A DNA stretch of 64,000 bases from a virus (Duplodnaviria > Heunggongvirae > Uroviricota > Caudoviricetes). Location of the stretch: IMG/VR virus record IMGVR_UViG_3300034102_002177; one strand, written 5' to 3'. Both the position numbers and the translations under genes were made by a program. Shown here piece by piece: positions 1-64,000 of this stretch. Under the pieces are notes generated by a model, which made no database searches, was not told where the DNA came from, and saw only the letters and a program-made list of their open reading frames with translations. Each line of letters begins with the position of its first letter. Positions within the stretch are counted from its first letter, which is position 1.

Positions 1-1
1 A

Positions 2-2062
2 TCTATTGTATCATATAATCAAAATACAAATACAATAACTAATTTAACTCAATATTTCCCACCTTTTGCTGGTGGTGGTGCGGACATTGCACATACAACT
101 AATAGAATTTTTACAAATGGTGGGATTAATTTAAGAATTTTTGATTATACTCCATGTCCATTTGCAATTTCACCAACCGGATCTACGGTAACTCAATTAC
201 CGTTTACCTCAGGAGCCGGATTAGGGGTAATAAATGATAACACGGTGTTGATAAGTCAATTTACTTTTCCTTTAGGTTCATCAGCTAATTTTTTCACCGT
301 TGATGTCACAAATTTAGCCTCACCGGTTTTAACAATTTTATTTCCTTTAGTTTCTAATAGATATGTTTCTGGTGATATTTTATATATTCCCGGAGTTTCA
401 CCTAAATTAATTGTGACATATAACAACCCAACAGGTACATTATCTTGGGTCACACAACATAATTTCAATACAGGAGCAGTCGAAGTAGATATTTCTCTAC
501 CTTTCCCATTTCCTTTTGGATTATATAGTGATGTAAATGGTGTTTATGTTGTTGATTCAAATTCAGCCCAATTGTATTCAATTTCCTTAACATTCCCTTA
601 TAGTTTAACACCTATAAACACAATACCATTAATTCAAGTTGCCGGAGCTTCATCCATACCGGAATGTTCCATAAGTTCATTTACACCTAGTGGTACAACT
701 CCAACACCAACCGCAACAGTTACTAACACACCAACATTTACTCCAACACCTACTAATACTCCAACAGATCCACCACCAACACCAACATCAACACCAACTA
801 ACACAACAACACCAACTGTTACCCCAACTAATTCTTCAACCGCAAGACCAACACAAACACCAACACAAACGGTGACCCCAACCCCAACTTCAACAAACCC
901 TATAGGTGGTTGTTGTCCAATAGATAATGCCTTACCATTAGAATTACCCGTTATTATTGATGGTGTTACAATAAGTGAAACACACACAGGTTTTGTTAGT
1001 CAAGGACTTCCGATAACTTTTGTACCTTCTTGTGGTTCATCACAAATAACTTTAAACCCACCATTATTTTTTGGTCAAAACGCATTTTCATATACTTTAA
1101 CATTTAATAACCCTGTTAATAATGTAACAATCAGATTGGTTAATTATAGATATACACCAACCAGTACTGATTCATTTATAATAACCACAGATAGTGGAAA
1201 TCCAATAATTACTTCATGTGAGTATTGTTGTGCAACCATAAACAATAACGTTATAACCGCAAGTCAGGATATCTCAAACCCATTTTGTAATAGTACTTTT
1301 GGAATTGGTAGCGGTTTATTTACAATAACCGCAAATGGTCCGTTCAACGTATTAACAATATCAGGACCAGGTAATGGATTAAGTGTGGTATACGCTTCAA
1401 TATGTAATTTTGATGTAATACCGGCGTTAACGCCAACTGCTACTCCAACTAAAACTCCAACACCAACTAGAACACCTGAACCACAATTATTTACATATGT
1501 GGTAGAAAATTGTTGTACAAAACAAATAAGATATGTTAATTTACCAATAAATTTTGTAATAGGTAGTGTAATAGTTGGTACTGACTTTAACTGTTATCAA
1601 GTTATCTCTGTTACAGTTGGTACGACAAATTTAGTTTGGAACGGGACCACATTCACTTCTTGCAATAGTTGTTTATCTGAATTACCTTGCTCAACCCCAA
1701 CTCCAACTCCAACAAAAACTAAAACTCCAACCCCAACGCCAACAATCACTAAAACAGTAACACCAACAAAAACCAAAACTCCAACTCCAACCCCAACTAA
1801 AACGGTAACACCTACAATTACTAAAACAAAAACACCAACCCCAACAAAAACACCAACCCCAACCCCAAATTGTTTTTTCTATAGAATTGTTAATACTAAT
1901 CTAACAAAAGAAGTTTCAATAACATTTACACCATGTTGTGTGACTGAAATTTCTCCTTTGATTATTTCAGCGGGTGGAGCAACAAGTGTTTGTTCATCAA
2001 CAGTACCTTCAGTTCCTGTGGGAGTCACAGTAAGTTTATTAGGTAATTGTCCTACTTGTTAA
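2..2062 (+). CDS. 5'-truncated Thr/Pro-rich, Cys-rich putative tail fibre/virion surface protein
   Basis: The frame of the 245..2062 ORF is stop-free back to base 2 (SIVSYNQNTNT...), so the real start lies upstream of the window. It has three (TP)n tracts and two Cys-rich modules shared with 58511..61087 and 62138..end. Confidence 0.75.
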   Translation, partial: SIVSYNQNTNTITNLTQYFPPFAGGGADIAHTTNRIFTNGGINLRIFDYTPCPFAISPTGSTVTQLPFTSGAGLGVINDNTVLISQFTFPLGSSANFFTVDVTNLASPVLTILFPLVSNRYVSGDILYIPGVSPKLIVTYNNPTGTLSWVTQHNFNTGAVEVDISLPFPFPFGLYSDVNGVYVVDSNSAQLYSISLTFPYSLTPINTIPLIQVAGASSIPECSISSFTPSGTTPTPTATVTNTPTFTPTPTNTPTDPPPTPTSTPTNTTTPTVTPTNSSTARPTQTPTQTVTPTPTSTNPIGGCCPIDNALPLELPVIIDGVTISETHTGFVSQGLPITFVPSCGSSQITLNPPLFFGQNAFSYTLTFNNPVNNVTIRLVNYRYTPTSTDSFIITTDSGNPIITSCEYCCATINNNVITASQDISNPFCNSTFGIGSGLFTITANGPFNVLTISGPGNGLSVVYASICNFDVIPALTPTATPTKTPTPTRTPEPQLFTYVVENCCTKQIRYVNLPINFVIGSVIVGTDFNCYQVISVTVGTTNLVWNGTTFTSCNSCLSELPCSTPTPTPTKTKTPTPTPTITKTVTPTKTKTPTPTPTKTVTPTITKTKTPTPTKTPTPTPNCFFYRIVNTNLTKEVSITFTPCCVTEISPLIISAGGATSVCSSTVPSVPVGVTVSLLGNCPTC
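1694..1867 (+). repeat. Mucin-like (TP/TK)n coding repeat
   Basis: Encodes TPTPTPTKTKTPTPTPTITKTVTPTKTKTPTPTPTKTVTPTITKTKTPTPTKTPTPTP. Similar tracts lie at about 695-900 and 1430-1475. Confidence 0.95.
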
Positions 2063-2068
2063 AAATAG

Positions 2069-2100
2069 TTTGACTTAAAATTATTTTTATTTTATATTTA
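2069..2100 (+). promoter_or_regulatory. Host-sigma-type (early/middle) promoter of the DNA polymerase gene
   Basis: TTTG(2069-72)-N20-TATATTTA(2093-2100) is one mismatch from the Bacteroidota TTTG-N19-21-TAnnTTTG consensus. It also reads as TTGACT-N17-TATATT. Confidence 0.6.
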
Positions 2101-2155
2101 TTGATATAAGGTGAATGTCGTTATACACGGCAGCCAATGAACCAATATTAATAAT

Positions 2156-4939
2156 ATGATATCACAAGAAGAAATTAAAAGTTTCCTAGAAGGAAATGAT
2201 CCTGAACAGCATATAGTTGCTGTAGAGTTTGATTATGTATCAGACCACATTTTTAAAATCAAAGAAGTACCGGGAAAAGGTAAAGTAATTCAACAAGATT
2301 CCCTCATAGCGTTTGCTTGGGTTGGTGATCTACGTGGTCTTAACTTTTACGAAGGGTCCAAAGCTTTACAGAAACAAGCAATGGGTAAATATGGTATTGT
2401 CATAGAAAAACTCCGAACAGATGGTAATGAACGATTAGAGAATGGTTTAACATATATGGTTAAATCAATTAAAGGTTATCGTACATTAACCCAATTCTTC
2501 CGTGATGGTGGAATTGATCCGTGGGGTGAAAAAGCAAAAGATAAAATATTAATGGTTTCTCCCGTGGAACAATACCTCATCTCAAAAGAGAAAAGATTGT
2601 TTAAAGGATTTGAGGAATACAACGACATTACAAGATTTGTATTTGACCTTGAGACGACCGCATTAGAACCAAAAGATGGTCGTATCTTCATGATCGGGAT
2701 GAAAACAAATAAAGGATTCCAAAAAGTTATTGAATGTTCAAATGAAGATGAGGAACGAGCGGGTCTTGTTGAGTTCTTTAGAACAATAGACGATACTAAA
2801 CCATCAATTATTGCGGGTTATAACTCGGCGAACTTTGACTGGTTTTGGATTTTTGAGAGATGTAAAGCATTACATTTAGATATAAAAAAGATTGCTATAT
2901 CAATGAACGGTAAGAAAACAATCTCACAAAGAGAGTCAATGTTAAAGTTGGCAAATGAGGTTGAGAGATATAACCAAGTTCAAATGTGGGGATATAATGT
3001 AATTGATATTATTCACTCAGTTCGTAGAGCACAAGCAATCAATTCAAATATTAAAGAGGCAGGTTTGAAGTATATTACAAAGTATATTGATGCCGAAGCC
3101 CCTGATCGTATTTACATTGACCACACAAGTATTGGACCAATGTACGCCGAGAAAGATGAGTATTGGTTAAATACCGAAAATGGTAAATATAAAAAAGTCG
3201 GTATTGATCCAAAGGTAGATGATATCTGTGTAAGACGAGGAGATGTATATCTTAAAACAACGGGGGACGACATTGTTGAGCGTTATCTTGACGATGACCT
3301 TGAGGAAACATTGATTGTGGATGACGAGTTCAACCAAGCAACGTTTCTATTAGCATCTTTAGTTCCAACAACATATGAACGAGCATCTACAATGGGTACC
3401 GCAACATTATGGAAAATGGTAATGTTAGCGTGGTCATACAAATATGGTTTGGCAATCCCCAAGAAAGAAGAACGAAGAAGTTTTGTTGGTGGTCTATCAC
3501 GATTACTTAAAGTAGGATACTCTAAGGACGTACTTAAGCTTGACTACTCTTCACTATACCCATCCATTCAGTTAGTTCACGACGTGTTCCCTGAGTGTGA
3601 TATAACGGGAGCAATGAAAGGTTTATTAACTTACTTCCGTAACTCTCGTATCATGTATAAGAATTTGGCCGCGGAATATAAAGATATTGATAAAAAGAAA
3701 TCTACATCATTTGACCGTAAACAATTACCAATTAAGATCTTCATTAATGCATTCTTCGGATCTTTATCCGCACCACAGGTATTCCCGTGGGGAGATATTG
3801 ACATGGGAGAGCAGATCACTTGTACAGGTAGACAATACTTAAGGCAAATGTTAAACTTCTTTAGTAAGAGAGGATATAGTCCTTTGGTGTGTGATACCGA
3901 TGGTATGAACTTCTCATTACCTGAGGGTGGTGTTGATGATCGGGTTTATATTGGTAAAGGTAACAATTGGTTGGTTAAAGAAGGTAAGGAGTATCGTGGT
4001 TATGATGCCGATGTTGCCGAGTTTAATGATATCTTTATGAAAGGTGAGATGGGACTTGATTGTGATGGTACTTGGGATTCTTGTATTAACTTGGCACGTA
4101 AGAACTACGCAACAATGGAACACAACGGTAAAATCAAATTAACAGGTAATAGTATCAAATCCAAAAAGATGCCTAAGTATATTGAGAAGTTCTTAGATAA
4201 AGGAGTGAAACAATTACTTAAAGGTGAGGGTAAAGAATTTATTGAGTGGTATTATGAATACTTAGAAAAAATCTTCGACCAAAGAGTTCCATTAGCGGAG
4301 ATTGCATCCAAATCTAAAGTTAAATTATCTATTGAGGATTACATTAAACGTAGTAAACAAACCACAAAGGCAGGTAATCTTAATTCACGAATGGCTCATA
4401 TGGAACTTCTTATTAGAGATGGGGTTCAGGCAAATCTTGGTGATATGATCTTATATGTTAATAATGGAACAAAGGCAACTCATGGGGATGTTCAAAAAGT
4501 TAACGAGAAGATTACTAAAAAAGATAAGGATGCTTATTTTGAGAAACATGGTAAAATGCCGGTTCTTGGTTCACATATTGAATTGAACTGTTATCGTATT
4601 GATCCTTCAGATTTAGAAAACAATCCTGAAATGTTAGGGGAATATAATATTCAGAGAGCAATCGCAACTTTTAATAAACGAGTAGAACCATTATTAATTG
4701 TATTTGATGATGAGGTAAGAGATACATTGTTAATTAAAAATCCCGAAGATAGAAGTTTTTACACCACAGAACAATGTAAACTAATTAATGGAAAACCATT
4801 TAGCCCTGAAGATCAAGATGATGTTTATGAAAATCTTATTAAGATGGAACAGGGTGAAGTTGATTTTTGGCAATCAGTTGGTATTGATCCTAACTATATG
4901 TATGAGTTAGCGGAAGAAGGTTGGGAACAATACGTATAA
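2156..4939 (+). CDS. polB: Family B DNA polymerase with 3'-5' exonuclease
   Basis: ExoI DLETT, ExoII YNSANFDW, region II LDYSSLYPS, region III KIFINAFFG, region I variant VCDTDG, KNYA; 927 aa with no intein. Confidence 0.96.
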   Translation: MISQEEIKSFLEGNDPEQHIVAVEFDYVSDHIFKIKEVPGKGKVIQQDSLIAFAWVGDLRGLNFYEGSKALQKQAMGKYGIVIEKLRTDGNERLENGLTYMVKSIKGYRTLTQFFRDGGIDPWGEKAKDKILMVSPVEQYLISKEKRLFKGFEEYNDITRFVFDLETTALEPKDGRIFMIGMKTNKGFQKVIECSNEDEERAGLVEFFRTIDDTKPSIIAGYNSANFDWFWIFERCKALHLDIKKIAISMNGKKTISQRESMLKLANEVERYNQVQMWGYNVIDIIHSVRRAQAINSNIKEAGLKYITKYIDAEAPDRIYIDHTSIGPMYAEKDEYWLNTENGKYKKVGIDPKVDDICVRRGDVYLKTTGDDIVERYLDDDLEETLIVDDEFNQATFLLASLVPTTYERASTMGTATLWKMVMLAWSYKYGLAIPKKEERRSFVGGLSRLLKVGYSKDVLKLDYSSLYPSIQLVHDVFPECDITGAMKGLLTYFRNSRIMYKNLAAEYKDIDKKKSTSFDRKQLPIKIFINAFFGSLSAPQVFPWGDIDMGEQITCTGRQYLRQMLNFFSKRGYSPLVCDTDGMNFSLPEGGVDDRVYIGKGNNWLVKEGKEYRGYDADVAEFNDIFMKGEMGLDCDGTWDSCINLARKNYATMEHNGKIKLTGNSIKSKKMPKYIEKFLDKGVKQLLKGEGKEFIEWYYEYLEKIFDQRVPLAEIASKSKVKLSIEDYIKRSKQTTKAGNLNSRMAHMELLIRDGVQANLGDMILYVNNGTKATHGDVQKVNEKITKKDKDAYFEKHGKMPVLGSHIELNCYRIDPSDLENNPEMLGEYNIQRAIATFNKRVEPLLIVFDDEVRDTLLIKNPEDRSFYTTEQCKLINGKPFSPEDQDDVYENLIKMEQGEVDFWQSVGIDPNYMYELAEEGWEQYV

Positions 4940-4957
4940 AATCCTAAATGATGAGGG

Positions 4958-5305
4958 TTAAGACATCTTCAACCCGTCTGAAGATAGTATATACCAGTTT
5001 CCTTCTACAAACTGAAACTGTACGCAAGCCCCCCAATCTAATTGGAGTTCGTCCCATTCCTCATCAATTTTATTCATGTCCGGTTTTATCGTGACATTAG
5101 TTAATACTTTTACTGTTATTTTTTGATTTTTTGTGGAATCCAATACTATTATAGTTTCATCCACGTTTTTAGCAATAATTAATTTTTCACCATTAGACGT
5201 ATAGTTAGGTTCAGATACAATCACATAATCAACAGGTAACTGTTGTTGTGGTTGTTCTGTTCTAGTTACGATCTTTCTTTGTGGTATTTTAATAATATTT
5301 GGCAT
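4958..5305 (-). CDS. Small beta-rich hypothetical protein, possibly virion structural (gp9/gp10-like beta-sandwich pattern)
   Basis: 115 aa ORF coupled to the neck gene. The pattern ITVK..VTI.P..ID...L.L..GA.V.F.F..G.WYI recalls phage baseplate/fibre beta-domains. Confidence 0.45.
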   Translation of the reverse strand: MPNIIKIPQRKIVTRTEQPQQQLPVDYVIVSEPNYTSNGEKLIIAKNVDETIIVLDSTKNQKITVKVLTNVTIKPDMNKIDEEWDELQLDWGACVQFQFVEGNWYILSSDGLKMS

Positions 5306-5306
5306 A

Positions 5307-6431
5307 TTAGATTACATATATTTGTCTTGGCATTGCTCTAAACTTAAGTGACTTATTTAAGTTCTCAGCAATTAATGCTTCTCGTTCCATTACTTTTTCA
5401 GGTTTCAATCTTGTCAATCTACCTTCAGGTCCGATAAGTTCATCAATTAATTTTGTCTTCTCATCTTTTGCTTCAGTTGCCAATGATGTATAATCCATAG
5501 TTAATTCAGAGTCAGGAGTTTTGATGTTTCCACTAAACTTACCTCTTACTCTTGCTAATGTTTCTTTACAATATGCTGTGAACCATCTACGAACCCATAC
5601 TTGAGCAGGATTATTTAGATCTTGCCAAGACATTTGTTGGAATGGAACATCTGATGGCATTTGGATAATATCGGGATTATTTTTTAAACAATCGTCTTTA
5701 TCTTCCTCACAAGCATCATAATACCAATACCACACTCTACCTTTTCTTAAGGTACCGTTACCGAAGTCAAATTTTCCACCCGGTACATTCATTAAGTGTA
5801 TTGCTTTCTTACCATCAGGTAATGCAGTAATTCTATATGTTAAATCCCCTTGAATAATTCTTCTTTGAATGTTAATCTCTTGCATTCTTAATAACATATC
5901 AAACGCTGGCATCATAAAATAACTACCTGCCAAGTTACCCATTTGAGCAAATCCCGCAGGACCAGCTAAACCACCACCGGCAATACCACCAAAAGTCCAT
6001 GGGTCAATTAATGTATTATTTAATTCGGCCGGTGAAAACCATAACAATTCGTTAATTTCCCTACAAGCAGGAATTTCATAAATTTGTTGGTTCTCAACTA
6101 ATTGGATATAATCTTTCTTTAAAACGTAATCCCCTCCGGCTTGTAAACCAACAATCTTGGAGTATGCATATGTATATCTTGTTTCATAGTCCAAACTTTT
6201 TGTAACAAAAGCTTTCGCTAAAGATTGTGTTTCAACATTTAACCCCCAAAGATTAGACCATTGAGATTCAATTAACCAATCTTGGATGTATTGTGAATAA
6301 TCATCAATAGAGAACTCTAACAAAGTATCCATTTGTTCATCCTCTAATTCAACACTACGAAGTGGAGCACCTAATAGGTGACGAATTCTCGTGTATAATT
6401 TACTTCTTTCTGGTTCTGAAATTATTGACAT
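5307..6431 (-). CDS. Neck protein / head-tail adaptor, T4 gp13-like
   Basis: N-terminus RHLLGAPLRSVELEDEQMDTLLEFSIDDY matches the gp13-family LG.P...VE...EQ..D.I pattern; C-terminal WVRRWFTAYCKETLARVRGKF...ELTMD. Confidence 0.8.
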   Translation of the reverse strand: MSIISEPERSKLYTRIRHLLGAPLRSVELEDEQMDTLLEFSIDDYSQYIQDWLIESQWSNLWGLNVETQSLAKAFVTKSLDYETRYTYAYSKIVGLQAGGDYVLKKDYIQLVENQQIYEIPACREINELLWFSPAELNNTLIDPWTFGGIAGGGLAGPAGFAQMGNLAGSYFMMPAFDMLLRMQEINIQRRIIQGDLTYRITALPDGKKAIHLMNVPGGKFDFGNGTLRKGRVWYWYYDACEEDKDDCLKNNPDIIQMPSDVPFQQMSWQDLNNPAQVWVRRWFTAYCKETLARVRGKFSGNIKTPDSELTMDYTSLATEAKDEKTKLIDELIGPEGRLTRLKPEKVMEREALIAENLNKSLKFRAMPRQIYVI

Positions 6432-6451
6432 AGTTTTTATTTATAAATATC

Positions 6452-7546
6452 TTATTTTTTAGTTCTCAATAGATATAGCTCATTAACGAATTCCCAATTT
6501 ACGTAATCCCAAAACTTTTTAATGTATTCGTCTCGTTTATTTCTATAACGTAAGTAGTAAGCGTGTTCCCATACATCAAGACCTAACAATGGATATCCCC
6601 CATCTTTAACGACACTCATCATAGGATTGTCTTGGTTTGGTGTTGAGATGACTTTTAATCTTCCTGTTTTAGTAAGAACCAACCATACCCATCCTGAACC
6701 AAATCTATCTTTAGCTGATTGGTTAAATTCGTCCTTCATTTTTTTAATGTTCCCATATTGTTTGGTAATTTTTTCAAATACTTCACCACTTGGTTTCTGT
6801 CTTTTTGGTGACAACATCTTCCAAAACAAAGCGTGATTAAACGCACCACCAGCATTATTTCTTATTGTTGTATTGTATTTACCAATTGATTTAACAATAT
6901 CTTCTAACTCAACATCACCATAATCTTTTTTTGATAAAGCATCGTTTAATTTTTTAACATATCCTTTGTAATGTTTGTTATAGTGAGTGTTCATAGTTTC
7001 AGGATCCACAAACTTATTTAATGCCGAATATGAATAAGGTAATTTATCAATACCAATTTTTTTCATTTCCATTAAGAAATCTTCACGGATGTTTTCTTTT
7101 TCCGCCAATACAAGTTGTTCTGTTATTAAATTAATTTTTTTACCAATACCAATTAAACCTTCATACATTAATTTTTCGTGTTGGGGAAAATCACGTTCAA
7201 ACTTTTTTAGTACTGAACCGGCTTCTGAATTTGCTTCATCTTCATTTGGACCTCCGATATCAGGTCCTCTCTCCATACCTTTGGTTGATCTTTGCCACTC
7301 GTGTACCCATTCGTGAGCCAGTGTTCTACAAACATCTCTATTAATTCTACCTTTAGTTAAAATTTTAAGTTCTGAATTTTCATTTCTACTCCCCGTAGAC
7401 ATACCATCTGTTTTTTCACCTAAAAATAAAACAGTAACATCATTTTTTACGGGATATTTTTTTTGTAAATATTTTAAAAAATCCTCCACCAATTTTTTGT
7501 CCTCTTTGGACATATCGCATTTTATATGTTTAATAGTTACTTTCAT
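6452..7546 (-). CDS. sod: Fusion of an N-terminal HExxH metallopeptidase-like domain and a C-terminal Fe/Mn superoxide dismutase with Mn-type signature
   Basis: SOD motifs LPYSYSAL, TMNTHYNKHYKGY, NNAGGAFNHALFW, FGSGWVWL, PNQDNP and LDVWEHAYY retain all four metal ligands. N-terminal RTLAHEWVHEWQ...EDEAN. Confidence 0.92.
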   Translation of the reverse strand: MKVTIKHIKCDMSKEDKKLVEDFLKYLQKKYPVKNDVTVLFLGEKTDGMSTGSRNENSELKILTKGRINRDVCRTLAHEWVHEWQRSTKGMERGPDIGGPNEDEANSEAGSVLKKFERDFPQHEKLMYEGLIGIGKKINLITEQLVLAEKENIREDFLMEMKKIGIDKLPYSYSALNKFVDPETMNTHYNKHYKGYVKKLNDALSKKDYGDVELEDIVKSIGKYNTTIRNNAGGAFNHALFWKMLSPKRQKPSGEVFEKITKQYGNIKKMKDEFNQSAKDRFGSGWVWLVLTKTGRLKVISTPNQDNPMMSVVKDGGYPLLGLDVWEHAYYLRYRNKRDEYIKKFWDYVNWEFVNELYLLRTKK

Positions 7547-7572
7547 TAACCATAAATATCTTATAAAATAAA

Positions 7573-7594
7573 AAACCCACCTTATGGTGGGTTT
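7573..7594 (-). terminator. Intrinsic terminator after the 125 aa ORF
   Basis: AAACCCACC-TTAT-GGTGGGTTT hairpin, with an A-run on its left that reads as a U-tail on the minus strand. Confidence 0.75.
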
Positions 7595-7600
7595 ATAATT

Positions 7601-7978
7601 TTATTTTCCTTCTTCAGGGGTTTCTTCGCCCTCTTCTTCTGAAGGTGGTTCCTCTATGTTAAGGGGTTCAATAAATAAACCTAAATTTTGTGCTTTGGTT
7701 TCTAAACAAGTAAGTAGAGGTGTTAATTCATTGGATTTATTCATTCTCATAATTGCCAAATTTATTTCTTTTCTACAATTAAGAAATTCTTCTTTATTTG
7801 TAACTGACATACAACTTTGTGGAATTTGATCAATTGTTAATCCAAAAGTATCAAAACATTCCATAAAAACATCTATGTTTTCAGTTAATAAACCTTTTTG
7901 TTTAAGATATCTTTGTTCAGCAATTAGATTTACTTGCTGAGTTCTTCTAATTTTGGTTTGACTTCTACTATTATTCAT
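7601..7978 (-). CDS. Hypothetical protein, helical four-Cys module with acidic C-terminus
   Basis: 125 aa ORF whose start overlaps the upstream stop by one base (TAATG). It resembles the adjacent 133 aa ORF. Confidence 0.7.
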   Translation of the reverse strand: MNNSRSQTKIRRTQQVNLIAEQRYLKQKGLLTENIDVFMECFDTFGLTIDQIPQSCMSVTNKEEFLNCRKEINLAIMRMNKSNELTPLLTCLETKAQNLGLFIEPLNIEEPPSEEEGEETPEEGK

Positions 7979-8379
7979 TATTTTCCTCTTTTCATTTGGT
8001 TTATTCCCACCATTCGTTCAAATTCACCACCATCACCTAAACGATCGGTTTTAGGGGTATAGTTCATAACCGGATTTGATGTTCCAATTTTACCTAAAAC
8101 ACAATTCATAAATTCTACTCCATCTTGTGATGTTTTATTTAATTTAGATAATTCTGTACCACAAGCCATTACTTTAAAAATATCTGTTGGTATTTTCTTA
8201 TCGGTCATAACCCCCATAGCTAATTCCAAACAAGTTGGGATTTTAGTAAGATCTGATAGTGTTAATACTTCAGAAGCACATTCCATAATTTGAGATGGAA
8301 TATCATTTTGATTTTCTTTTATAACTCTTTTAATTATTCTTGCCAAATCAGATTCGGTTAACCTTACGATTTTTTTCAT
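7978..8379 (-). CDS. Hypothetical protein with MKKIVRLTESDLARIIKRVIKE leader (candidate internal head protein)
   Basis: 133 aa ORF with a TATTTAT motif upstream and four Cys. Confidence 0.7.
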   Translation of the reverse strand: MKKIVRLTESDLARIIKRVIKENQNDIPSQIMECASEVLTLSDLTKIPTCLELAMGVMTDKKIPTDIFKVMACGTELSKLNKTSQDGVEFMNCVLGKIGTSNPVMNYTPKTDRLGDGGEFERMVGINQMKRGK

Positions 8380-8416
8380 ATTTAGTTGTTTCCAAATAAA
8401 TAGTAGTAAAAATAAA

Positions 8417-8440
8417 AAAACCCCAAGTTAATGAGGTTTT
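8417..8440 (-). terminator. Intrinsic terminator after the nuclease gene
   Basis: Minus strand reads AAAACCTCA-TTAACT-TGGGGTTTT followed by further T residues. Confidence 0.6.
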
Positions 8441-8466
8441 ATATATTAAATTATATTTTTATTATT

Positions 8467-9309
8467 CTATAATTCAGGATTTTCATCATCAAATAATAAA
8501 TTATATCTCATATAATAATTTAAAATAACATCATTAAATGTATTTTTTACAAACTTATTTAATAATCTTCTTTTTGGTTGATCTCCAAAATCTTTATTTA
8601 TTGAGTCCCATATATGATCACAAACTTTTTTAAAAAAATAATTATAGTTTTTTGTTTTACATGAAATATTATATAAATTTATTATTGCATCCATAATATA
8701 ATCATTAATTTTTAATTCAAGTTTACCATAAAAATAGTCACGTTGATCAATATAATTAGACAAATCTTTAAAACTTGTAGATTTTAATAAGTTTTCACTT
8801 TTAAAAAATTTCATGTAATCAGAATTTTCTGTTAAAGAAAACCTCTTCTCAACATGATTATTTTCTTGATTATCGTTACTAGTTAAATTCATGTTAGTTA
8901 ATGGTAATTGATTAAAAACATCTTTTTTAACCATAATATATTCCGCCTTACAAGTTGTAGGATTTATAAAACATAATAAATAAACATCAAATTCATGCCA
9001 TTGACGAATATGTGTTACATGATAAAACCCATCAACATCTAAATAAGTTGTTTTAATTTCACCATACAGTTTATTTTTACTTTTTGATTTAGTAACAAAG
9101 TCGCCTTTGATATCATTACGATTAACTTTACCCACACCAAGTTTAGTCATTAACCTTTTTTCAATTTTTGATCCGTATCCCGATGGTGTTAAATGAGCGT
9201 ATGAAAACCCATAAAATTCGGAATCAGATAATTCTAAATACAAATCTCGTTTAACCATAGATTGTTTGTATTTGTATTTTTTTGCTGCTTGTTTTTGAAA
9301 TTTTCCCAT
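8467..9309 (-). CDS. Putative PD-(D/E)xK restriction-like endonuclease
   Basis: GSKIE...KGD(x13)GEIKT catalytic-type spacing followed by HIRQWHEFDVY. Very AT-rich, with its own promoter and terminator. Confidence 0.55.
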   Translation of the reverse strand: MGKFQKQAAKKYKYKQSMVKRDLYLELSDSEFYGFSYAHLTPSGYGSKIEKRLMTKLGVGKVNRNDIKGDFVTKSKSKNKLYGEIKTTYLDVDGFYHVTHIRQWHEFDVYLLCFINPTTCKAEYIMVKKDVFNQLPLTNMNLTSNDNQENNHVEKRFSLTENSDYMKFFKSENLLKSTSFKDLSNYIDQRDYFYGKLELKINDYIMDAIINLYNISCKTKNYNYFFKKVCDHIWDSINKDFGDQPKRRLLNKFVKNTFNDVILNYYMRYNLLFDDENPEL

Positions 9310-9329
9310 AAAAAGTTTTTAAATTTTGT

Positions 9330-9360
9330 CAAAGATATAATATTTTTTAATACTGACAAA
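9330..9360 (-). promoter_or_regulatory. Canonical Bacteroidota-type housekeeping promoter
   Basis: Minus strand reads TTTG-N19-TATCTTTG, an exact match to TTTG-N19-21-TAnnTTTG, ending 20 nt upstream of the ATG at 9309. Confidence 0.75.
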
Positions 9361-9374
9361 ATTTTTTGAGAAAT

Positions 9375-11138
9375 TTATCTTCTTTTGTTTATTAAAGATA
9401 AAATTTCCTCAACAACATCTCCTGTATTTTCAGGTTGTTCATCACCCATTACGGTTCGGATGATTTCTTTTTTACGATTTAATATATCATAAACGGCACC
9501 TTCAATGGTGTTTTCATATAGGGGGTAATAAACTAAAACATTTGATTTCTGACCATAACGATACGCTCTATCTTCAGCCTGAGCGTGTTCCGCAGGGACA
9601 AATGATAAGTCATTCATTATCACAACCTCAGCGGCAGTCAATGTTAAACCAACACCAGCGGCCTTTAAGTTACCGACAAATACTTTTATTTTTTCATTAT
9701 CCTGAAATTCATCTACAGCGTGTTGACGATGAGGTTTAGAACAACTACCATCAAGATAAACCGCTTGTTTACCGAAGTGTTGATAAATTGTTTGTAAAGT
9801 ATCTGTGAAGTTTGTGAAGATAATTACCTTCTTACCTTGTTCAATAATATTCTCAGCAAACTCAATCGTTTGTTTTGTTTTCTCGTTAGCAATAACTTTT
9901 CTAACTTTCATTAGTTTTGAGAATTGAACAGTTAATGAAGACGATTCATCTTTCTTATTATCAAACCAATCATAATATTCCCCCATCAATTCTTCATAAT
10001 CCTTGGATTTCAATCTAAGATACACTGGTGAAATAATTTTATCGGGTAGATCTAATACGTCTTCTTTTAATCTACGAAGGATTTGTTTTGAGGTTCTATC
10101 TCTTAATTCTTCCAAGTTAGAAGCTCCCGTAACATTCCAAACTTTTCTTTTTCCCGCGGTAAATTGATATCCCTGACAATAACGAATAGCATAAGCCATC
10201 CAATTCTGTGCGACGGGAGATTCAATAATGTTTAATAGGTTATAATAGTTCATTGGACGAGATGTCATTGGTGTTCCCGTCAATAACCAAACTCTTTTAA
10301 TATTTTTCACATAATGATTAATAATCTTTGTTCGTTGTGCTTGGGGGTTAGATATCATATGAGCCTCATCTAAAATAACCAATTCAAATTCAGATTGGTT
10401 TAATAAAGATTTATCCTTATCCTTCATATCGTGGAAGTTTTTTAGGATATCGTAGTTAACGATAACAAAATCAGATTCAGTTGAAAATTTCTTACCCTCG
10501 GCAATATATACAGATCTATCTGAATAATTTTCAATTTCACGTTGCCAATTAATCTTTAATGAAGCGGGACAAATAATTAATATTTTCTTCGCTCCCGTTT
10601 CTAAGGCAGCAATAATTGTTGCGGTTGTTTTACCAAGTCCCATATCATCAGCAAGAATAAATCTTCTTGATCCTGCTAATTTTTCTATTGCTTCTTTTTG
10701 ATGTTGTAGCGGTGGTCTATGACTATATTTAGTATAATCAACATCAACCTTCTCAACATTATGTGATTTAATAAGAGCGGATTTAGGTATCCAAAATTCA
10801 CTTAATTTGTCTTTCTCAAAGAATTTAGCCCAAACGTGATAAGATTTTTCTTTCTCAACCAACAACTTTTCTATAAAGATATTTTCAGGAGTTTCAAGTA
10901 GATACTTTTCTTCGGCAAACTTTTTAGCGAAGTAAGTATCCAACTCAACCCACTTACGAGCAATCTTTGGTGTGGTATTTAAATAGTTAATAATGTAATC
11001 TGATTGGGTTCTTGTTGGGTAAAACTTTTTATTAGTTTCTTTTTTGGTTTTAAGGTATAGAATATAGTTATTAGCACCTGAATAGGTGTCTAACAATTCT
11101 AACGCTTTTCGTTCTATTAATGATTGATTAATATCCAA
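9375..11138 (-). CDS. SNF2-family helicase/translocase
   Basis: ILADDMGLGKT, VILDEAH, LTGTP, RRLKEDVL, GVGLTL, QAEDRAYRYGQ. Start moved to the TTG at 11138 because the track's 11204 start overlaps the divergent gene and promoter. Confidence 0.9.
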   Translation of the reverse strand: MDINQSLIERKALELLDTYSGANNYILYLKTKKETNKKFYPTRTQSDYIINYLNTTPKIARKWVELDTYFAKKFAEEKYLLETPENIFIEKLLVEKEKSYHVWAKFFEKDKLSEFWIPKSALIKSHNVEKVDVDYTKYSHRPPLQHQKEAIEKLAGSRRFILADDMGLGKTTATIIAALETGAKKILIICPASLKINWQREIENYSDRSVYIAEGKKFSTESDFVIVNYDILKNFHDMKDKDKSLLNQSEFELVILDEAHMISNPQAQRTKIINHYVKNIKRVWLLTGTPMTSRPMNYYNLLNIIESPVAQNWMAYAIRYCQGYQFTAGKRKVWNVTGASNLEELRDRTSKQILRRLKEDVLDLPDKIISPVYLRLKSKDYEELMGEYYDWFDNKKDESSSLTVQFSKLMKVRKVIANEKTKQTIEFAENIIEQGKKVIIFTNFTDTLQTIYQHFGKQAVYLDGSCSKPHRQHAVDEFQDNEKIKVFVGNLKAAGVGLTLTAAEVVIMNDLSFVPAEHAQAEDRAYRYGQKSNVLVYYPLYENTIEGAVYDILNRKKEIIRTVMGDEQPENTGDVVEEILSLINKRR

Positions 11139-11197
11139 ATTTTCCTTTTTAATAAAAATAACAATAAAAAAGATATTTATCAATAAATACCGAAAAT

Positions 11198-11710
11198 ATG
11201 GCAAATAAAGTTCCTATTACAAGGATAGGTAAATTTTTTGGATCAAACGATTTCGACCTTGACATTTCAATGGGAGAAGAATGGTTGGTGGGTGATATGA
11301 ATTTTACCTGTGTACTATATCGTGTTGATAGATACAAAACAAAAACAGATGATGTATATGGTGAAACTGTATCAGATGGTATTAAGTTTTTACCTCCAAT
11401 TGAATTTAATGCTTTTGTACAAGTATCGGCACCTGAAAATAAATTATTAGGTTCAACAAGAGTGGATCAAATGGAACCGGGTAATATAAGAATTTCAGTT
11501 TACCAAAAAACTTTAGATGATTTAGGAATTGATATTAATTTTGGTGATTACATTGGTTATTATGAAACTGAAACGTTAGTTAGATACTATACGGTTAATA
11601 ATGATGGTCGTGTCGTATCTGACAATAAACATACCTATGCAGGTTATAAACCTTTTTATCGTACAATAAGTGCATCACCTGTTGGACCAAATGAATTTAG
11701 AGGACTATGA
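11198..11710 (+). CDS. Head closure/neck protein, T4 gp14-like
   Basis: VLYRVD...DDVYGE...F.PPIEF and GDYIGY patterns; position upstream of the gp15-like gene and the sheath. Confidence 0.65.
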   Translation: MANKVPITRIGKFFGSNDFDLDISMGEEWLVGDMNFTCVLYRVDRYKTKTDDVYGETVSDGIKFLPPIEFNAFVQVSAPENKLLGSTRVDQMEPGNIRISVYQKTLDDLGIDINFGDYIGYYETETLVRYYTVNNDGRVVSDNKHTYAGYKPFYRTISASPVGPNEFRGL

Positions 11711-12147
11711 AACTATTATTAAGTGAATCTCAAAATAAAGAATTAATATACTCCATTAAAGGAGACCCTAATTTGTTAATTAACAAACACGTTAAAGTTT
11801 ACTACGACATCACAAGAAATATGTTCTCAGTTACATTTGGTGGTATCGTAGTTTTGAAAGCCGATTACGTTAGATTGAAAAATGTAAAATTTTTAGTTAG
11901 TGAAACAGGAAAACAAAAGGTTAGAAAAGTTAAACAAAAAAATGTACACGCTTACGTTACAGGAACATTAATTGATTATTGTGAAAATCCGTGTGAAAAT
12001 ATGCCTAGTCCTGAAAGAGATGTTGTTATTAAATATAACCCATATTTTGATGACACATTTTTAATTAAAAAAACTCAGGAACCTATTTTTAGGGCTAATG
12101 AGGTCGAAATGATAAATTTAGAGAATAAAATATTTTTAGTAAATTAA
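11707..12147 (+). CDS. Conserved phage hypothetical protein
   Basis: VYYDITRNMFSV...VRLKNVKFLVSETGKQKV..VKQKNVHAYVTG matches a family common in large phages; ATGA coupling. Confidence 0.7.
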   Translation: MKLLLSESQNKELIYSIKGDPNLLINKHVKVYYDITRNMFSVTFGGIVVLKADYVRLKNVKFLVSETGKQKVRKVKQKNVHAYVTGTLIDYCENPCENMPSPERDVVIKYNPYFDDTFLIKKTQEPIFRANEVEMINLENKIFLVN

Positions 12148-12148
12148 T

Positions 12149-13210
12149 ATGGGGTTCCCGAAACAAATAAAAAAAAGTATTCCTCTGATTGAGAAAAAAA
12201 TCTTAACTCCGAGAAGACATGAGATTGCGGATATGATTTCTGATGATGGAACTTATCTTCCAAAATCTTTATTGCACGCAGATTTGGATCGTGGGTTTTT
12301 AGATTTTGTTAGAGATGAATTAAGATGTGTTGTTGAAGGGTCCATAATGCCAACTGTTGATATTATGATAACCACTCAGAATTGGTCTCAGTTTGTTGAA
12401 ACTTGGGATTTCCAAAATATCGATAAAAATGTTGAACCTCCATTTATAACAACCATTAGAACTCCCGAAGTTAAATTTGGGACAAATCCGGCATTAAGAT
12501 GGAATATACCAAATAGAAGACAATATTATTATGCCAAAGTCCCAACATGGGATGGACAGAGACATGGCATGGATATTTACAAAATACCTCAACCAGTTCC
12601 TGTTGATATAACATATACTGTAGCAATATTATGTAATAGAATGAGAGAACTTAATAAGTTCAATCAAATCGTTCTTGAAAAGTTCGCATCAAGACAAGCA
12701 TATCAAGTTATCAAAGGACATTATATTCCGATCATAATGAATGATATAACAGATGAATCGGTGTTGGATCTTGAAAAGAGAAAATTTTATATTCAAAAAT
12801 ATACATTTACGTTATTAGGTTTCCTTATTGATGAAGACGAGTTTGAGATTACTCCAGCAATCACAAGAGTTTTTCAGATTTTTGAAACGGAAACTAAAAC
12901 AAGAAGGAAAAGACAAAAAAAGGAAGAACCAAATCCACCTTCAGTTAAAAGATATGATTTCGCAACAGGAGTTACATCAAATGAAGTCACCGAAGTTTTT
13001 GATTATAATGTTAACTTAAGATTTGTTGATAGTGATAATATATCAAGTGGAACCCCTCCGTCAGGGTATGAAGTTTATATCAATGGTCTTTATTATGGGA
13101 ACGATGTTAGAGAAATACAAATTAATAGTGGGGACACATTAAAAATCATTATTTACAAACAATTTCCTAACGATACATCATTCTTAATTTTCAATCAAGA
13201 ATTATTGTAA
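12149..13210 (+). CDS. Tail terminator / sheath stabiliser, T4 gp15-like
   Basis: PQPVPVDITYTVAI...ELNKFNQIVLEKF and YTFTLLGFL patterns; position between neck and sheath. Confidence 0.7.
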   Translation: MGFPKQIKKSIPLIEKKILTPRRHEIADMISDDGTYLPKSLLHADLDRGFLDFVRDELRCVVEGSIMPTVDIMITTQNWSQFVETWDFQNIDKNVEPPFITTIRTPEVKFGTNPALRWNIPNRRQYYYAKVPTWDGQRHGMDIYKIPQPVPVDITYTVAILCNRMRELNKFNQIVLEKFASRQAYQVIKGHYIPIIMNDITDESVLDLEKRKFYIQKYTFTLLGFLIDEDEFEITPAITRVFQIFETETKTRRKRQKKEEPNPPSVKRYDFATGVTSNEVTEVFDYNVNLRFVDSDNISSGTPPSGYEVYINGLYYGNDVREIQINSGDTLKIIIYKQFPNDTSFLIFNQELL

Positions 13211-13375
13211 TCAATCTTCTCCGTAGATATCCCTTTTTTCTTTACATTTTTCCATTATCAGGTTTTCCAAAAACCGATACATTTTAATCCCACGCTTATC
13301 ACAATACTTTTTAAGGGTTTCGTGAACCTCAATAGAAATCTTCAAATTTTTTATCTTCTTAGTATCTTTATCCAT
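13211..13375 (-). CDS. Ribbon-helix-helix DNA-binding protein
   Basis: KNLKISIEVHETLKKYCDKRGIKMYRFLENLIME fits the strand-helix-G-helix RHH pattern. The ATG at 13375 (54 aa) is preferred over the TTG at 13408. Confidence 0.7.
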   Translation of the reverse strand: MDKDTKKIKNLKISIEVHETLKKYCDKRGIKMYRFLENLIMEKCKEKRDIYGED

Positions 13376-13454
13376 AGGTAGAAAAAAGGCAGAATAAAAT
13401 CTTACCAAAATATAAATAGTTTGGAAGAAGTAAAGTTTTTACAAAAAAAACTAA

Positions 13455-13461
13455 TATTTAT
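13455..13461 (+). promoter_or_regulatory. TATTTAT putative late promoter element (sheath); representative of many copies
   Basis: The same heptamer lies 5-44 nt upstream of most virion-gene transcription units (listed in findings). Confidence 0.6.
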
Positions 13462-13496
13462 ATAGAAAATAAAACAACTAAACAAAAAAAAAGACA

Positions 13497-16400
13497 ATGG
13501 CTAATAGTAAAGTATTTGTATCACCAGGCGTCTATACTTCTGAAGTAGATTTAAGTTTTGTGGCACAGAGTGTTGGTGTTACAACTTTAGGTATCGCAGG
13601 GGAGACCTTAAAAGGTCCCGCTTTTGAACCAATCTTCATCAGAAATTTTGACGAGTTCCAAACCTATTTTGGTGGAACTACACCTGAAAAATTTGTGAAT
13701 ACACAAATCCCAAAATATGAGGCTGCGTATATCGCAAAATCTTATTTACAACAATCTAATCAATTATTCGTAACGAGAATCTTAGGACTTTCAGGTTATG
13801 ATGCGGGACCATCTTGGTCAATATTAACTACAGCAAACGTAGATTGTTCCACAATCGGAGTTAATTGTTTTAGTTCCGTCACTGTAAACTGTATCCCCCA
13901 ATGTGTTATTCCTTTAGAGTTACCGTTTGTTGTAGATTTCTCAGGATGTACAAACTCAACATCAAGTATAGAATATTTAAGTAATTTCCCAAGTGAAATT
14001 TTGGATATACTTGACGTTAGTTATGAAACTCCTCAAGGAGGTACTTCAACATTGGATGAAAATATTAGAGATTTAATCTTTAATGTAATGACAAGTACAA
14101 ACCCATTAACTGCTGAAGATAATTTAATTAGTTATTTTGGTAGTGTTGATGGAAATGATTATAGTGCTTTAACTGTTAACGGTACTTATACCGCAACAAC
14201 AAACGTATTCGGTGTACCGGCAATACCATTTGATCAAAATAACTTATGTGATGGTGCTAACACATCATGGTACTACGCATTGTTTGATAATAATGGTGGT
14301 GGTAGTTATTCAGGTTTTTCTTTTTGGTCAATTGTTACGGGTATCACAAATATTACTCCAATAACAACAACCACTACAGCTCCAACTACAACATCCACAA
14401 CAACTAATCCTTGTGTTACGCCTGTTCCAACAACAACTACAACGACAACAATTCCTGTTCCTGTTGAATGTTACTCAGGATCTGTAATGGGTGTAATCTA
14501 CTACTATACCGGTACTTCATATACTAATTATGACGATATGGTTGTAGCAACATTTAGATCGAGAGGTATTTCAACATACGTAAATGGTAACAATCCTGTT
14601 TATGAAGTATCTAATTTGAATAATGTGTCTTTAGATATGACAGGTCAATATGCTGGAGTATTACAAAATCCATACTTACCATTTGGTATAAATGTAACAA
14701 ATAATGATGGTGTTAACTTTAATTTTGAAGCGTCATTCTCAACATCAGATGCTGAGTATTTAACAAAAGTATTTGGAACAACTAATTTTGCAAAACCAAG
14801 AACTGTAGTTCCTTTATTTGTTGAGGAAAGATTCCAATCGTTATTAAACTACGGATGGAGAAAAGGTTTCATTAGAGGTTTAAAACCTGTGTTAGTTGAT
14901 TTGGATTCAGCACAAAGTAACGCATCCGATTCAATTGGGTGGTATTTAGATAGATATCAAACTCCAAGCTCTCCTTGGGTTGTATCTGAACTTAGAGGTA
15001 CTAAAGTTTATAACTTATTCAAGTTTTACACTATTGCCGATGGAGATGCTGCTAACTACGAAATTAAGATTTCTATTGGAAACATTTCATTCGCTAATGG
15101 TACTTTTGATGTATTCGTTCGTGATTATTATGATACTGATACTAATCCGGTTGTTGTAGAGAAATTTACAAACTGTAGTATGGATCCAAGTCAAAATAAT
15201 TTTATTGCTAAGAAAGTGGGTACATTAGATGGTGAGTTCCAACTTAATTCTACATACATTATGGTAGAAATGAATGAAGATGCTCCTGTAGATGCTTTAC
15301 CTTGTGGTTTTGAAGGGTTTAACTTTAGAACTTATGGTTCAGCAACTTCACCATTCCCGGTTTATAAAACAAAATATGACTTCCCTGGTGAGGTAATATT
15401 TAACCCACCATTCGCAGCACCAATCCAAAGTCCTGGTGATAATGTTAGAAGAACATACTTAGGTATTTCAAATAATAATAGTTGGGATGGTAATTACTTT
15501 GAATATGTTGGTAAACAAAACCCTATTTCAACTTGTGATCTTGAAGGTGGTGAATGGAATTACAGATCAAGAGGTTTCCACATGGATAAAGACGCATCAG
15601 GTATAACTATTTCAGATGCATTTACAACTTCGGGTACTCCAAGATTTGACGTGGGTGATGCTAATTTCTCATCTGAACCAAATAATCCTACAAACCCTTA
15701 CTATAGAATTTACTCAAGAAAATTCACTTTATTAGTACAAGGTGGTTTTGATGGTTGGGACATTTATAGAGAACACAGAACTAATAGTGATAGATATGTC
15801 TTAGGTAGAATAGGTTACTTGAATGGTGCTTGTCCTGACAATAGATATCCAAACGCAGTTGGTTGGGGAGCATTCAAACAAATCGCAGTTGGGGATGGTA
15901 CTCAAGATTTCGCAAATACTGACTACTACGCATACTTGTTAGGTATTCAAACATTTGCCAATCCTGAAGCGGTTAACATCAATGTATTTGTTTCTCCGGG
16001 TATTGATTACGTTAATAATAGTGATTTAGTTGAGGCAACAATTGATATGATTGAAAACGACAGAGCGGATTCACTTTATATTACAACAACACCTGACTAC
16101 AATTTGTTCTTACCAACAACAACAGGTGGTGATGGTATAATTTACCCTCAAGAAGCGGTTGATAACTTAGAACAAACAGGAATTGACTCTAACTATACCG
16201 CAACTTATTACCCATGGGTATTAACTCGCGACACAGTAAACAATACTCAAATCTACATTCCGGCAACGGCTGAGGTAACAAGAAACTTGGCGTTAACCGA
16301 TAACATTGCTTTCCCATGGTTCGCAGCGGCAGGTTACACAAGAGGTATTGTAAACTCAATCAAAGCACGTAAGAAGTTGACACAAGAAGATAGAGATACT

Positions 16401-16808
16401 CTTTACCAAGGTAGAATTAACCCAATCGCAACCTTCTCTGATGTTGGTACTGTAATTTGGGGTAACAAAACTTTACAAGTTAGAGAATCTGCTCTTGACA
16501 GAATTAACGTAAGAAGATTGTTATTACAAGCTCGTAAATTGATTTCAGCAGTATCTGTAAGATTATTGTTTGATCAAAATGATGAACAAGTAAGACAAGA
16601 TTTCTTGAACTCAGTAAATCCAATATTAGATGCTATCAGAAGAGATAGAGGTTTATATGATTTCCGAGTAACAGTTTCTTCAGATGTAGCTGATTTAGAT
16701 AGAAATCAAATGACAGGTAAAATTTATATTAAACCTACAAGATCCTTAGAATTTATAGATATTACCTTCTATATTACACCTACAGGAGCATCATTTGAGG
16801 ATATTTAA
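13497..16808 (+). CDS. Contractile tail sheath protein (gp18-like) with Cys/Thr-rich insertion
   Basis: VSPGVYTSEVDLS N-terminus; YYPWV, PWFAAAGYTRG, INPI, WGNKTL, DRINVRRLL, IYIKPTRSLEFIDITF C-terminus. Confidence 0.96.
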   Translation: MANSKVFVSPGVYTSEVDLSFVAQSVGVTTLGIAGETLKGPAFEPIFIRNFDEFQTYFGGTTPEKFVNTQIPKYEAAYIAKSYLQQSNQLFVTRILGLSGYDAGPSWSILTTANVDCSTIGVNCFSSVTVNCIPQCVIPLELPFVVDFSGCTNSTSSIEYLSNFPSEILDILDVSYETPQGGTSTLDENIRDLIFNVMTSTNPLTAEDNLISYFGSVDGNDYSALTVNGTYTATTNVFGVPAIPFDQNNLCDGANTSWYYALFDNNGGGSYSGFSFWSIVTGITNITPITTTTTAPTTTSTTTNPCVTPVPTTTTTTTIPVPVECYSGSVMGVIYYYTGTSYTNYDDMVVATFRSRGISTYVNGNNPVYEVSNLNNVSLDMTGQYAGVLQNPYLPFGINVTNNDGVNFNFEASFSTSDAEYLTKVFGTTNFAKPRTVVPLFVEERFQSLLNYGWRKGFIRGLKPVLVDLDSAQSNASDSIGWYLDRYQTPSSPWVVSELRGTKVYNLFKFYTIADGDAANYEIKISIGNISFANGTFDVFVRDYYDTDTNPVVVEKFTNCSMDPSQNNFIAKKVGTLDGEFQLNSTYIMVEMNEDAPVDALPCGFEGFNFRTYGSATSPFPVYKTKYDFPGEVIFNPPFAAPIQSPGDNVRRTYLGISNNNSWDGNYFEYVGKQNPISTCDLEGGEWNYRSRGFHMDKDASGITISDAFTTSGTPRFDVGDANFSSEPNNPTNPYYRIYSRKFTLLVQGGFDGWDIYREHRTNSDRYVLGRIGYLNGACPDNRYPNAVGWGAFKQIAVGDGTQDFANTDYYAYLLGIQTFANPEAVNINVFVSPGIDYVNNSDLVEATIDMIENDRADSLYITTTPDYNLFLPTTTGGDGIIYPQEAVDNLEQTGIDSNYTATYYPWVLTRDTVNNTQIYIPATAEVTRNLALTDNIAFPWFAAAGYTRGIVNSIKARKKLTQEDRDTLYQGRINPIATFSDVGTVIWGNKTLQVRESALDRINVRRLLLQARKLISAVSVRLLFDQNDEQVRQDFLNSVNPILDAIRRDRGLYDFRVTVSSDVADLDRNQMTGKIYIKPTRSLEFIDITFYITPTGASFEDI

Positions 16809-16831
16809 TCATAAAAATGAAAAAAAAAAGG

Positions 16832-16859
16832 AAAAGGGAGACAAGTTCTCCCTTTTTTT
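16832..16859 (+). terminator. Intrinsic terminator after the sheath gene
   Basis: AAAAGGGAGA-CAAGT-TCTCCCTTTT followed by more T. Confidence 0.85.
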
Positions 16860-16893
16860 ATTATCTTTGTACCATATAAAATATAAAAAAGTT

Positions 16894-17700
16894 ATGGTTA
16901 GTAGTCAAGTATCAAGAGAAATCCCCACAGCAATTAAATATTATGCCTTTGATTGGGACGACAATTTAATGTATATGCCAACTTTTATTCGATTAAAAAA
17001 CGATAAAGGAAATGTTGTTGGTATGACCACAAAAGATTTTGCCAAGTATAGAGATATAGTTGGTAAAAAACCTTTTAATTATAAAGGACATACTATAGTC
17101 GGTTCAACAAAAGATGGTTATGTGGAGTTCGGAGTAACATACGATGATCAATTTTTAATCGATTCTATGAATTCACCTGTAGGACCGGCATGGCCTGATT
17201 TTGTGGAGGCAATCAATAATGGTTCAATATTTTCAATAATTACCGCAAGAGGTCACACACCTTCAGTTCTTAAAGAATCTGTTTATAGATTAATTAAGTC
17301 CAATAAATATGGAATTAATTCAAATAAAATGATTAAAAATCTTTTAAGATACCGTGATTTGGCGGATGAAGAGAAATTAACTAAGGACAAATTAATTAGA
17401 AGTTATTTAGATATGTGTCGTTTTCACCCTGTATCATTTGGTGTTGGGTCAGAGGCAAATCCTGAAAAAGGTAAAATCCAAGCAATGGAAGAATTTATAC
17501 GATATGTTAAACAGACATCCCATAATCTGCAAAGAAAGGCATTTATGAAAAACAAAATAAGCAATTATTTTACTCCATTTATTGGTTTTTCAGATGACGA
17601 TGAAAAGAATGTAGAATCTATGAAAAACCATTTTAAAGATAAAGAAGAAGATATATTACAAACATATCTTACATCAGAAGGAATTAAAAGAAAATATTAA
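16894..17700 (+). CDS. HAD-superfamily hydrolase/phosphatase-like protein
   Basis: Motif I FDWDDNL, motif II ITARG, motif IV FSDDD. The ATG at 16894 follows the terminator and a TATCTTTG element at 16862-69; the track start 16795 lies inside the sheath gene. Confidence 0.7.
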   Translation: MVSSQVSREIPTAIKYYAFDWDDNLMYMPTFIRLKNDKGNVVGMTTKDFAKYRDIVGKKPFNYKGHTIVGSTKDGYVEFGVTYDDQFLIDSMNSPVGPAWPDFVEAINNGSIFSIITARGHTPSVLKESVYRLIKSNKYGINSNKMIKNLLRYRDLADEEKLTKDKLIRSYLDMCRFHPVSFGVGSEANPEKGKIQAMEEFIRYVKQTSHNLQRKAFMKNKISNYFTPFIGFSDDDEKNVESMKNHFKDKEEDILQTYLTSEGIKRKY

Positions 17701-17825
17701 TTAATAATATCTAGTAATATCTAGCTCTAGTTATATTTTATTTAAAAAAAAGTAAAAGTAAATAGATATTTTTTGTTTGTGGTATATTTATAATAAAAAT
17801 AAACTAAAAACTAAAACAAAAAATT

Positions 17826-18314
17826 ATGGCTGATTTACTGATGAAAATGCCAGTTCCGTATGAACCGAAACGCCAGAATAGATTCATACTTAGGTTTCCT
17901 AGTCCACTAGGAATTAATGAATGGTTCGTGGAAAGTGCTTCAAGACCATCAATAAAAATTGGTTCAACTGAAATACAATTCTTAAATACATCTACGTTCG
18001 TTGCTGGACGATTTAATTGGGATCCTATTACAGTTAAATTTAGAGATCCAATTGGACCTTCTGCAGCTCAAGCGTTAATGGAGTGGGTACGTTTATGTGC
18101 TGAATCTGTAACAGGTCGTATGGGTTACGCTGCTGGTTATAAAAAGAATGTTGATTTAGAAATGTTAGATCCAACAGGAGTTGTTGTGGAAAAATGGATT
18201 TTAGAAGGTACGTTTATGACGGATGTTAACTTTGGTCAATTATCTTATTCACAAGACGCTTTAGCGGACATTACGGCATCTCTTCGTATGGATAGATGTA
18301 TCTTGGTTTACTAA
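17826..18314 (+). CDS. Tail tube protein, T4 gp19-like
   Basis: EPKRQNRF, AGRFNWDPITVKFRDPI, ALMEW, GYAAGYKK, LDPTG.VVEKW; 162 aa. Confidence 0.93.
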   Translation: MADLLMKMPVPYEPKRQNRFILRFPSPLGINEWFVESASRPSIKIGSTEIQFLNTSTFVAGRFNWDPITVKFRDPIGPSAAQALMEWVRLCAESVTGRMGYAAGYKKNVDLEMLDPTGVVVEKWILEGTFMTDVNFGQLSYSQDALADITASLRMDRCILVY

Positions 18315-18337
18315 GAAATAAAATATCATACTATATT

Positions 18338-18370
18338 AAACCTATATGGAGAAATCTGTATAGGTTTTTT
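18338..18370 (+). terminator. Intrinsic terminator after the tube gene
   Basis: AAACCTATATGGA-GAAA-TCTGTATAGGTTT with two GU pairs and a GNRA loop, followed by T residues. Confidence 0.8.
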
Positions 18371-18417
18371 ATTTACTAAAAAGTAAACCATTTTATATTT
18401 AAATTAAAAAAACAATT

Positions 18418-19182
18418 ATGGAAAACGATTCAAAACAATATGGTCAAATGGACTTTAATTTACCTCACGATGTTGTGTCATTACCATCAGGAGGTAAATA
18501 CTATATCTCCAAAAAGAAAAGTGTGAAAGTGGGTTATCTTACAGCTGCCGATGAAAACACACTTTTAAATATGAACCCAAATAAAACAATCAAAGAATCA
18601 ATTGTTTTACCTTTACTAAGAAATAAATTATATGAATCGGATATTAGACCTGAAGATTTATTAGATGGTGATATTGAGGCTTTATTGATATTTTTAAGAA
18701 ACACGTCATTTGGACCTGAATATGTGGTAAGTGTTACTGACCCTCAAACTAATAAAGAATTTAATGCTAATATTTTACTTGATGAGTTAAATATTAATAA
18801 AGTTAGTGTTGAACCGGATAATGAAGGGTATTTAAGCACAACATTACCAAGAACGGGATCTAAAGTAAGATTACGATTCTTAACTATGAGGGATGCTATT
18901 GATATTGAAAGAATTGTTACCGAATACCCGTCAGGAAGAGTTGCTCCATTAGCCACTTTAAGATTATCTAAAATGATTGTTGATATTGATGGTAATTCAG
19001 ATAGGGGGGATATTAGTAAGTTTGTTGAAAATATGCCAATTATGGACTCCAAACATATTAAAAATTTCATGTTGTCAAATGAACCAAGATTAGACCTAAT
19101 AAAAGAAGTTATCGCCCCGTCAGGAGAAAGAGTAATGGTGAACATTGCTTTTGGGGTGGAATTTTTTCGGCCTTTCTTCTAG
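18418..19182 (+). CDS. Tail assembly chaperone / T4 gp26-like baseplate hub assembly protein (short form)
   Basis: V.LPSGG.YY, GYLTAADE, LL.GD..ALLIFLR..SFG, I.FGVEFF.P; lies between the tube and tape measure genes. Confidence 0.8.
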   Translation: MENDSKQYGQMDFNLPHDVVSLPSGGKYYISKKKSVKVGYLTAADENTLLNMNPNKTIKESIVLPLLRNKLYESDIRPEDLLDGDIEALLIFLRNTSFGPEYVVSVTDPQTNKEFNANILLDELNINKVSVEPDNEGYLSTTLPRTGSKVRLRFLTMRDAIDIERIVTEYPSGRVAPLATLRLSKMIVDIDGNSDRGDISKFVENMPIMDSKHIKNFMLSNEPRLDLIKEVIAPSGERVMVNIAFGVEFFRPFF

Positions 19183-19324
19183 TTATTCCAAATTTATATT
19201 AGATGAATTTTATTTGTTGGCAAAGATGTTAAGAACATCATACTCCGATTATTTAAAAATGCCAACTTATGTCAGAAGATATCTTATAGATAAGATTATC
19301 GAAGAACATAAAAAAGATAAATAA
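19163..19324 (+). CDS. Unannotated +1-frame extension of the chaperone (GT-like / gp51-like), probably reached by programmed frameshift
   Basis: The +1 frame reads FFGLSSSYSKFILDEFYLLAKMLRTSYSDYLKMPTYVRRYLIDKIIEEHKKDK* and overlaps the chaperone stop at GAA TTT TTT CGG. Confidence 0.7.
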   Translation, partial: FFGLSSSYSKFILDEFYLLAKMLRTSYSDYLKMPTYVRRYLIDKIIEEHKKDK

Positions 19325-19352
19325 ATGGTATTTATTATAAAAAACAGTTTAT

Positions 19353-21203
19353 ATGTTTAATACCAACCCAAATCCAAAAACGCCATTAGGTAATGTTAAT
19401 TCAGAAGCAAGTACCACAACTAAATTAACTGATGAGTTAATACAACTTGATAATGTTGTTAAGGATATGCAATTATTAATTACCGACCCTTTACAAGGTA
19501 TAAGTAATATAGTTGGCACTCTTAATCAACAACTTGGTCCTGCCGGTATATTAAATGCATTAGGTAATTTAGATCGTGAGGCAACAAAAATAGTAAAAAC
19601 TTTTGGTATAAGTAAAGAAAGAGCCGGAGAACTAACCCAAACCGTTGCCGATGCAATCCCCAAATTTGTGGATATGGGACTTGATGTTGGTGACGTTGCT
19701 GAAACTATGAAAACATTAGGTGAAAGTATGAATACTAACATGATGTTAAGTAGTGATGTTTTGGCTGATTTTGCGGCAACCGCAGAAGTAACTGGGGTAA
19801 AACAAGGTGAACTTGCTACTAAATTTAGAGATGTTGGTTTCAGTATTGCGAGTGTTGGTGATCAAATGATGGACGTTGTAAAAATTGCTCAACAAGCTGG
19901 TACTACAGTTGCTGCGGTATCTGAAGGTGTTGTTGGTAATTTGGATAAAATGAATCTTTATAATTTTGAGGGGGGTGTTAAAGGTTTAGCGAAAATGGCG
20001 GCTCAAGCATCAAGATTAGGTGTTAATATGCAGAGTATATTTACGGTTGTTGATAAAGTGTTTAATCCTGAAGGTGCTATTGAATTTGCGGCATCATTAC
20101 AAAGATTAGGGGTAACATCAAGTCAATTATTAGATCCGTTAAGATTAATGGATTTGGCACAAAATGACCCAACAGAACTTCAAAATCAAATTGTGAATAT
20201 GACAAAAGAATTCACAAGATTCAACAAAGAGAACAATCAAATAGAAATTCTACCTGGTGCTAAAAGGCGTATTGAAGAAATTGGTAAAGCGATGAATTTA
20301 CCTGCTGGGGAATTACAAAAAATGGCAATAAATGCGGGAATGTTTGAAATGAAATTAAAACAAATAAAATTCCCAACGGATATTGCAAATAAAGAAGACA
20401 GAGAACTTATTGCCACTATGGCACAAATTGATAAATCAGGAAGGGCGGTTGTTAGAATAGAACAAAAAGATGAGCAAGGTAGAGGTACTGGTGAATATAT
20501 AGAAAAAATGGTTAGTGAATTGAGTACTGATGATGTTAAAAACTTAGCGGAACAACAAAAAAGTGATGCTAGGTCAATGGAAGATATATCAAAAGATCAA
20601 TTAACAGAATTAAAAAGAATTTCGTCCTCTATGAATGCGTTTGTTGGGGCCGCTAAATATGGTATAGCAAGTTCTAATACCGCTCAAGAAGGATATAGAG
20701 GGGGATTAAGAATGTTCCAAAATTTATTAGATGAAAAATTACCGGCTGAAGGAAAAAAAACAGAAAATTACAGAACAGGTACGGACGAAATGATTAAAAA
20801 TTTAGAAGATCTTATGGGTAATGTTAACCTTACTGGTTTAATGAGTTCTTTTACAGAAAAGGCAGGTGAATATTTTGATTATTTAAAGAATCAAGTTAGT
20901 TCGGTATTGGGTATGGGTGGAGTTGATACGGAAGGACCAAGTCAAACTCTAACACAAACATTAAATAATCCTAATCTAAATATATCTTATGATCCGATGA
21001 CAATAACAACGGACAATAAGTTTACGGTAGATTTCAACGTAACTGCGGATGAAAAAATAAGTCCACAAGCACAACAAGATATTAATAAGGCGGTATCCGA
21101 TTATTTTAATGGGCCTGACTCAAGAAAAAATATGGAAAACTTACTTATGAGGATTGATCAAATCAGAATATCAAGTGGTCAAAAACCAATTTTCAAAAAA
21201 TGA
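19353..21203 (+). CDS. Tape measure protein (probable)
   Basis: 616 aa, Ala/Gly/Leu-rich and helical-looking, directly after tube and chaperone. Confidence 0.75.
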   Translation: MFNTNPNPKTPLGNVNSEASTTTKLTDELIQLDNVVKDMQLLITDPLQGISNIVGTLNQQLGPAGILNALGNLDREATKIVKTFGISKERAGELTQTVADAIPKFVDMGLDVGDVAETMKTLGESMNTNMMLSSDVLADFAATAEVTGVKQGELATKFRDVGFSIASVGDQMMDVVKIAQQAGTTVAAVSEGVVGNLDKMNLYNFEGGVKGLAKMAAQASRLGVNMQSIFTVVDKVFNPEGAIEFAASLQRLGVTSSQLLDPLRLMDLAQNDPTELQNQIVNMTKEFTRFNKENNQIEILPGAKRRIEEIGKAMNLPAGELQKMAINAGMFEMKLKQIKFPTDIANKEDRELIATMAQIDKSGRAVVRIEQKDEQGRGTGEYIEKMVSELSTDDVKNLAEQQKSDARSMEDISKDQLTELKRISSSMNAFVGAAKYGIASSNTAQEGYRGGLRMFQNLLDEKLPAEGKKTENYRTGTDEMIKNLEDLMGNVNLTGLMSSFTEKAGEYFDYLKNQVSSVLGMGGVDTEGPSQTLTQTLNNPNLNISYDPMTITTDNKFTVDFNVTADEKISPQAQQDINKAVSDYFNGPDSRKNMENLLMRIDQIRISSGQKPIFKK

Positions 21204-21247
21204 TAAATAAAAAAAGGTCTAAAGGTATTTATAGATAAAGTAAAAAA

Positions 21248-24200
21248 ATGCCAGAAAGTGTTTTATCATTTGCATCATCGTCATCTTTTAGAGATACATT
21301 AATTGCTAGGAATTTAGCTCCCTATCAGGTACAAGGAGTATACACTCCCCCACCCGGAAATGTAACATATGAAGTTAGTCCGTTGAATGACAGTAATGTA
21401 ATTGATTCTCCTGACAATTTAATTTCAACAAACCAATTATCAAACAATTTATATCCTCTAAATCAATGGGGTCCTGACGGAGGATTCCAAGGAAAATATA
21501 GTATCGGGAATTTAGTCCCTGTACCGGCAAATGAAGGTCCTTATGACCCAACGGATACAGTTTTAGACCTCATCAATGAATTTTATATTGATGCTGCTTA
21601 CGTTACAAATATATATGGACCCGAAGGTGGGTATAAAGATTTGGTTATTATTACTGATGTACAATTATCAACTCATTATTATTTACCATATTTTGATGGG
21701 GTACCCACTAATTTTATTCCATCAACTTACACACCATACGCTATATTATTCTCAGATAATCCAAGTGGGGATAATGGTACCTTGTCTCAGGATTCATATA
21801 TTGCTAAAACAGGAGCACTTTATTTAAGGGAATATTTTGAAGAAAGAATTGCTCAAGAGTTTTATCAAATTACTTTAGGTAGTGCTAATTTAAGTAGTTT
21901 ACAAGATCCTTTTAGTGCATCAATGCTAGCCACGGGACAACAACCATTCTTTACGAAGAATTGGAAGATTACCGTACCTGAAAATCCATTATTAGCGGCT
22001 GTTAGTTTTGCTAATAGATTAACGGGAACATATTTCCCTGTTTCATTTATCCCTGGTGATTATTTTGATGATCCGGATCCTGTGTATTCACCACAAACTG
22101 AAAATGCATTAAACACCGTTAATAATTTAACGGGAGGTGCTTTAGGTGGTGTGTTGAATAAATTCAGAAATCCTTCAGAGATATTTTTAGCAAATACCGG
22201 TAACGGACAACAATCTGTTTTATTTAAGAGTTTAGAATACAACTTATACAGACCAAATTACGATAAACCACCGCTACAACAATTTACAAGTGCGATATCC
22301 AATTTATTTGGTGTTGGACCTAACGGTGGGGGTGGGTATTATGTTGGTAGTGAAGAAGCGGAACCATCACTTATAACACAACCTGCTAATCAAGTTGCGG
22401 TTAATTATCTTGGGGTACAACAAGGAACATTGGTGTATGGTCCTTCAGAATTAGGAAAACTATTTGAAGGAAACGAAGGTAAGATTAATTTTGGTTTACA
22501 AGCGGAGTCATATTCTAATCAAGGGGGTATAACAGGTAAATTTGTTTGGACATCCCCTAAGTATAAAGAAAATGCCGGATGGAAAGTTGGACCGGGTGGT
22601 GATCCTAAAATTATTGATGGTGAATTTAATGAAATACAAAATTCGTACAATCAAAATTTATCTACTGATATTGAATTTAGAGGAGGGTCAATATTAGATC
22701 AAACCCAAAGAATTATTAATGCTGCTGATAACGTAGGTGGTGCGGCTAGATTAAAACACGCGGGTAATGCGATGAACCAAGTTTCTAAAGTATTCAATGA
22801 TGGATATAAAGAAATGACAAAGGGATCTCAAGTAATTGCTTATTATGATAGTTCAACGGGTGAGGATGTTATTGGGATTGATGGTATAGAAGTTGGTAGA
22901 GAATATTGTCGTGTGTTCCAAAAAGACACACCTTATTTAACATATGCTGACTTACAAAAAACTGATGGTATTACAAAATCAGGTCGTAAATTTAATAATT
23001 CGGTCCTTGATAATACATATAATTTAAACATCGCTCCGATACGAAACCCTGGATCAACAAATATTGTTGATAGTAAAGTTAAGAAATATATGTTCTCCTT
23101 AGAGAATTTAGCGTGGAGAACTTCGGATCAACCTGGTTATACTTATGATGATTTACCGACTTGTGAGAAAGGACCAAATGGTGGTAGAATAATGTGGTTC
23201 CCACCTTATGATATTTCATTTAATGAAGATGTTAGAGCATCTTGGAACCCAACTAAATTTTTGGGTAGACCTGAACCAATATATACTTATGCTAACACAA
23301 CAAGAAGTGGTAGTATAAGTTGGAAGATAGTTGTTGATACACCTTCAGCTATGAATACTATTATTGAGAAACAATTGGCGAATAGACCGGCTAAAGAAGT
23401 TGATTCAATTATTGATTCATTCTTTGCGGGATGTGTTAAATACGACATATATGATTTAGCGGCTAAGTTTAATACTATTCCGACGAGTGAGTTATATACT
23501 TACCAACAATTATTAAATGAACCAAGATTAACTGAGGAAGAGTTGGGTTCAATATATTCTAATATTAGTAAAGATAAGTCAACTAATATTGGTACTAATG
23601 GTAATGGTAATACTGAAGGTGGTGATGGGTCGGAACCCGGTCCTGAAAATGAAGATAATGATACAATTAATACGGATGAAACAGAAAGTGTTGATATAAC
23701 AAGTATTGAAAAGTTTATAGATTATTCATTCTATTTTGATAATGATTATCCTGAAGGGCAATATAGTGAAGCGGTTACCGCGAGTCAACCATATGATTAT
23801 TGGTATAATCAGTATCTTTCAGTAAAAGGAACTAAATATATAACTAACCCACCTGAATATGTATATGTTGGTACTAAAAAGTACGAAAATAAAAGTGTTA
23901 TACAAAAATTCTATAATGATATAATTATTGGGAATTATCAGACAATTCAAACGGATTTTTTAAATAAATTAAAAGAAATTATTGTAGATAAAAATGGTTC
24001 GGTTAAAATAGAATTACAAGGGTCGGCTTCTGCTCCTGCTAAAATTAATTATAATAGAAACCTTTCTAAAAGAAGAATAAATTCGGTAACACAATGGTTT
24101 AGGAATCAAACAATTGGTGATAAAACTATTGCCACTTTAGAAAGTGAAGGTAAAATAACTTTTATTGAAAATTTTAATGGGGAAGAAATAACAATACCAC

Positions 24201-26326
24201 AAAAAGATGGAAGTATATTTGAAGAGGTTGATTGTACAAAAAATATTACGATGACACCAACAGAAAATCCAACATCAGGTGATATTAATAATTCAAGTAT
24301 TGCTCAGTGGTACTCAATACCTGCAATGGCTTGTAGGAGAGTTCGTATTGCAAGAATAGAACCAAGTGTACCTAAACCTCCATCACCACCTCCGGGACCA
24401 CCACCACCTCCATCACCACCTCCAGGACCACCACCACCTCCACCTCCGGGTCCACCATCTCCACCAACACCTCCAACACCTCCTGGTCCAAAACCTGTTA
24501 GAAGACCCGATCCTATTAAAAAAGTTAAAGAAGGAATTTCTAAAAAAATATTAAGATATTTGTTTAGTGAGTGTGATTATTTTGAGGTTATAAAAGAAAC
24601 TAATCCTATGGTATATGATACCATTAAGGAAAAAATAAAATATTTTAGTCCGGCATTTCACTCAACAACACCTGAAGGTTTAAATGCGAGATTAACATTT
24701 TTAAATCAATGTATGAGACCGGGTCAAACAATTCCGGTTATCGGACCTGATGGTAGACCAAAACATAATGATGCGTTAAACACATCATTTGGTGCTCCAC
24801 CTGTATTAGTTTTAAGAATTGGTGACTTTTACCATACTAAAATTATACCTAACAGTATTAGTATCACTTATGATCCGTTAGTGTTTGATATCAACCCTGA
24901 GGGAATCGGAGTACAACCTATGATTGCTAAAGTTAGTTTAGGTTTTGATTTTATTGGTGGTAGTGGATTAGCGGGACCGGTAGAACAACTTCAAAACGCA
25001 TTATCATTTAATTATTATGCTAACACAGAAATCTACGATGAAAGAGCAATTGCAACTGAAGATACTTCAGAAAGAGATGAGAAAATAGTTGGCAAATTAA
25101 TCTCAAATGGGTCCGCACCATTAACTGTTGCACAAATACCAAATGAGGTTTCTAATAGAGGTGGTCAAACGGTTGGTACAATTATAAGTACTAATGCAAA
25201 CGATGATGGAACTATTGAGACAGGTGAGATTGATTATAACAACCTCATCTCTGAATTATCTACAGGGACCAAAGAATTTTTCTCAACTATCTATAATCAA
25301 TTAAAAAGTATAAAAGATGTAAGTAATTATGGTATTTTACAACTTGTTAATTATAAAAGAAAATATTTTGATGGAAATATTAGTGAATTTCAAAACAGTA
25401 CCCCATTAAAAATTTATGGTAAACCTGACAGTGTTGAAAAATTAGTAAAAGATATTGTTGATCAGGCGGTAAAAGATTGTAAAAATGAATTGTCGCCAGT
25501 CCTTAAAGAAATTGTCCAACCACAATCTTTATTTTCTAATGCGCAACAAAGACAAATTAAAAATAAAATGGAAGAAATCTTAGGGACAAGAAATGCTGAA
25601 ATTAATAATGTTATAATTGGACCAATAAATGATTTAACAAGTTATCAAGAAAATTTTAATTATACGTTTAGAAAAACGGATGTTGTTATATCAAAATTTG
25701 ATGGTATTCTTTTGGAAAGCGGTGAACCTAAAGTTTATTCTTTAACTGGTGATAGTGCAACAACGGTTACAACCGCAATATTAGATGTATATACAAACCA
25801 AGTTGGTAAAACAATAACAGAATTCTTTGATGTAATGTCCGCGAATTATATTATGAATAATGGATCGATTGAATATAGTCCTTCCCCCGTAAATCTATGG
25901 AACTTACCGGATAAATGGTTTAAGTCATTTACAACACAAGAAGAACAAAGATTTTATATTGTTATGTCAGACATAATGTTAGATGATAATAAATACAATT
26001 CTTTTATTGAGAGTTTAACATCGTTAGATAAAATAAAACCATATGAAAATTTAGTTAATGATTTAAAGGCTAGGTTTGATTTTTATAAAATTAAATGTAA
26101 ATTACAAAGAGATAATGAAGACAAAATTTTTGCGGATTATGAGGCAAGTCCCGAATATCAAAAGTTCCAAAGTTTTGAAATACTTCCTTTTGAAGCAAAA
26201 GTTGGATATACTACAAATAAAAATGAACCAAACTACGCGACTGGAGTTGATAGAATTAAAAAATTATATTCTAAACAAAATTTAAATAATGATGATAAAT
26301 ACAATGGTAAAGTAAAATTTAATTAA
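21248..26326 (+). CDS. Large baseplate/tail-tube-initiator-like protein with inserted OmpA-like domain and Pro-rich linker
   Basis: Tube-initiator-like segments FPPYDISFNEDVRASW...LGRPEPIYTY...RSGSISW and PPVLVLRIGD...AKVSL flank FYFDND...IELQGSAS...YNRNLSKRRINSV...RRV (OmpA_C pattern). Confidence 0.65.
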   Translation: MPESVLSFASSSSFRDTLIARNLAPYQVQGVYTPPPGNVTYEVSPLNDSNVIDSPDNLISTNQLSNNLYPLNQWGPDGGFQGKYSIGNLVPVPANEGPYDPTDTVLDLINEFYIDAAYVTNIYGPEGGYKDLVIITDVQLSTHYYLPYFDGVPTNFIPSTYTPYAILFSDNPSGDNGTLSQDSYIAKTGALYLREYFEERIAQEFYQITLGSANLSSLQDPFSASMLATGQQPFFTKNWKITVPENPLLAAVSFANRLTGTYFPVSFIPGDYFDDPDPVYSPQTENALNTVNNLTGGALGGVLNKFRNPSEIFLANTGNGQQSVLFKSLEYNLYRPNYDKPPLQQFTSAISNLFGVGPNGGGGYYVGSEEAEPSLITQPANQVAVNYLGVQQGTLVYGPSELGKLFEGNEGKINFGLQAESYSNQGGITGKFVWTSPKYKENAGWKVGPGGDPKIIDGEFNEIQNSYNQNLSTDIEFRGGSILDQTQRIINAADNVGGAARLKHAGNAMNQVSKVFNDGYKEMTKGSQVIAYYDSSTGEDVIGIDGIEVGREYCRVFQKDTPYLTYADLQKTDGITKSGRKFNNSVLDNTYNLNIAPIRNPGSTNIVDSKVKKYMFSLENLAWRTSDQPGYTYDDLPTCEKGPNGGRIMWFPPYDISFNEDVRASWNPTKFLGRPEPIYTYANTTRSGSISWKIVVDTPSAMNTIIEKQLANRPAKEVDSIIDSFFAGCVKYDIYDLAAKFNTIPTSELYTYQQLLNEPRLTEEELGSIYSNISKDKSTNIGTNGNGNTEGGDGSEPGPENEDNDTINTDETESVDITSIEKFIDYSFYFDNDYPEGQYSEAVTASQPYDYWYNQYLSVKGTKYITNPPEYVYVGTKKYENKSVIQKFYNDIIIGNYQTIQTDFLNKLKEIIVDKNGSVKIELQGSASAPAKINYNRNLSKRRINSVTQWFRNQTIGDKTIATLESEGKITFIENFNGEEITIPQKDGSIFEEVDCTKNITMTPTENPTSGDINNSSIAQWYSIPAMACRRVRIARIEPSVPKPPSPPPGPPPPPSPPPGPPPPPPPGPPSPPTPPTPPGPKPVRRPDPIKKVKEGISKKILRYLFSECDYFEVIKETNPMVYDTIKEKIKYFSPAFHSTTPEGLNARLTFLNQCMRPGQTIPVIGPDGRPKHNDALNTSFGAPPVLVLRIGDFYHTKIIPNSISITYDPLVFDINPEGIGVQPMIAKVSLGFDFIGGSGLAGPVEQLQNALSFNYYANTEIYDERAIATEDTSERDEKIVGKLISNGSAPLTVAQIPNEVSNRGGQTVGTIISTNANDDGTIETGEIDYNNLISELSTGTKEFFSTIYNQLKSIKDVSNYGILQLVNYKRKYFDGNISEFQNSTPLKIYGKPDSVEKLVKDIVDQAVKDCKNELSPVLKEIVQPQSLFSNAQQRQIKNKMEEILGTRNAEINNVIIGPINDLTSYQENFNYTFRKTDVVISKFDGILLESGEPKVYSLTGDSATTVTTAILDVYTNQVGKTITEFFDVMSANYIMNNGSIEYSPSPVNLWNLPDKWFKSFTTQEEQRFYIVMSDIMLDDNKYNSFIESLTSLDKIKPYENLVNDLKARFDFYKIKCKLQRDNEDKIFADYEASPEYQKFQSFEILPFEAKVGYTTNKNEPNYATGVDRIKKLYSKQNLNNDDKYNGKVKFN
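24371..24496 (+). repeat. Extensin-like proline-rich coding repeat
   Basis: PKPPSPPPGPPPPPSPPPGPPPPPPPGPPSPPTPPTPPGPKP, including a near-perfect 30-nt DNA duplication. Confidence 0.95.
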
Positions 26327-26328
26327 TT

Positions 26329-26652
26329 ATGCAATTACAGTATTATAATAGATATAGTCCATTCTTAATAAACGGAGAACAAACCGTTGTTCCGTATATT
26401 AACTTACCCTCAAAATCATCGGATAAAAGATATATCTATAAAGTCGGAATTTCAAGATTGGATAAGGTATCACAACAACATTACAATTCACCATTTTTTG
26501 GTTGGTTAATCTTACAAGCAAACCCCCAATATACGGGTTTTGAGTTTAACATACCTGATGGGGCTGTATTGACTATTCCGTATCCATTACTAACTTCATT
26601 ACAGGATTATAAAAACGAATTAGACAATTACACATTCTATTATGGTAAATAA
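26329..26652 (+). CDS. LysM-like baseplate protein (gp53 / tail X-like)
   Basis: YIYK.G.SRLDKVS..HY..P..GWLILQANP...IP.G.VLTIP, directly before the hub gene. Confidence 0.8.
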   Translation: MQLQYYNRYSPFLINGEQTVVPYINLPSKSSDKRYIYKVGISRLDKVSQQHYNSPFFGWLILQANPQYTGFEFNIPDGAVLTIPYPLLTSLQDYKNELDNYTFYYGK

Positions 26653-29600
26653 CGGAGAGAATATATTAGTTGAATTTGACTACCAAAACATATCAGTTAT
26701 TGATCCAAACAAAGTTATTGATGAAGAAGGTAGACCAAAAGAGCGACTTATAGATCACGAAAATCTTGTGTTCTATGCAAATTTAGAATGCTCAGTTCTA
26801 CCAAGAACAAAGTTAGCGTTGGGGGTTTCATTGAACGAGTCAGTTAAAACAATATCTGTTGGAAAAATAAATTTCTTAAACCCCGGTTTTAAAAAGTTTT
26901 TAGATAATGGATGGTCAGATGAATTAACGGGTAAGAATACATTAAAAGGTGAGGGGGTAAATCAACCAAGAAAGTCGGTTAGTGTTAATCCTGATAAACC
27001 TGATGATTTTTATTTTAGTCAAAGTTTAGTTTCTAATGGTGTACCTGGTGCTGTAGATAATGGGTTATTAGGTATAACACAAATAAACTATACTTGTGGG
27101 TTAGATTTCGTACCTACGATTGATATTACCCTTGAGGATGTTAAAGGTAGATCTTTATTTGAGGGGGGTAATAATTCTCCTTACGCGGCTTTCTTCCAAT
27201 TCCCATATCCATTATTTTATTTAACAATAAAAGGATATTTGGGTAAAGCGGTTAGATTACCATTAATGTTAGAAAAATTCGGATCATCTTTTGATCCAAG
27301 TACAGGAAATTTTAGAGTGAGATTAGAAATGAAGACATATAAGTATACAATTATGTCTCACGTTAGTTACGGAGCAATGATGGGTACTCCATTAATGTAT
27401 AAATCTATTGTGTCAACAAACCAAACAAAACCTAATAGTAGTACTAATGATTCAACCTCAGTTGTAAAATCTTTTGCAAGTGAGGGATATCAAAAAATGA
27501 AAGAGTTATACTCTGAATATAAATCAAAAGGTTTAATTGATGATAACTTTCCTGAAATAACAATACAACAATTAAAATATAGGTTAGATAGATTTATTAA
27601 AAACATTATAGATAGTTTTAAAAAAACTAACTTAAATGTATTAAACGATTTGAATGACTATGAAACGCAATTAACTGAATATGAGGGTTATGTATTTTTT
27701 TATACCCCAGATTCTTGGGCAAAAACATATTTAGATCAAACTAATGTTTATATCCTTAAAGATAGTGGTGACTATGTTTATCAATGGAAAAAAGAATATA
27801 GAGATGATCCCGCAAAACAAACAGCACCATTAAATGAACTTAATGGTATAATCAAAAAGTTCAATCTTGCTTTATCTAAAAATAAAACACTTGGTTTAAA
27901 TCAACCAAACTATATACCAAATAAAATTGATTTAGAAAGTTGTATTACTAAAGCAAAATTTGATGATATCAATATAAATAAAACATATTATATTAGAACA
28001 AATAAAGAATTACCTGGTAATCCATCTGAAGTTGCGGCATTTACAAAAACATTAAAAATAGAATTCCAAAAGAACAAAAACTATCAATTTGAGGGAAAAG
28101 GGTATTTTATGGATTTTACAAAGAAAATTCAACAAAAGTATCAAACTGCGAGACAATCAATTGAAGAAAGTTTAACGACACAATTAGCCGATCAAATGAG
28201 TGATACCTCAACGGGAATTGGATTTGCTCCAACGATGAGAAATATTCTTGCGGTATTTTTTGCTCAAGGTGAAGCGTTTTTACGTTTAATGGATGATGTT
28301 CATACTAAGGCTTGGAATTTAAGAGAAGACCCGTATCGTAAAGAAGCGGTATTTGGAAGTAACTCAACAGTACCTAGTGTTGATATAAAAGGGGATGGTG
28401 TAGAGAGCACACCAATTTATCCTTGGCCTCAATTAATTGTTGAAAATACAAAAAATGATGGGGGAGAAAAATATGAATTAAAATATCCCGGTGATCCTGT
28501 GTTGGCAAGTAAATTAAAAGCGTTTATTCCTGAAATATGGCCTGAAGTTGAATTTGTTGAAGAATTTATAAAAGGATATACGGAGAGAGAATTACCAATA
28601 CCGGATCCTGAATATACAAATAATGGACTTACAAGACCCGATAGATTAAGTTTTAACGCGATTGAATTCCCGATTAACAACCAAGTATTCCAAAATACGG
28701 AAGAAGTTAAATTTTTCTATGAGATTTATGAGAGATTAATGTTGAATTCTTTTTATAGTTTAATGAGTAGGGATTCAGGTAAAATTTATAATATGAGTTT
28801 TTATTCTGCGGAGGCTGAGGTTACAGATATTATAAAGGCATTGGGAGATGATAATCCATTTTTAACTAAAAAATTAAAAGAGTATAATATCAACTCACAA
28901 GTTTATTTAGGGTTTTTGAGACATATATCTAATCAAGGTGAGGGTCAATCATGGCAAAACTTCATTAGAGGTGAATTTAATACGACATATATTAAAAATG
29001 AAACAATTAATCCTTTTGAACTTTTAGATGGAAAAATATTAAATAATGGTGTTTCACAACCAAATGTTGGTTTAGAAAATAGTGAATTAGTTGAAAAATA
29101 TTTTGGTGTTGATAATGTTCCCGAAACATATGATATATGTGATTTATATCCATTAACAAATTTAAAATGGGATAACAATTATTTGGCAAATGGAACGATA
29201 TTACAAAATACTCAATCCGTGTATAAAACTTCAGATGTATTAAAATATAATTTAAATAATAAATCAATCGTTAATTTTAATGAGGGTCAGGTTATAAAAC
29301 CAATTACCAATTTTAATTATGTTGATAGTGTTTTTAATCAAACAGTTATAACAACAAATTTAAAATTGTTTTATCAAAATAGACAAATAAAAGATCAATT
29401 TATTACTGAGGGAAATATTTTTTATAAAAACTATAACGGTAATTTATTATCGGATCAGACAACATCTATGTTAAATACCCCCTATTTTATAAATGCGATT
29501 CAAAAAGGTGTTTATAATTTTAGATATAACGGGGCGGATCTTGCACCATATAAATTGGCGGCATATCTTTTTTTAAATAGTTTACCTTTGGCAACACTAA

Positions 29601-32600
29601 AAGAAAGATATAAATTAGTTGATGACACAAATAACACAACGAATGAGTTGAGTTACATAATGTCAACAATTAAAAAATTTGGTGCGATACATAAATTACC
29701 TTACGCTTGGGTATTAAAATATGGGTCACTTTGGCATAGATATAAAACTTGGGTAGATACGGGGAATGATATATTAACGGATGTGTGGAAAGATTATAAC
29801 TATTCATATAACTATGATCCAATTAATAGTGCAACAACTAAGGTTTATAATGTTACAATTAATAACATCCCCCAAGAAATAATTTTAGAAGGTAATTTAA
29901 ATACTACGGTTGGGAACAACAACTATATAAAAACCGTAATAAATAATGGATTTTACCCAAAAACAATAGATGACTTTAACGTATTCTATCAAGGTAGAAC
30001 TTTATTTGACTCGACATTCCAAATTAATGGAACTTGTCAGATAGTTAATAATAATCAATTAAATATCTTATCAATAAATTCTAATGAGATAATTAATGGT
30101 ATGGTTATTTCTGGTACAGGAATACAATTTGGAACCACAATTGATTCACAAGTAAATGGAACAACAGGTGGGGTTGGTTTATATAATGTTTCACCTAATC
30201 AAACACAAAATGGTGGTGTAATTAATTTTGTTATTACAAATTTAAATTCTATTGGTTATACTAGTGGAGAAATACAGGCTGCGTTAGATACAAAATTATC
30301 TATGGTTAAAACAACTGAATCGGTTATTAATAGACCAAATGGATTTGATCCAATTGTTAATAATAGATCTTTGAATTTAACTCCTTGGTCTTGTTATGTA
30401 AAAACAACTGATGATGCGTTTGTTTATCCTTTACCTTCATTTGGGGGTTTGATTAATCAAACAAAAGATGAATGTTTTAATATAAATGGTAACATAACAA
30501 CAGAAGTTATTGGTAACTCAGCAATGTATAATGGTTCTGTTAGATTATTTTGGAAAGCCCCTAATTATGGTTATTACAATAATAGTAAAGTGGTTTCACC
30601 GGATCCTGATAGTTATCTTAAACAAATTTTTAATAGTGGGACAACACAAGAAAACTTCTCAATAAATGGTAACGATAGTGATTATTCTAAATTGGATGAG
30701 ATGTTTACAACGTTTGATAAAGATTCGTTAGATATTTTAGAAATAGAATTTTTAAATTTTAGTAGGTCTGCTTACGATTATGATACTTTAATACTCTCAA
30801 TAACGGAAGATGAAACAGAGAGTGAAAAGTCGTATAAAAATTTCCAAATGTTAATGAGAATGATGATGAAGGTCCCAACACCAACGTCAACAGTTGATAA
30901 CACAATTGTAGAAGAAATACAAAATGGTCAAATTGAGTCGTTTAAAACATATTTGTCTGGGTTTATGAATTATGAGGTTGTAATGAAATACGGTAACCCA
31001 TCTAATTTTAATAAGAAATTATTTTATACATTTTCCAACAAATACATTGAGGACCCATATGTATATCAAGGTTATAAACAATCGTCACCTAATACATTAC
31101 CAAATGGGGTTTTAAGTCCTGTTACGTTGGCTCAATCAAAGGCTAATAACCCACAAACATGGAAGGCGTTAGAGACATATGTTGGTTTTTCAGAAATACC
31201 ACAATTACAATATAAAAACACCGGATCATATATAACAGATTTCTTTATTGATTTAGACGTACAATTTAATGAAAAGAATGTGATACAATTTGCTCCTATT
31301 ATAAAAATTTATGCGACTCAAAAACTTAAAAAAAGTAATATTACGAGAAGTGAATTTTATACCCTAATGAATAATTATCTAAATAAAAATGAAGATTATA
31401 TTGATACCGTTATTGATTTAGAGTTAACAAGATTAAGAAATAAATTACCAAATATTATTGTCACTCCCGATAGAACAAGTGTTAAATCTGATCTACAGGG
31501 GGAACAAAGTAGATATGAGCTTTGGGACACATTTAAATCTATAAACGATAAGTTTATTTCGGGTAATGATTATAAAACAAAAACATTATTTGAAGATATA
31601 TTATTATTTGATAGAGCAAGTAGGGATGTTGGTCAAAGAATCTATGCTGATATTTTTAAAGTAAAAGATTTAATAGAGTATGGTAAATATACTAACACCA
31701 TGTTAGATATGGTTACCACAATTTTAACTGAAAATAATTTTACATATTTTACTTTACCGGCTTACGCTAATTTTTATAATGTGCAAGATGCAAGTAAAAA
31801 CCCAACACCAAATCCCGAAGGAACTTTAGAGTTTGCTAATTCGTTATTTGGTACATTTTTAAGTTTGGACTATAGAGAAACAACTTCAAAGTTTTTATGT
31901 TTATATGCTAACAAACCTAGTGAACATTTAGCATTAAATGATAATGTGGATTATCGTTTTAGGGATGATGCGTTTGATTTAAGAAGGGCAAGTGACAATC
32001 CCTTACTTGATAATCTAAATGGAAAAACAGATTGGGATAAGTCAAATAAAGTCGTTGGTTTTAATGTGGACATAGGGCCTCAAAACCAACAAATATTCAA
32101 ACAGTTTGACATTTCTCAAGATCCTGGTATGCCGACAACAGAGTCGTTGGAAGTATTAAATCAAATGGCAAACTTGAATCGTAATAGAAGTGAATCTACA
32201 CAGAGTGTTTCATTATATAACCTTTATAGAAATAGAAGTTATAAGTGTAACATTGATATGTTAGGGAATGCAATGATTCAACCAATGATGTACTTTAATT
32301 TAAGAAACGTTCCTATGTTTAGTGGTCCTTATATGATTTTAAAGGTAACACATAGAATTAGTGAGAATGGTTTTGACACTGAATTTGAGGGTCAAAGACA
32401 ACCATTTTATAGTATTCCCGCGATAGATAAATTTTTACAGTCATTAAACACTAAAATTTTAGAAACAATAAAAGAACAGATTGTAAAGGAAGAAACGGCG
32501 TTACTTGAATCTGAAGGTAATATTTTACAAGAACAAAGTGATATAATAAATAATACTGTTAATGGTAACGGATCATTAACTACTAATCAAAATTGTTCCG

Positions 32601-33157
32601 ATAAATTGAATAGTTCTTATGTTAATTACACTAATGAAACTCCTGTTAAAACAACATTAACTTTAAAGAACGCTGTTGATATAATAAAAGTTGAAATGAA
32701 TAACGCTAATATTACAACAGATAATCAAACGTTAATGTTAGCTTTTTTATTTTCTATAATGTATATTGATTCATATAAGTCCAACAAATTTGAAGCATAT
32801 GGACATAATTACGGATCAATAAGATTGGATGTTTCTTATGGTGGAGCATCCGCAATTATGGAAAATAAATATTATTGTGTAAATCAAGGTACAACTCAAA
32901 ATATACCTTTGGCGATTTTTATTAGCGATACTGCGTTTATTAGATTTGCTATAACTAAGTTCAAAGAGAAATTACCATACATAAAAAATCAACCATTAAC
33001 AACTGAAGATGAACAAATAAAGGCGTTGGCTAAAACATTTATATTAAGATGGCCTATTAATCAACCTGATAATGTTTATGATAAAATGACAGAACAAGAT
33101 AAAAAAACTGTTGAAAATAAATTTAGAGAGGCGTTTAATACTGTTAAATCAATATAG
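26642..33157 (+). CDS. Baseplate hub protein (gp27 / P2 gpD / VgrG-like) with large insertions
   Basis: N-terminal GITQI...PTIDITLEDVKGRSL and C-proximal CNIDMLGNAMIQPMMYF...GPYMILKVTHRISENGFDTEFEG; 2171 aa. Confidence 0.75.
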   Translation: MVNNGENILVEFDYQNISVIDPNKVIDEEGRPKERLIDHENLVFYANLECSVLPRTKLALGVSLNESVKTISVGKINFLNPGFKKFLDNGWSDELTGKNTLKGEGVNQPRKSVSVNPDKPDDFYFSQSLVSNGVPGAVDNGLLGITQINYTCGLDFVPTIDITLEDVKGRSLFEGGNNSPYAAFFQFPYPLFYLTIKGYLGKAVRLPLMLEKFGSSFDPSTGNFRVRLEMKTYKYTIMSHVSYGAMMGTPLMYKSIVSTNQTKPNSSTNDSTSVVKSFASEGYQKMKELYSEYKSKGLIDDNFPEITIQQLKYRLDRFIKNIIDSFKKTNLNVLNDLNDYETQLTEYEGYVFFYTPDSWAKTYLDQTNVYILKDSGDYVYQWKKEYRDDPAKQTAPLNELNGIIKKFNLALSKNKTLGLNQPNYIPNKIDLESCITKAKFDDININKTYYIRTNKELPGNPSEVAAFTKTLKIEFQKNKNYQFEGKGYFMDFTKKIQQKYQTARQSIEESLTTQLADQMSDTSTGIGFAPTMRNILAVFFAQGEAFLRLMDDVHTKAWNLREDPYRKEAVFGSNSTVPSVDIKGDGVESTPIYPWPQLIVENTKNDGGEKYELKYPGDPVLASKLKAFIPEIWPEVEFVEEFIKGYTERELPIPDPEYTNNGLTRPDRLSFNAIEFPINNQVFQNTEEVKFFYEIYERLMLNSFYSLMSRDSGKIYNMSFYSAEAEVTDIIKALGDDNPFLTKKLKEYNINSQVYLGFLRHISNQGEGQSWQNFIRGEFNTTYIKNETINPFELLDGKILNNGVSQPNVGLENSELVEKYFGVDNVPETYDICDLYPLTNLKWDNNYLANGTILQNTQSVYKTSDVLKYNLNNKSIVNFNEGQVIKPITNFNYVDSVFNQTVITTNLKLFYQNRQIKDQFITEGNIFYKNYNGNLLSDQTTSMLNTPYFINAIQKGVYNFRYNGADLAPYKLAAYLFLNSLPLATLKERYKLVDDTNNTTNELSYIMSTIKKFGAIHKLPYAWVLKYGSLWHRYKTWVDTGNDILTDVWKDYNYSYNYDPINSATTKVYNVTINNIPQEIILEGNLNTTVGNNNYIKTVINNGFYPKTIDDFNVFYQGRTLFDSTFQINGTCQIVNNNQLNILSINSNEIINGMVISGTGIQFGTTIDSQVNGTTGGVGLYNVSPNQTQNGGVINFVITNLNSIGYTSGEIQAALDTKLSMVKTTESVINRPNGFDPIVNNRSLNLTPWSCYVKTTDDAFVYPLPSFGGLINQTKDECFNINGNITTEVIGNSAMYNGSVRLFWKAPNYGYYNNSKVVSPDPDSYLKQIFNSGTTQENFSINGNDSDYSKLDEMFTTFDKDSLDILEIEFLNFSRSAYDYDTLILSITEDETESEKSYKNFQMLMRMMMKVPTPTSTVDNTIVEEIQNGQIESFKTYLSGFMNYEVVMKYGNPSNFNKKLFYTFSNKYIEDPYVYQGYKQSSPNTLPNGVLSPVTLAQSKANNPQTWKALETYVGFSEIPQLQYKNTGSYITDFFIDLDVQFNEKNVIQFAPIIKIYATQKLKKSNITRSEFYTLMNNYLNKNEDYIDTVIDLELTRLRNKLPNIIVTPDRTSVKSDLQGEQSRYELWDTFKSINDKFISGNDYKTKTLFEDILLFDRASRDVGQRIYADIFKVKDLIEYGKYTNTMLDMVTTILTENNFTYFTLPAYANFYNVQDASKNPTPNPEGTLEFANSLFGTFLSLDYRETTSKFLCLYANKPSEHLALNDNVDYRFRDDAFDLRRASDNPLLDNLNGKTDWDKSNKVVGFNVDIGPQNQQIFKQFDISQDPGMPTTESLEVLNQMANLNRNRSESTQSVSLYNLYRNRSYKCNIDMLGNAMIQPMMYFNLRNVPMFSGPYMILKVTHRISENGFDTEFEGQRQPFYSIPAIDKFLQSLNTKILETIKEQIVKEETALLESEGNILQEQSDIINNTVNGNGSLTTNQNCSDKLNSSYVNYTNETPVKTTLTLKNAVDIIKVEMNNANITTDNQTLMLAFLFSIMYIDSYKSNKFEAYGHNYGSIRLDVSYGGASAIMENKYYCVNQGTTQNIPLAIFISDTAFIRFAITKFKEKLPYIKNQPLTTEDEQIKALAKTFILRWPINQPDNVYDKMTEQDKKTVENKFREAFNTVKSI

Positions 33158-33206
33158 TATGAAAGTGTTTTTTTCGTTTTGTTAGATATTTATAATAAAA
33201 AAAACT

Positions 33207-33431
33207 ATGAGCACAAAATTAATTTTAGATAATTATCTTGGTAAGAATACAAGAATGTCAGAAAAAGATGCGGGTAACGGATTTAAAGAGGTATGTGATT
33301 TAGATACCGGTGATTGTTATACTATAAGAATGAAAGATGGGTTAATTGAGCGTGTGGATAACACGATGAATACCAATAAAAAAATTCAAGTTGAAACTAA
33401 AACTGGAATAAAACAATTATTAAACGGATAA
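33207..33431 (+). CDS. Hypothetical protein
   Basis: 74 aa ORF with a TATTTAT motif upstream, coupled to the next ORF. Confidence 0.65.
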   Translation: MSTKLILDNYLGKNTRMSEKDAGNGFKEVCDLDTGDCYTIRMKDGLIERVDNTMNTNKKIQVETKTGIKQLLNG

Positions 33432-33432
33432 T

Positions 33433-34050
33433 ATGTCAATAGATAAAAAAATACTAGAAGAAATAAAAAGATATAATAACATTAATAAGTATATCTTGGA
33501 ACAAGGTGAATTACCTCCCCCACCGGCTCCGGATCCTGCGGCGGCTGTTGCCCCTGTAAGTCCTGAAGCCGCAATAGCTCCTGAAGCACCCGTACCTCCA
33601 ACAAATACTCCACAACCTGTTGATATTGAAAATGATCCTGATGTTGAAGAGGTGGGTAAGGAAACTGAAGAACTTGACATAACAGATTTAGTTGATACTC
33701 AAAAAACATTTGCTGACAAACAAGAAGAATATTTTAACAATTTATTTGATCAATTAAAAAATCTTGAAACCAAATTAGGTGAAATGGATAATTTAGTTAA
33801 TACGGTAAATAATTTAGAAACAAAAATTGAAAAAATTAGACCAAAAACACCTGAAGAAAAATTAGAACTTAGAAGTTTAGATTCGGGGCCATTTAATCAA
33901 AAACTAAGTGAATTTTTTGATGATAAGATGGATGACATGGAAAAATCAGGAAAAAATGAATATGTTTTAACTACTGATGAAGTTGAAGAATATTCCCCTA
34001 GTGAAATTAAGGGAAGTTTCAACGATTTTGAAGAAGATGAAATGATATAA
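33433..34050 (+). CDS. Acidic, Pro/Ala-rich, coiled-coil protein (scaffold/internal-protein-like)
   Basis: 205 aa with PPPPAPDPAAAVAP linker and heptad-like FDQLKNLETKLGEMDNLVNTVNNLETKIEKI. Confidence 0.6.
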   Translation: MSIDKKILEEIKRYNNINKYILEQGELPPPPAPDPAAAVAPVSPEAAIAPEAPVPPTNTPQPVDIENDPDVEEVGKETEELDITDLVDTQKTFADKQEEYFNNLFDQLKNLETKLGEMDNLVNTVNNLETKIEKIRPKTPEEKLELRSLDSGPFNQKLSEFFDDKMDDMEKSGKNEYVLTTDEVEEYSPSEIKGSFNDFEEDEMI

Positions 34051-34056
34051 TACTTT

Positions 34057-34088
34057 AGAGAGAGACATTAACATCTCTCTCTTTTTTT
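34057..34088 (+). terminator. Intrinsic terminator closing the structural unit
   Basis: AGAGAGAGA-CATTAACA-TCTCTCTCT followed by a T-run. Confidence 0.85.
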
Positions 34089-34098
34089 AACATACCTT

Positions 34099-34130
34099 AT
34101 TGACTACTCTATTTTTTATAACTATATTTT
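34099..34130 (+). promoter_or_regulatory. Host-sigma-type promoter of the replication block
   Basis: ATTG-N20-TATATTTT, also TTGACT-N17-TATATT, the same hexamers and spacing as the polymerase promoter. Confidence 0.65.
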
Positions 34131-34160
34131 CTACGTAAACCTTTAATAAATATATATACA

Positions 34161-35024
34161 ATGGCGACAAACGAAACCTTAAAAGCAATGTTGGACCAGT
34201 ACGAGAGTTCAAAACAAAGTGGATCATCCACTTCAAAAATGTCTCAGGACGAAAGAATGAAAAAGTATTTCGCAGCAATCCTTAAAGACAGCGAAAAACA
34301 AGGACAAAGAAAAATCCGTATTTTACCAACAACTGATGGATCATCACCTTTTAAAGAGGTATGGTTCCACGAAATCAATGTTGATGGTAAATGGCAGAAA
34401 TTTTATGATCCGGGAAAAAATGACAACGAACGTTCACCTTTAAACGAGGTTTACGAAGAGTTAATGTCAACAGGTCGTGAATCAGACAAACAATTGGCAA
34501 CACAATATAAAGCTCGTAAGTTTTACATTGTTAAAGTGGTTGACCGTGATCACGAAGAAGACGGTGTTAAATTTTGGAGATTTAAACACAATTACAAACA
34601 AGAAGGAATTTTAGATAAAATCATTCCAATCCTTAGAGCTAAAGGAGATGTTACCGATTCAGATAATGGTCGTGACTTAATCCTTGAACTTACAAAGGCA
34701 AAGACACCAAAAGGTGCAACATACACGGTAATTCAAACCGTAATGTATGACGATCCAACACCAACACATGAAGACGCTGAACAGTCATCTACTTGGATCA
34801 ACGATGAGTTGACTTGGGAGGACGTATATTCTAAAAAACCTGTTGAATATCTTGAATCAATTGCGAGAGGAGAAACTCCTCGTTGGGATACAGACGCAGG
34901 TAAATACATCTACTCAAATAGTAGTGAATCGGAAGTATCTATGGGAGGTTCAACACCAAAATCAATTAATGAGGTTGCAGATCCTCAGGTAAATGATGAC
35001 GAAGACGAAGATTTACCATTCTAA
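34161..35024 (+). CDS. Single-stranded DNA-binding protein, T4 gp32-like
   Basis: KIRILP...PF..VWFH, ARKFYIVKVVDR, GVKFWRF, GRDLIL, acidic tail DDEDEDLPF. Confidence 0.88.
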   Translation: MATNETLKAMLDQYESSKQSGSSTSKMSQDERMKKYFAAILKDSEKQGQRKIRILPTTDGSSPFKEVWFHEINVDGKWQKFYDPGKNDNERSPLNEVYEELMSTGRESDKQLATQYKARKFYIVKVVDRDHEEDGVKFWRFKHNYKQEGILDKIIPILRAKGDVTDSDNGRDLILELTKAKTPKGATYTVIQTVMYDDPTPTHEDAEQSSTWINDELTWEDVYSKKPVEYLESIARGETPRWDTDAGKYIYSNSSESEVSMGGSTPKSINEVADPQVNDDEDEDLPF

Positions 35025-35039
35025 TTAAAATAATAACTT

Positions 35040-35080
35040 ATACTAGGACACTTACATAGACAAGGTGTCCTAGTATTTTT
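35040..35080 (+). terminator. Long hairpin/terminator after SSB
   Basis: ATACTAGGACAC...GTGTCCTAGTAT is a perfect 12-bp stem followed by TTTT. Confidence 0.75.
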
Positions 35081-35093
35081 AAATCAAAATAAA

Positions 35094-35315
35094 ATGAATA
35101 AGATTTCAGAAAAAATGTATGAGGCATTGACCTTAAAGTATCGTTCGGAAATGGCGGAAGCGGAAGCAACCTTGTTAGTTTATTTTACAAATCCTGTTGG
35201 TATTGGAGAACATCCACAACACATTGAGGAAATGGATAAATTGGTTGAGAAAATGGTTAACGCACAAGATAAAATGAATGCATTAGAAACATTCCATAAA
35301 TATAATTTCAATTAA
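35094..35315 (+). CDS. Conserved small phage protein
   Basis: VYFTNPVGIGEH motif typical of a small family in T4-like phages; 73 aa. Confidence 0.75.
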   Translation: MNKISEKMYEALTLKYRSEMAEAEATLLVYFTNPVGIGEHPQHIEEMDKLVEKMVNAQDKMNALETFHKYNFN

Positions 35316-35316
35316 T

Positions 35317-36324
35317 ATGGCAATTAAGAAAACAGATTTTAGTTCATTGAAGAAAAAATTCTCTTCAGACGCAAAATATAAACCACAAAGATTTTTTGAT
35401 CTTGGATCTGATTTCTTGGATGCGGTAGGTTTACCTGGTCCTGCTATTGGACACCTTAATATGTTGTTGGGTCATTCTGACACTGGTAAAACAACAGCAC
35501 TTATTAAAACTGCGGTTGATGCTCAAAAGAAAGGGATTCTTCCTGTTTTCATTATTACCGAACAAAAATGGTCCTTTGAACACTCAAAAATAATGGGGTT
35601 TGAATGTGAAGAAGTAGTCGATGAAGAAACAGGTGAATTAACTTGGGACGGATTCTTCTTGTTTAATAACAATTTCAGTTATATTGAACAAATTACAGAT
35701 TACATTAATGAACTATTGGATGCACAAGAAAAAGGTGAATTAGATTATTCACTTTGTATTATGTGGGATTCAGTTGGATCAGTTCCTTGTAAAATGACTT
35801 ACGAAGGTAAAGGAGGTAAACAACATAACGCTTCCACATTGGCGGATAAAATTGGTATGGGTATTAACCAACGTATTTCAGGATCTCGTAAAGCGGATTC
35901 TAAATACGAGAATACTTTAATCATTGTTAATCAACCTTGGGTTGAATTACCTGACAATCCATTTGGACAACCAAAAATTAAAGCTAAAGGTGGTGAGGCA
36001 ATTTGGTTGAACTCTTCTTTGGTATTCTTATTTGGGAATCAAAAAGGTGCGGGTACAACAAAGATTACCGCAACAAAAGACAAACGAACAGTTAAGTTTG
36101 CTTCAAGAACAAAAGTGTCGGTTATGAAAAACCACATCAATGGACTTGGATTTGAAGATGGTAAAATCATTGTAACCCCACACGGATTTTTACCGGGTAA
36201 AGATACCACAGAAGAAAAGGCATCAATAGAAAAGTATAAGAAAGAATATGCTGACTATTGGAAAGACATAATCGGAGTTGATGGTGACTTTGATTTGAAA
36301 ACAGAAAAAGAAGAAGTAGAGTAG
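35317..36324 (+). CDS. uvsX: RecA/UvsX-like recombinase
   Basis: Walker A GHSDTGKTT, Walker B IMWDSVGS, IIVNQ, GGEAI, VMKNH. Confidence 0.9.
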   Translation: MAIKKTDFSSLKKKFSSDAKYKPQRFFDLGSDFLDAVGLPGPAIGHLNMLLGHSDTGKTTALIKTAVDAQKKGILPVFIITEQKWSFEHSKIMGFECEEVVDEETGELTWDGFFLFNNNFSYIEQITDYINELLDAQEKGELDYSLCIMWDSVGSVPCKMTYEGKGGKQHNASTLADKIGMGINQRISGSRKADSKYENTLIIVNQPWVELPDNPFGQPKIKAKGGEAIWLNSSLVFLFGNQKGAGTTKITATKDKRTVKFASRTKVSVMKNHINGLGFEDGKIIVTPHGFLPGKDTTEEKASIEKYKKEYADYWKDIIGVDGDFDLKTEKEEVE

Positions 36325-36345
36325 TAACATTTAAAGTAAAACAAA

Positions 36346-37353
36346 ATGTCAAAAACCTTATTGGTTGACGGTAACAATTTATTAAAAATAGGATTTCACG
36401 GGGCTCGTGATCTTTTTAACAAAGGTGAACACGTAGGAGGTATTTGGCACTTTTTAAATACGTTACGTAAATTCTTAGAAGAAACAAACTTCAATAAAGT
36501 AGTTGTATTTTGGGATAGTAAAACAAGCTCATCACAGAGAAGAATACTATACCCAAAATATAAACTCAATCGTAATCCTTTGGAAAACGAAAGTAAGGAA
36601 GAATCCTTCACCAATCAAAAACAAAGAGTTAAACAATATCTTGAAGAGATGTTTGTGAGACAATTAGAGACGGAAAATTCAGAAGCCGATGATCTTATCG
36701 CACACTACTGTAAAGTATCGTTAGAAGAAGAAAAAACGATATTCTCAAGTGATAGAGATTTAACTCAGTTGATATCTGAAAAGGTATCTATTTATTCCCC
36801 CCAAGCAAAACGTTATTATAAGTTCGGAGACAAAATTAAACTTAAAGATTATGAGTTTCCGCACAATAATATTAAAACTGTTAAGATCTTAACGGGGGAT
36901 AGTTCAGACAACATCGATGGTATCTTTTATCTTGGTGAGAAAACTTTAGTTAAGTTTTTTCCTGAGATACTTGATTCAGAGGTTTCTTTTACCGATATTT
37001 TAACAAAAGGTGAGGAATTACTGAAAGAAAATAAAGACGTTGTTGTCTTACAGAATTTACTCAGTGGGAAAACAAAGGAGGGGATTTATGGGGATGAGTT
37101 TTTTGTAGTTAATCAAAAAATAGTTGATTTATCAGAACCTTTAATTTCCGATGAGGGAAAAGAATTAGTTGAAATGTACCAATCAGAGTCGATGGATCCC
37201 GACGGTAGAGGACATAGAAATCTAATTAGAATGATGATGGAGGATGGATTCTTTAAATACCTACCAAAAGGAGATGATAATTGGGTTAATTTCTTAAAAC
37301 CATTTTTGAAATTATCAAGAAAAGAAAAAACAAAATTTAGAAACAAAAAGTAA
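36346..37353 (+). CDS. 5'-3' exonuclease / flap endonuclease (T4 RNase H-like)
   Basis: LLVDGNN, VVFWD, YPKYK.NR, EADDLIA, SSDRDLTQL, LTGDSSDNIDGI...GEKT. Confidence 0.92.
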   Translation: MSKTLLVDGNNLLKIGFHGARDLFNKGEHVGGIWHFLNTLRKFLEETNFNKVVVFWDSKTSSSQRRILYPKYKLNRNPLENESKEESFTNQKQRVKQYLEEMFVRQLETENSEADDLIAHYCKVSLEEEKTIFSSDRDLTQLISEKVSIYSPQAKRYYKFGDKIKLKDYEFPHNNIKTVKILTGDSSDNIDGIFYLGEKTLVKFFPEILDSEVSFTDILTKGEELLKENKDVVVLQNLLSGKTKEGIYGDEFFVVNQKIVDLSEPLISDEGKELVEMYQSESMDPDGRGHRNLIRMMMEDGFFKYLPKGDDNWVNFLKPFLKLSRKEKTKFRNKK

Positions 37354-37363
37354 AAACAAAATT

Positions 37364-37813
37364 ATGAGAGATCAAGATGTAACAAAGGTAGAGTTTTTGT
37401 TAATGTGTAATGATAACATCGTAGTACAACGATTTTTTAATGTGAAAGGTTTTAATAGAAGTGCTCACAAATCAGAAGAGTTTTACGATTATATCCGTAG
37501 TTTTACAGAAAAACTACAATACAATTTAAAGATGAGAAGTATTGTCTATATGTTAGACAATCAATATGAAATTGGGGAGAACCCTGAGATGTTAAATACG
37601 TCAATTACAGACGGTCCTGAAAATTTTAATGTATATATTAAGGTTGGGGACATGACAATTTGTCAGAGAACTTTTGATGCTAAACTATACCCACCAAAGG
37701 TAAGATACACCGTAGACCTACGCCCACAACTAAAAGGTATACTAAGTGACCTGACTGACATTTTTTCAGGCAAAAATTTTAATTTTTATTATCCCGAATT
37801 TATCCAAAACTAA
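37364..37813 (+). CDS. Hypothetical protein
   Basis: 149 aa ORF in operon context between the exonuclease and helicase genes. Confidence 0.7.
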   Translation: MRDQDVTKVEFLLMCNDNIVVQRFFNVKGFNRSAHKSEEFYDYIRSFTEKLQYNLKMRSIVYMLDNQYEIGENPEMLNTSITDGPENFNVYIKVGDMTICQRTFDAKLYPPKVRYTVDLRPQLKGILSDLTDIFSGKNFNFYYPEFIQN

Positions 37814-37847
37814 TAGTATTTATCTTTACTAACAGAAGGAAAATTAT

Positions 37848-39239
37848 ATGGCGACAAACAAAAATTTTGAGTATTTGGGGAATGTATTCCAATTACAATT
37901 ATTAAATCAAATGGTCTTAGACAAGGACTTTTCACACTCAATTATTGATGTGATTGAGAACAATTATTTTGAGAATAAATACTTTAAAATAATTGTACAA
38001 ATGATCAGAGAGTATTATTCAAAATACAATCATACACCATCATTTGAAACATTAGAACAGATCACAAAATCTGAATTACAACAAGAAATTGCGTCTAAAG
38101 TTGTGTTAGACACAATTAAGAAAATCAAGGATGCACCTATCGACGGAGTGGATTTTGTACAAGAAAAGGCATTAAAGTTCTGTAAACAACAAGAGTTACA
38201 GAAAGTAATGGGTAAGGCACAAAAGATCATTGACGGTGGTGAATTTGAGAACTACGATGCCCTTGAAGAAATGGTCAGAGGAGCATTACAAGTTGGAGAA
38301 AAAGATACAAGTATTTTGGATGTTTTCTCCAACATGGATCAGGTGTTAGATGACGATTACAGACATCCAATTCCAATGGGAATACCTGGTATTGACCGAC
38401 TAATGAAAGGTGGTTTGGCTAAAGGAGAGATCGGTGTGATTTTAGCACCAACAGGGGTTGGTAAATCAACTGTCTTAACTAAAATTGCTAACCACGCATT
38501 TAACTTAGGATTTAACGTATTACAAATCTTTTTTGAGGATAACCCAAAGGTAATTCAAAGAAAACATTACACCCTTTGGACTAAGATACATCCTGACGAA
38601 TTGTCAGAAAAAAGAGATGTAGTTATCCAAAAAGTTAAAGAGATTGAGGAAACCATGAGTAATAAGTTAATCATGAAAAAATTACCATCTGATACTGTAA
38701 CAATGTTACAAATTAAGAATCAAATTAGAAAGATGATTGCAGATGGTTTGAAGGTTGATATGGTTTTACTTGATTACATTGACTGTGTTGTTCCTGATAA
38801 GAACTTGGGGGATGAATGGAAGAGTGAAGGATCTGTAATGAGAGGATTTGAAGCGATGTGTCACGAACTTAATTTAGTTGGATGGACAGCAACACAAGGG
38901 AATAGAAGTTCTATATCTTCTGAGGTTGTTACCACTGACCAAATGGGTGGATCTATTAAGAAAGCACAAGTTGGACACGTTATCATTTCCATAGCAAAGA
39001 CATTACAACAAAAAGAAATGAAATTAGCAACTATTGCCATCACTAAATCAAGAATCGGTGATGATGGTGTTGTCTTTGAAAATTGTAAATTTGATAATGC
39101 GATGATTGATATTGACACTGAAAGTTCAATGACATTCTTAGGGTTAGAGGAAAAACAAGAAGAAAGACAAAGACAAAGAGTTAGAGAATTGTTGGAAAAA
39201 AGACAACAAAAACAAAAAGACGAAACAAAAAACAATTAA
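37848..39239 (+). CDS. Replicative DNA helicase, DnaB / T4 gp41-like
   Basis: Walker [10 protein letters not shown], Walker [21 protein letters not shown]. Confidence 0.92.
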
Positions 39240-39255
39240 AAAAAATTTAAAGAAA

Positions 39256-40203
39256 ATGGAAAAAATATTAGTTGAAAATCCTAATAGGTTTGTCATCTTC
39301 CCAATTGAACACAATGATATTTGGGAATATTACAAAATGCATCAAGCGGCTTTTTGGACGGCTGAGGAGGTTGATTTAACGAATGATATTCGTGACTGGG
39401 AAAAATTAACGGATAATGAAAAATTCTTTGTAAAGAACGTATTATCGTTTTTTGCGGCTTCAGATGGAATTGTTAATGAGAATTTAGCGGAGAACTTTTA
39501 CCGAGAGGTTCAGTATCCTGAAGCAAAATTCTTTTATGGATTCCAATTAGCAATGGAGAATATTCACTCATTAATGTACTCATTATTGATTGATACTTAC
39601 ATTAGTAATCCTAAAGAAAAAGATGAGTGTTTTAATGCTATTGAGAACTTACCGGCAGTTAAGAAGAAAGCAACTTGGGCATTAAATTGGATAGATAATT
39701 CATCATTTCAAGAAAGATTAGTGGCGTTTGCTGCGGTTGAGGGGATCTTCTTTTCAGGGTCATTTTGTTCTATCTTTTGGATGAAATCAAGAGGGATTAT
39801 GCAAGGATTATGTAACGCTAATTCACTAATATTTAAAGATGAAAATTTACATTGTGATTTTGCTATCCATTTATTGAATAATCATTGTGATGAGAAACCG
39901 TCTGAAAAAAGAATTAAAGAAATTTTGTTATCCGCTTTGGAGATTGAAAAAGAATTTATCACAGAATCATTACCTGTTTCATTAATTGGAATGAATTCAA
40001 ACCTAATGAAACAATACTTAGAGTTTGTTGTTGACGGATTACTTCTTAAGTTTGGATGTAGTAAAGAATTTAATGTTGAACAACCATTTAAGTTCATGGA
40101 ACAAATTGCGGTTGAAACAAAAGGTAATTTCTTTGAATCCAGAACAATGGAATATCAAAAGGCGAAATTAAATGAAACAATTACATTTGAAGAAGATTTT
40201 TAA
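39256..40203 (+). CDS. nrdB: Class Ia ribonucleotide reductase beta subunit
   Basis: [42 protein letters not shown]. Confidence 0.96.
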
Positions 40204-40214
40204 ATAAAAAAAAT

Positions 40215-42647
40215 ATGATGTCACTTAAAATACTTAAAAGAGATGGGGATAATGTATCATTTAACCCACAAAAAATTTACAATCGTGTTAAACGATCGGC
40301 AAAAGGTCTGAACGTAAATTCAGATGAGATTTTTATTAAAGTTATTACTTCAGTACCTACTGAAGGTGAAATAACAACAAAAGAATTAGATAAACTTGTA
40401 TATGAGATTGCCGCATCATATACCGGTAGTCACCACGATTACTCAAGATTGGCGTCTTCAGTTGCTATCTCATCATATCATAAAGAGACAAATCCTAGTT
40501 TTTCTGAAACTATGATGTTACTTTATGGTGATGGTATCATTAATGAAAAATTAATTGAAACCATTAAAGAGTATGGTGAAGATACAATTGATGCGGTTAT
40601 TAATCACGATAATGATTATAATTTTGATTATTTTGCTTGGAGATCACTACAAGAAATGTATCTTTTAAAGAGACCTAATGGTATTACGGTGGAAAGACCA
40701 CAACATATGTATATGAGAATAGCATTGTGGGTTACAGATACTTTTGTTGAGGCGGTAGAGTATTACAAATCACTATCAAATCAACTTATATCTAAGGCAA
40801 CCCCAATCATGATTAATTCGGGTACAAAAGTACCTCAATTAGCATCATGTGTATTACATTACAACAATTCAGATTCACGTAATGGTTTATTACATACTTT
40901 GAACGACATTTCAACGTATTCTTCTGACGCGGCTGGCATTGGTTTATCAATGTCAAACATTAGAAGTAAAGAAAGTAGGATTTCAAGTTCAGGTGGATAT
41001 GCGGGAGGTTTGTTAAAATACCTTAAAATTGTTAATGAGTCATTACGATTCTTTAATCAACAAGGTCGTAGACCTGGATCGGCAGCAATTTATCTTGAAC
41101 CTTGGCACAAAGATATATTGGATCTATTGGACATTAAAAAGAACACCGGAGCGGAAGAATTAAGGGCTCGTGATTTATTTACGGCACTTTGGTTACCTGA
41201 TAACTTTATGAGGGCGGTTAAAGAAAATACCGATTGGTATTTGTTCTGTCCTAATGACATTAAAAAGGCTGGTTTAAAACCATTACAAGAATGTTATGGT
41301 GATGAATACGAACAGGTATATGATACTGCGGTACAAATAGGGTTAGGTAAAAAAGTTTCAGCACAAACAATATGGACTAAAATTATTGAATCTCAAGTTG
41401 AAACAGGTGTCCCATATTTATGTTCTAAAGATAGTGCTAACAGAAAAACAAATCATCAAAACATTGGGGTAATCAAACAATCAAATCTATGTAATGAAAT
41501 TTATCAATACACAGATGAAGAAACAACTGCGATCTGTACACTATCTTCAATCGTGTTAAAAAACTTCGTTAAAAGTAATAAATTTGATTTCCAATTGTTA
41601 TTTGAAGAGGTTAGAAAAGTTGTTAGAACTTTGAATAAAGTTGTTGATATTAATAACTACTCAACACAAAAAGGATTAAAAGGTGGGTTAGAACAAAGAG
41701 CAATTGCAGTTGGTACTCAAGGATTAGCAGATGTGTTTTATTTACTTGATTTAATCTTTACTGAAGAAGAAGCAAAAACTTTAAATAAACAAATTTTTGA
41801 GACCATTTATTATGGGGCGATTTATGAAAGTAATGATTTGTGTAAAAAAGGTAAGTACAAACCATATAAATTCTTTAAAGGGTCGCCAATGTCAAAAGGA
41901 GTTTTCCAATACGATATGTGGGGGTTAACTGAAAATGATTTATCAGGATATTGGGATTGGAATAAATTAAAGAATGATGTTAGTGAATATGGAGTGTGTA
42001 ACTCATTATTTACGGCACAAATGCCTGTAGCATCTTCCGCAAAAATTACCGGATCTTTTGAAATGACTGAACCGGCTCACTCGGCGTTATTCAACAGACG
42101 TGTGGTTGGAGGTGAGATTATGATTGTAAACAAATATCTAATCGCTGACTTTGAGAAAATTGGAATATGGTCTGAGGACTTAAAAAATGAAATCATCATG
42201 AATGAAGGTTCTATTCAAAACATCAATTTTAATAATTATTTAGATCCTGAGGATAAGAATTACAATAAGAAAGTAAAACGAATTGAACATTTAATCCCTA
42301 AATACAAAACAATTTGGGAGATTTCGCAAAAACAACTTATTGACATGGCGGCAGACAGAGCACCATTTATTGATCAATCACAATCAATGAATATCTATAT
42401 GTCAAACCCAACATTATCAAAAATTACCTCATCACACTTCCATTCATGGGAAAAAGGATTGAAAACTTTATGTTATTATGTTAGAACTAAAGCAATTTCG
42501 ACAGGGGCGAAACACTTGGCGTTGGATATGACTAAAAGAGATAAACCAAAAGTTACACCAGAACCACCAAAAGTTGATTATACAAATATGAACTTACCAC
42601 CAAAACCTGATAGTTCAGAGTTTGAGTGTTTTGGGTGTTCATCGTAA
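40215..42647 (+). CDS. nrdA: Class Ia ribonucleotide reductase alpha subunit with ATP cone
   Basis: N-terminal KRDG ATP cone, ATP..INSG, LASC, SNLCNEI, MPVASS, IDQSQS, KTLCYY, C-terminal CFGCSS. Confidence 0.97.
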   Translation: MMSLKILKRDGDNVSFNPQKIYNRVKRSAKGLNVNSDEIFIKVITSVPTEGEITTKELDKLVYEIAASYTGSHHDYSRLASSVAISSYHKETNPSFSETMMLLYGDGIINEKLIETIKEYGEDTIDAVINHDNDYNFDYFAWRSLQEMYLLKRPNGITVERPQHMYMRIALWVTDTFVEAVEYYKSLSNQLISKATPIMINSGTKVPQLASCVLHYNNSDSRNGLLHTLNDISTYSSDAAGIGLSMSNIRSKESRISSSGGYAGGLLKYLKIVNESLRFFNQQGRRPGSAAIYLEPWHKDILDLLDIKKNTGAEELRARDLFTALWLPDNFMRAVKENTDWYLFCPNDIKKAGLKPLQECYGDEYEQVYDTAVQIGLGKKVSAQTIWTKIIESQVETGVPYLCSKDSANRKTNHQNIGVIKQSNLCNEIYQYTDEETTAICTLSSIVLKNFVKSNKFDFQLLFEEVRKVVRTLNKVVDINNYSTQKGLKGGLEQRAIAVGTQGLADVFYLLDLIFTEEEAKTLNKQIFETIYYGAIYESNDLCKKGKYKPYKFFKGSPMSKGVFQYDMWGLTENDLSGYWDWNKLKNDVSEYGVCNSLFTAQMPVASSAKITGSFEMTEPAHSALFNRRVVGGEIMIVNKYLIADFEKIGIWSEDLKNEIIMNEGSIQNINFNNYLDPEDKNYNKKVKRIEHLIPKYKTIWEISQKQLIDMAADRAPFIDQSQSMNIYMSNPTLSKITSSHFHSWEKGLKTLCYYVRTKAISTGAKHLALDMTKRDKPKVTPEPPKVDYTNMNLPPKPDSSEFECFGCSS

Positions 42648-42669
42648 GATGGATTGCGTATCATCAGAG

Positions 42670-42694
42670 AATCCCGGCTAAGTCGGGATTTTTT
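42670..42694 (+). terminator. Intrinsic terminator closing the replication block
   Basis: AATCCCGGC-TAA-GTCGGGATT followed by TTTT. Confidence 0.85.
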
Positions 42695-42743
42695 ATTTTC
42701 TAATGTATTTATTCAAAAATTATTGAGAGTATATTTATTGAAT

Positions 42744-43202
42744 ATGGCAAATGGAATAACATATGGTTTAACTTTCCCGTTTAGAGATTCATTCGTTGGT
42801 AGATATTTGGATACTTCTAACGATAGTGATGAGGAAATAAGAAGTAATCTTGTACACTTATTATTAAGTAAAAAAGGAACAAGGTATTTTTTACCTGATT
42901 TTGGGTCAAGATTGTATGAATATATTTTTGAACCATTAGATGGACCAACATTTAGTGAAATTGAAAGTGAGATAAGGGATTCGGTTGGTAAATATATGCC
43001 AGGTATCCTGATTACTAACATTAAGATCACAGATGCTTCAATGGGGGAAGAAAATCAAGGAACTTATATAAACCAATATGGTGAGAAAGAATTTACAGTT
43101 CCAAACATTGCTCAATTAGAACATACGGCAAAAGTAAGAATTGATTATAGAAACACTAATAACGCTTTCAATTCAAGCGATTTTGTAATTATCAATATTT
43201 AA
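42744..43202 (+). CDS. Baseplate wedge protein, gp25-like
   Basis: GLTFPF, IRSNL..LLL..KG.RYFLPDFGSRLYEYIFEP. The ATG at 42744 is preferred because the track start 42654 spans the terminator. Confidence 0.9.
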   Translation: MANGITYGLTFPFRDSFVGRYLDTSNDSDEEIRSNLVHLLLSKKGTRYFLPDFGSRLYEYIFEPLDGPTFSEIESEIRDSVGKYMPGILITNIKITDASMGEENQGTYINQYGEKEFTVPNIAQLEHTAKVRIDYRNTNNAFNSSDFVIINI

Positions 43203-43208
43203 TAGTAT

Positions 43209-45047
43209 ATGGCGAATAAAAAAATATCGTACACAACGAGAGATTTTGCGGGAATAAGAACTGAACTTATTAATTTCACAAGAACTTATTACCCTGACCT
43301 TGTTCAGAATTTTAATGATGCTGGGGTATTCTCGGTTTTATTAGATTTAAATGCTGCGGTAACTGATAACTTACAGTTTCAGATTGATAGAAGTATACAA
43401 GAAACTGTTCTACAATACGCTCAACAAAAATCATCAGTTTATAATATTGCAAGAACGTATGGTTTAAAGATTCCCGGATCAAGACCATCTGTTGCTTTAG
43501 TTGATTTTTCTATTACTGTTCCTGCTTTTGGGGATAAAGAAGATTTAAGATACTGTGGTATTTTAAGACGAGGATCTCAAGTAAATGGTGCGGGACAACC
43601 ATTTGAAACAGTATACGATATTGATTTTGCATCTCCAACGAATGCTGAGGGGTCACCAAATAGATTGAAAGTACCAAATTTTGATTCAAATAATAATATC
43701 ATTAATTATACAATAACCAAAAGAGAAGTTATCGTTAATGGTATAACAAAAGTTTTCAAAAGAGTAATTACCCCAAATGATGTTAAACCATTCTTTGAAT
43801 TATTTTTACCTGAAAAAAATGTTTTAGGTATTACAAGTGTTTTACTTAAGGATGGAACACAATACACTTCACCACCTTCGGCTCAAGAATTTTTGGGGTT
43901 AGAGAATAGATGGTATGAAGTACAAGCTTTGGCTGAAGATAGAGTATTTATTGAGGATCCAACTAAACCATCCGATCAACCGGGTATAAAGGTTGGAAAG
44001 TATGTTGTAACAAATACTAAATTTATTAGTGAGTTTACACCTGAAGGATTTTGTAAATTAACCTTTGGTGGTGGAAATGTATCGGCAGAAGAACAATTAA
44101 GAGAATTTGCAAGAGATGGTGTTGGTTTTGACTTAAACAAATATGTTAATAATTTAGCTTTAGGTAGTGCGTTGAAATCAAACTCTACTTTATTCGTACA
44201 ATACAGAGTCGGTGGAGGTCAAGCAACAAACTTGGGGGTTAACATCATCACTCAAATAGGTACGGTATCATTTTTTGTTAATGGTCCGTCAGAATCGATT
44301 AATTCAACTGTGGTGAATTCACTTAGAGTAAACAATGTAACTGCAGCTATAGGTGGATCAAATCCCCCAACAACAGAAGAAGTAAGACAATATGTAACTT
44401 ACAATTTTGCCGCACAAAATAGGGCGGTAACCATTAATGATTATGAATCGGCATTAAGAACGATGCCATCACAATTTGGTGCACCCGGTAAAGTTTCTAT
44501 TGTTGAAGAAAATAATAAAATAAAAATTAAAATGTTATCTTACGACACTAGTGGTAATTTAACTGAAGTAGTTTCTAACACACTTAAGAATAATGTTGCT
44601 AATTATTTATCTAATTATAGAATGATTAATGACTATATCTCCGTTGAGACGGCAAATGTTATTGATTTAGCGATTGATGTTGATGTTGTTTTAGATTCTA
44701 GTCAAAATCAAGGGTCTATTGTTGCTAAGATTATTAATATTATTACCGCTTATTTTAGCCCAGCGGTTAGAGGGTTAGGACAAAATGTTTATATATCTGA
44801 AATAAGACGATTAATACAAAGTGAAAATGGGGTAATATCTATTTCGGGTATTTTTGTCTATAATAAGGTTGGGGGACAATACTCATCTTCACAAACTTCT
44901 CAACAATATGAAGACCCGTCTACAAAAATGATAAAATTAGTTGCGGATACTGTCTTTGCCGAACCTACCCAAATATACCAAATTAGGTTCCCAAACAAGG
45001 ATATTACGGTTAATGTCCTTAACTTCAGAACGATTAATTTCTCTTGA
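43209..45047 (+). CDS. Baseplate wedge protein, gp6 / baseplate J-like
   Basis: YTTRDFAGIRTELI, DFN-like NFNDAG, YRVGGG, GGSNP, QNRAVTINDYE. Confidence 0.9.
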   Translation: MANKKISYTTRDFAGIRTELINFTRTYYPDLVQNFNDAGVFSVLLDLNAAVTDNLQFQIDRSIQETVLQYAQQKSSVYNIARTYGLKIPGSRPSVALVDFSITVPAFGDKEDLRYCGILRRGSQVNGAGQPFETVYDIDFASPTNAEGSPNRLKVPNFDSNNNIINYTITKREVIVNGITKVFKRVITPNDVKPFFELFLPEKNVLGITSVLLKDGTQYTSPPSAQEFLGLENRWYEVQALAEDRVFIEDPTKPSDQPGIKVGKYVVTNTKFISEFTPEGFCKLTFGGGNVSAEEQLREFARDGVGFDLNKYVNNLALGSALKSNSTLFVQYRVGGGQATNLGVNIITQIGTVSFFVNGPSESINSTVVNSLRVNNVTAAIGGSNPPTTEEVRQYVTYNFAAQNRAVTINDYESALRTMPSQFGAPGKVSIVEENNKIKIKMLSYDTSGNLTEVVSNTLKNNVANYLSNYRMINDYISVETANVIDLAIDVDVVLDSSQNQGSIVAKIINIITAYFSPAVRGLGQNVYISEIRRLIQSENGVISISGIFVYNKVGGQYSSSQTSQQYEDPSTKMIKLVADTVFAEPTQIYQIRFPNKDITVNVLNFRTINFS

Positions 45048-45120
45048 TAATTTATTTTTCAAATAAAAGAATTATTTTTTGAAAATAGGAAATAAACTAT
45101 TTATCAAGAAAGAATAAATA

Positions 45121-48100
45121 ATGCCAAAATCATATAGAATACGTACAACACCTGGTACTGAGAAGACAATAAATATTCAATTAGAACAGGATTTTGAATT
45201 CTTAGAGATATTATCACTTAAGATTAATCAAGGGGACATCTATAATAGAATGTGTTCTGATTATGGTGTTATTATTGGTAGAGTATTGGTTAATAACGGA
45301 TACGGTGTACCAAATGCTAGAGTATCTGTCTTTATTCCAATTGATGATATTGACATAGATAATCCAATAATTTCTGAACTTTATCCGTATCAAACATTAT
45401 CTGATGTTAGTGCCGATGGGTATAGATATAATTTACTCCCTAAAGATCCATCATATACAGGTCATGCAGCAACAGGGACTTTCCCGTCTAAAGAAGAAAT
45501 ATTAACTGATCAATCATATGTTGAGGTTTATGACAAGTATTATAGATTTTCCGTAAGAACAAATGATAGTGGTGACTATATGATATTTGGTGTTCCAACC
45601 GGAACTCAAACAATATTAATGGATGTTGATTTATCGGATATTGGTTGTTTTTCACTTTCACCACAAGATTTAATTGATTCGGGTGTTGCGGTTGAATCAC
45701 AAGTTAATGGTTCTAAATTTAAAACATCAACTAATCTTAGTGAATTACCTCAAATCGTTACTTTAAATAAAATTATTGAGGTTGCTCCGTTATGGGGTGA
45801 ACCTGAGATATGTTTATTAGGTATTACAAGAGCCGATTTTGATTTAACTGCAAGTGCAAATATTTCTATAAAACCAAACGCTGTTTTTATGGGGTCGTTA
45901 ATCTCAACAACTGATGATGATGCAGTTAGAGCAACAACTTGTAAACCAAAAAATGATACAGGTAATTTATGTGAGTTAATTGCGGGTCCTGGTCAAATAC
46001 TAACAATTAGACAAACTATTGATATTGATCAAGATGGAAGACCAATTCTTGAAACACATGAATTGGATGAGGACGGTAAAGTCATTGATACTGATGGTGC
46101 ATTTTTAATAAATGTGCCAATGAACTTAAATTATATTATTACAAATGAATTTGGTGAACAGGTTTTATCCAACGACCCAAAGAAAGGAATACCAACTAAA
46201 GGTAAATACAGATTTAAATTTAAATGGCAAAATGAACAAGGTTTACAAAATTCATTTTTAAGAGGTCATTTTTTGGTTCCAAATATAAAAGAACACGGAT
46301 GGGTAACCTCAGCTATAGATCCATTAATAAACTATCCTACTACACAATATCAATTTACATTACCAAATGGTACTTTAACATCAACTTTTTCATTAAATAA
46401 TACCTCAACAGGGGGGTTAGTTTTAGATAATAAAATTAACGTTCAAAGTTTCACGGTTTTATTAAATGGTAACCCTTATTTTGGTGATTTAGAAAGTATT
46501 CCAATTACCGTAATTCCCACAACTTTTACAATAAATGTTGTTCCTACTAACCCCGGAACATTAACTCAATTTAACTATACTTTTTATCAACAACCAACAT
46601 TTGATGCGTTAAGGTCATACGCTTTTAGTTTAGATTGGAATGATTATGGTGACAACACAACTGTTGTTGGACAACAAATGATACAAGAAGCAATTAATTG
46701 TGAAGATAAATTTTATGAATTTAATTATAATAAAATTTATACAACATCAATGTTCTTGGATCGATATAAAAAGGGTGCTGGTAGGGCAAAACACTTAGGT
46801 ATTAAAGAGATTGATGATAGAGCTTGTAAATCTACAGTTAATACATTTCCTGTTAATGATATAATTAGAAACTTTGATTTTATATTTTTCTTATTTAATT
46901 TGTTAATGAATATTTTGGCAATACCAATATTAATAATATTATGGATTGCCCATTTTATTGCTTTGATTTGGCCGGTTTTAAAATATCTATTAATAGTTTT
47001 AGGTATTTATCTTGGTTATCAGGCGGTACAACAAGGAATTGATGTTATTAATTCACTTTTAGAATTCACGGCAGTTTCGATTCCGGGAGGTCCTGTTATT
47101 AATGCGGGGTTAATATTAAGAGTTGCCGCACAACTTTTAGCCGCATTATTTAAATTAGCTTTATCATTGGCCTTCATTGCGTTTACCGCGATTTATTTAG
47201 TTAAGATAAATAATTTTCCAAGATTAGGTTTACCTATGTTATCTTATCCTGAATGTACAAGTTGTGATTGTGATTGTGGTAACGCCGAAATAGATGACGA
47301 TATTGATGAAAATACGGTTAACGCAAGTATTGAAGAACAACAAAACGGTTTAGATGATAGTAATATACAGTACGCTCAATCAACATCATTTATTGCACCT
47401 GTCAATTTATCTTCGGCTTATAATGTTAATCACCCTAACTTAGAAAATTTCCCTGGTGAAGATAGTGATGATAATGATAAAGGGTATTTTTATGCGGCAG
47501 GATCTTTTGGTCCAAGTATACAGTATAAATCATTACTAAATAGAGTGGTAGATGATCAGGTAGGTGGTGATGTTGTTGTTGATGCGGTTTTAGATTTTAG
47601 AAGATTATTTTCGGGATATGACATACTTTCATCTACTACTGATCCAAATGCTTTTAATAAGTATCATGCTCCTCAACCATTTTTATTTGCTGCGGAAAAA
47701 GATCTTGGTGTTCACTATAGGTGGTTTGGATTTCCTAGAACTGAAACTTATCCACAAAAATTAAATGAATTTAATACAAGAGATAAATATTTTGGGAATA
47801 ATTCACCTAATGTCATTAGGACAACCGTAAATCCACAATTAAGTGTGGCTCCATATAATTTAGGAACCCAATCAACATTTACGGATCAAATTATTGTTGT
47901 TCTGGCTAATCCTGGTACAGCACAACAGTTAGGTATAGGGGAAATTGTTACTTTTCAAGACCCTAATTTTGATAATGGGTTAGTTATAAAAAGAAATATA
48001 AATTTAACGGGGGCAACATTAAATGATTTTGGTAATAATTCGGTGACAGGAACAACCGTTTTATCTGCGGCGCCAAATACAACTGCTAACGTCGTACCAA

Positions 48101-50787
48101 TATCAGTTCCTTTACAGTATGCAGCAACTAATGGTGCGGCATCCAATGTCTTCATTAATATTATACAAACTGGTGATACAGTCACGGCAACAACTAAATC
48201 GGATTATTTAAAATACCCAACAGACATGGAATATTTCCAAGTTATAACGGGAGTTACTGTGTCACAATTTATAACAATGGCAAATTTTACAAATAATACG
48301 TTATTTCCTGAAAGATTTTTAAGACACAAAATAAGTTATATAATATCTCGTCCGTCATCTGTATCACCCAATACTCCGGCATCTTATTCAATATCATTTC
48401 CAATTACACCACCTACATTTATTAACGGTAACACATATAATAACGTAAATAATATACCACAACTCCAAGTGAATAATTTCGATTCACTCGATTCATTGGC
48501 CAATAATTTAAATTATGAGGTAATAATGTTTGTTAGAGGTGTGGATCCACATACAGAAAAACAAAATATAAGTTACGATCTTTCTCGTATTTTTGGTAAT
48601 ACAACATGGAACGTTCCGGGATTAACGGTTATTGGTGATTATTATCTTAACCAACCAATTAAACCTGTTGGATCCGCACCATTAAGTCATAATACATCAA
48701 ATAACACAGTAAACAATTTATATTTCCCATCATTTACATTTAATATAACTCCATCAAATTACACTGGATTTACATCAACATTACCATATTATTATTTATC
48801 AACAGACGATACGACGACAACCCCGTATAATGCCAACACAAACCCATATACACCCGTGGCGGGAATACCATTCCAACAAAAATCACTACTTTCCTCAAAC
48901 CCATGGACTTTACTTGGTAATACAAACTTTACGTTACCAAGATTACAACCAGATTATATTGGTGGTGGACCATTTATTGCGGCTTCATTTAATACTTCAT
49001 TTACAACAGCTGGTGTTTTTTACACAACAGTTCCAAATGAAGATACGTATGGATACCCAATAGGGTCTAATCAGTTTTATGGTTTATATTCTCCGGCGTA
49101 TTTCAAGTATACTTCATTATTAGGTGTTAACTTTAGTAATAGTGGTAGAATTGTTATGAGAAGTGATAGGTTACCAACGTCTACTTGTGTTGACACTGCA
49201 CCTGGTAATAGAACTGCGTATGCCTTACATCAAAATAATAAATTTTGTTATTATAAAACAGATGGGGTAATAAATCAAGAAACAAATAGTTTTGCAAGTA
49301 TTTATGAAATTGCGGAAAATTTAGATCAGTTTAGTGGTAATACAGGTTTAACACAAACATTAACTTGTGAAGGTTTAATTTCCTTAGAATGTTATTCAGG
49401 TAGTGGAAATAATGTGGGAGTTATACCGGCTAACCAATGTTCTATTGCTGAAAATAGAGTTACTAAAGGTTGTTATTGTTTACTAAATAAAGATAATAGT
49501 GATAACGATAAACATTATTATTTAATAAGAAAGGCGTTTGGTGATGATGCTAGATTGTTTATGGAGTGGAAAACAAGGTTTACTTTAGTATTTGCAACTT
49601 GTAGAGGAGTATTCGCACAAACTTTCCAAAACAATTGGATAAATGGTACGTTATATATGCCATCATTTAATAAGAGATCAATATATCCTGCAAATAATCT
49701 CACCAATATATCAACACCTAATTATGTATATTGTAAAGATATTGTTGTATACAATAATATAAGTAATAATTTTTATTATAGAAGTTCACCATGGAGTGAT
49801 AATTCACAAGAATTTATTGGTAAAGAAATACCACAATCACCAAATTGGATAACACTTAATTTTAAACCTGGATATAACGATAAAAATATAATGTTCCCAA
49901 CTACAATATTAGACATGGGACCAAGAGATTCATATATAAGTGAAATTTGTAATAATCCTAATTTTAAGGGATATATGAGTGATCAATATAGATCAACTAG
50001 TTATAATGATAATTCTGATATTATACAAATTGGATTTTTATCAAGAATATTGAATGAAAGCTTTAGACAAAGAATGATACCTATTACAACCGGAGGTAAT
50101 AATTCGGAAGGTAAAGGTATAACTCAATTTTTTAATAGTAGTAGAGGTGGAGATAGAATTGATGGTGATTTTGCTCAGGCATTATCAATTAACTCTGAAT
50201 TTAAAATAAGTCCATTTATTGATGAAAATTATGGTAATGTGGATATTTTTATTGGTGATGATGGTCAAACACCACCAACAAGTAGACCAGTATTCGGAGT
50301 GTTTTATAGATCATCAAATGTTGAATATTCATATAGAAGAAAATTAACGCCAGGAATTGAAATTTATAACATATCGCCTTTATTACAAGATGCTTATGGA
50401 CACCCTAAAACTCAAGTGGTACCACATTATAAATGGATATTACAACCATCTAATGTTATTTTTGGTGCGGAATCTAATAATTGGTATACAAACCCTAACC
50501 AAAGTGGTGGTGTTGGATTCTTCAAAAAAGGGTATCAAGATTTAGATTATAGTGTTGATCCTTATTTTACAACACCGGCATTACAACCTGGTAATCCATT
50601 ACCGTTATTACCTCAAGGTTTTATAACAAATTTTAATCAAAATACAGGATTACCTGAGCCTTCATTCACAGTAAATGGTAATGTTTATTTGGTTGGAGCT
50701 CCAAGTCATTTTTATTTTGGGTTAAATAATGGAAAAACGGCGATGAATAGATTCATAAAAAAATATATTGATACTGCAGACATATAA
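45121..50787 (+). CDS. Very large baseplate-associated protein with carboxypeptidase-regulatory-like N-terminal domain and hydrophobic helical segment
   Basis: 1888 aa; GRV..NNGYGVPNARVSVF...TNDSGDYMIFGVP.G; hydrophobic tract at about 46873-47210. Confidence 0.6.
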   Translation: MPKSYRIRTTPGTEKTINIQLEQDFEFLEILSLKINQGDIYNRMCSDYGVIIGRVLVNNGYGVPNARVSVFIPIDDIDIDNPIISELYPYQTLSDVSADGYRYNLLPKDPSYTGHAATGTFPSKEEILTDQSYVEVYDKYYRFSVRTNDSGDYMIFGVPTGTQTILMDVDLSDIGCFSLSPQDLIDSGVAVESQVNGSKFKTSTNLSELPQIVTLNKIIEVAPLWGEPEICLLGITRADFDLTASANISIKPNAVFMGSLISTTDDDAVRATTCKPKNDTGNLCELIAGPGQILTIRQTIDIDQDGRPILETHELDEDGKVIDTDGAFLINVPMNLNYIITNEFGEQVLSNDPKKGIPTKGKYRFKFKWQNEQGLQNSFLRGHFLVPNIKEHGWVTSAIDPLINYPTTQYQFTLPNGTLTSTFSLNNTSTGGLVLDNKINVQSFTVLLNGNPYFGDLESIPITVIPTTFTINVVPTNPGTLTQFNYTFYQQPTFDALRSYAFSLDWNDYGDNTTVVGQQMIQEAINCEDKFYEFNYNKIYTTSMFLDRYKKGAGRAKHLGIKEIDDRACKSTVNTFPVNDIIRNFDFIFFLFNLLMNILAIPILIILWIAHFIALIWPVLKYLLIVLGIYLGYQAVQQGIDVINSLLEFTAVSIPGGPVINAGLILRVAAQLLAALFKLALSLAFIAFTAIYLVKINNFPRLGLPMLSYPECTSCDCDCGNAEIDDDIDENTVNASIEEQQNGLDDSNIQYAQSTSFIAPVNLSSAYNVNHPNLENFPGEDSDDNDKGYFYAAGSFGPSIQYKSLLNRVVDDQVGGDVVVDAVLDFRRLFSGYDILSSTTDPNAFNKYHAPQPFLFAAEKDLGVHYRWFGFPRTETYPQKLNEFNTRDKYFGNNSPNVIRTTVNPQLSVAPYNLGTQSTFTDQIIVVLANPGTAQQLGIGEIVTFQDPNFDNGLVIKRNINLTGATLNDFGNNSVTGTTVLSAAPNTTANVVPISVPLQYAATNGAASNVFINIIQTGDTVTATTKSDYLKYPTDMEYFQVITGVTVSQFITMANFTNNTLFPERFLRHKISYIISRPSSVSPNTPASYSISFPITPPTFINGNTYNNVNNIPQLQVNNFDSLDSLANNLNYEVIMFVRGVDPHTEKQNISYDLSRIFGNTTWNVPGLTVIGDYYLNQPIKPVGSAPLSHNTSNNTVNNLYFPSFTFNITPSNYTGFTSTLPYYYLSTDDTTTTPYNANTNPYTPVAGIPFQQKSLLSSNPWTLLGNTNFTLPRLQPDYIGGGPFIAASFNTSFTTAGVFYTTVPNEDTYGYPIGSNQFYGLYSPAYFKYTSLLGVNFSNSGRIVMRSDRLPTSTCVDTAPGNRTAYALHQNNKFCYYKTDGVINQETNSFASIYEIAENLDQFSGNTGLTQTLTCEGLISLECYSGSGNNVGVIPANQCSIAENRVTKGCYCLLNKDNSDNDKHYYLIRKAFGDDARLFMEWKTRFTLVFATCRGVFAQTFQNNWINGTLYMPSFNKRSIYPANNLTNISTPNYVYCKDIVVYNNISNNFYYRSSPWSDNSQEFIGKEIPQSPNWITLNFKPGYNDKNIMFPTTILDMGPRDSYISEICNNPNFKGYMSDQYRSTSYNDNSDIIQIGFLSRILNESFRQRMIPITTGGNNSEGKGITQFFNSSRGGDRIDGDFAQALSINSEFKISPFIDENYGNVDIFIGDDGQTPPTSRPVFGVFYRSSNVEYSYRRKLTPGIEIYNISPLLQDAYGHPKTQVVPHYKWILQPSNVIFGAESNNWYTNPNQSGGVGFFKKGYQDLDYSVDPYFTTPALQPGNPLPLLPQGFITNFNQNTGLPEPSFTVNGNVYLVGAPSHFYFGLNNGKTAMNRFIKKYIDTADI

Positions 50788-52556
50788 TGGGAGTAAATGA
50801 CACAACAAAAATTGTTTTAGGGTCTTTGAGATACAAAGCGTCCCCAAATACGGTATTGTCCGTAAATGTTGATTTAAATCAAAATGAAAAAGAATTAATT
50901 GAATTTGATAGAAATGTTGATTTGGGGTTACAACAAGTTTTTAGTGATGAAAGACAAAGGGGGACTATTTTTAGACCTGTGACAAAATATTCGGTCATTT
51001 TTAAAAATACATATACGGGAACAACAAATTATGCTCCTTTTAAAAACAACCTATATTACACTAATGCAATTGCTAACACAATTTCTACGTTTCCTAATGG
51101 TAACTTACCCCCAATACAACCTAACTTAAGTGTGCTTTGGGAGGGATATCCTCAATATTTTGAATTTGATTTTATAAGAACCGACAATAATATTGTTGGT
51201 TATACCGTACCACCAAATAACCATATAAATTTTGTTAATAAAAGTGCCAGTACATATAATTGGACACATTATATCAGTTATGGTTTTACTAATGAACCCA
51301 ATAGACAAATGTATGCTATTGATAATATAACAACCGCAAGTTGGGCTTGGGTTGCTTCAGATGGTATACCATTTATAATTAGTCAAGGTAATGATGATTT
51401 CGGACCCGTCATTTCATTTAGATGTCCAATGAAACATGGTTTAAATGTTAATGAGTTTGTTGAACTATCTTTAACTTATAATAACACAAGTATATTTCAG
51501 GTAATTAGTTTGGGGGATCCGGCTTTTGGTAGTAATGAATATATTTTTAACATATATAATATTGGATATATTGGTACAACGTTTAATAATGGTAACATTG
51601 GTACGTTTAAAAGGGTTATTAATAGAAGTAACCTTAATGAAACTAAATCGGAATATTATGTAAGAGTTCATAAAATTTTAACAAACGCTGAAGATGCGGT
51701 TTTAGTAAAGGCTGGTTTTGAACAAAATATTTATATTCCAAAAACTAAATTTGAAACCGCGGTGTTGACACCAAATAATGTGTCAAGATCATCTGTTAAA
51801 GAAGGGGGTCAAGCATATTCTCTTTCTTTTAATGTGGATATTGATGTACAACCACTTAGGGATAATCAAAACAGACCTATATCCGAATTATACTTTACAA
51901 CGGTATGGAAAGGATATTTTGGGTGGACAAAAAGATTAAAACAAGGTTGGGATTTTAATACACCACTTAGTAATACGATACCCAATCCTTGGTGGGACGT
52001 TTCAAACCCTTTATCTAATACAAATATCTCAACTAATACATACAATAGTTTAACAGTTCCACCGGTTGGACCATTTATTTTTAATGAAAATCTTAAATCT
52101 GGTGACTTAATTGATGGTGATTATTGTGAGTGGAATGATTATGAACAAACTGAAAGGGTGATTTCGAGGTACAATCAAAAAATTACATTTAATCAAAATT
52201 ATTTTGGGTTAAATACAGATGCCCCACAATCTAATCAATTTGGTTATTATTATAAACCCCATGACCCAATAGTAATAAGAAGATATTCAACATATGTTGA
52301 GGAAGGAGACCCATTAAAAGTTGTTAACATTCCTGATTACGCTTTTTATTCAAACTTATCAAATAGTTTTAGATGGAGAGATATATATCCATATGGGTTT
52401 GTTGATAACGATGGGGTTGGAGTTGACTATCCATTTATAAATGGTAAACATTACCCATTTGTAAACACCATTTTTAGAATAACACCTGAAGGTGATAATG
52501 TGGGTATTGATGACATAACCGTAATAGCAGAACCAATAGTAGATGATTGTGAATAA
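50787..52556 (+). CDS. Putative virion structural protein
   Basis: 589 aa, Asn/Thr/aromatic-rich, TAATG-coupled within the baseplate operon. Confidence 0.55.
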   Translation: MGVNDTTKIVLGSLRYKASPNTVLSVNVDLNQNEKELIEFDRNVDLGLQQVFSDERQRGTIFRPVTKYSVIFKNTYTGTTNYAPFKNNLYYTNAIANTISTFPNGNLPPIQPNLSVLWEGYPQYFEFDFIRTDNNIVGYTVPPNNHINFVNKSASTYNWTHYISYGFTNEPNRQMYAIDNITTASWAWVASDGIPFIISQGNDDFGPVISFRCPMKHGLNVNEFVELSLTYNNTSIFQVISLGDPAFGSNEYIFNIYNIGYIGTTFNNGNIGTFKRVINRSNLNETKSEYYVRVHKILTNAEDAVLVKAGFEQNIYIPKTKFETAVLTPNNVSRSSVKEGGQAYSLSFNVDIDVQPLRDNQNRPISELYFTTVWKGYFGWTKRLKQGWDFNTPLSNTIPNPWWDVSNPLSNTNISTNTYNSLTVPPVGPFIFNENLKSGDLIDGDYCEWNDYEQTERVISRYNQKITFNQNYFGLNTDAPQSNQFGYYYKPHDPIVIRRYSTYVEEGDPLKVVNIPDYAFYSNLSNSFRWRDIYPYGFVDNDGVGVDYPFINGKHYPFVNTIFRITPEGDNVGIDDITVIAEPIVDDCE

Positions 52557-53364
52557 ATATAAAATAGTTTTACCTGAGAACGATCAGTATCTTAATATTC
52601 CTTTGGAAATGAATTGGGATTTTCTTGGAAGGGATGATAGTATTGAAGTTTATCAGGAAACAATGATCAAAGAGGTAATTGGTTCCGTAAATGATTTTGA
52701 GGTACTTCAGTTTTCTCATAATGAGTATGTTGATAATTTAAATTTTGAAAAAACAAATATAAATTATGAATTTTATTTTTATGATAATGTATCACCTATA
52801 ACCTCACCATTGGTTACTAGTACAAATTGGAATAATAGTTATTTAGATGAAGGTTTTACAGTTGATGAGGTTTATTATTACTCAAAACCATTTACTAAAT
52901 CATTTTTTAAATTGGATTTATATGATACTGATGATGAAAAAACTCAAGTATTATATTTAACGATTATTTTACCTGTACAACAAGGATTTACCCAATCTGT
53001 ATCATTAACAACCTTACTTTCTAATGTTGATATAAGAATACCAAAATTTAGTTTGGATTATGTTGGTGATAAAGAGGGATTTCATATATATTGGTTAAGA
53101 AAACAAGAATATATTGATATAAGTGAATTCTATATGAGTGCTAAATTTTTTGATGCAAGATTGGGTGTTTATGTTAAAATGACAAACACGCCACAATCAA
53201 ACATTGCGAATAAATTCACATTTAATCCTAATGAATACTTTTACTACAAAGTGAATTTAGATTATATAAATAAAACTTATGAAGTTTATGCGACTTCTAA
53301 TTTAACACAAAGAGTTGGTATTGATGGATTCCCAATTTTGTGGTATGAATATGTAAACCCGTAA
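52543..53364 (+). CDS. Putative virion structural protein
   Basis: 273 aa, overlaps the previous ORF. Confidence 0.55.
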   Translation: MIVNKYKIVLPENDQYLNIPLEMNWDFLGRDDSIEVYQETMIKEVIGSVNDFEVLQFSHNEYVDNLNFEKTNINYEFYFYDNVSPITSPLVTSTNWNNSYLDEGFTVDEVYYYSKPFTKSFFKLDLYDTDDEKTQVLYLTIILPVQQGFTQSVSLTTLLSNVDIRIPKFSLDYVGDKEGFHIYWLRKQEYIDISEFYMSAKFFDARLGVYVKMTNTPQSNIANKFTFNPNEYFYYKVNLDYINKTYEVYATSNLTQRVGIDGFPILWYEYVNP

Positions 53365-53365
53365 G

Positions 53366-54538
53366 ATGGAAGAACAAAAATATTATTTTAAAATATCTCC
53401 CGAAAATGTTAAGAGAGACATTGTGGAAGTTACGTATATTGAGAATACCGGATATGCGTATAGTGCTGATCCTTGTTGTTCTATTACTTCGGTAACCCCC
53501 ACGACATTGACTGGATTTACGGGTGTGTACTCAGGTATGTCTCAGATTTTATCAGGGGGGACAAATGGTCAATCACTGTTAACGGGATTAACCATTCCAA
53601 TCCTTTTAACTGAGGTTGCAACTGATATTGGTTATTATTCTGTTTTTGATGGAGCAATATTACAAAAAGAAGTTATTACTAATTTTATATTTTCGGCAAC
53701 AACAAGTAATCCATACACGTTTTTTTTCTTTAATACTTCGGATACGGAGTTTAAAAAGTTTTTGTCCGTCTCAACGTATACTGTTGATTGGGGTGATGGG
53801 TCACCTATACAAACTGTAACAAGTCCAACACAATATACCCATGTTTACCCTGTTGTTAATCAAACTTTTACAATTACATTAAAGGCGACTTCACCTTGGG
53901 GGATATCTATTATAACCAAAACAGTTACGGTACCATTTACTAATGTACCAATTTTAAATCCTAATGGTGTGGCGACTTTTACTCCTGCTGGTGGAAGTTG
54001 GGCAAATACATCATTTAGTTATGATTACATTTTTTCGGGGGATTCAAATACAAATGTAAATGATTATATAAGTTCTAATTATACTACGGTACCATTTGTA
54101 ATTACAGGATTAACACAATCAAATGTTAATGATTTAAGAGTGTATGGGCCAACATATAATTTATTTGGTGGTAAATTTAAATTAGGTATACAAGTTACGG
54201 GTACATCAGAATCTGTTGGGACTTATTGGGGACCAGATCCAACAAATACATATACTGCATATACAATTAATGATATTCTTTATTATGATTATAATGATGG
54301 TACTACAATATATGTCATTGATTCATCTGGATTTACGCAAAATGATTTAATATTATCGGCGATAACTAAAAATGAGGCATTGCTTAATGTGGTTGATCAA
54401 CCCGAAATTCAAACAGATGTATATGTTGAAAGAGGTAAAAATTCAGCATTAGAATTCGTTGAACGACTTGGTGAAGTGGATAATGTTGGGGACTTAGAAA
54501 AATATGGATATGGATTTTTTAATGTTGAAAAACAATGA
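53366..54538 (+). CDS. Putative structural protein with a PKD/Ig-like domain
   Basis: YTVDWGDGSP...YTHVY...FTITL is the PKD WDFGDG-type signature. Confidence 0.65.
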   Translation: MEEQKYYFKISPENVKRDIVEVTYIENTGYAYSADPCCSITSVTPTTLTGFTGVYSGMSQILSGGTNGQSLLTGLTIPILLTEVATDIGYYSVFDGAILQKEVITNFIFSATTSNPYTFFFFNTSDTEFKKFLSVSTYTVDWGDGSPIQTVTSPTQYTHVYPVVNQTFTITLKATSPWGISIITKTVTVPFTNVPILNPNGVATFTPAGGSWANTSFSYDYIFSGDSNTNVNDYISSNYTTVPFVITGLTQSNVNDLRVYGPTYNLFGGKFKLGIQVTGTSESVGTYWGPDPTNTYTAYTINDILYYDYNDGTTIYVIDSSGFTQNDLILSAITKNEALLNVVDQPEIQTDVYVERGKNSALEFVERLGEVDNVGDLEKYGYGFFNVEKQ

Positions 54539-54588
54539 TTTTGAGTATTTATATTTAAACGATAAACAAATTTTAAAAACTAATAATT

Positions 54589-55497
54589 GTGGCTACAGGT
54601 AATTACGGAACAATAAGAAGTGCTGATGTGAGTCCTGATGACGTAGAAATAATTTTAAATTATACACCATCAAGAGACGAAACGGACAATTTCGTACTAA
54701 CAAAATTAAATGCTAGTACTGTATTACGACCATATTTCCACAATGGAACTACTGGTGGTAATGCGAATGTTGAAATACTTGGGGGTTTATATAATCTTAA
54801 ATTACCAACCGATCAATTTAACCAATTAGGGATTTACACACTATATATAAGACCTGCGGAAATTAGAACTAAAATTCTTGACTGTGGTATTTTATCTGCA
54901 TTACCAAATGTTAAAGGTATCGTTGTAGACATCAATAATGTACCATCTAACTTTAGAAACAAATTTATTAATCAAGGTTTAGTTGGTTTTAGAGTTGAAT
55001 ATTTAAATTCTGATGGAACAAAAATTCCTAACTTCTTTAGGATAATAACCTCATCATTTTATTGTGAACCTGTGGTTGAAAATTTAACAAACACTAGTCA
55101 AAAAGCGATAAGATATAGATATGTAGAAGCGTCAACAAACTTGATTTTTTGTACGTTATCACCATCATCATCACCAACCAATAAACCAAATGCAACACCA
55201 TTTATTGGACAACCTGATCAAAATATTATAATCTCAAATACATTCTTCAACCCAACAACGGTTGAAATTGAAATTGTTGAACACGATATATCAACATTGG
55301 CGATTGCGTTATACGGTAATCAAACCAAATCTATGGATGATGGTATATACACCATTTACGATAGTGATAACAATATCTACAAACAATACAACCTTTATGA
55401 GATTAGAGATCAATTTAATAATTTATTATATGAGGTAAGACAAGATAGAGGTGATAACATTGATTTTAGTAAAAACTTCTCAAATATAACTTCATAA
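54589..55497 (+). CDS. Putative structural protein
   Basis: 302 aa, GTG start, TATTTAT motif upstream at 54546-52. Confidence 0.55.
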   Translation: MATGNYGTIRSADVSPDDVEIILNYTPSRDETDNFVLTKLNASTVLRPYFHNGTTGGNANVEILGGLYNLKLPTDQFNQLGIYTLYIRPAEIRTKILDCGILSALPNVKGIVVDINNVPSNFRNKFINQGLVGFRVEYLNSDGTKIPNFFRIITSSFYCEPVVENLTNTSQKAIRYRYVEASTNLIFCTLSPSSSPTNKPNATPFIGQPDQNIIISNTFFNPTTVEIEIVEHDISTLAIALYGNQTKSMDDGIYTIYDSDNNIYKQYNLYEIRDQFNNLLYEVRQDRGDNIDFSKNFSNITS

Positions 55498-58400
55498 TGG
55501 CGGTAAATAAATATAAATGTCCTCCTCAGCCTGCCAGCGGTCAAGGCACTTTTTCTGACAACTTAGTTGGGTTACAATTAGTTGATGGGGGAGGTCTTAC
55601 CCAAGCAAATTTTGAGTTTACAACAAATATTACCGAAAAACAAAATAGAACATTTTCTATAGGATCTTTTTCTGATCCAATATCTTTAGATACGTTAAAT
55701 ATTAATAGTATTGAGGAATCAAAAAAATTAATTGCCGATAATTTTAGGGTTTATCCTAATTTTGATTTAAGTCAGGTAACTAATTTTACCATGTTTGGGT
55801 CTTTAACAAAAAGAATGTCAACTTCGGTAAGTAATATAATAAATTATTTTCCGGCTGCGTTAGACATACAAAGTACTCAACCTAATTTTGTTACATCTTT
55901 AACAGTACAAAATGCATCATATAATAGTGTTGAGGATGAAACATATTTTGAAATACCTATTTCAGTTATTAGGAATCCATTTGGTATTGACTACACTGTT
56001 GATGCCACAAGAAATATAGAACTAAGAGAAATTCCTGTTTCTTATTTAAGAAACTTTACAACTCAATATTTGAAATACTCGTTATTTTTAAATGATGTTG
56101 AATATCCTGTTTCTGATTTTATACCTGCGCAACCAACAGATACAGTTTTTAAAATATACGTTAATGGTAATCCATTTTTAAGTAATACAACAAGTAGTGA
56201 TAACTTCTTAATAAGACCAAAACAACTTTATGTAAATAAAGTTTTTAATGAAAATTTAGATCAGGTAGAAAATTTCCTACTTAATAGAAACATGGTTCCG
56301 ATTTATAGTGCGTATTTTCAAGTACCTATAGAGAATGAAGACGGTACATATTCATATGGTCAAGAAGTTGCAATATTTCCATTAATTGGTACGTGGAACT
56401 TAGATATTGTTTCACCAAAATTTACAAACTATTTAACAAAATTAAATACCATTGCTGAATATATTGATTTATATAAAACTAACTTAATAACAAGATTTTT
56501 AACCGCAGATGCAATCAAAGAATTTGATACTTCGGATAGAAAAATGGAAAAGGTTTTACAAATTTATGGTAGAAGTTTTGATGAGACAAGAAAATTCATT
56601 ACGGCTCTTGCCAACATGAATTCAGTTAATTATAATGTTAAAAATGATATACCATCACAATTACTTAAAAACTTAGCACAAACACTAGGGTGGAATATTA
56701 ACATATCCCCGATCACTAATGATCAGTTATTAAATGCTGTATTTAGTGACGGTAGTAATGCTTTTACAGGTTTGCCTCAAGGTCAAACACCTGAGGAATT
56801 AAACTACCAATATTTTAGAAACTTAATATTAAATTCCGCTTTTTTATTCAAATCAAAAGGTACAAGAAAATCAATAGAAATTTTATTAAGAATGGTTGGA
56901 GCTCCTGAAGCATTAACTGAATTTAATGAACACGTATATGTTGCTGATCAAAAAATTAATTTAAGACAATTTAATATACAATATGCTCAAATATCGGGAG
57001 GAACTTATTCCCAAGAATTACCTGTTTTAGATACGAATGATTTGTTTTCTATAATGGGTGTTCAGTACACAGGGTTTACAACAACAACAATTAGTCAGGA
57101 TGTATCATTAACGATAAATGATTATCCGATTGATAGTTATGGTTTCCCAAGTATGCCTGTACCAACAGATACGTATTTCTTTCAAATTGGAGGAGGTTGG
57201 TTTGAATCAACCCCACAACATAGGATGCCGGAACAAGTAGATTTAACAAATAGTGTGTTTACGGGGGCTAACCCTAATTATCAAACAAAATTATTACCAT
57301 TTAATTATGGTCAAGAATATTTGGAAAGATATCGTAGTTTCCCTTATATGAACTTAGGGTTTAACCTTAGAAAAACTGTGGATAACAAAAAAAGTTGGAC
57401 TGATAATGAAAAATATCTAAGAAAAAATTTTGATGGTAACTTTAATGCTTACTATGGGGTTTCTGATGATAGATTGGTTATAAATGTAAAAAATGTTGAT
57501 CTTTTTATGAATCCTGCTCAAGGGTTGGTTTATGATGTTTGGTCAATGTCAAGAAGATATAATTACCCAATACCGGAACAAGGTTTATTCTATGTAGACC
57601 CCACTTATTGTAATCCATATCCAAATATTGAATATCCAAACAGAGGAGGTATAGATTGGACGGTAATAGTACCAAAACCAAAACAAAAAACATTTTTTGA
57701 GTTTGCTCAAACGTTTTGGAAGAATATGATAAATGTAAGGAATAGACAGTTTATGACCGATGGTAAAACTAGTGGATATCCAACATTATCATCAATATAT
57801 TGGAAATATTTAGAGTCCGAACAAGCAATTAATGTTCCTAACGATAACTTCAATTATCAAACAATGATTGATTATGTTAATGGTATGGGCGATTATTGGA
57901 TTAGATTAGTTGAACAAATGATTCCGGCAACAACAATATGGAATACTGGTGTTAAGTACGAGAATTCAATTTTCCACAGACAAAAATTTGTGTGGAGAAG
58001 ACAAAGAGGTTGTGAAATTATTCCTGTCCCTTGTAAACCTTGTAAGTTAATTACTCAAATATTCTCATATGACTGTCCTGTACAGCAAACTGTTGTTGGA
58101 TTATATCCTTGGGATACAAATCCATCTATTACGTCTTTTGGGGCTCTTTTAGGTAGTTCATTAACCACTTATGGAAATGATATTAATGTGGATATTAATA
58201 ATGATTGTTTATTGAATACATTGGAAAGTGATTGGTATATTGATATTAGAATTGACGGGACACCAATAATAATTTATGAATTCTTTAATGGTGTTGGATA
58301 TTCAAACCCATCGTTAAGTGTTCCAACGGCAAATGACTGGATTAATGGTCTATATGACGCTTTAGTTGGTTTACTTGATTATGGTTTGGATTATATTATT

Positions 58401-58514
58401 AACACCGATGATCAAACTATAACTATATATAATAATAACTGTTTACCGTTAGATACTACCCAAAACTTTGAATTAAATGTTGGGATAAACTTTGATATAC
58501 TATGTAATCCGTGA
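55497..58514 (+). CDS. Baseplate/fibre attachment protein containing a P2 gpI / gp7-like segment
   Basis: IPSQLLKNLAQTLGW...FRNLILNSAFLFKSKGTRKSIEILLRMVG matches the tail protein I pattern. Confidence 0.7.
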   Translation: MAVNKYKCPPQPASGQGTFSDNLVGLQLVDGGGLTQANFEFTTNITEKQNRTFSIGSFSDPISLDTLNINSIEESKKLIADNFRVYPNFDLSQVTNFTMFGSLTKRMSTSVSNIINYFPAALDIQSTQPNFVTSLTVQNASYNSVEDETYFEIPISVIRNPFGIDYTVDATRNIELREIPVSYLRNFTTQYLKYSLFLNDVEYPVSDFIPAQPTDTVFKIYVNGNPFLSNTTSSDNFLIRPKQLYVNKVFNENLDQVENFLLNRNMVPIYSAYFQVPIENEDGTYSYGQEVAIFPLIGTWNLDIVSPKFTNYLTKLNTIAEYIDLYKTNLITRFLTADAIKEFDTSDRKMEKVLQIYGRSFDETRKFITALANMNSVNYNVKNDIPSQLLKNLAQTLGWNINISPITNDQLLNAVFSDGSNAFTGLPQGQTPEELNYQYFRNLILNSAFLFKSKGTRKSIEILLRMVGAPEALTEFNEHVYVADQKINLRQFNIQYAQISGGTYSQELPVLDTNDLFSIMGVQYTGFTTTTISQDVSLTINDYPIDSYGFPSMPVPTDTYFFQIGGGWFESTPQHRMPEQVDLTNSVFTGANPNYQTKLLPFNYGQEYLERYRSFPYMNLGFNLRKTVDNKKSWTDNEKYLRKNFDGNFNAYYGVSDDRLVINVKNVDLFMNPAQGLVYDVWSMSRRYNYPIPEQGLFYVDPTYCNPYPNIEYPNRGGIDWTVIVPKPKQKTFFEFAQTFWKNMINVRNRQFMTDGKTSGYPTLSSIYWKYLESEQAINVPNDNFNYQTMIDYVNGMGDYWIRLVEQMIPATTIWNTGVKYENSIFHRQKFVWRRQRGCEIIPVPCKPCKLITQIFSYDCPVQQTVVGLYPWDTNPSITSFGALLGSSLTTYGNDINVDINNDCLLNTLESDWYIDIRIDGTPIIIYEFFNGVGYSNPSLSVPTANDWINGLYDALVGLLDYGLDYIINTDDQTITIYNNNCLPLDTTQNFELNVGINFDILCNP

Positions 58515-61087
58515 GTTGTGGACAAATACTATATAATTTATACATAACCGGCGATTGTACTAATACAAACGTTGGTGAAATCTATGTTGAAATAGCGGGA
58601 GGTGCGTCTCCGTATACTGTTTATGAGGTTACATCAACAGGATTATTACCAACATCCGCGGCAACAACCACATATTATTATAGTGGTCTTTCTGCCGATA
58701 CCTATGTTTTAGCGATACAAGATTCTTGTCTTTCTGGTGCGACTACCGAATATCTTAATATACCAATATCTTCAGGATCAACAATAAGTGTTGAATCGGC
58801 ATTAAATACTACTTGTGGGGTTGATAATGGTGAAATAACTTTTGGATTTACGCCTTTTTATGGTTACGGCACCGGATTATTATATGAAACAACAAATGGT
58901 TATATAACTAGTGGAGCAACATCAACAAGTGGATTAACATTTACAAACTTATCGGGAGGAACTTATTATATAATTGGTGATGATGGTGGTGGTTGTACAG
59001 GATTAAGTGCAAGTGTTGTTATTTTAACATCAACAACTTTAGATTATGGGTTTTATGTTGTTGATGATGCTAGTTGTAATGTTTCCGGTGGATCAGGTAA
59101 AATATTTGTTACGGGTCAAACAGGTGTTGGACCGTACACATATCTTTGGAGTAATGGTCAAACTGGATCAACGGCAACGGGATTAACTGTTGGGTTTTAT
59201 ACCGTTACTGTTACAGATTCAAATGGATGTTCTGTTACAGAGGGGGCATCTGTTAATAATGTACCACCTATAGGAATTGCGTCATTTACAACGACCGGAA
59301 GTACGTGTTTTAATAGTGATGGTGCCGTTGAAGTGACGGTAACTGGTGGAACAGCTCCATTCTTTTTTTCGGGATCTAATGGTGATACGTCAATAACTTT
59401 TTCTAACACTTATACGTTTGATAACCTACCTTCGGGTACTTTAGTAGTTACGGTTAAAGATGCGGGATTATGTAGCGACACTCAATCAATATCGTTAATA
59501 ACACCAAATGGATTTGCGGTATCATCCATAACATCAACAAACTCAAATTGTGGTAATAATGGAACTATAAATATTTTAGTAAACACCGGGTCCCCAACAG
59601 GTACTTTTACTTATACAATATTGGATTCTTCAGGTAATACGGTTAATGCTATTACGGTTGGAACTAATGCTACTTTTAGTAATTTACCTTCAGATACATA
59701 TACAATATTAATAGATAATAATTCGGGTTGTGTTTATACGGGGTCGGCAACTATTACAAATGTTAATTTATTTTCAATAACGGCGTTAACAACTAATACA
59801 ACTTGTGGATTAAATAATGGGTCTATTCAGATATTAACTACGACTGGTGGAACATTACCATATAGTTATCAAATAACAGGATATGCGGTTTCACCTATTA
59901 ATAGTTATAATAACTTACCATCAGGATTTTATACAGTTACTGTCACAGACGCGAATGGATGTTCACAAATTACAACAACATATGTCGGACCATCAAGTTC
60001 TGTATTTTTTAATTTATTAACAATTCAACCTGTTAATGGTAATGATGGTCAAATAATTGCTTTTATTAGTAGTGGTACACCACCATTTACCTATAATTGG
60101 TCCTCAAATGTAAATTTACAAACTGGATCAACTGTGACAAATTTAAGTGCCGGGACATATAGTTTACAAGTTGTGGATAGTTCTGGGTGTACATATAATA
60201 AAACTGTTGTTTTAAGTGGGACAATACTTTTAGGTAATTATCAGGTTTATAACATAAGTGATACTAATTTTGTTAATAGTGGAATTGATGGTAGAAGAGG
60301 TATTGGTCAAATGTATAATGAAGGGTTTTTTGATTTGACAGAAAATGATCTAAATTGTATTGTTAATAGTGGTCAATTTATAATTGAAACAATTGTTAAT
60401 GGAGAGGTTAAACAAAATTTATTTTATACCTCAACAGGAATATATGATTACCCAACAGATACTGAATGGGCTAATATTGTAAAGAGTGTGTTATTATCTT
60501 ACCCCGATATTGGTGAAGTAGATATAGATATTACCAAAAATAAAATAACTATAGTTAATGATTGTAAAGATGTTAACAAAAGTTGTAACCCAACAAAATT
60601 TAACACACTAGCGGATGCTAAAGTCATTATTAATTTAATCATTAATTATGATATTTCTTGTGTACAATGTGACGTTACACCCCCAACTCCAACAATAACA
60701 CCAACACCAACTATTACACCAACAAACACATTAACACCAACTCCAACAATAACTAAAACTCTAACACCAACAGTAACTAAAACTCTAACACCTACTCCAA
60801 CAGTAACTAAAACTCTAACCCCAACAGTAACTAAAACCCCAACTATGACACCAACAAAAAGTGGTGATTTCTCGGTATTTGAGGTAATATATTGTTGTGA
60901 CAGTGTAACTAAAAAATGGGTAATTTTACCAACATCCACATCTCTTGGATCTATTATAATTGGTACAGATAATCAATGTTACGAAGTACAATCATTAGAC
61001 CCTCAATCCCCTAACTTAAGTTGGTCGGGTATAACATTTGTTGGAGATTGTGATGCTTGTATTGCATCTTATAGTTGTAGTGCGTAA
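58511..61087 (+). CDS. SprB-repeat, Thr/Pro-rich, Cys-rich fibre/adhesin-like protein
   Basis: About seven C..DG.I.V...GG..P(Y/F).Y.W...L..G.Y.V.V.D..GC repeats, a (TP)n stalk and a C-terminal Cys module; GTGA overlap. Confidence 0.75.
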   Translation: MSCGQILYNLYITGDCTNTNVGEIYVEIAGGASPYTVYEVTSTGLLPTSAATTTYYYSGLSADTYVLAIQDSCLSGATTEYLNIPISSGSTISVESALNTTCGVDNGEITFGFTPFYGYGTGLLYETTNGYITSGATSTSGLTFTNLSGGTYYIIGDDGGGCTGLSASVVILTSTTLDYGFYVVDDASCNVSGGSGKIFVTGQTGVGPYTYLWSNGQTGSTATGLTVGFYTVTVTDSNGCSVTEGASVNNVPPIGIASFTTTGSTCFNSDGAVEVTVTGGTAPFFFSGSNGDTSITFSNTYTFDNLPSGTLVVTVKDAGLCSDTQSISLITPNGFAVSSITSTNSNCGNNGTINILVNTGSPTGTFTYTILDSSGNTVNAITVGTNATFSNLPSDTYTILIDNNSGCVYTGSATITNVNLFSITALTTNTTCGLNNGSIQILTTTGGTLPYSYQITGYAVSPINSYNNLPSGFYTVTVTDANGCSQITTTYVGPSSSVFFNLLTIQPVNGNDGQIIAFISSGTPPFTYNWSSNVNLQTGSTVTNLSAGTYSLQVVDSSGCTYNKTVVLSGTILLGNYQVYNISDTNFVNSGIDGRRGIGQMYNEGFFDLTENDLNCIVNSGQFIIETIVNGEVKQNLFYTSTGIYDYPTDTEWANIVKSVLLSYPDIGEVDIDITKNKITIVNDCKDVNKSCNPTKFNTLADAKVIINLIINYDISCVQCDVTPPTPTITPTPTITPTNTLTPTPTITKTLTPTVTKTLTPTPTVTKTLTPTVTKTPTMTPTKSGDFSVFEVIYCCDSVTKKWVILPTSTSLGSIIIGTDNQCYEVQSLDPQSPNLSWSGITFVGDCDACIASYSCSA
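60743..60838 (+). repeat. Near-perfect 24-nt tandem repeat encoding PTVTKTLT
   Basis: CCAACA(A/G)TAACTAAAACTCTAAC(A/C) at 60743, 60767 and 60797, with a partial copy at 60821. Confidence 0.95.
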
Positions 61088-61128
61088 AATAAATTCACTT
61101 TATTAAAAAGTTACATATCTTTTATATC

Positions 61129-62109
61129 ATGAAGGATATCATTTTTGTTACTGCCCAACCTGACGTACCATATTTTCATTGGCAAGTAAAACTTTATACT
61201 CATAATTTTATTGAAAAAGGAATTAACCCATGTCAAATTCACGTTATTTTCGGATTAACTAATGGACAAAAAGAACCATCACAAGGGGCTTTAGAATTAT
61301 GTGATTATGGGTTTAATGTACATTTTTATTATGATGAAAGAATTGGTAAAAATTATATCCCAAGTATTAAACCATATTTAATATCAAGATGGTTATATGA
61401 ACATCCCCAATATGGTGAAGTATTTTTCTTACATGATGCCGACATTATTTTTAGGGAATTGCCTGATTTTGATAAATTGATGAAAGATAATGTTTGTTAT
61501 TTATCTGACACCATAGGTTATATTGGATACAATTATATAACCGATTGTTGTGATAGATATGAAAGAGCTCATCCTAAATCAGAAAAAGGTCAATTATTAA
61601 AAGAAATGGCGGATGTTGTTGGTTTGGATGTTGATGTCATAAAAACAAATCAAGAAAGTTCGGGTGGTGGTCAATATTTGTTAAAAAATATGACGTATGA
61701 ACTTTGGGAAAAAATATATTTAGATTGTGTTCCATTATATAAACAAATGCATGATTATCATAAAAGACATCCAATAAGTCCTGGTGAAATACAATTTTGG
61801 ACTGCGGAAATGTGGTCTTTATTATGGAATTTATGGTTACATAATTATGAAACCAAAGTAGTGGATGATTTAAATTTTTCTTGGGCGACAGATGATATAA
61901 AAATCTACGAAGAAAGACCAATTTTACATATGGCTGGAGTTACGGATAATTTGAGAGGTACTAAATTTTATAAGGGTGAATATATAAATGTTGATCCAAT
62001 AGAAAAATTGAAAGAGAATCCATCACATTTTGATTACATTGAAAAGAACAGTACTACAATAAAATATATTGAAGTAATGAAATCATTTATTCAAAAAACA
62101 ATAAATTGA
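61129..62109 (+). CDS. GT-A-fold glycosyltransferase resembling GT95 (HPAT) / GT96 (SGT1) protein O-glycosyltransferases
   Basis: DxD motif in FFLHDADIIF (aa 103-105), plus PYFHWQ, YIPSIKPY..SRWL, GGGQYL and WTAEMW. Confidence 0.7.
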   Translation: MKDIIFVTAQPDVPYFHWQVKLYTHNFIEKGINPCQIHVIFGLTNGQKEPSQGALELCDYGFNVHFYYDERIGKNYIPSIKPYLISRWLYEHPQYGEVFFLHDADIIFRELPDFDKLMKDNVCYLSDTIGYIGYNYITDCCDRYERAHPKSEKGQLLKEMADVVGLDVDVIKTNQESSGGGQYLLKNMTYELWEKIYLDCVPLYKQMHDYHKRHPISPGEIQFWTAEMWSLLWNLWLHNYETKVVDDLNFSWATDDIKIYEERPILHMAGVTDNLRGTKFYKGEYINVDPIEKLKENPSHFDYIEKNSTTIKYIEVMKSFIQKTIN

Positions 62110-62137
62110 TTATTTATATATTAAACAAATAACTTAA

Positions 62138-64000
62138 ATGGCGATAATATATAAGGTAGAAAATATAAACCCGGTTATATACAATAACTTCACATTTGTT
62201 GATGGTAATGGGGTTAGTAAATCAATGGATTTATTACCAAATGTTTCTTATTATATAAATGGTAATAGTGTTGTGTCGCCAGCCGTATTTATTACGGTAC
62301 TTAATTTAGGTAAAGAGGATTTCAGGTATTGTTTTCAAAGTTGTTGTAACGGGGAGATTATTGATTTTGATGGAAGTGATCAATATCCGTTTAGTACTTA
62401 TCAAATTGGTGACACAATATATTTTGATCAGGCGATCTCATCGTCAAATCCTAATAACTATAAAACAGGTTGTTATGAGTTAATAAGTATCGGTAGCGTA
62501 AATACACATTCTTGTAGTGTAAATGGGTCTGAAAATGTTAGTGTTGTTTCTTTTGATAGTACCCCATATAATAGTTGTAATAACTGTATTGTTGATCACA
62601 GTTGTTGTGTAAATTATTTTGTAACTAACCAATCGGCACCAAATGTTAAAACTTCAATTGAATTTACACCTTGTTGTGGTGAAACTAAAAAATCACCATA
62701 TTTTATTCAATACCAAACAGGTATTTCATTATGTAGTTCAAGTGGGATTAAAATTTTAGGTGGGGATGTTCAGGTAATTAATAATGGTGATTGTCCTGAT
62801 TGTCCTGTAATTACAACTACAACAACTGAACCCGTTGTAACAACCACAACAACATTTGCCCCCCCTATCCCACCAATTGAACCAAAAAATGAATGTTCTG
62901 TAATAACTATTTTTCCTCTTGGGGTTGAATGTTTTACCGTGGATCCTACAAGTGCGGATTCTTTTGATGGGGCAATAACTTTAGGAATAACAGGGGGAAC
63001 TCCTCCATATGAAGTTGTTTGGGAAAATGGATCTTTATCTCAATCTTTAAGTAATATTGGTGTGGGGGAATATAGTTCAGTCGTTACTGATTATTATGGT
63101 GATTTTACGGCGTATACCACTTGTATTTTAAGTGCTGAAACACCAATCACCACCACAACAACAACTCAAGAACCTTTACCATCTTATGAAGATATATGTA
63201 TTACAATTATTAGAGGGGATAAACAAACTTCTTTTGTGGAATATTATCAATTTGATTTTAATGGATATATTGGGGATTATCCTACTTGGACAGATATTAC
63301 GGATGGGTTAGATATTGTTTGGAATGAATCAAATAATCAATGGGAAATATCTGGTTGGACTACAGGTCAAATAATTAATACAAATCCTGCCACACCACCA
63401 CTTAGTGGTTGGGATTCTTTAGGGTCAACATTACCAAATAGAATATTATCAATAACTGCGGTTTTAGGGTTATGTCAACTAATAAGTACCCCTAATTTAA
63501 ATATAGTTGTTAATAATCCGGAATGTGGGTGTGATGGAAGTTTGTTATTAACTCCTTTTGGTGGTACACCACCATATACCTATTCAATTAATGGGGGAAG
63601 TACTTACGCACCAACAACAATTTATAATAATTTATGTCAAGGTACTTATGTTGTTTATGTAAGAGATTCTTCAGGATTTACATATACAGAAACTGTGTCT
63701 TTATCTGCTCCAACACTATCCGTTAATTATATTTTAACTATGTCTTATTTACCTGGTAATACATTTGGAGTGAGTATTTCTCCTTCATTACCTATTGGTA
63801 CTACAGTTACTTTTGATGTTATACATCAAAATACGTTTAATGTTGGTCCTTCTCCATCAAGTGCGACTTATAATAATACGGTTACTTTAAATGTTAATGG
63901 TGTTCCAGTTCTTTATACCCCACCACCGGTATTGAATCAACTTTCACCAATACCACAACCATTCCCTTGTCAAGGATCATTCCAATATAATACAACAAAA
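62138..64000 (+). CDS. 3'-truncated Cys-rich, Thr-rich, SprB-repeat fibre-like protein (absent from the ORF track)
   Basis: ATG at 62138 with 621 stop-free codons to the window end (MAIIYKVENINP...QGSFQYNTTK). It has TTTTT tracts, two GGTPPY SprB-type repeats, two shared Cys modules and an upstream TATTTAT at 62111-17. Confidence 0.85.
   Translation, partial: MAIIYKVENINPVIYNNFTFVDGNGVSKSMDLLPNVSYYINGNSVVSPAVFITVLNLGKEDFRYCFQSCCNGEIIDFDGSDQYPFSTYQIGDTIYFDQAISSSNPNNYKTGCYELISIGSVNTHSCSVNGSENVSVVSFDSTPYNSCNNCIVDHSCCVNYFVTNQSAPNVKTSIEFTPCCGETKKSPYFIQYQTGISLCSSSGIKILGGDVQVINNGDCPDCPVITTTTTEPVVTTTTTFAPPIPPIEPKNECSVITIFPLGVECFTVDPTSADSFDGAITLGITGGTPPYEVVWENGSLSQSLSNIGVGEYSSVVTDYYGDFTAYTTCILSAETPITTTTTTQEPLPSYEDICITIIRGDKQTSFVEYYQFDFNGYIGDYPTWTDITDGLDIVWNESNNQWEISGWTTGQIINTNPATPPLSGWDSLGSTLPNRILSITAVLGLCQLISTPNLNIVVNNPECGCDGSLLLTPFGGTPPYTYSINGGSTYAPTTIYNNLCQGTYVVYVRDSSGFTYTETVSLSAPTLSVNYILTMSYLPGNTFGVSISPSLPIGTTVTFDVIHQNTFNVGPSPSSATYNNTVTLNVNGVPVLYTPPPVLNQLSPIPQPFPCQGSFQYNTTK

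Follow-up and report, generated by a model that had tools for sequence, protein, structure and literature searches.

The 326-amino acid product of an open reading frame (ORF) that lies between two fibre-like genes of a large tailed phage from lake water (Caudoviricetes; IMG/VR record IMGVR_UViG_3300034102_002177) is probably a virion O-glycosyltransferase that modifies structural proteins of the same phage at their poly-Thr tracts. The DNA analyzed, referred to below as the window, is a stretch of 64,000 nucleotides, and its features that bear on this proposal are the following, where GT denotes glycosyltransferase.

2-2062, + strand: 5'-open ORF that contains long TP repeats at 674-895, 1430-1477 and 1685-1870
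14355-14471, + strand: poly-Thr/Pro linker (T5, TTTSTTT, T7) within 13497-16808, the tail sheath gene; candidate acceptor
24371-24496, + strand: tract rich in Pro (SPPPGPPPPP type), part of ORF 21248-26326 (1692 aa); unsupported as an acceptor
58511-61087, + strand: SprB-repeat fibre-like gene directly 5' of the GT gene, with a TP(x) linker at 60674-60855
61094-61123, + strand: promoter-like bipartite element TTCACTTT-N19-TATCTTTT, recognized from the sequence, with its last base 5 nt before the ATG
61129-62109, + strand: GT-A glycosyltransferase ORF of 326 aa with an ATG start, predicted to be soluble (translation, PHROG 4417, AF2 model)
62138-64000, + strand: SprB-repeat fibre-like gene, open at the window end and directly 3' of the GT gene; candidate acceptor

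The first-pass annotation had described this 326-aa ORF, with its HDAD motif, as placed between two fibre-like genes; the ORF is present as described, and both of its neighbours are indeed fibre-like, with SprB repeats in 58511-61087 and 62138-64000.

Gene family, conserved residues and predicted fold

The PHROG 4417 profile, whose annotation is unknown function, matches ORF 61129-62109 at E 3e-70 and aligns its positions 3-290 (of 293) with residues 6-319. The 326-aa protein had no match in Pfam or NCBIfam, the GT8 profile Glyco_transf_8 being among the Pfam entries that were silent, and the best hit to PDB chains by sequence was a chance match (E 0.17). The protein collection contains 1335 homologs (E<=0.001), which form 826 clusters at 50% identity, and tblastn at E<=1e-5 detected homologs in 77 phage records, among them phages of Enterococcus, Staphylococcus and Lactobacillus. 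A literature search found no paper on a PHROG 4417-type GT, on poly-Thr tags together with a phage GT, or on HPAT-like phage enzymes, and the GT gene goes unmentioned in the main text of the VPE25 proteomics paper. Within the region 58500-64000, RNA contigs from two lake/freshwater metatranscriptome runs covered only 60681-60747 and 62200-62557, which are parts of the flanking fibre genes, and left the GT gene uncovered, a pattern that fits expression and silence of the gene equally.

The AF2 model of the protein (pLDDT 97, pTM 0.93) predicts, with very high confidence, a GT-A fold glycosyltransferase made of a single Rossmann-like alpha/beta/alpha domain, in which the first strand starts at residue 5 and a membrane segment is absent. 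A fold search returned 349 PDB chains at E<=0.001, the best 50 of these 349 were all GT-A enzymes, and WbbM, UGGT, glycogenin, XXYLT1, GTA/GTB and LARGE1 were among the PDB matches listed. The top named predicted folds were those of plant GT96 SGT1 (E 2.8e-11, TM 0.61, 15% identity) and of the GT95 proteins HPAT1-3, RDN1/2, PLENTY and NOD3 (TM 0.53-0.62 against the model), and HPAT-like domain proteins ranked right behind family members in the AFDB clusters. Folds of the GT8 and GT24 families ranked lower (TM 0.38-0.49, or about 0.4-0.5, with an rmsd of 8-12 A), and a structural search of BFVD returned uncharacterised homologs only.

The likeness to GT95 and GT96 that had been proposed for this protein is therefore borne out by fold (TM about 0.6), where SGT1 and the HPAT/RDN/PLENTY group are the closest named structures, but not by sequence membership. 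The Pfam HPAT profile PF23452 had no match to the 326-aa protein at E<=10 and matched 3 of 58 relatives weakly (best E 1.3e-4), so membership in GT95 by sequence was rejected; over five GT-carrying phage records this profile had no match, and it was likewise silent on the control genomes. The motifs that had been aligned with those of the plant families (PYFHWQ, Y76..IKPY..RWL, DAD and WTAEMW) are all present in the ORF, at positions conserved in its own family.

An alignment of 58 relatives of the protein, with 30-95% identity, has conserved columns at W18, Y76, D103/D105, W224, M228 and W229. The HDAD motif corresponds to residues 102-105 and contains the DxD sequence D103-A-D105, for which a metal-binding role is predicted; D105, H267, G270 and K282 do not vary among these relatives and conservation at D103 is 90% or higher, so that an H267-x-x-G270 motif and K282 accompany the DxD in the pattern expected of an active metal-dependent GT-A enzyme. 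It is very unlikely that the protein is a GT-like fold which has lost sugar transfer and serves instead as a binding partner or chaperone of proteins with poly-Thr tags, or as a reader of tags that host enzymes have glycosylated. Co-occurrence of the gene with such tags, which is described below, is by itself no proof of catalysis, but the DxD, His-x-x-Gly and Lys residues are invariant or nearly so down to 30% identity, and the domains to which the GT domain is fused in longer relatives (PF11397, O-FucT, GT6, GT7C and GT2) are other catalytic GT domains.

Poly-Thr tracts and the presence of the GT gene

The Thr/Ser/Pro tracts that had been noted in the first ORF, in the sheath, at 24371-24496, at 60674-60855 and in the downstream fibre were all found, and a further one at 33508-33615 proved to be Pro/Ala-rich instead of Thr-rich. 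With a poly-Thr tract defined as a run of five or more Thr, such tracts occur in only two ORFs of the window, the sheath (identified by PHROG 23), with T5 and T7 runs at 14355-14462, and the fibre just 3' of the GT gene, with T5, T5 and T6 runs that start at 62813, 62840 and 63149, between Cys-containing modules. An antisense ORF of 97 aa (60646-60939) was discarded as a mere reverse reading of TP-repeat DNA.

In siphophages of five lineages the GT gene belongs to the head-tail operon, where it immediately follows the gene for the tail tube or the capsid, and in seven cultured phages that contain it neighbouring or nearby virion proteins bear poly-Thr tags. The Thr-rich tags of the siphophage families are C-terminal on the tail tube, and in the phiFL1 family also on the capsid; across lineages, the poly-Thr tags are often free of proline. 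For example, all 12 phiFL1-type loci with the GT gene have poly-Thr C-termini on tail tube and capsid, whereas none of the 15 without it has a tail-tube tag or any ORF with a run of at least five Thr, and capsids are untagged in all 13 of these whose capsid gene is in the locus. On a tree of phiFL1 capsids, the loci with the GT gene fall in three groups interleaved with loci that lack it, a distribution compatible with a single origin of the GT within the phiFL1 group. In addition, five phiCTP1-type loci with the gene are tagged and eight without it encode proteins that end exactly where the tag would start, while four VPE25-type loci with the gene are tagged and one without it is untagged. 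When these three unrelated tail-tube families are pooled, counts that include near-identical loci are 21 with both GT and tag, 0 with GT alone, 0 with the tag alone, and 24 with neither. Thr tags and the GT gene are thus gained and lost together, so the GT most likely glycosylates virion proteins.

Two observations on gene context can be added here. Some GT-bearing head-tail operons belong to small temperate phages, and in the Lactobacillus myophage Iacchus the GT gene is beside recombinase and sigma-factor genes, not head or tail genes, with a Thr-rich small ORF adjacent to it.

The most familiar roles of phage GTs are DNA glucosylation and serotype conversion (PMC12619734), and the structural neighbours of the 326-aa protein in the PDB include the polysaccharide GTs WbbM and LgtC-like GT8, as would be expected if the enzyme acted on a host envelope glycan, as in superinfection exclusion or receptor masking, or on phage DNA, with glycosylated hydroxymethyl bases as the product, and if the poly-Thr tags were unrelated linkers. 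This alternative is unlikely, however, in light of the perfect agreement between the presence or absence of the GT gene and that of the Thr tags in three unrelated tail-tube families, the position of the gene inside head-tail operons of small temperate phages, the lack of a membrane segment in the AF2 model, and the fact that the nearest named folds are those of peptide-acting enzymes.

In the jumbo lineage, the sheath contains a poly-Thr linker in the window and in four GT-bearing relatives, and a folded domain that lacks T5 runs in four fragments of 107-144 kb where the GT was not found, these being records with a completeness of 27-49%. An ORF with a run of at least five Thr is located no more than two genes from the GT in 49 of 66 distinct related loci. 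Of the 244 ORFs no more than two genes away from the GT, 74 have such runs, compared with 19 of the 348 at a greater distance and 0 of the 107 in related loci without a GT within 10 kb. Among bacterial genomes, 31 of 41 loci with a single-domain GT copy have an ORF of this kind within 3 kb (the other 10 have no T5 neighbour at that distance), compared with 3 of 39 for multi-domain copies. The GT family as a whole is therefore untied to poly-Thr tags, because it includes multi-domain chromosomal relatives without poly-Thr neighbours, a point that favours an activity on DNA or host glycans.

Linkers of the TP type are present in GT-free related loci as well, so TP repeats, unlike runs of at least five Thr, were set aside as a specific acceptor. 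The predicted co-occurrence of the GT with TP-repeat proteins consequently holds for poly-Thr runs, including those of the sheath and downstream fibre, but not for TP linkers. For the same reason the upstream fibre (58511-61087) is a possible acceptor that is less specifically supported than its downstream counterpart.

The GT gene had also been credited with a host-type element of its own in place of the late motif. An element is present that is unlike the TATTTAT which precedes many other genes of the window, but its octamer at 61116-61123 is TATCTTTT, one base different from the TATCTTTA that had been reported. An element of the TTCACTTT-N(about 19)-TAnnTTTT type occurs once in the window, before the GT gene, and recurs 5' of the GT gene in relatives, in ~27 of 61 distinct upstream regions when scored by eye. 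It resembles the Bacteroidota -33/-7 promoter type and seems to be a host-type promoter of the GT gene, which may allow the enzyme to be present ahead of late protein synthesis. Its difference from the late-gene motif could also be cited in support of a GT that modifies DNA or host glycans.

Hydroxyproline chemistry and known glycosylation systems

GT95 and GT96 enzymes act on hydroxyls of structural proteins, within repetitive peptide tracts that have flanking prolines. The plant and algal GT95 enzymes and GT96 SGT1 are, like the phage GT, GT-A enzymes with a DxD motif, and they could be matched over nearly the whole phage protein (residues 4-324). However, they share 12-16% identity with it, and their N-terminal Golgi type II anchor is absent from the phage GT, whose catalytic fold starts at residue 4-5, whereas the plant matches in the fold search begin at their own residues 41-66, or 394 in Arabidopsis SGT1. 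In addition, the phage GT probably takes Thr of poly-Thr runs as its acceptor, instead of Hyp or Ser-Pro4.

The nearness of the GT95/GT96 folds, the weak Pfam HPAT matches in three relatives, and the long Pro-rich tract and TP repeats of the window are features that could point to extensin-type chemistry, in which prolines of SPPPP and TP tracts are hydroxylated and the GT arabinosylates or galactosylates Hyp or Ser, as HPAT and SGT1 do. The search for hydroxylase and sugar genes used related IMG/VR records, including two that are 99% and 97% complete, and the one 2OG-oxygenase family sought, the prolyl 4-hydroxylase PF13640, was absent from both of these and from two large fragments, while control genomes gave matches. 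The acceptor-like feature that recurs across lineages is pure poly-Thr, often with no proline, small phages such as phiFL1A carry the GT without an obvious hydroxylase, and comparative data do not connect the SPPPP tract with the GT. Extensin-type chemistry is thus extremely unlikely in this phage, and the hydroxyproline branch of the first-pass annotation is unsupported.

Other GT-A families act on proteins as well, such as glycogenin (on its own Tyr), UGGT (on glycoproteins) and XXYLT1 (on O-glucosylated EGF repeats). Members of GT8/GT24 (glycogenin, XXYLT1, galactinol synthase and UGGT) resemble the phage GT in their GT-A fold, in their DxD and at a C-terminal position of the His-x-x-Gly type, with a Foldseek probability of 1.0, but they differ from it in their lower TM values, and, as stated above, the Pfam Glyco_transf_8 profile does not recognize the phage protein.

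According to PMC12619734, which summarises Freeman et al. (2023, Cell Host Microbe 31:1216), mycobacteriophages encode GTs that glycosylate capsid and tail-tube subunits at their C-termini. This virion glycosylation alters antibody recognition. The siphophage homologs of the GT resemble that system by adjoining tail-tube or capsid genes and by the C-terminal position of their tags, and the GT of the window is likewise flanked by structural (fibre) genes. In contrast, the enzyme family is a different one by tblastn, with 0 Mycobacterium phages among the 77 homolog-bearing phage records (E<=1e-5), the hosts here are Bacillota and Bacteroidota, and the tags are poly-Thr, with internal linkers of sheath and fibre as the candidates in the window myophage. 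There is also a functional analogy to eukaryotic mucin-type O-glycosylation, in which dense O-glycans are placed on Thr/Ser/Pro tracts, and to chloroviruses, whose capsid is glycosylated by the virus's own enzymes (review: PMC7019647); these systems use other enzyme families and cellular compartments, and the likeness is a functional one.

Proposed function and its significance

In the function that we propose, the GT would be a cytoplasmic, metal-dependent enzyme that uses a nucleotide-sugar of host or phage origin as donor, and threonines within poly-Thr tracts would be O-glycosylated before or during virion assembly. The likely acceptors in the window phage would be the poly-Thr insert of the sheath and the linkers of the fibre just 3' of the GT gene, with TP linkers of the neighbouring fibres as possible further ones, and the outcome would be mucin-like, glycan-coated virion stalks and surfaces. 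The earlier proposal that this phage O-glycosylates its fibres and sheath therefore survives for the Thr tracts of the sheath and downstream fibre, which are linked to the GT, but not for the SPPPP tract. Here we infer catalysis, the Thr acceptor, the identity of the sugar, and a benefit to the virion, which may be stiffening, protease resistance, shielding or adhesion. Several carriers of the GT gene are cultured phages, so poly-Thr glycosylation is directly testable.

There is about an even chance that the single-domain GT and poly-Thr together constitute a mobile 'mucin tag and writer' cassette of Bacillota and Bacteroidota phages, and that the enzyme represents a new glycosyltransferase family, the prokaryotic/viral sister of the peptide O-glycosyltransferases of plant GT95/GT96. 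Such a cassette would be horizontally transferred and self-contained, and its targets would include capsids, tail tubes, sheaths and fibres. Phage-encoded virion glycosylation has so far been documented for mycobacteriophages; if the proposal is correct, it would be widespread, with carriers that include abundant jumbo phages of lake water and phages relevant to therapy and dairy, and its acceptor tag would be simple and readable from sequence. It would also account for poly-Thr tracts, which at present are written off as low-complexity linkers, bear on phage immunogenicity and stability, and supply a compact enzyme-plus-tag pair for glyco-engineering. In this way, analysis of a phage enzyme would provide a wider evolutionary frame for the extensin glycosyltransferases of plants.

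The glycosyltransferase gene and its upstream element

The ORF that the first-pass annotation assigned to a glycosyltransferase (GT) is present as claimed, with an ATG start and a product of 326 aa, and the genes on either side of it encode large proteins with SprB repeats, which are typical of Bacteroidota surface adhesins. The window has a G+C content of 31.8% and carries a contractile-tail module (sheath, PHROG 23, and baseplate wedge) as well as replication genes. The Thr/Ser/Pro tracts that had been listed for its proteins were found in the sequence. Of the 39 window ORFs, just two contain runs of at least five Thr, the sheath and the fibre directly 3' of the GT gene. The features concerned are as follows, the TATTTAT sites being examples.

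61129-62109 (+), GT gene
14355-14471, poly-Thr insert of roughly 40 aa in the sheath, with runs of five and seven Thr (T5 and T7)
Fibre gene directly downstream of the GT gene, with T5, T5 and T6 runs
61094-61123, bipartite element upstream of the GT gene
TATTTAT sites, upstream of 5307-6431 (-) and 6452-7546 (-)
TATTTAT sites, upstream of 11198, 13497, 17826, 19353 and 21248
TATTTAT sites, upstream of 37848, 45121, 54589 and 62138

Thr codons within the tracts are mixed (ACA, ACT, ACC and ACG), so these are not simple DNA repeats. A 97-aa, GVGV-rich ORF (60646-60939, -) is an antisense reading of TP-repeat DNA and almost certainly no gene.

Many window genes have the TATTTAT sequence ~15-30 nt 5' of the start codon, and it may serve the phage as a middle or late promoter. 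The GT gene is instead preceded by TTCACTTT-N19-TATCTTTT, which occurs once in the window; the octamer TATCTTTA previously quoted for 61116-61123 is not there, the actual sequence being TATCTTTT. As judged by eye, TTCACTTT-N(about 19)-TAnnTTTT lies 5' of the GT gene in some 27 of the 61 different upstream regions compared, within variable flanking sequence (among them those of related loci L007, L010, L013, L014, L016, L018, L019 and others). We take this element to resemble the Bacteroidota -33/-7 promoter type, and it ends 5 nt 5' of the GT ATG; a host-type (Bacteroidota-like) promoter at this site, if it is one, would produce a nearly leaderless mRNA.

Sequence 60600-62600 was recovered almost in full (83-98% of the words sampled) from 18 metagenome runs on lake water, dated 2020-2024 and with separate study codes (6 possible sources of the window DNA and 12 others, some perhaps from one campaign), so the phage seems to recur in lake water.

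Family and fold of the enzyme

Pfam and NCBIfam scans of the GT protein gave no match, and its PHROGs assignment is to family 4417, function unknown (E 3e-70). A collection of 5.8 billion proteins contains 1335 homologs at E<=0.001, every one unnamed; counted as clusters at 50% identity, homologs number 826. Homologs are also encoded by 77 sequenced phages of Lactobacillus, Enterococcus, Staphylococcus, Lactococcus, Clostridium and Chryseobacterium (33-38% identity), where they are annotated as hypothetical throughout.

The AlphaFold2 model, based on an alignment of 58 sequences (pLDDT 97, pTM 0.93), has a GT fold that begins at residue 5 and no membrane anchor. The best 50 Foldseek matches listed from the PDB were all GT-A glycosyltransferases, including WbbM, UGGT (GT24), glycogenin and XXYLT1 (GT8), GTA/GTB (GT6) and LARGE1, with TM by query of about 0.38-0.45. 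Among Swiss-Prot models, the best match was an Arabidopsis peptidyl-serine alpha-galactosyltransferase (E 2.8e-11, TM 0.61), followed by the hydroxyproline O-arabinosyltransferases RDN1, PLENTY, HPAT1-3 and NOD3 (TM 0.53-0.62, rmsd about 5 A); GT8 galactinol synthases and UGGT gave TM values of 0.41-0.49. In the AFDB fold clusters, the first three matches were unnamed family members (TM 0.80-0.94) and the named matches thereafter were mostly 'Hydroxyproline O-arabinosyltransferase-like domain' proteins. The sequence-level link is faint: HPAT was the sole Pfam family with matches in at least two of the 58 relatives (it matched 3, best E 1.3e-4), and it did not match the window GT protein. The proposed likeness to GT95/GT96 thus stands as that of the nearest fold, but not as family membership.

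Residues D103, D105, H267, G270 and K282 are invariant or near-invariant in the 58-sequence alignment, as are aromatic residues in the motifs that had been likened to these plant families. Retaining GT8-type enzymes combine a DxD motif with C-terminal His and Lys, an arrangement that the window GT may share. In longer relatives the GT domain is fused with other GT domains, among them PF11397 (the family of polypeptide/Skp1 GlcNAc-transferases), protein O-fucosyltransferase, GT6, GT7C and GT2. Metagenome-library cluster representatives of 586-1369 aa include fusions to PF11397, O-FucT, GT6 and GT7C.

Association of the enzyme with poly-Thr tracts

The GT gene lies inside the head-tail operon in five siphophage lineages, and the gene immediately 5' of it encodes the tail tube in phiFL1A, Staphylococcus SA2 and Clostridium phiCTP1 or the presumed capsid in R3.3 and VPE25. 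Neighbouring or nearby virion proteins bear poly-Thr tracts in all 7 isolates inspected, usually at the extreme C-terminus of the tail tube and/or capsid, and internally in the Chryseobacterium phage.

Loci found through tail-tube homologs and split by presence or absence of the GT provide natural experiments. Among 27 loci with phiFL1-type tail tubes (65-100% identical), poly-Thr tags terminate both tail tube and capsid in 12/12 with the GT, and runs of at least five Thr are confined to these two ORFs of each locus, whereas the 15 without it have neither a tagged tail tube (0/15) nor any ORF with such a run (0/15), and their capsids have short non-Thr C-termini (13/13 with a capsid gene in the locus). 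In a capsid tree, the loci with the GT fall into three groups between which loci without it are placed, with a best estimate of 3 changes (bootstrap range 2-4); the well-supported branches alone are compatible with a single origin. All 5 phiCTP1-type loci with the GT have tagged tail tubes, while in the 8 without it the protein ends '..EELP', the point at which the tag starts in tagged loci; among VPE25-type loci, 4 with the GT are tagged and 1 without it is not. The three families together give 21 loci with GT and tag, 24 with neither and 0 with only one of them (Fisher 2.6e-13), a p-value that overstates independence because many loci are near-copies, which leaves about ten effective groups.

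Other Thr-rich ORFs occur in these phages. In SA2 (locus L085, 5661-5924) an 88-aa ORF made up nearly entirely of Thr runs overlaps the tail-tube gene 3' end in another frame, and may be a frameshift extension that gives some of the subunits a longer poly-Thr tail. A ~105-137-aa protein with Thr runs lies between scaffold and capsid genes in phiCTP1-type loci (L086 2206-2604; L219 6857-7267), the same type is found in Bacillaceae prophage-like loci (L282-L312), and a ~530-aa protein sometimes has Thr runs too (for example, L219 2079-3680, phiCTP1 type). Since Thr runs extend beyond capsid and tail tube, there can be at least three candidate acceptors per phage.

The window's own lineage was represented by 80 related loci (57-87% identity) on large contigs, the longest of them 318 kb. 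An ORF with at least five consecutive Thr lies within two genes of the GT in 49 of 66 distinct loci, and such ORFs make up 30% of those near the GT versus 5.5% farther off and 0/107 in ten related loci without a GT within 10 kb. The sheath insertion site (14355-14471) is polymorphic across relatives. Four GT-bearing relatives (L195-L198) have a short poly-Thr/Pro linker there, as in the window, while the GT was not found in five related fragments of 78-144 kb (27-49% complete), whose sheaths are 72-77% identical to that of the window; in L203-L206 of these the site is occupied by a folded insert that exceeds the linker by about 100-200 aa and has no T5 run. The linker does not reflect mere closer kinship, because the sheaths of the GT-bearing relatives span 69-95% identity. 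Unlike the T5 sheath linker, TP-type linkers are also found in loci without the GT. The folded insert is Ig-like in look.

Within species-representative bacterial genomes, single-domain GT copies have an ORF with at least five consecutive Thr within 3 kb in 31/41 loci, compared to 3/39 for multi-domain chromosomal copies (Chitinophaga, Pedobacter, Acidimicrobiia), so the poly-Thr link is a trait of the phage-type single-domain subfamily and not of the whole family. Most of the single-domain loci with Thr runs are of two sorts. In Bacillota prophage-like loci, the ORFs concerned are typically about 400, 105 and 210 aa long and the run lies 1-16 residues before the C-terminus; in phage-like contigs that were binned with Bacteroidota, large proteins have (A/V)PTTTTTT linkers in repeated copies. 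The multi-domain relatives, 450-1377 aa long, occur in Chitinophaga, Pedobacter, Mucilaginibacter, Sphingobacterium, Elizabethkingia and Acidimicrobiia genomes (L236-L246, L253-L255, L259-L263 and others), and no poly-Thr neighbours were seen in those loci. On a 5.3-kb contig in a Candidatus Woesearchaeota MAG (L233), a GT that shares 69% identity with that of the window is encoded beside an APTTTTTT-repeat protein; this is most likely phage DNA that was mis-binned.

Sugar supply and relation to known systems

Two near-complete relatives (G006, including locus L209, G006:120354-124061, and G007; 290 kb, 97-99% complete) encode an RmlB-type NDP-sugar 4,6-dehydratase (305-310 bits, below the equivalog cut-off) and have two clusters with a total of at least five GT2-type genes, so this phage lineage invests in glycan synthesis; no tie of these genes to the GT was seen. 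In the closest relative, G009, an RmlB-like dehydratase adjoins a GlnII-like glutamine synthetase (L207, G009:124948-127725). The lineage resembles the moraphages in genome size, glutamine synthetase, multiple GTs and Bacteroidota signals, as this group is described in PMC12619734. PF13640 prolyl hydroxylases are absent from G006 and G007, leaving the suggested hydroxyproline/extensin chemistry unsupported. The initial interpretation is thus partly supported: the enzyme class, the GT95/96-like fold and Thr-tract virion proteins as probable substrates stand, and strict GT95/96 membership and the extensin part do not.

In mycobacteriophages, phage-encoded GTs put glycans on the C-terminal ends of capsid and tail-tube proteins (Freeman et al., 2023, cited in PMC12619734), the same kind of system as that proposed here. 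The proposed system differs in that the window GT belongs to an uncharacterised family with a GT95/96-like fold, with no mycobacteriophage homolog among tblastn matches, in the simple poly-Thr acceptor-like tag and in the spread of the GT over Bacillota and Bacteroidota phages. No description of this GT family or its poly-Thr pairing was found in the literature searched. From these patterns we infer that the GT probably glycosylates Thr-rich tracts of virion proteins, with the sheath and fibres as its likely targets in the window myophage.
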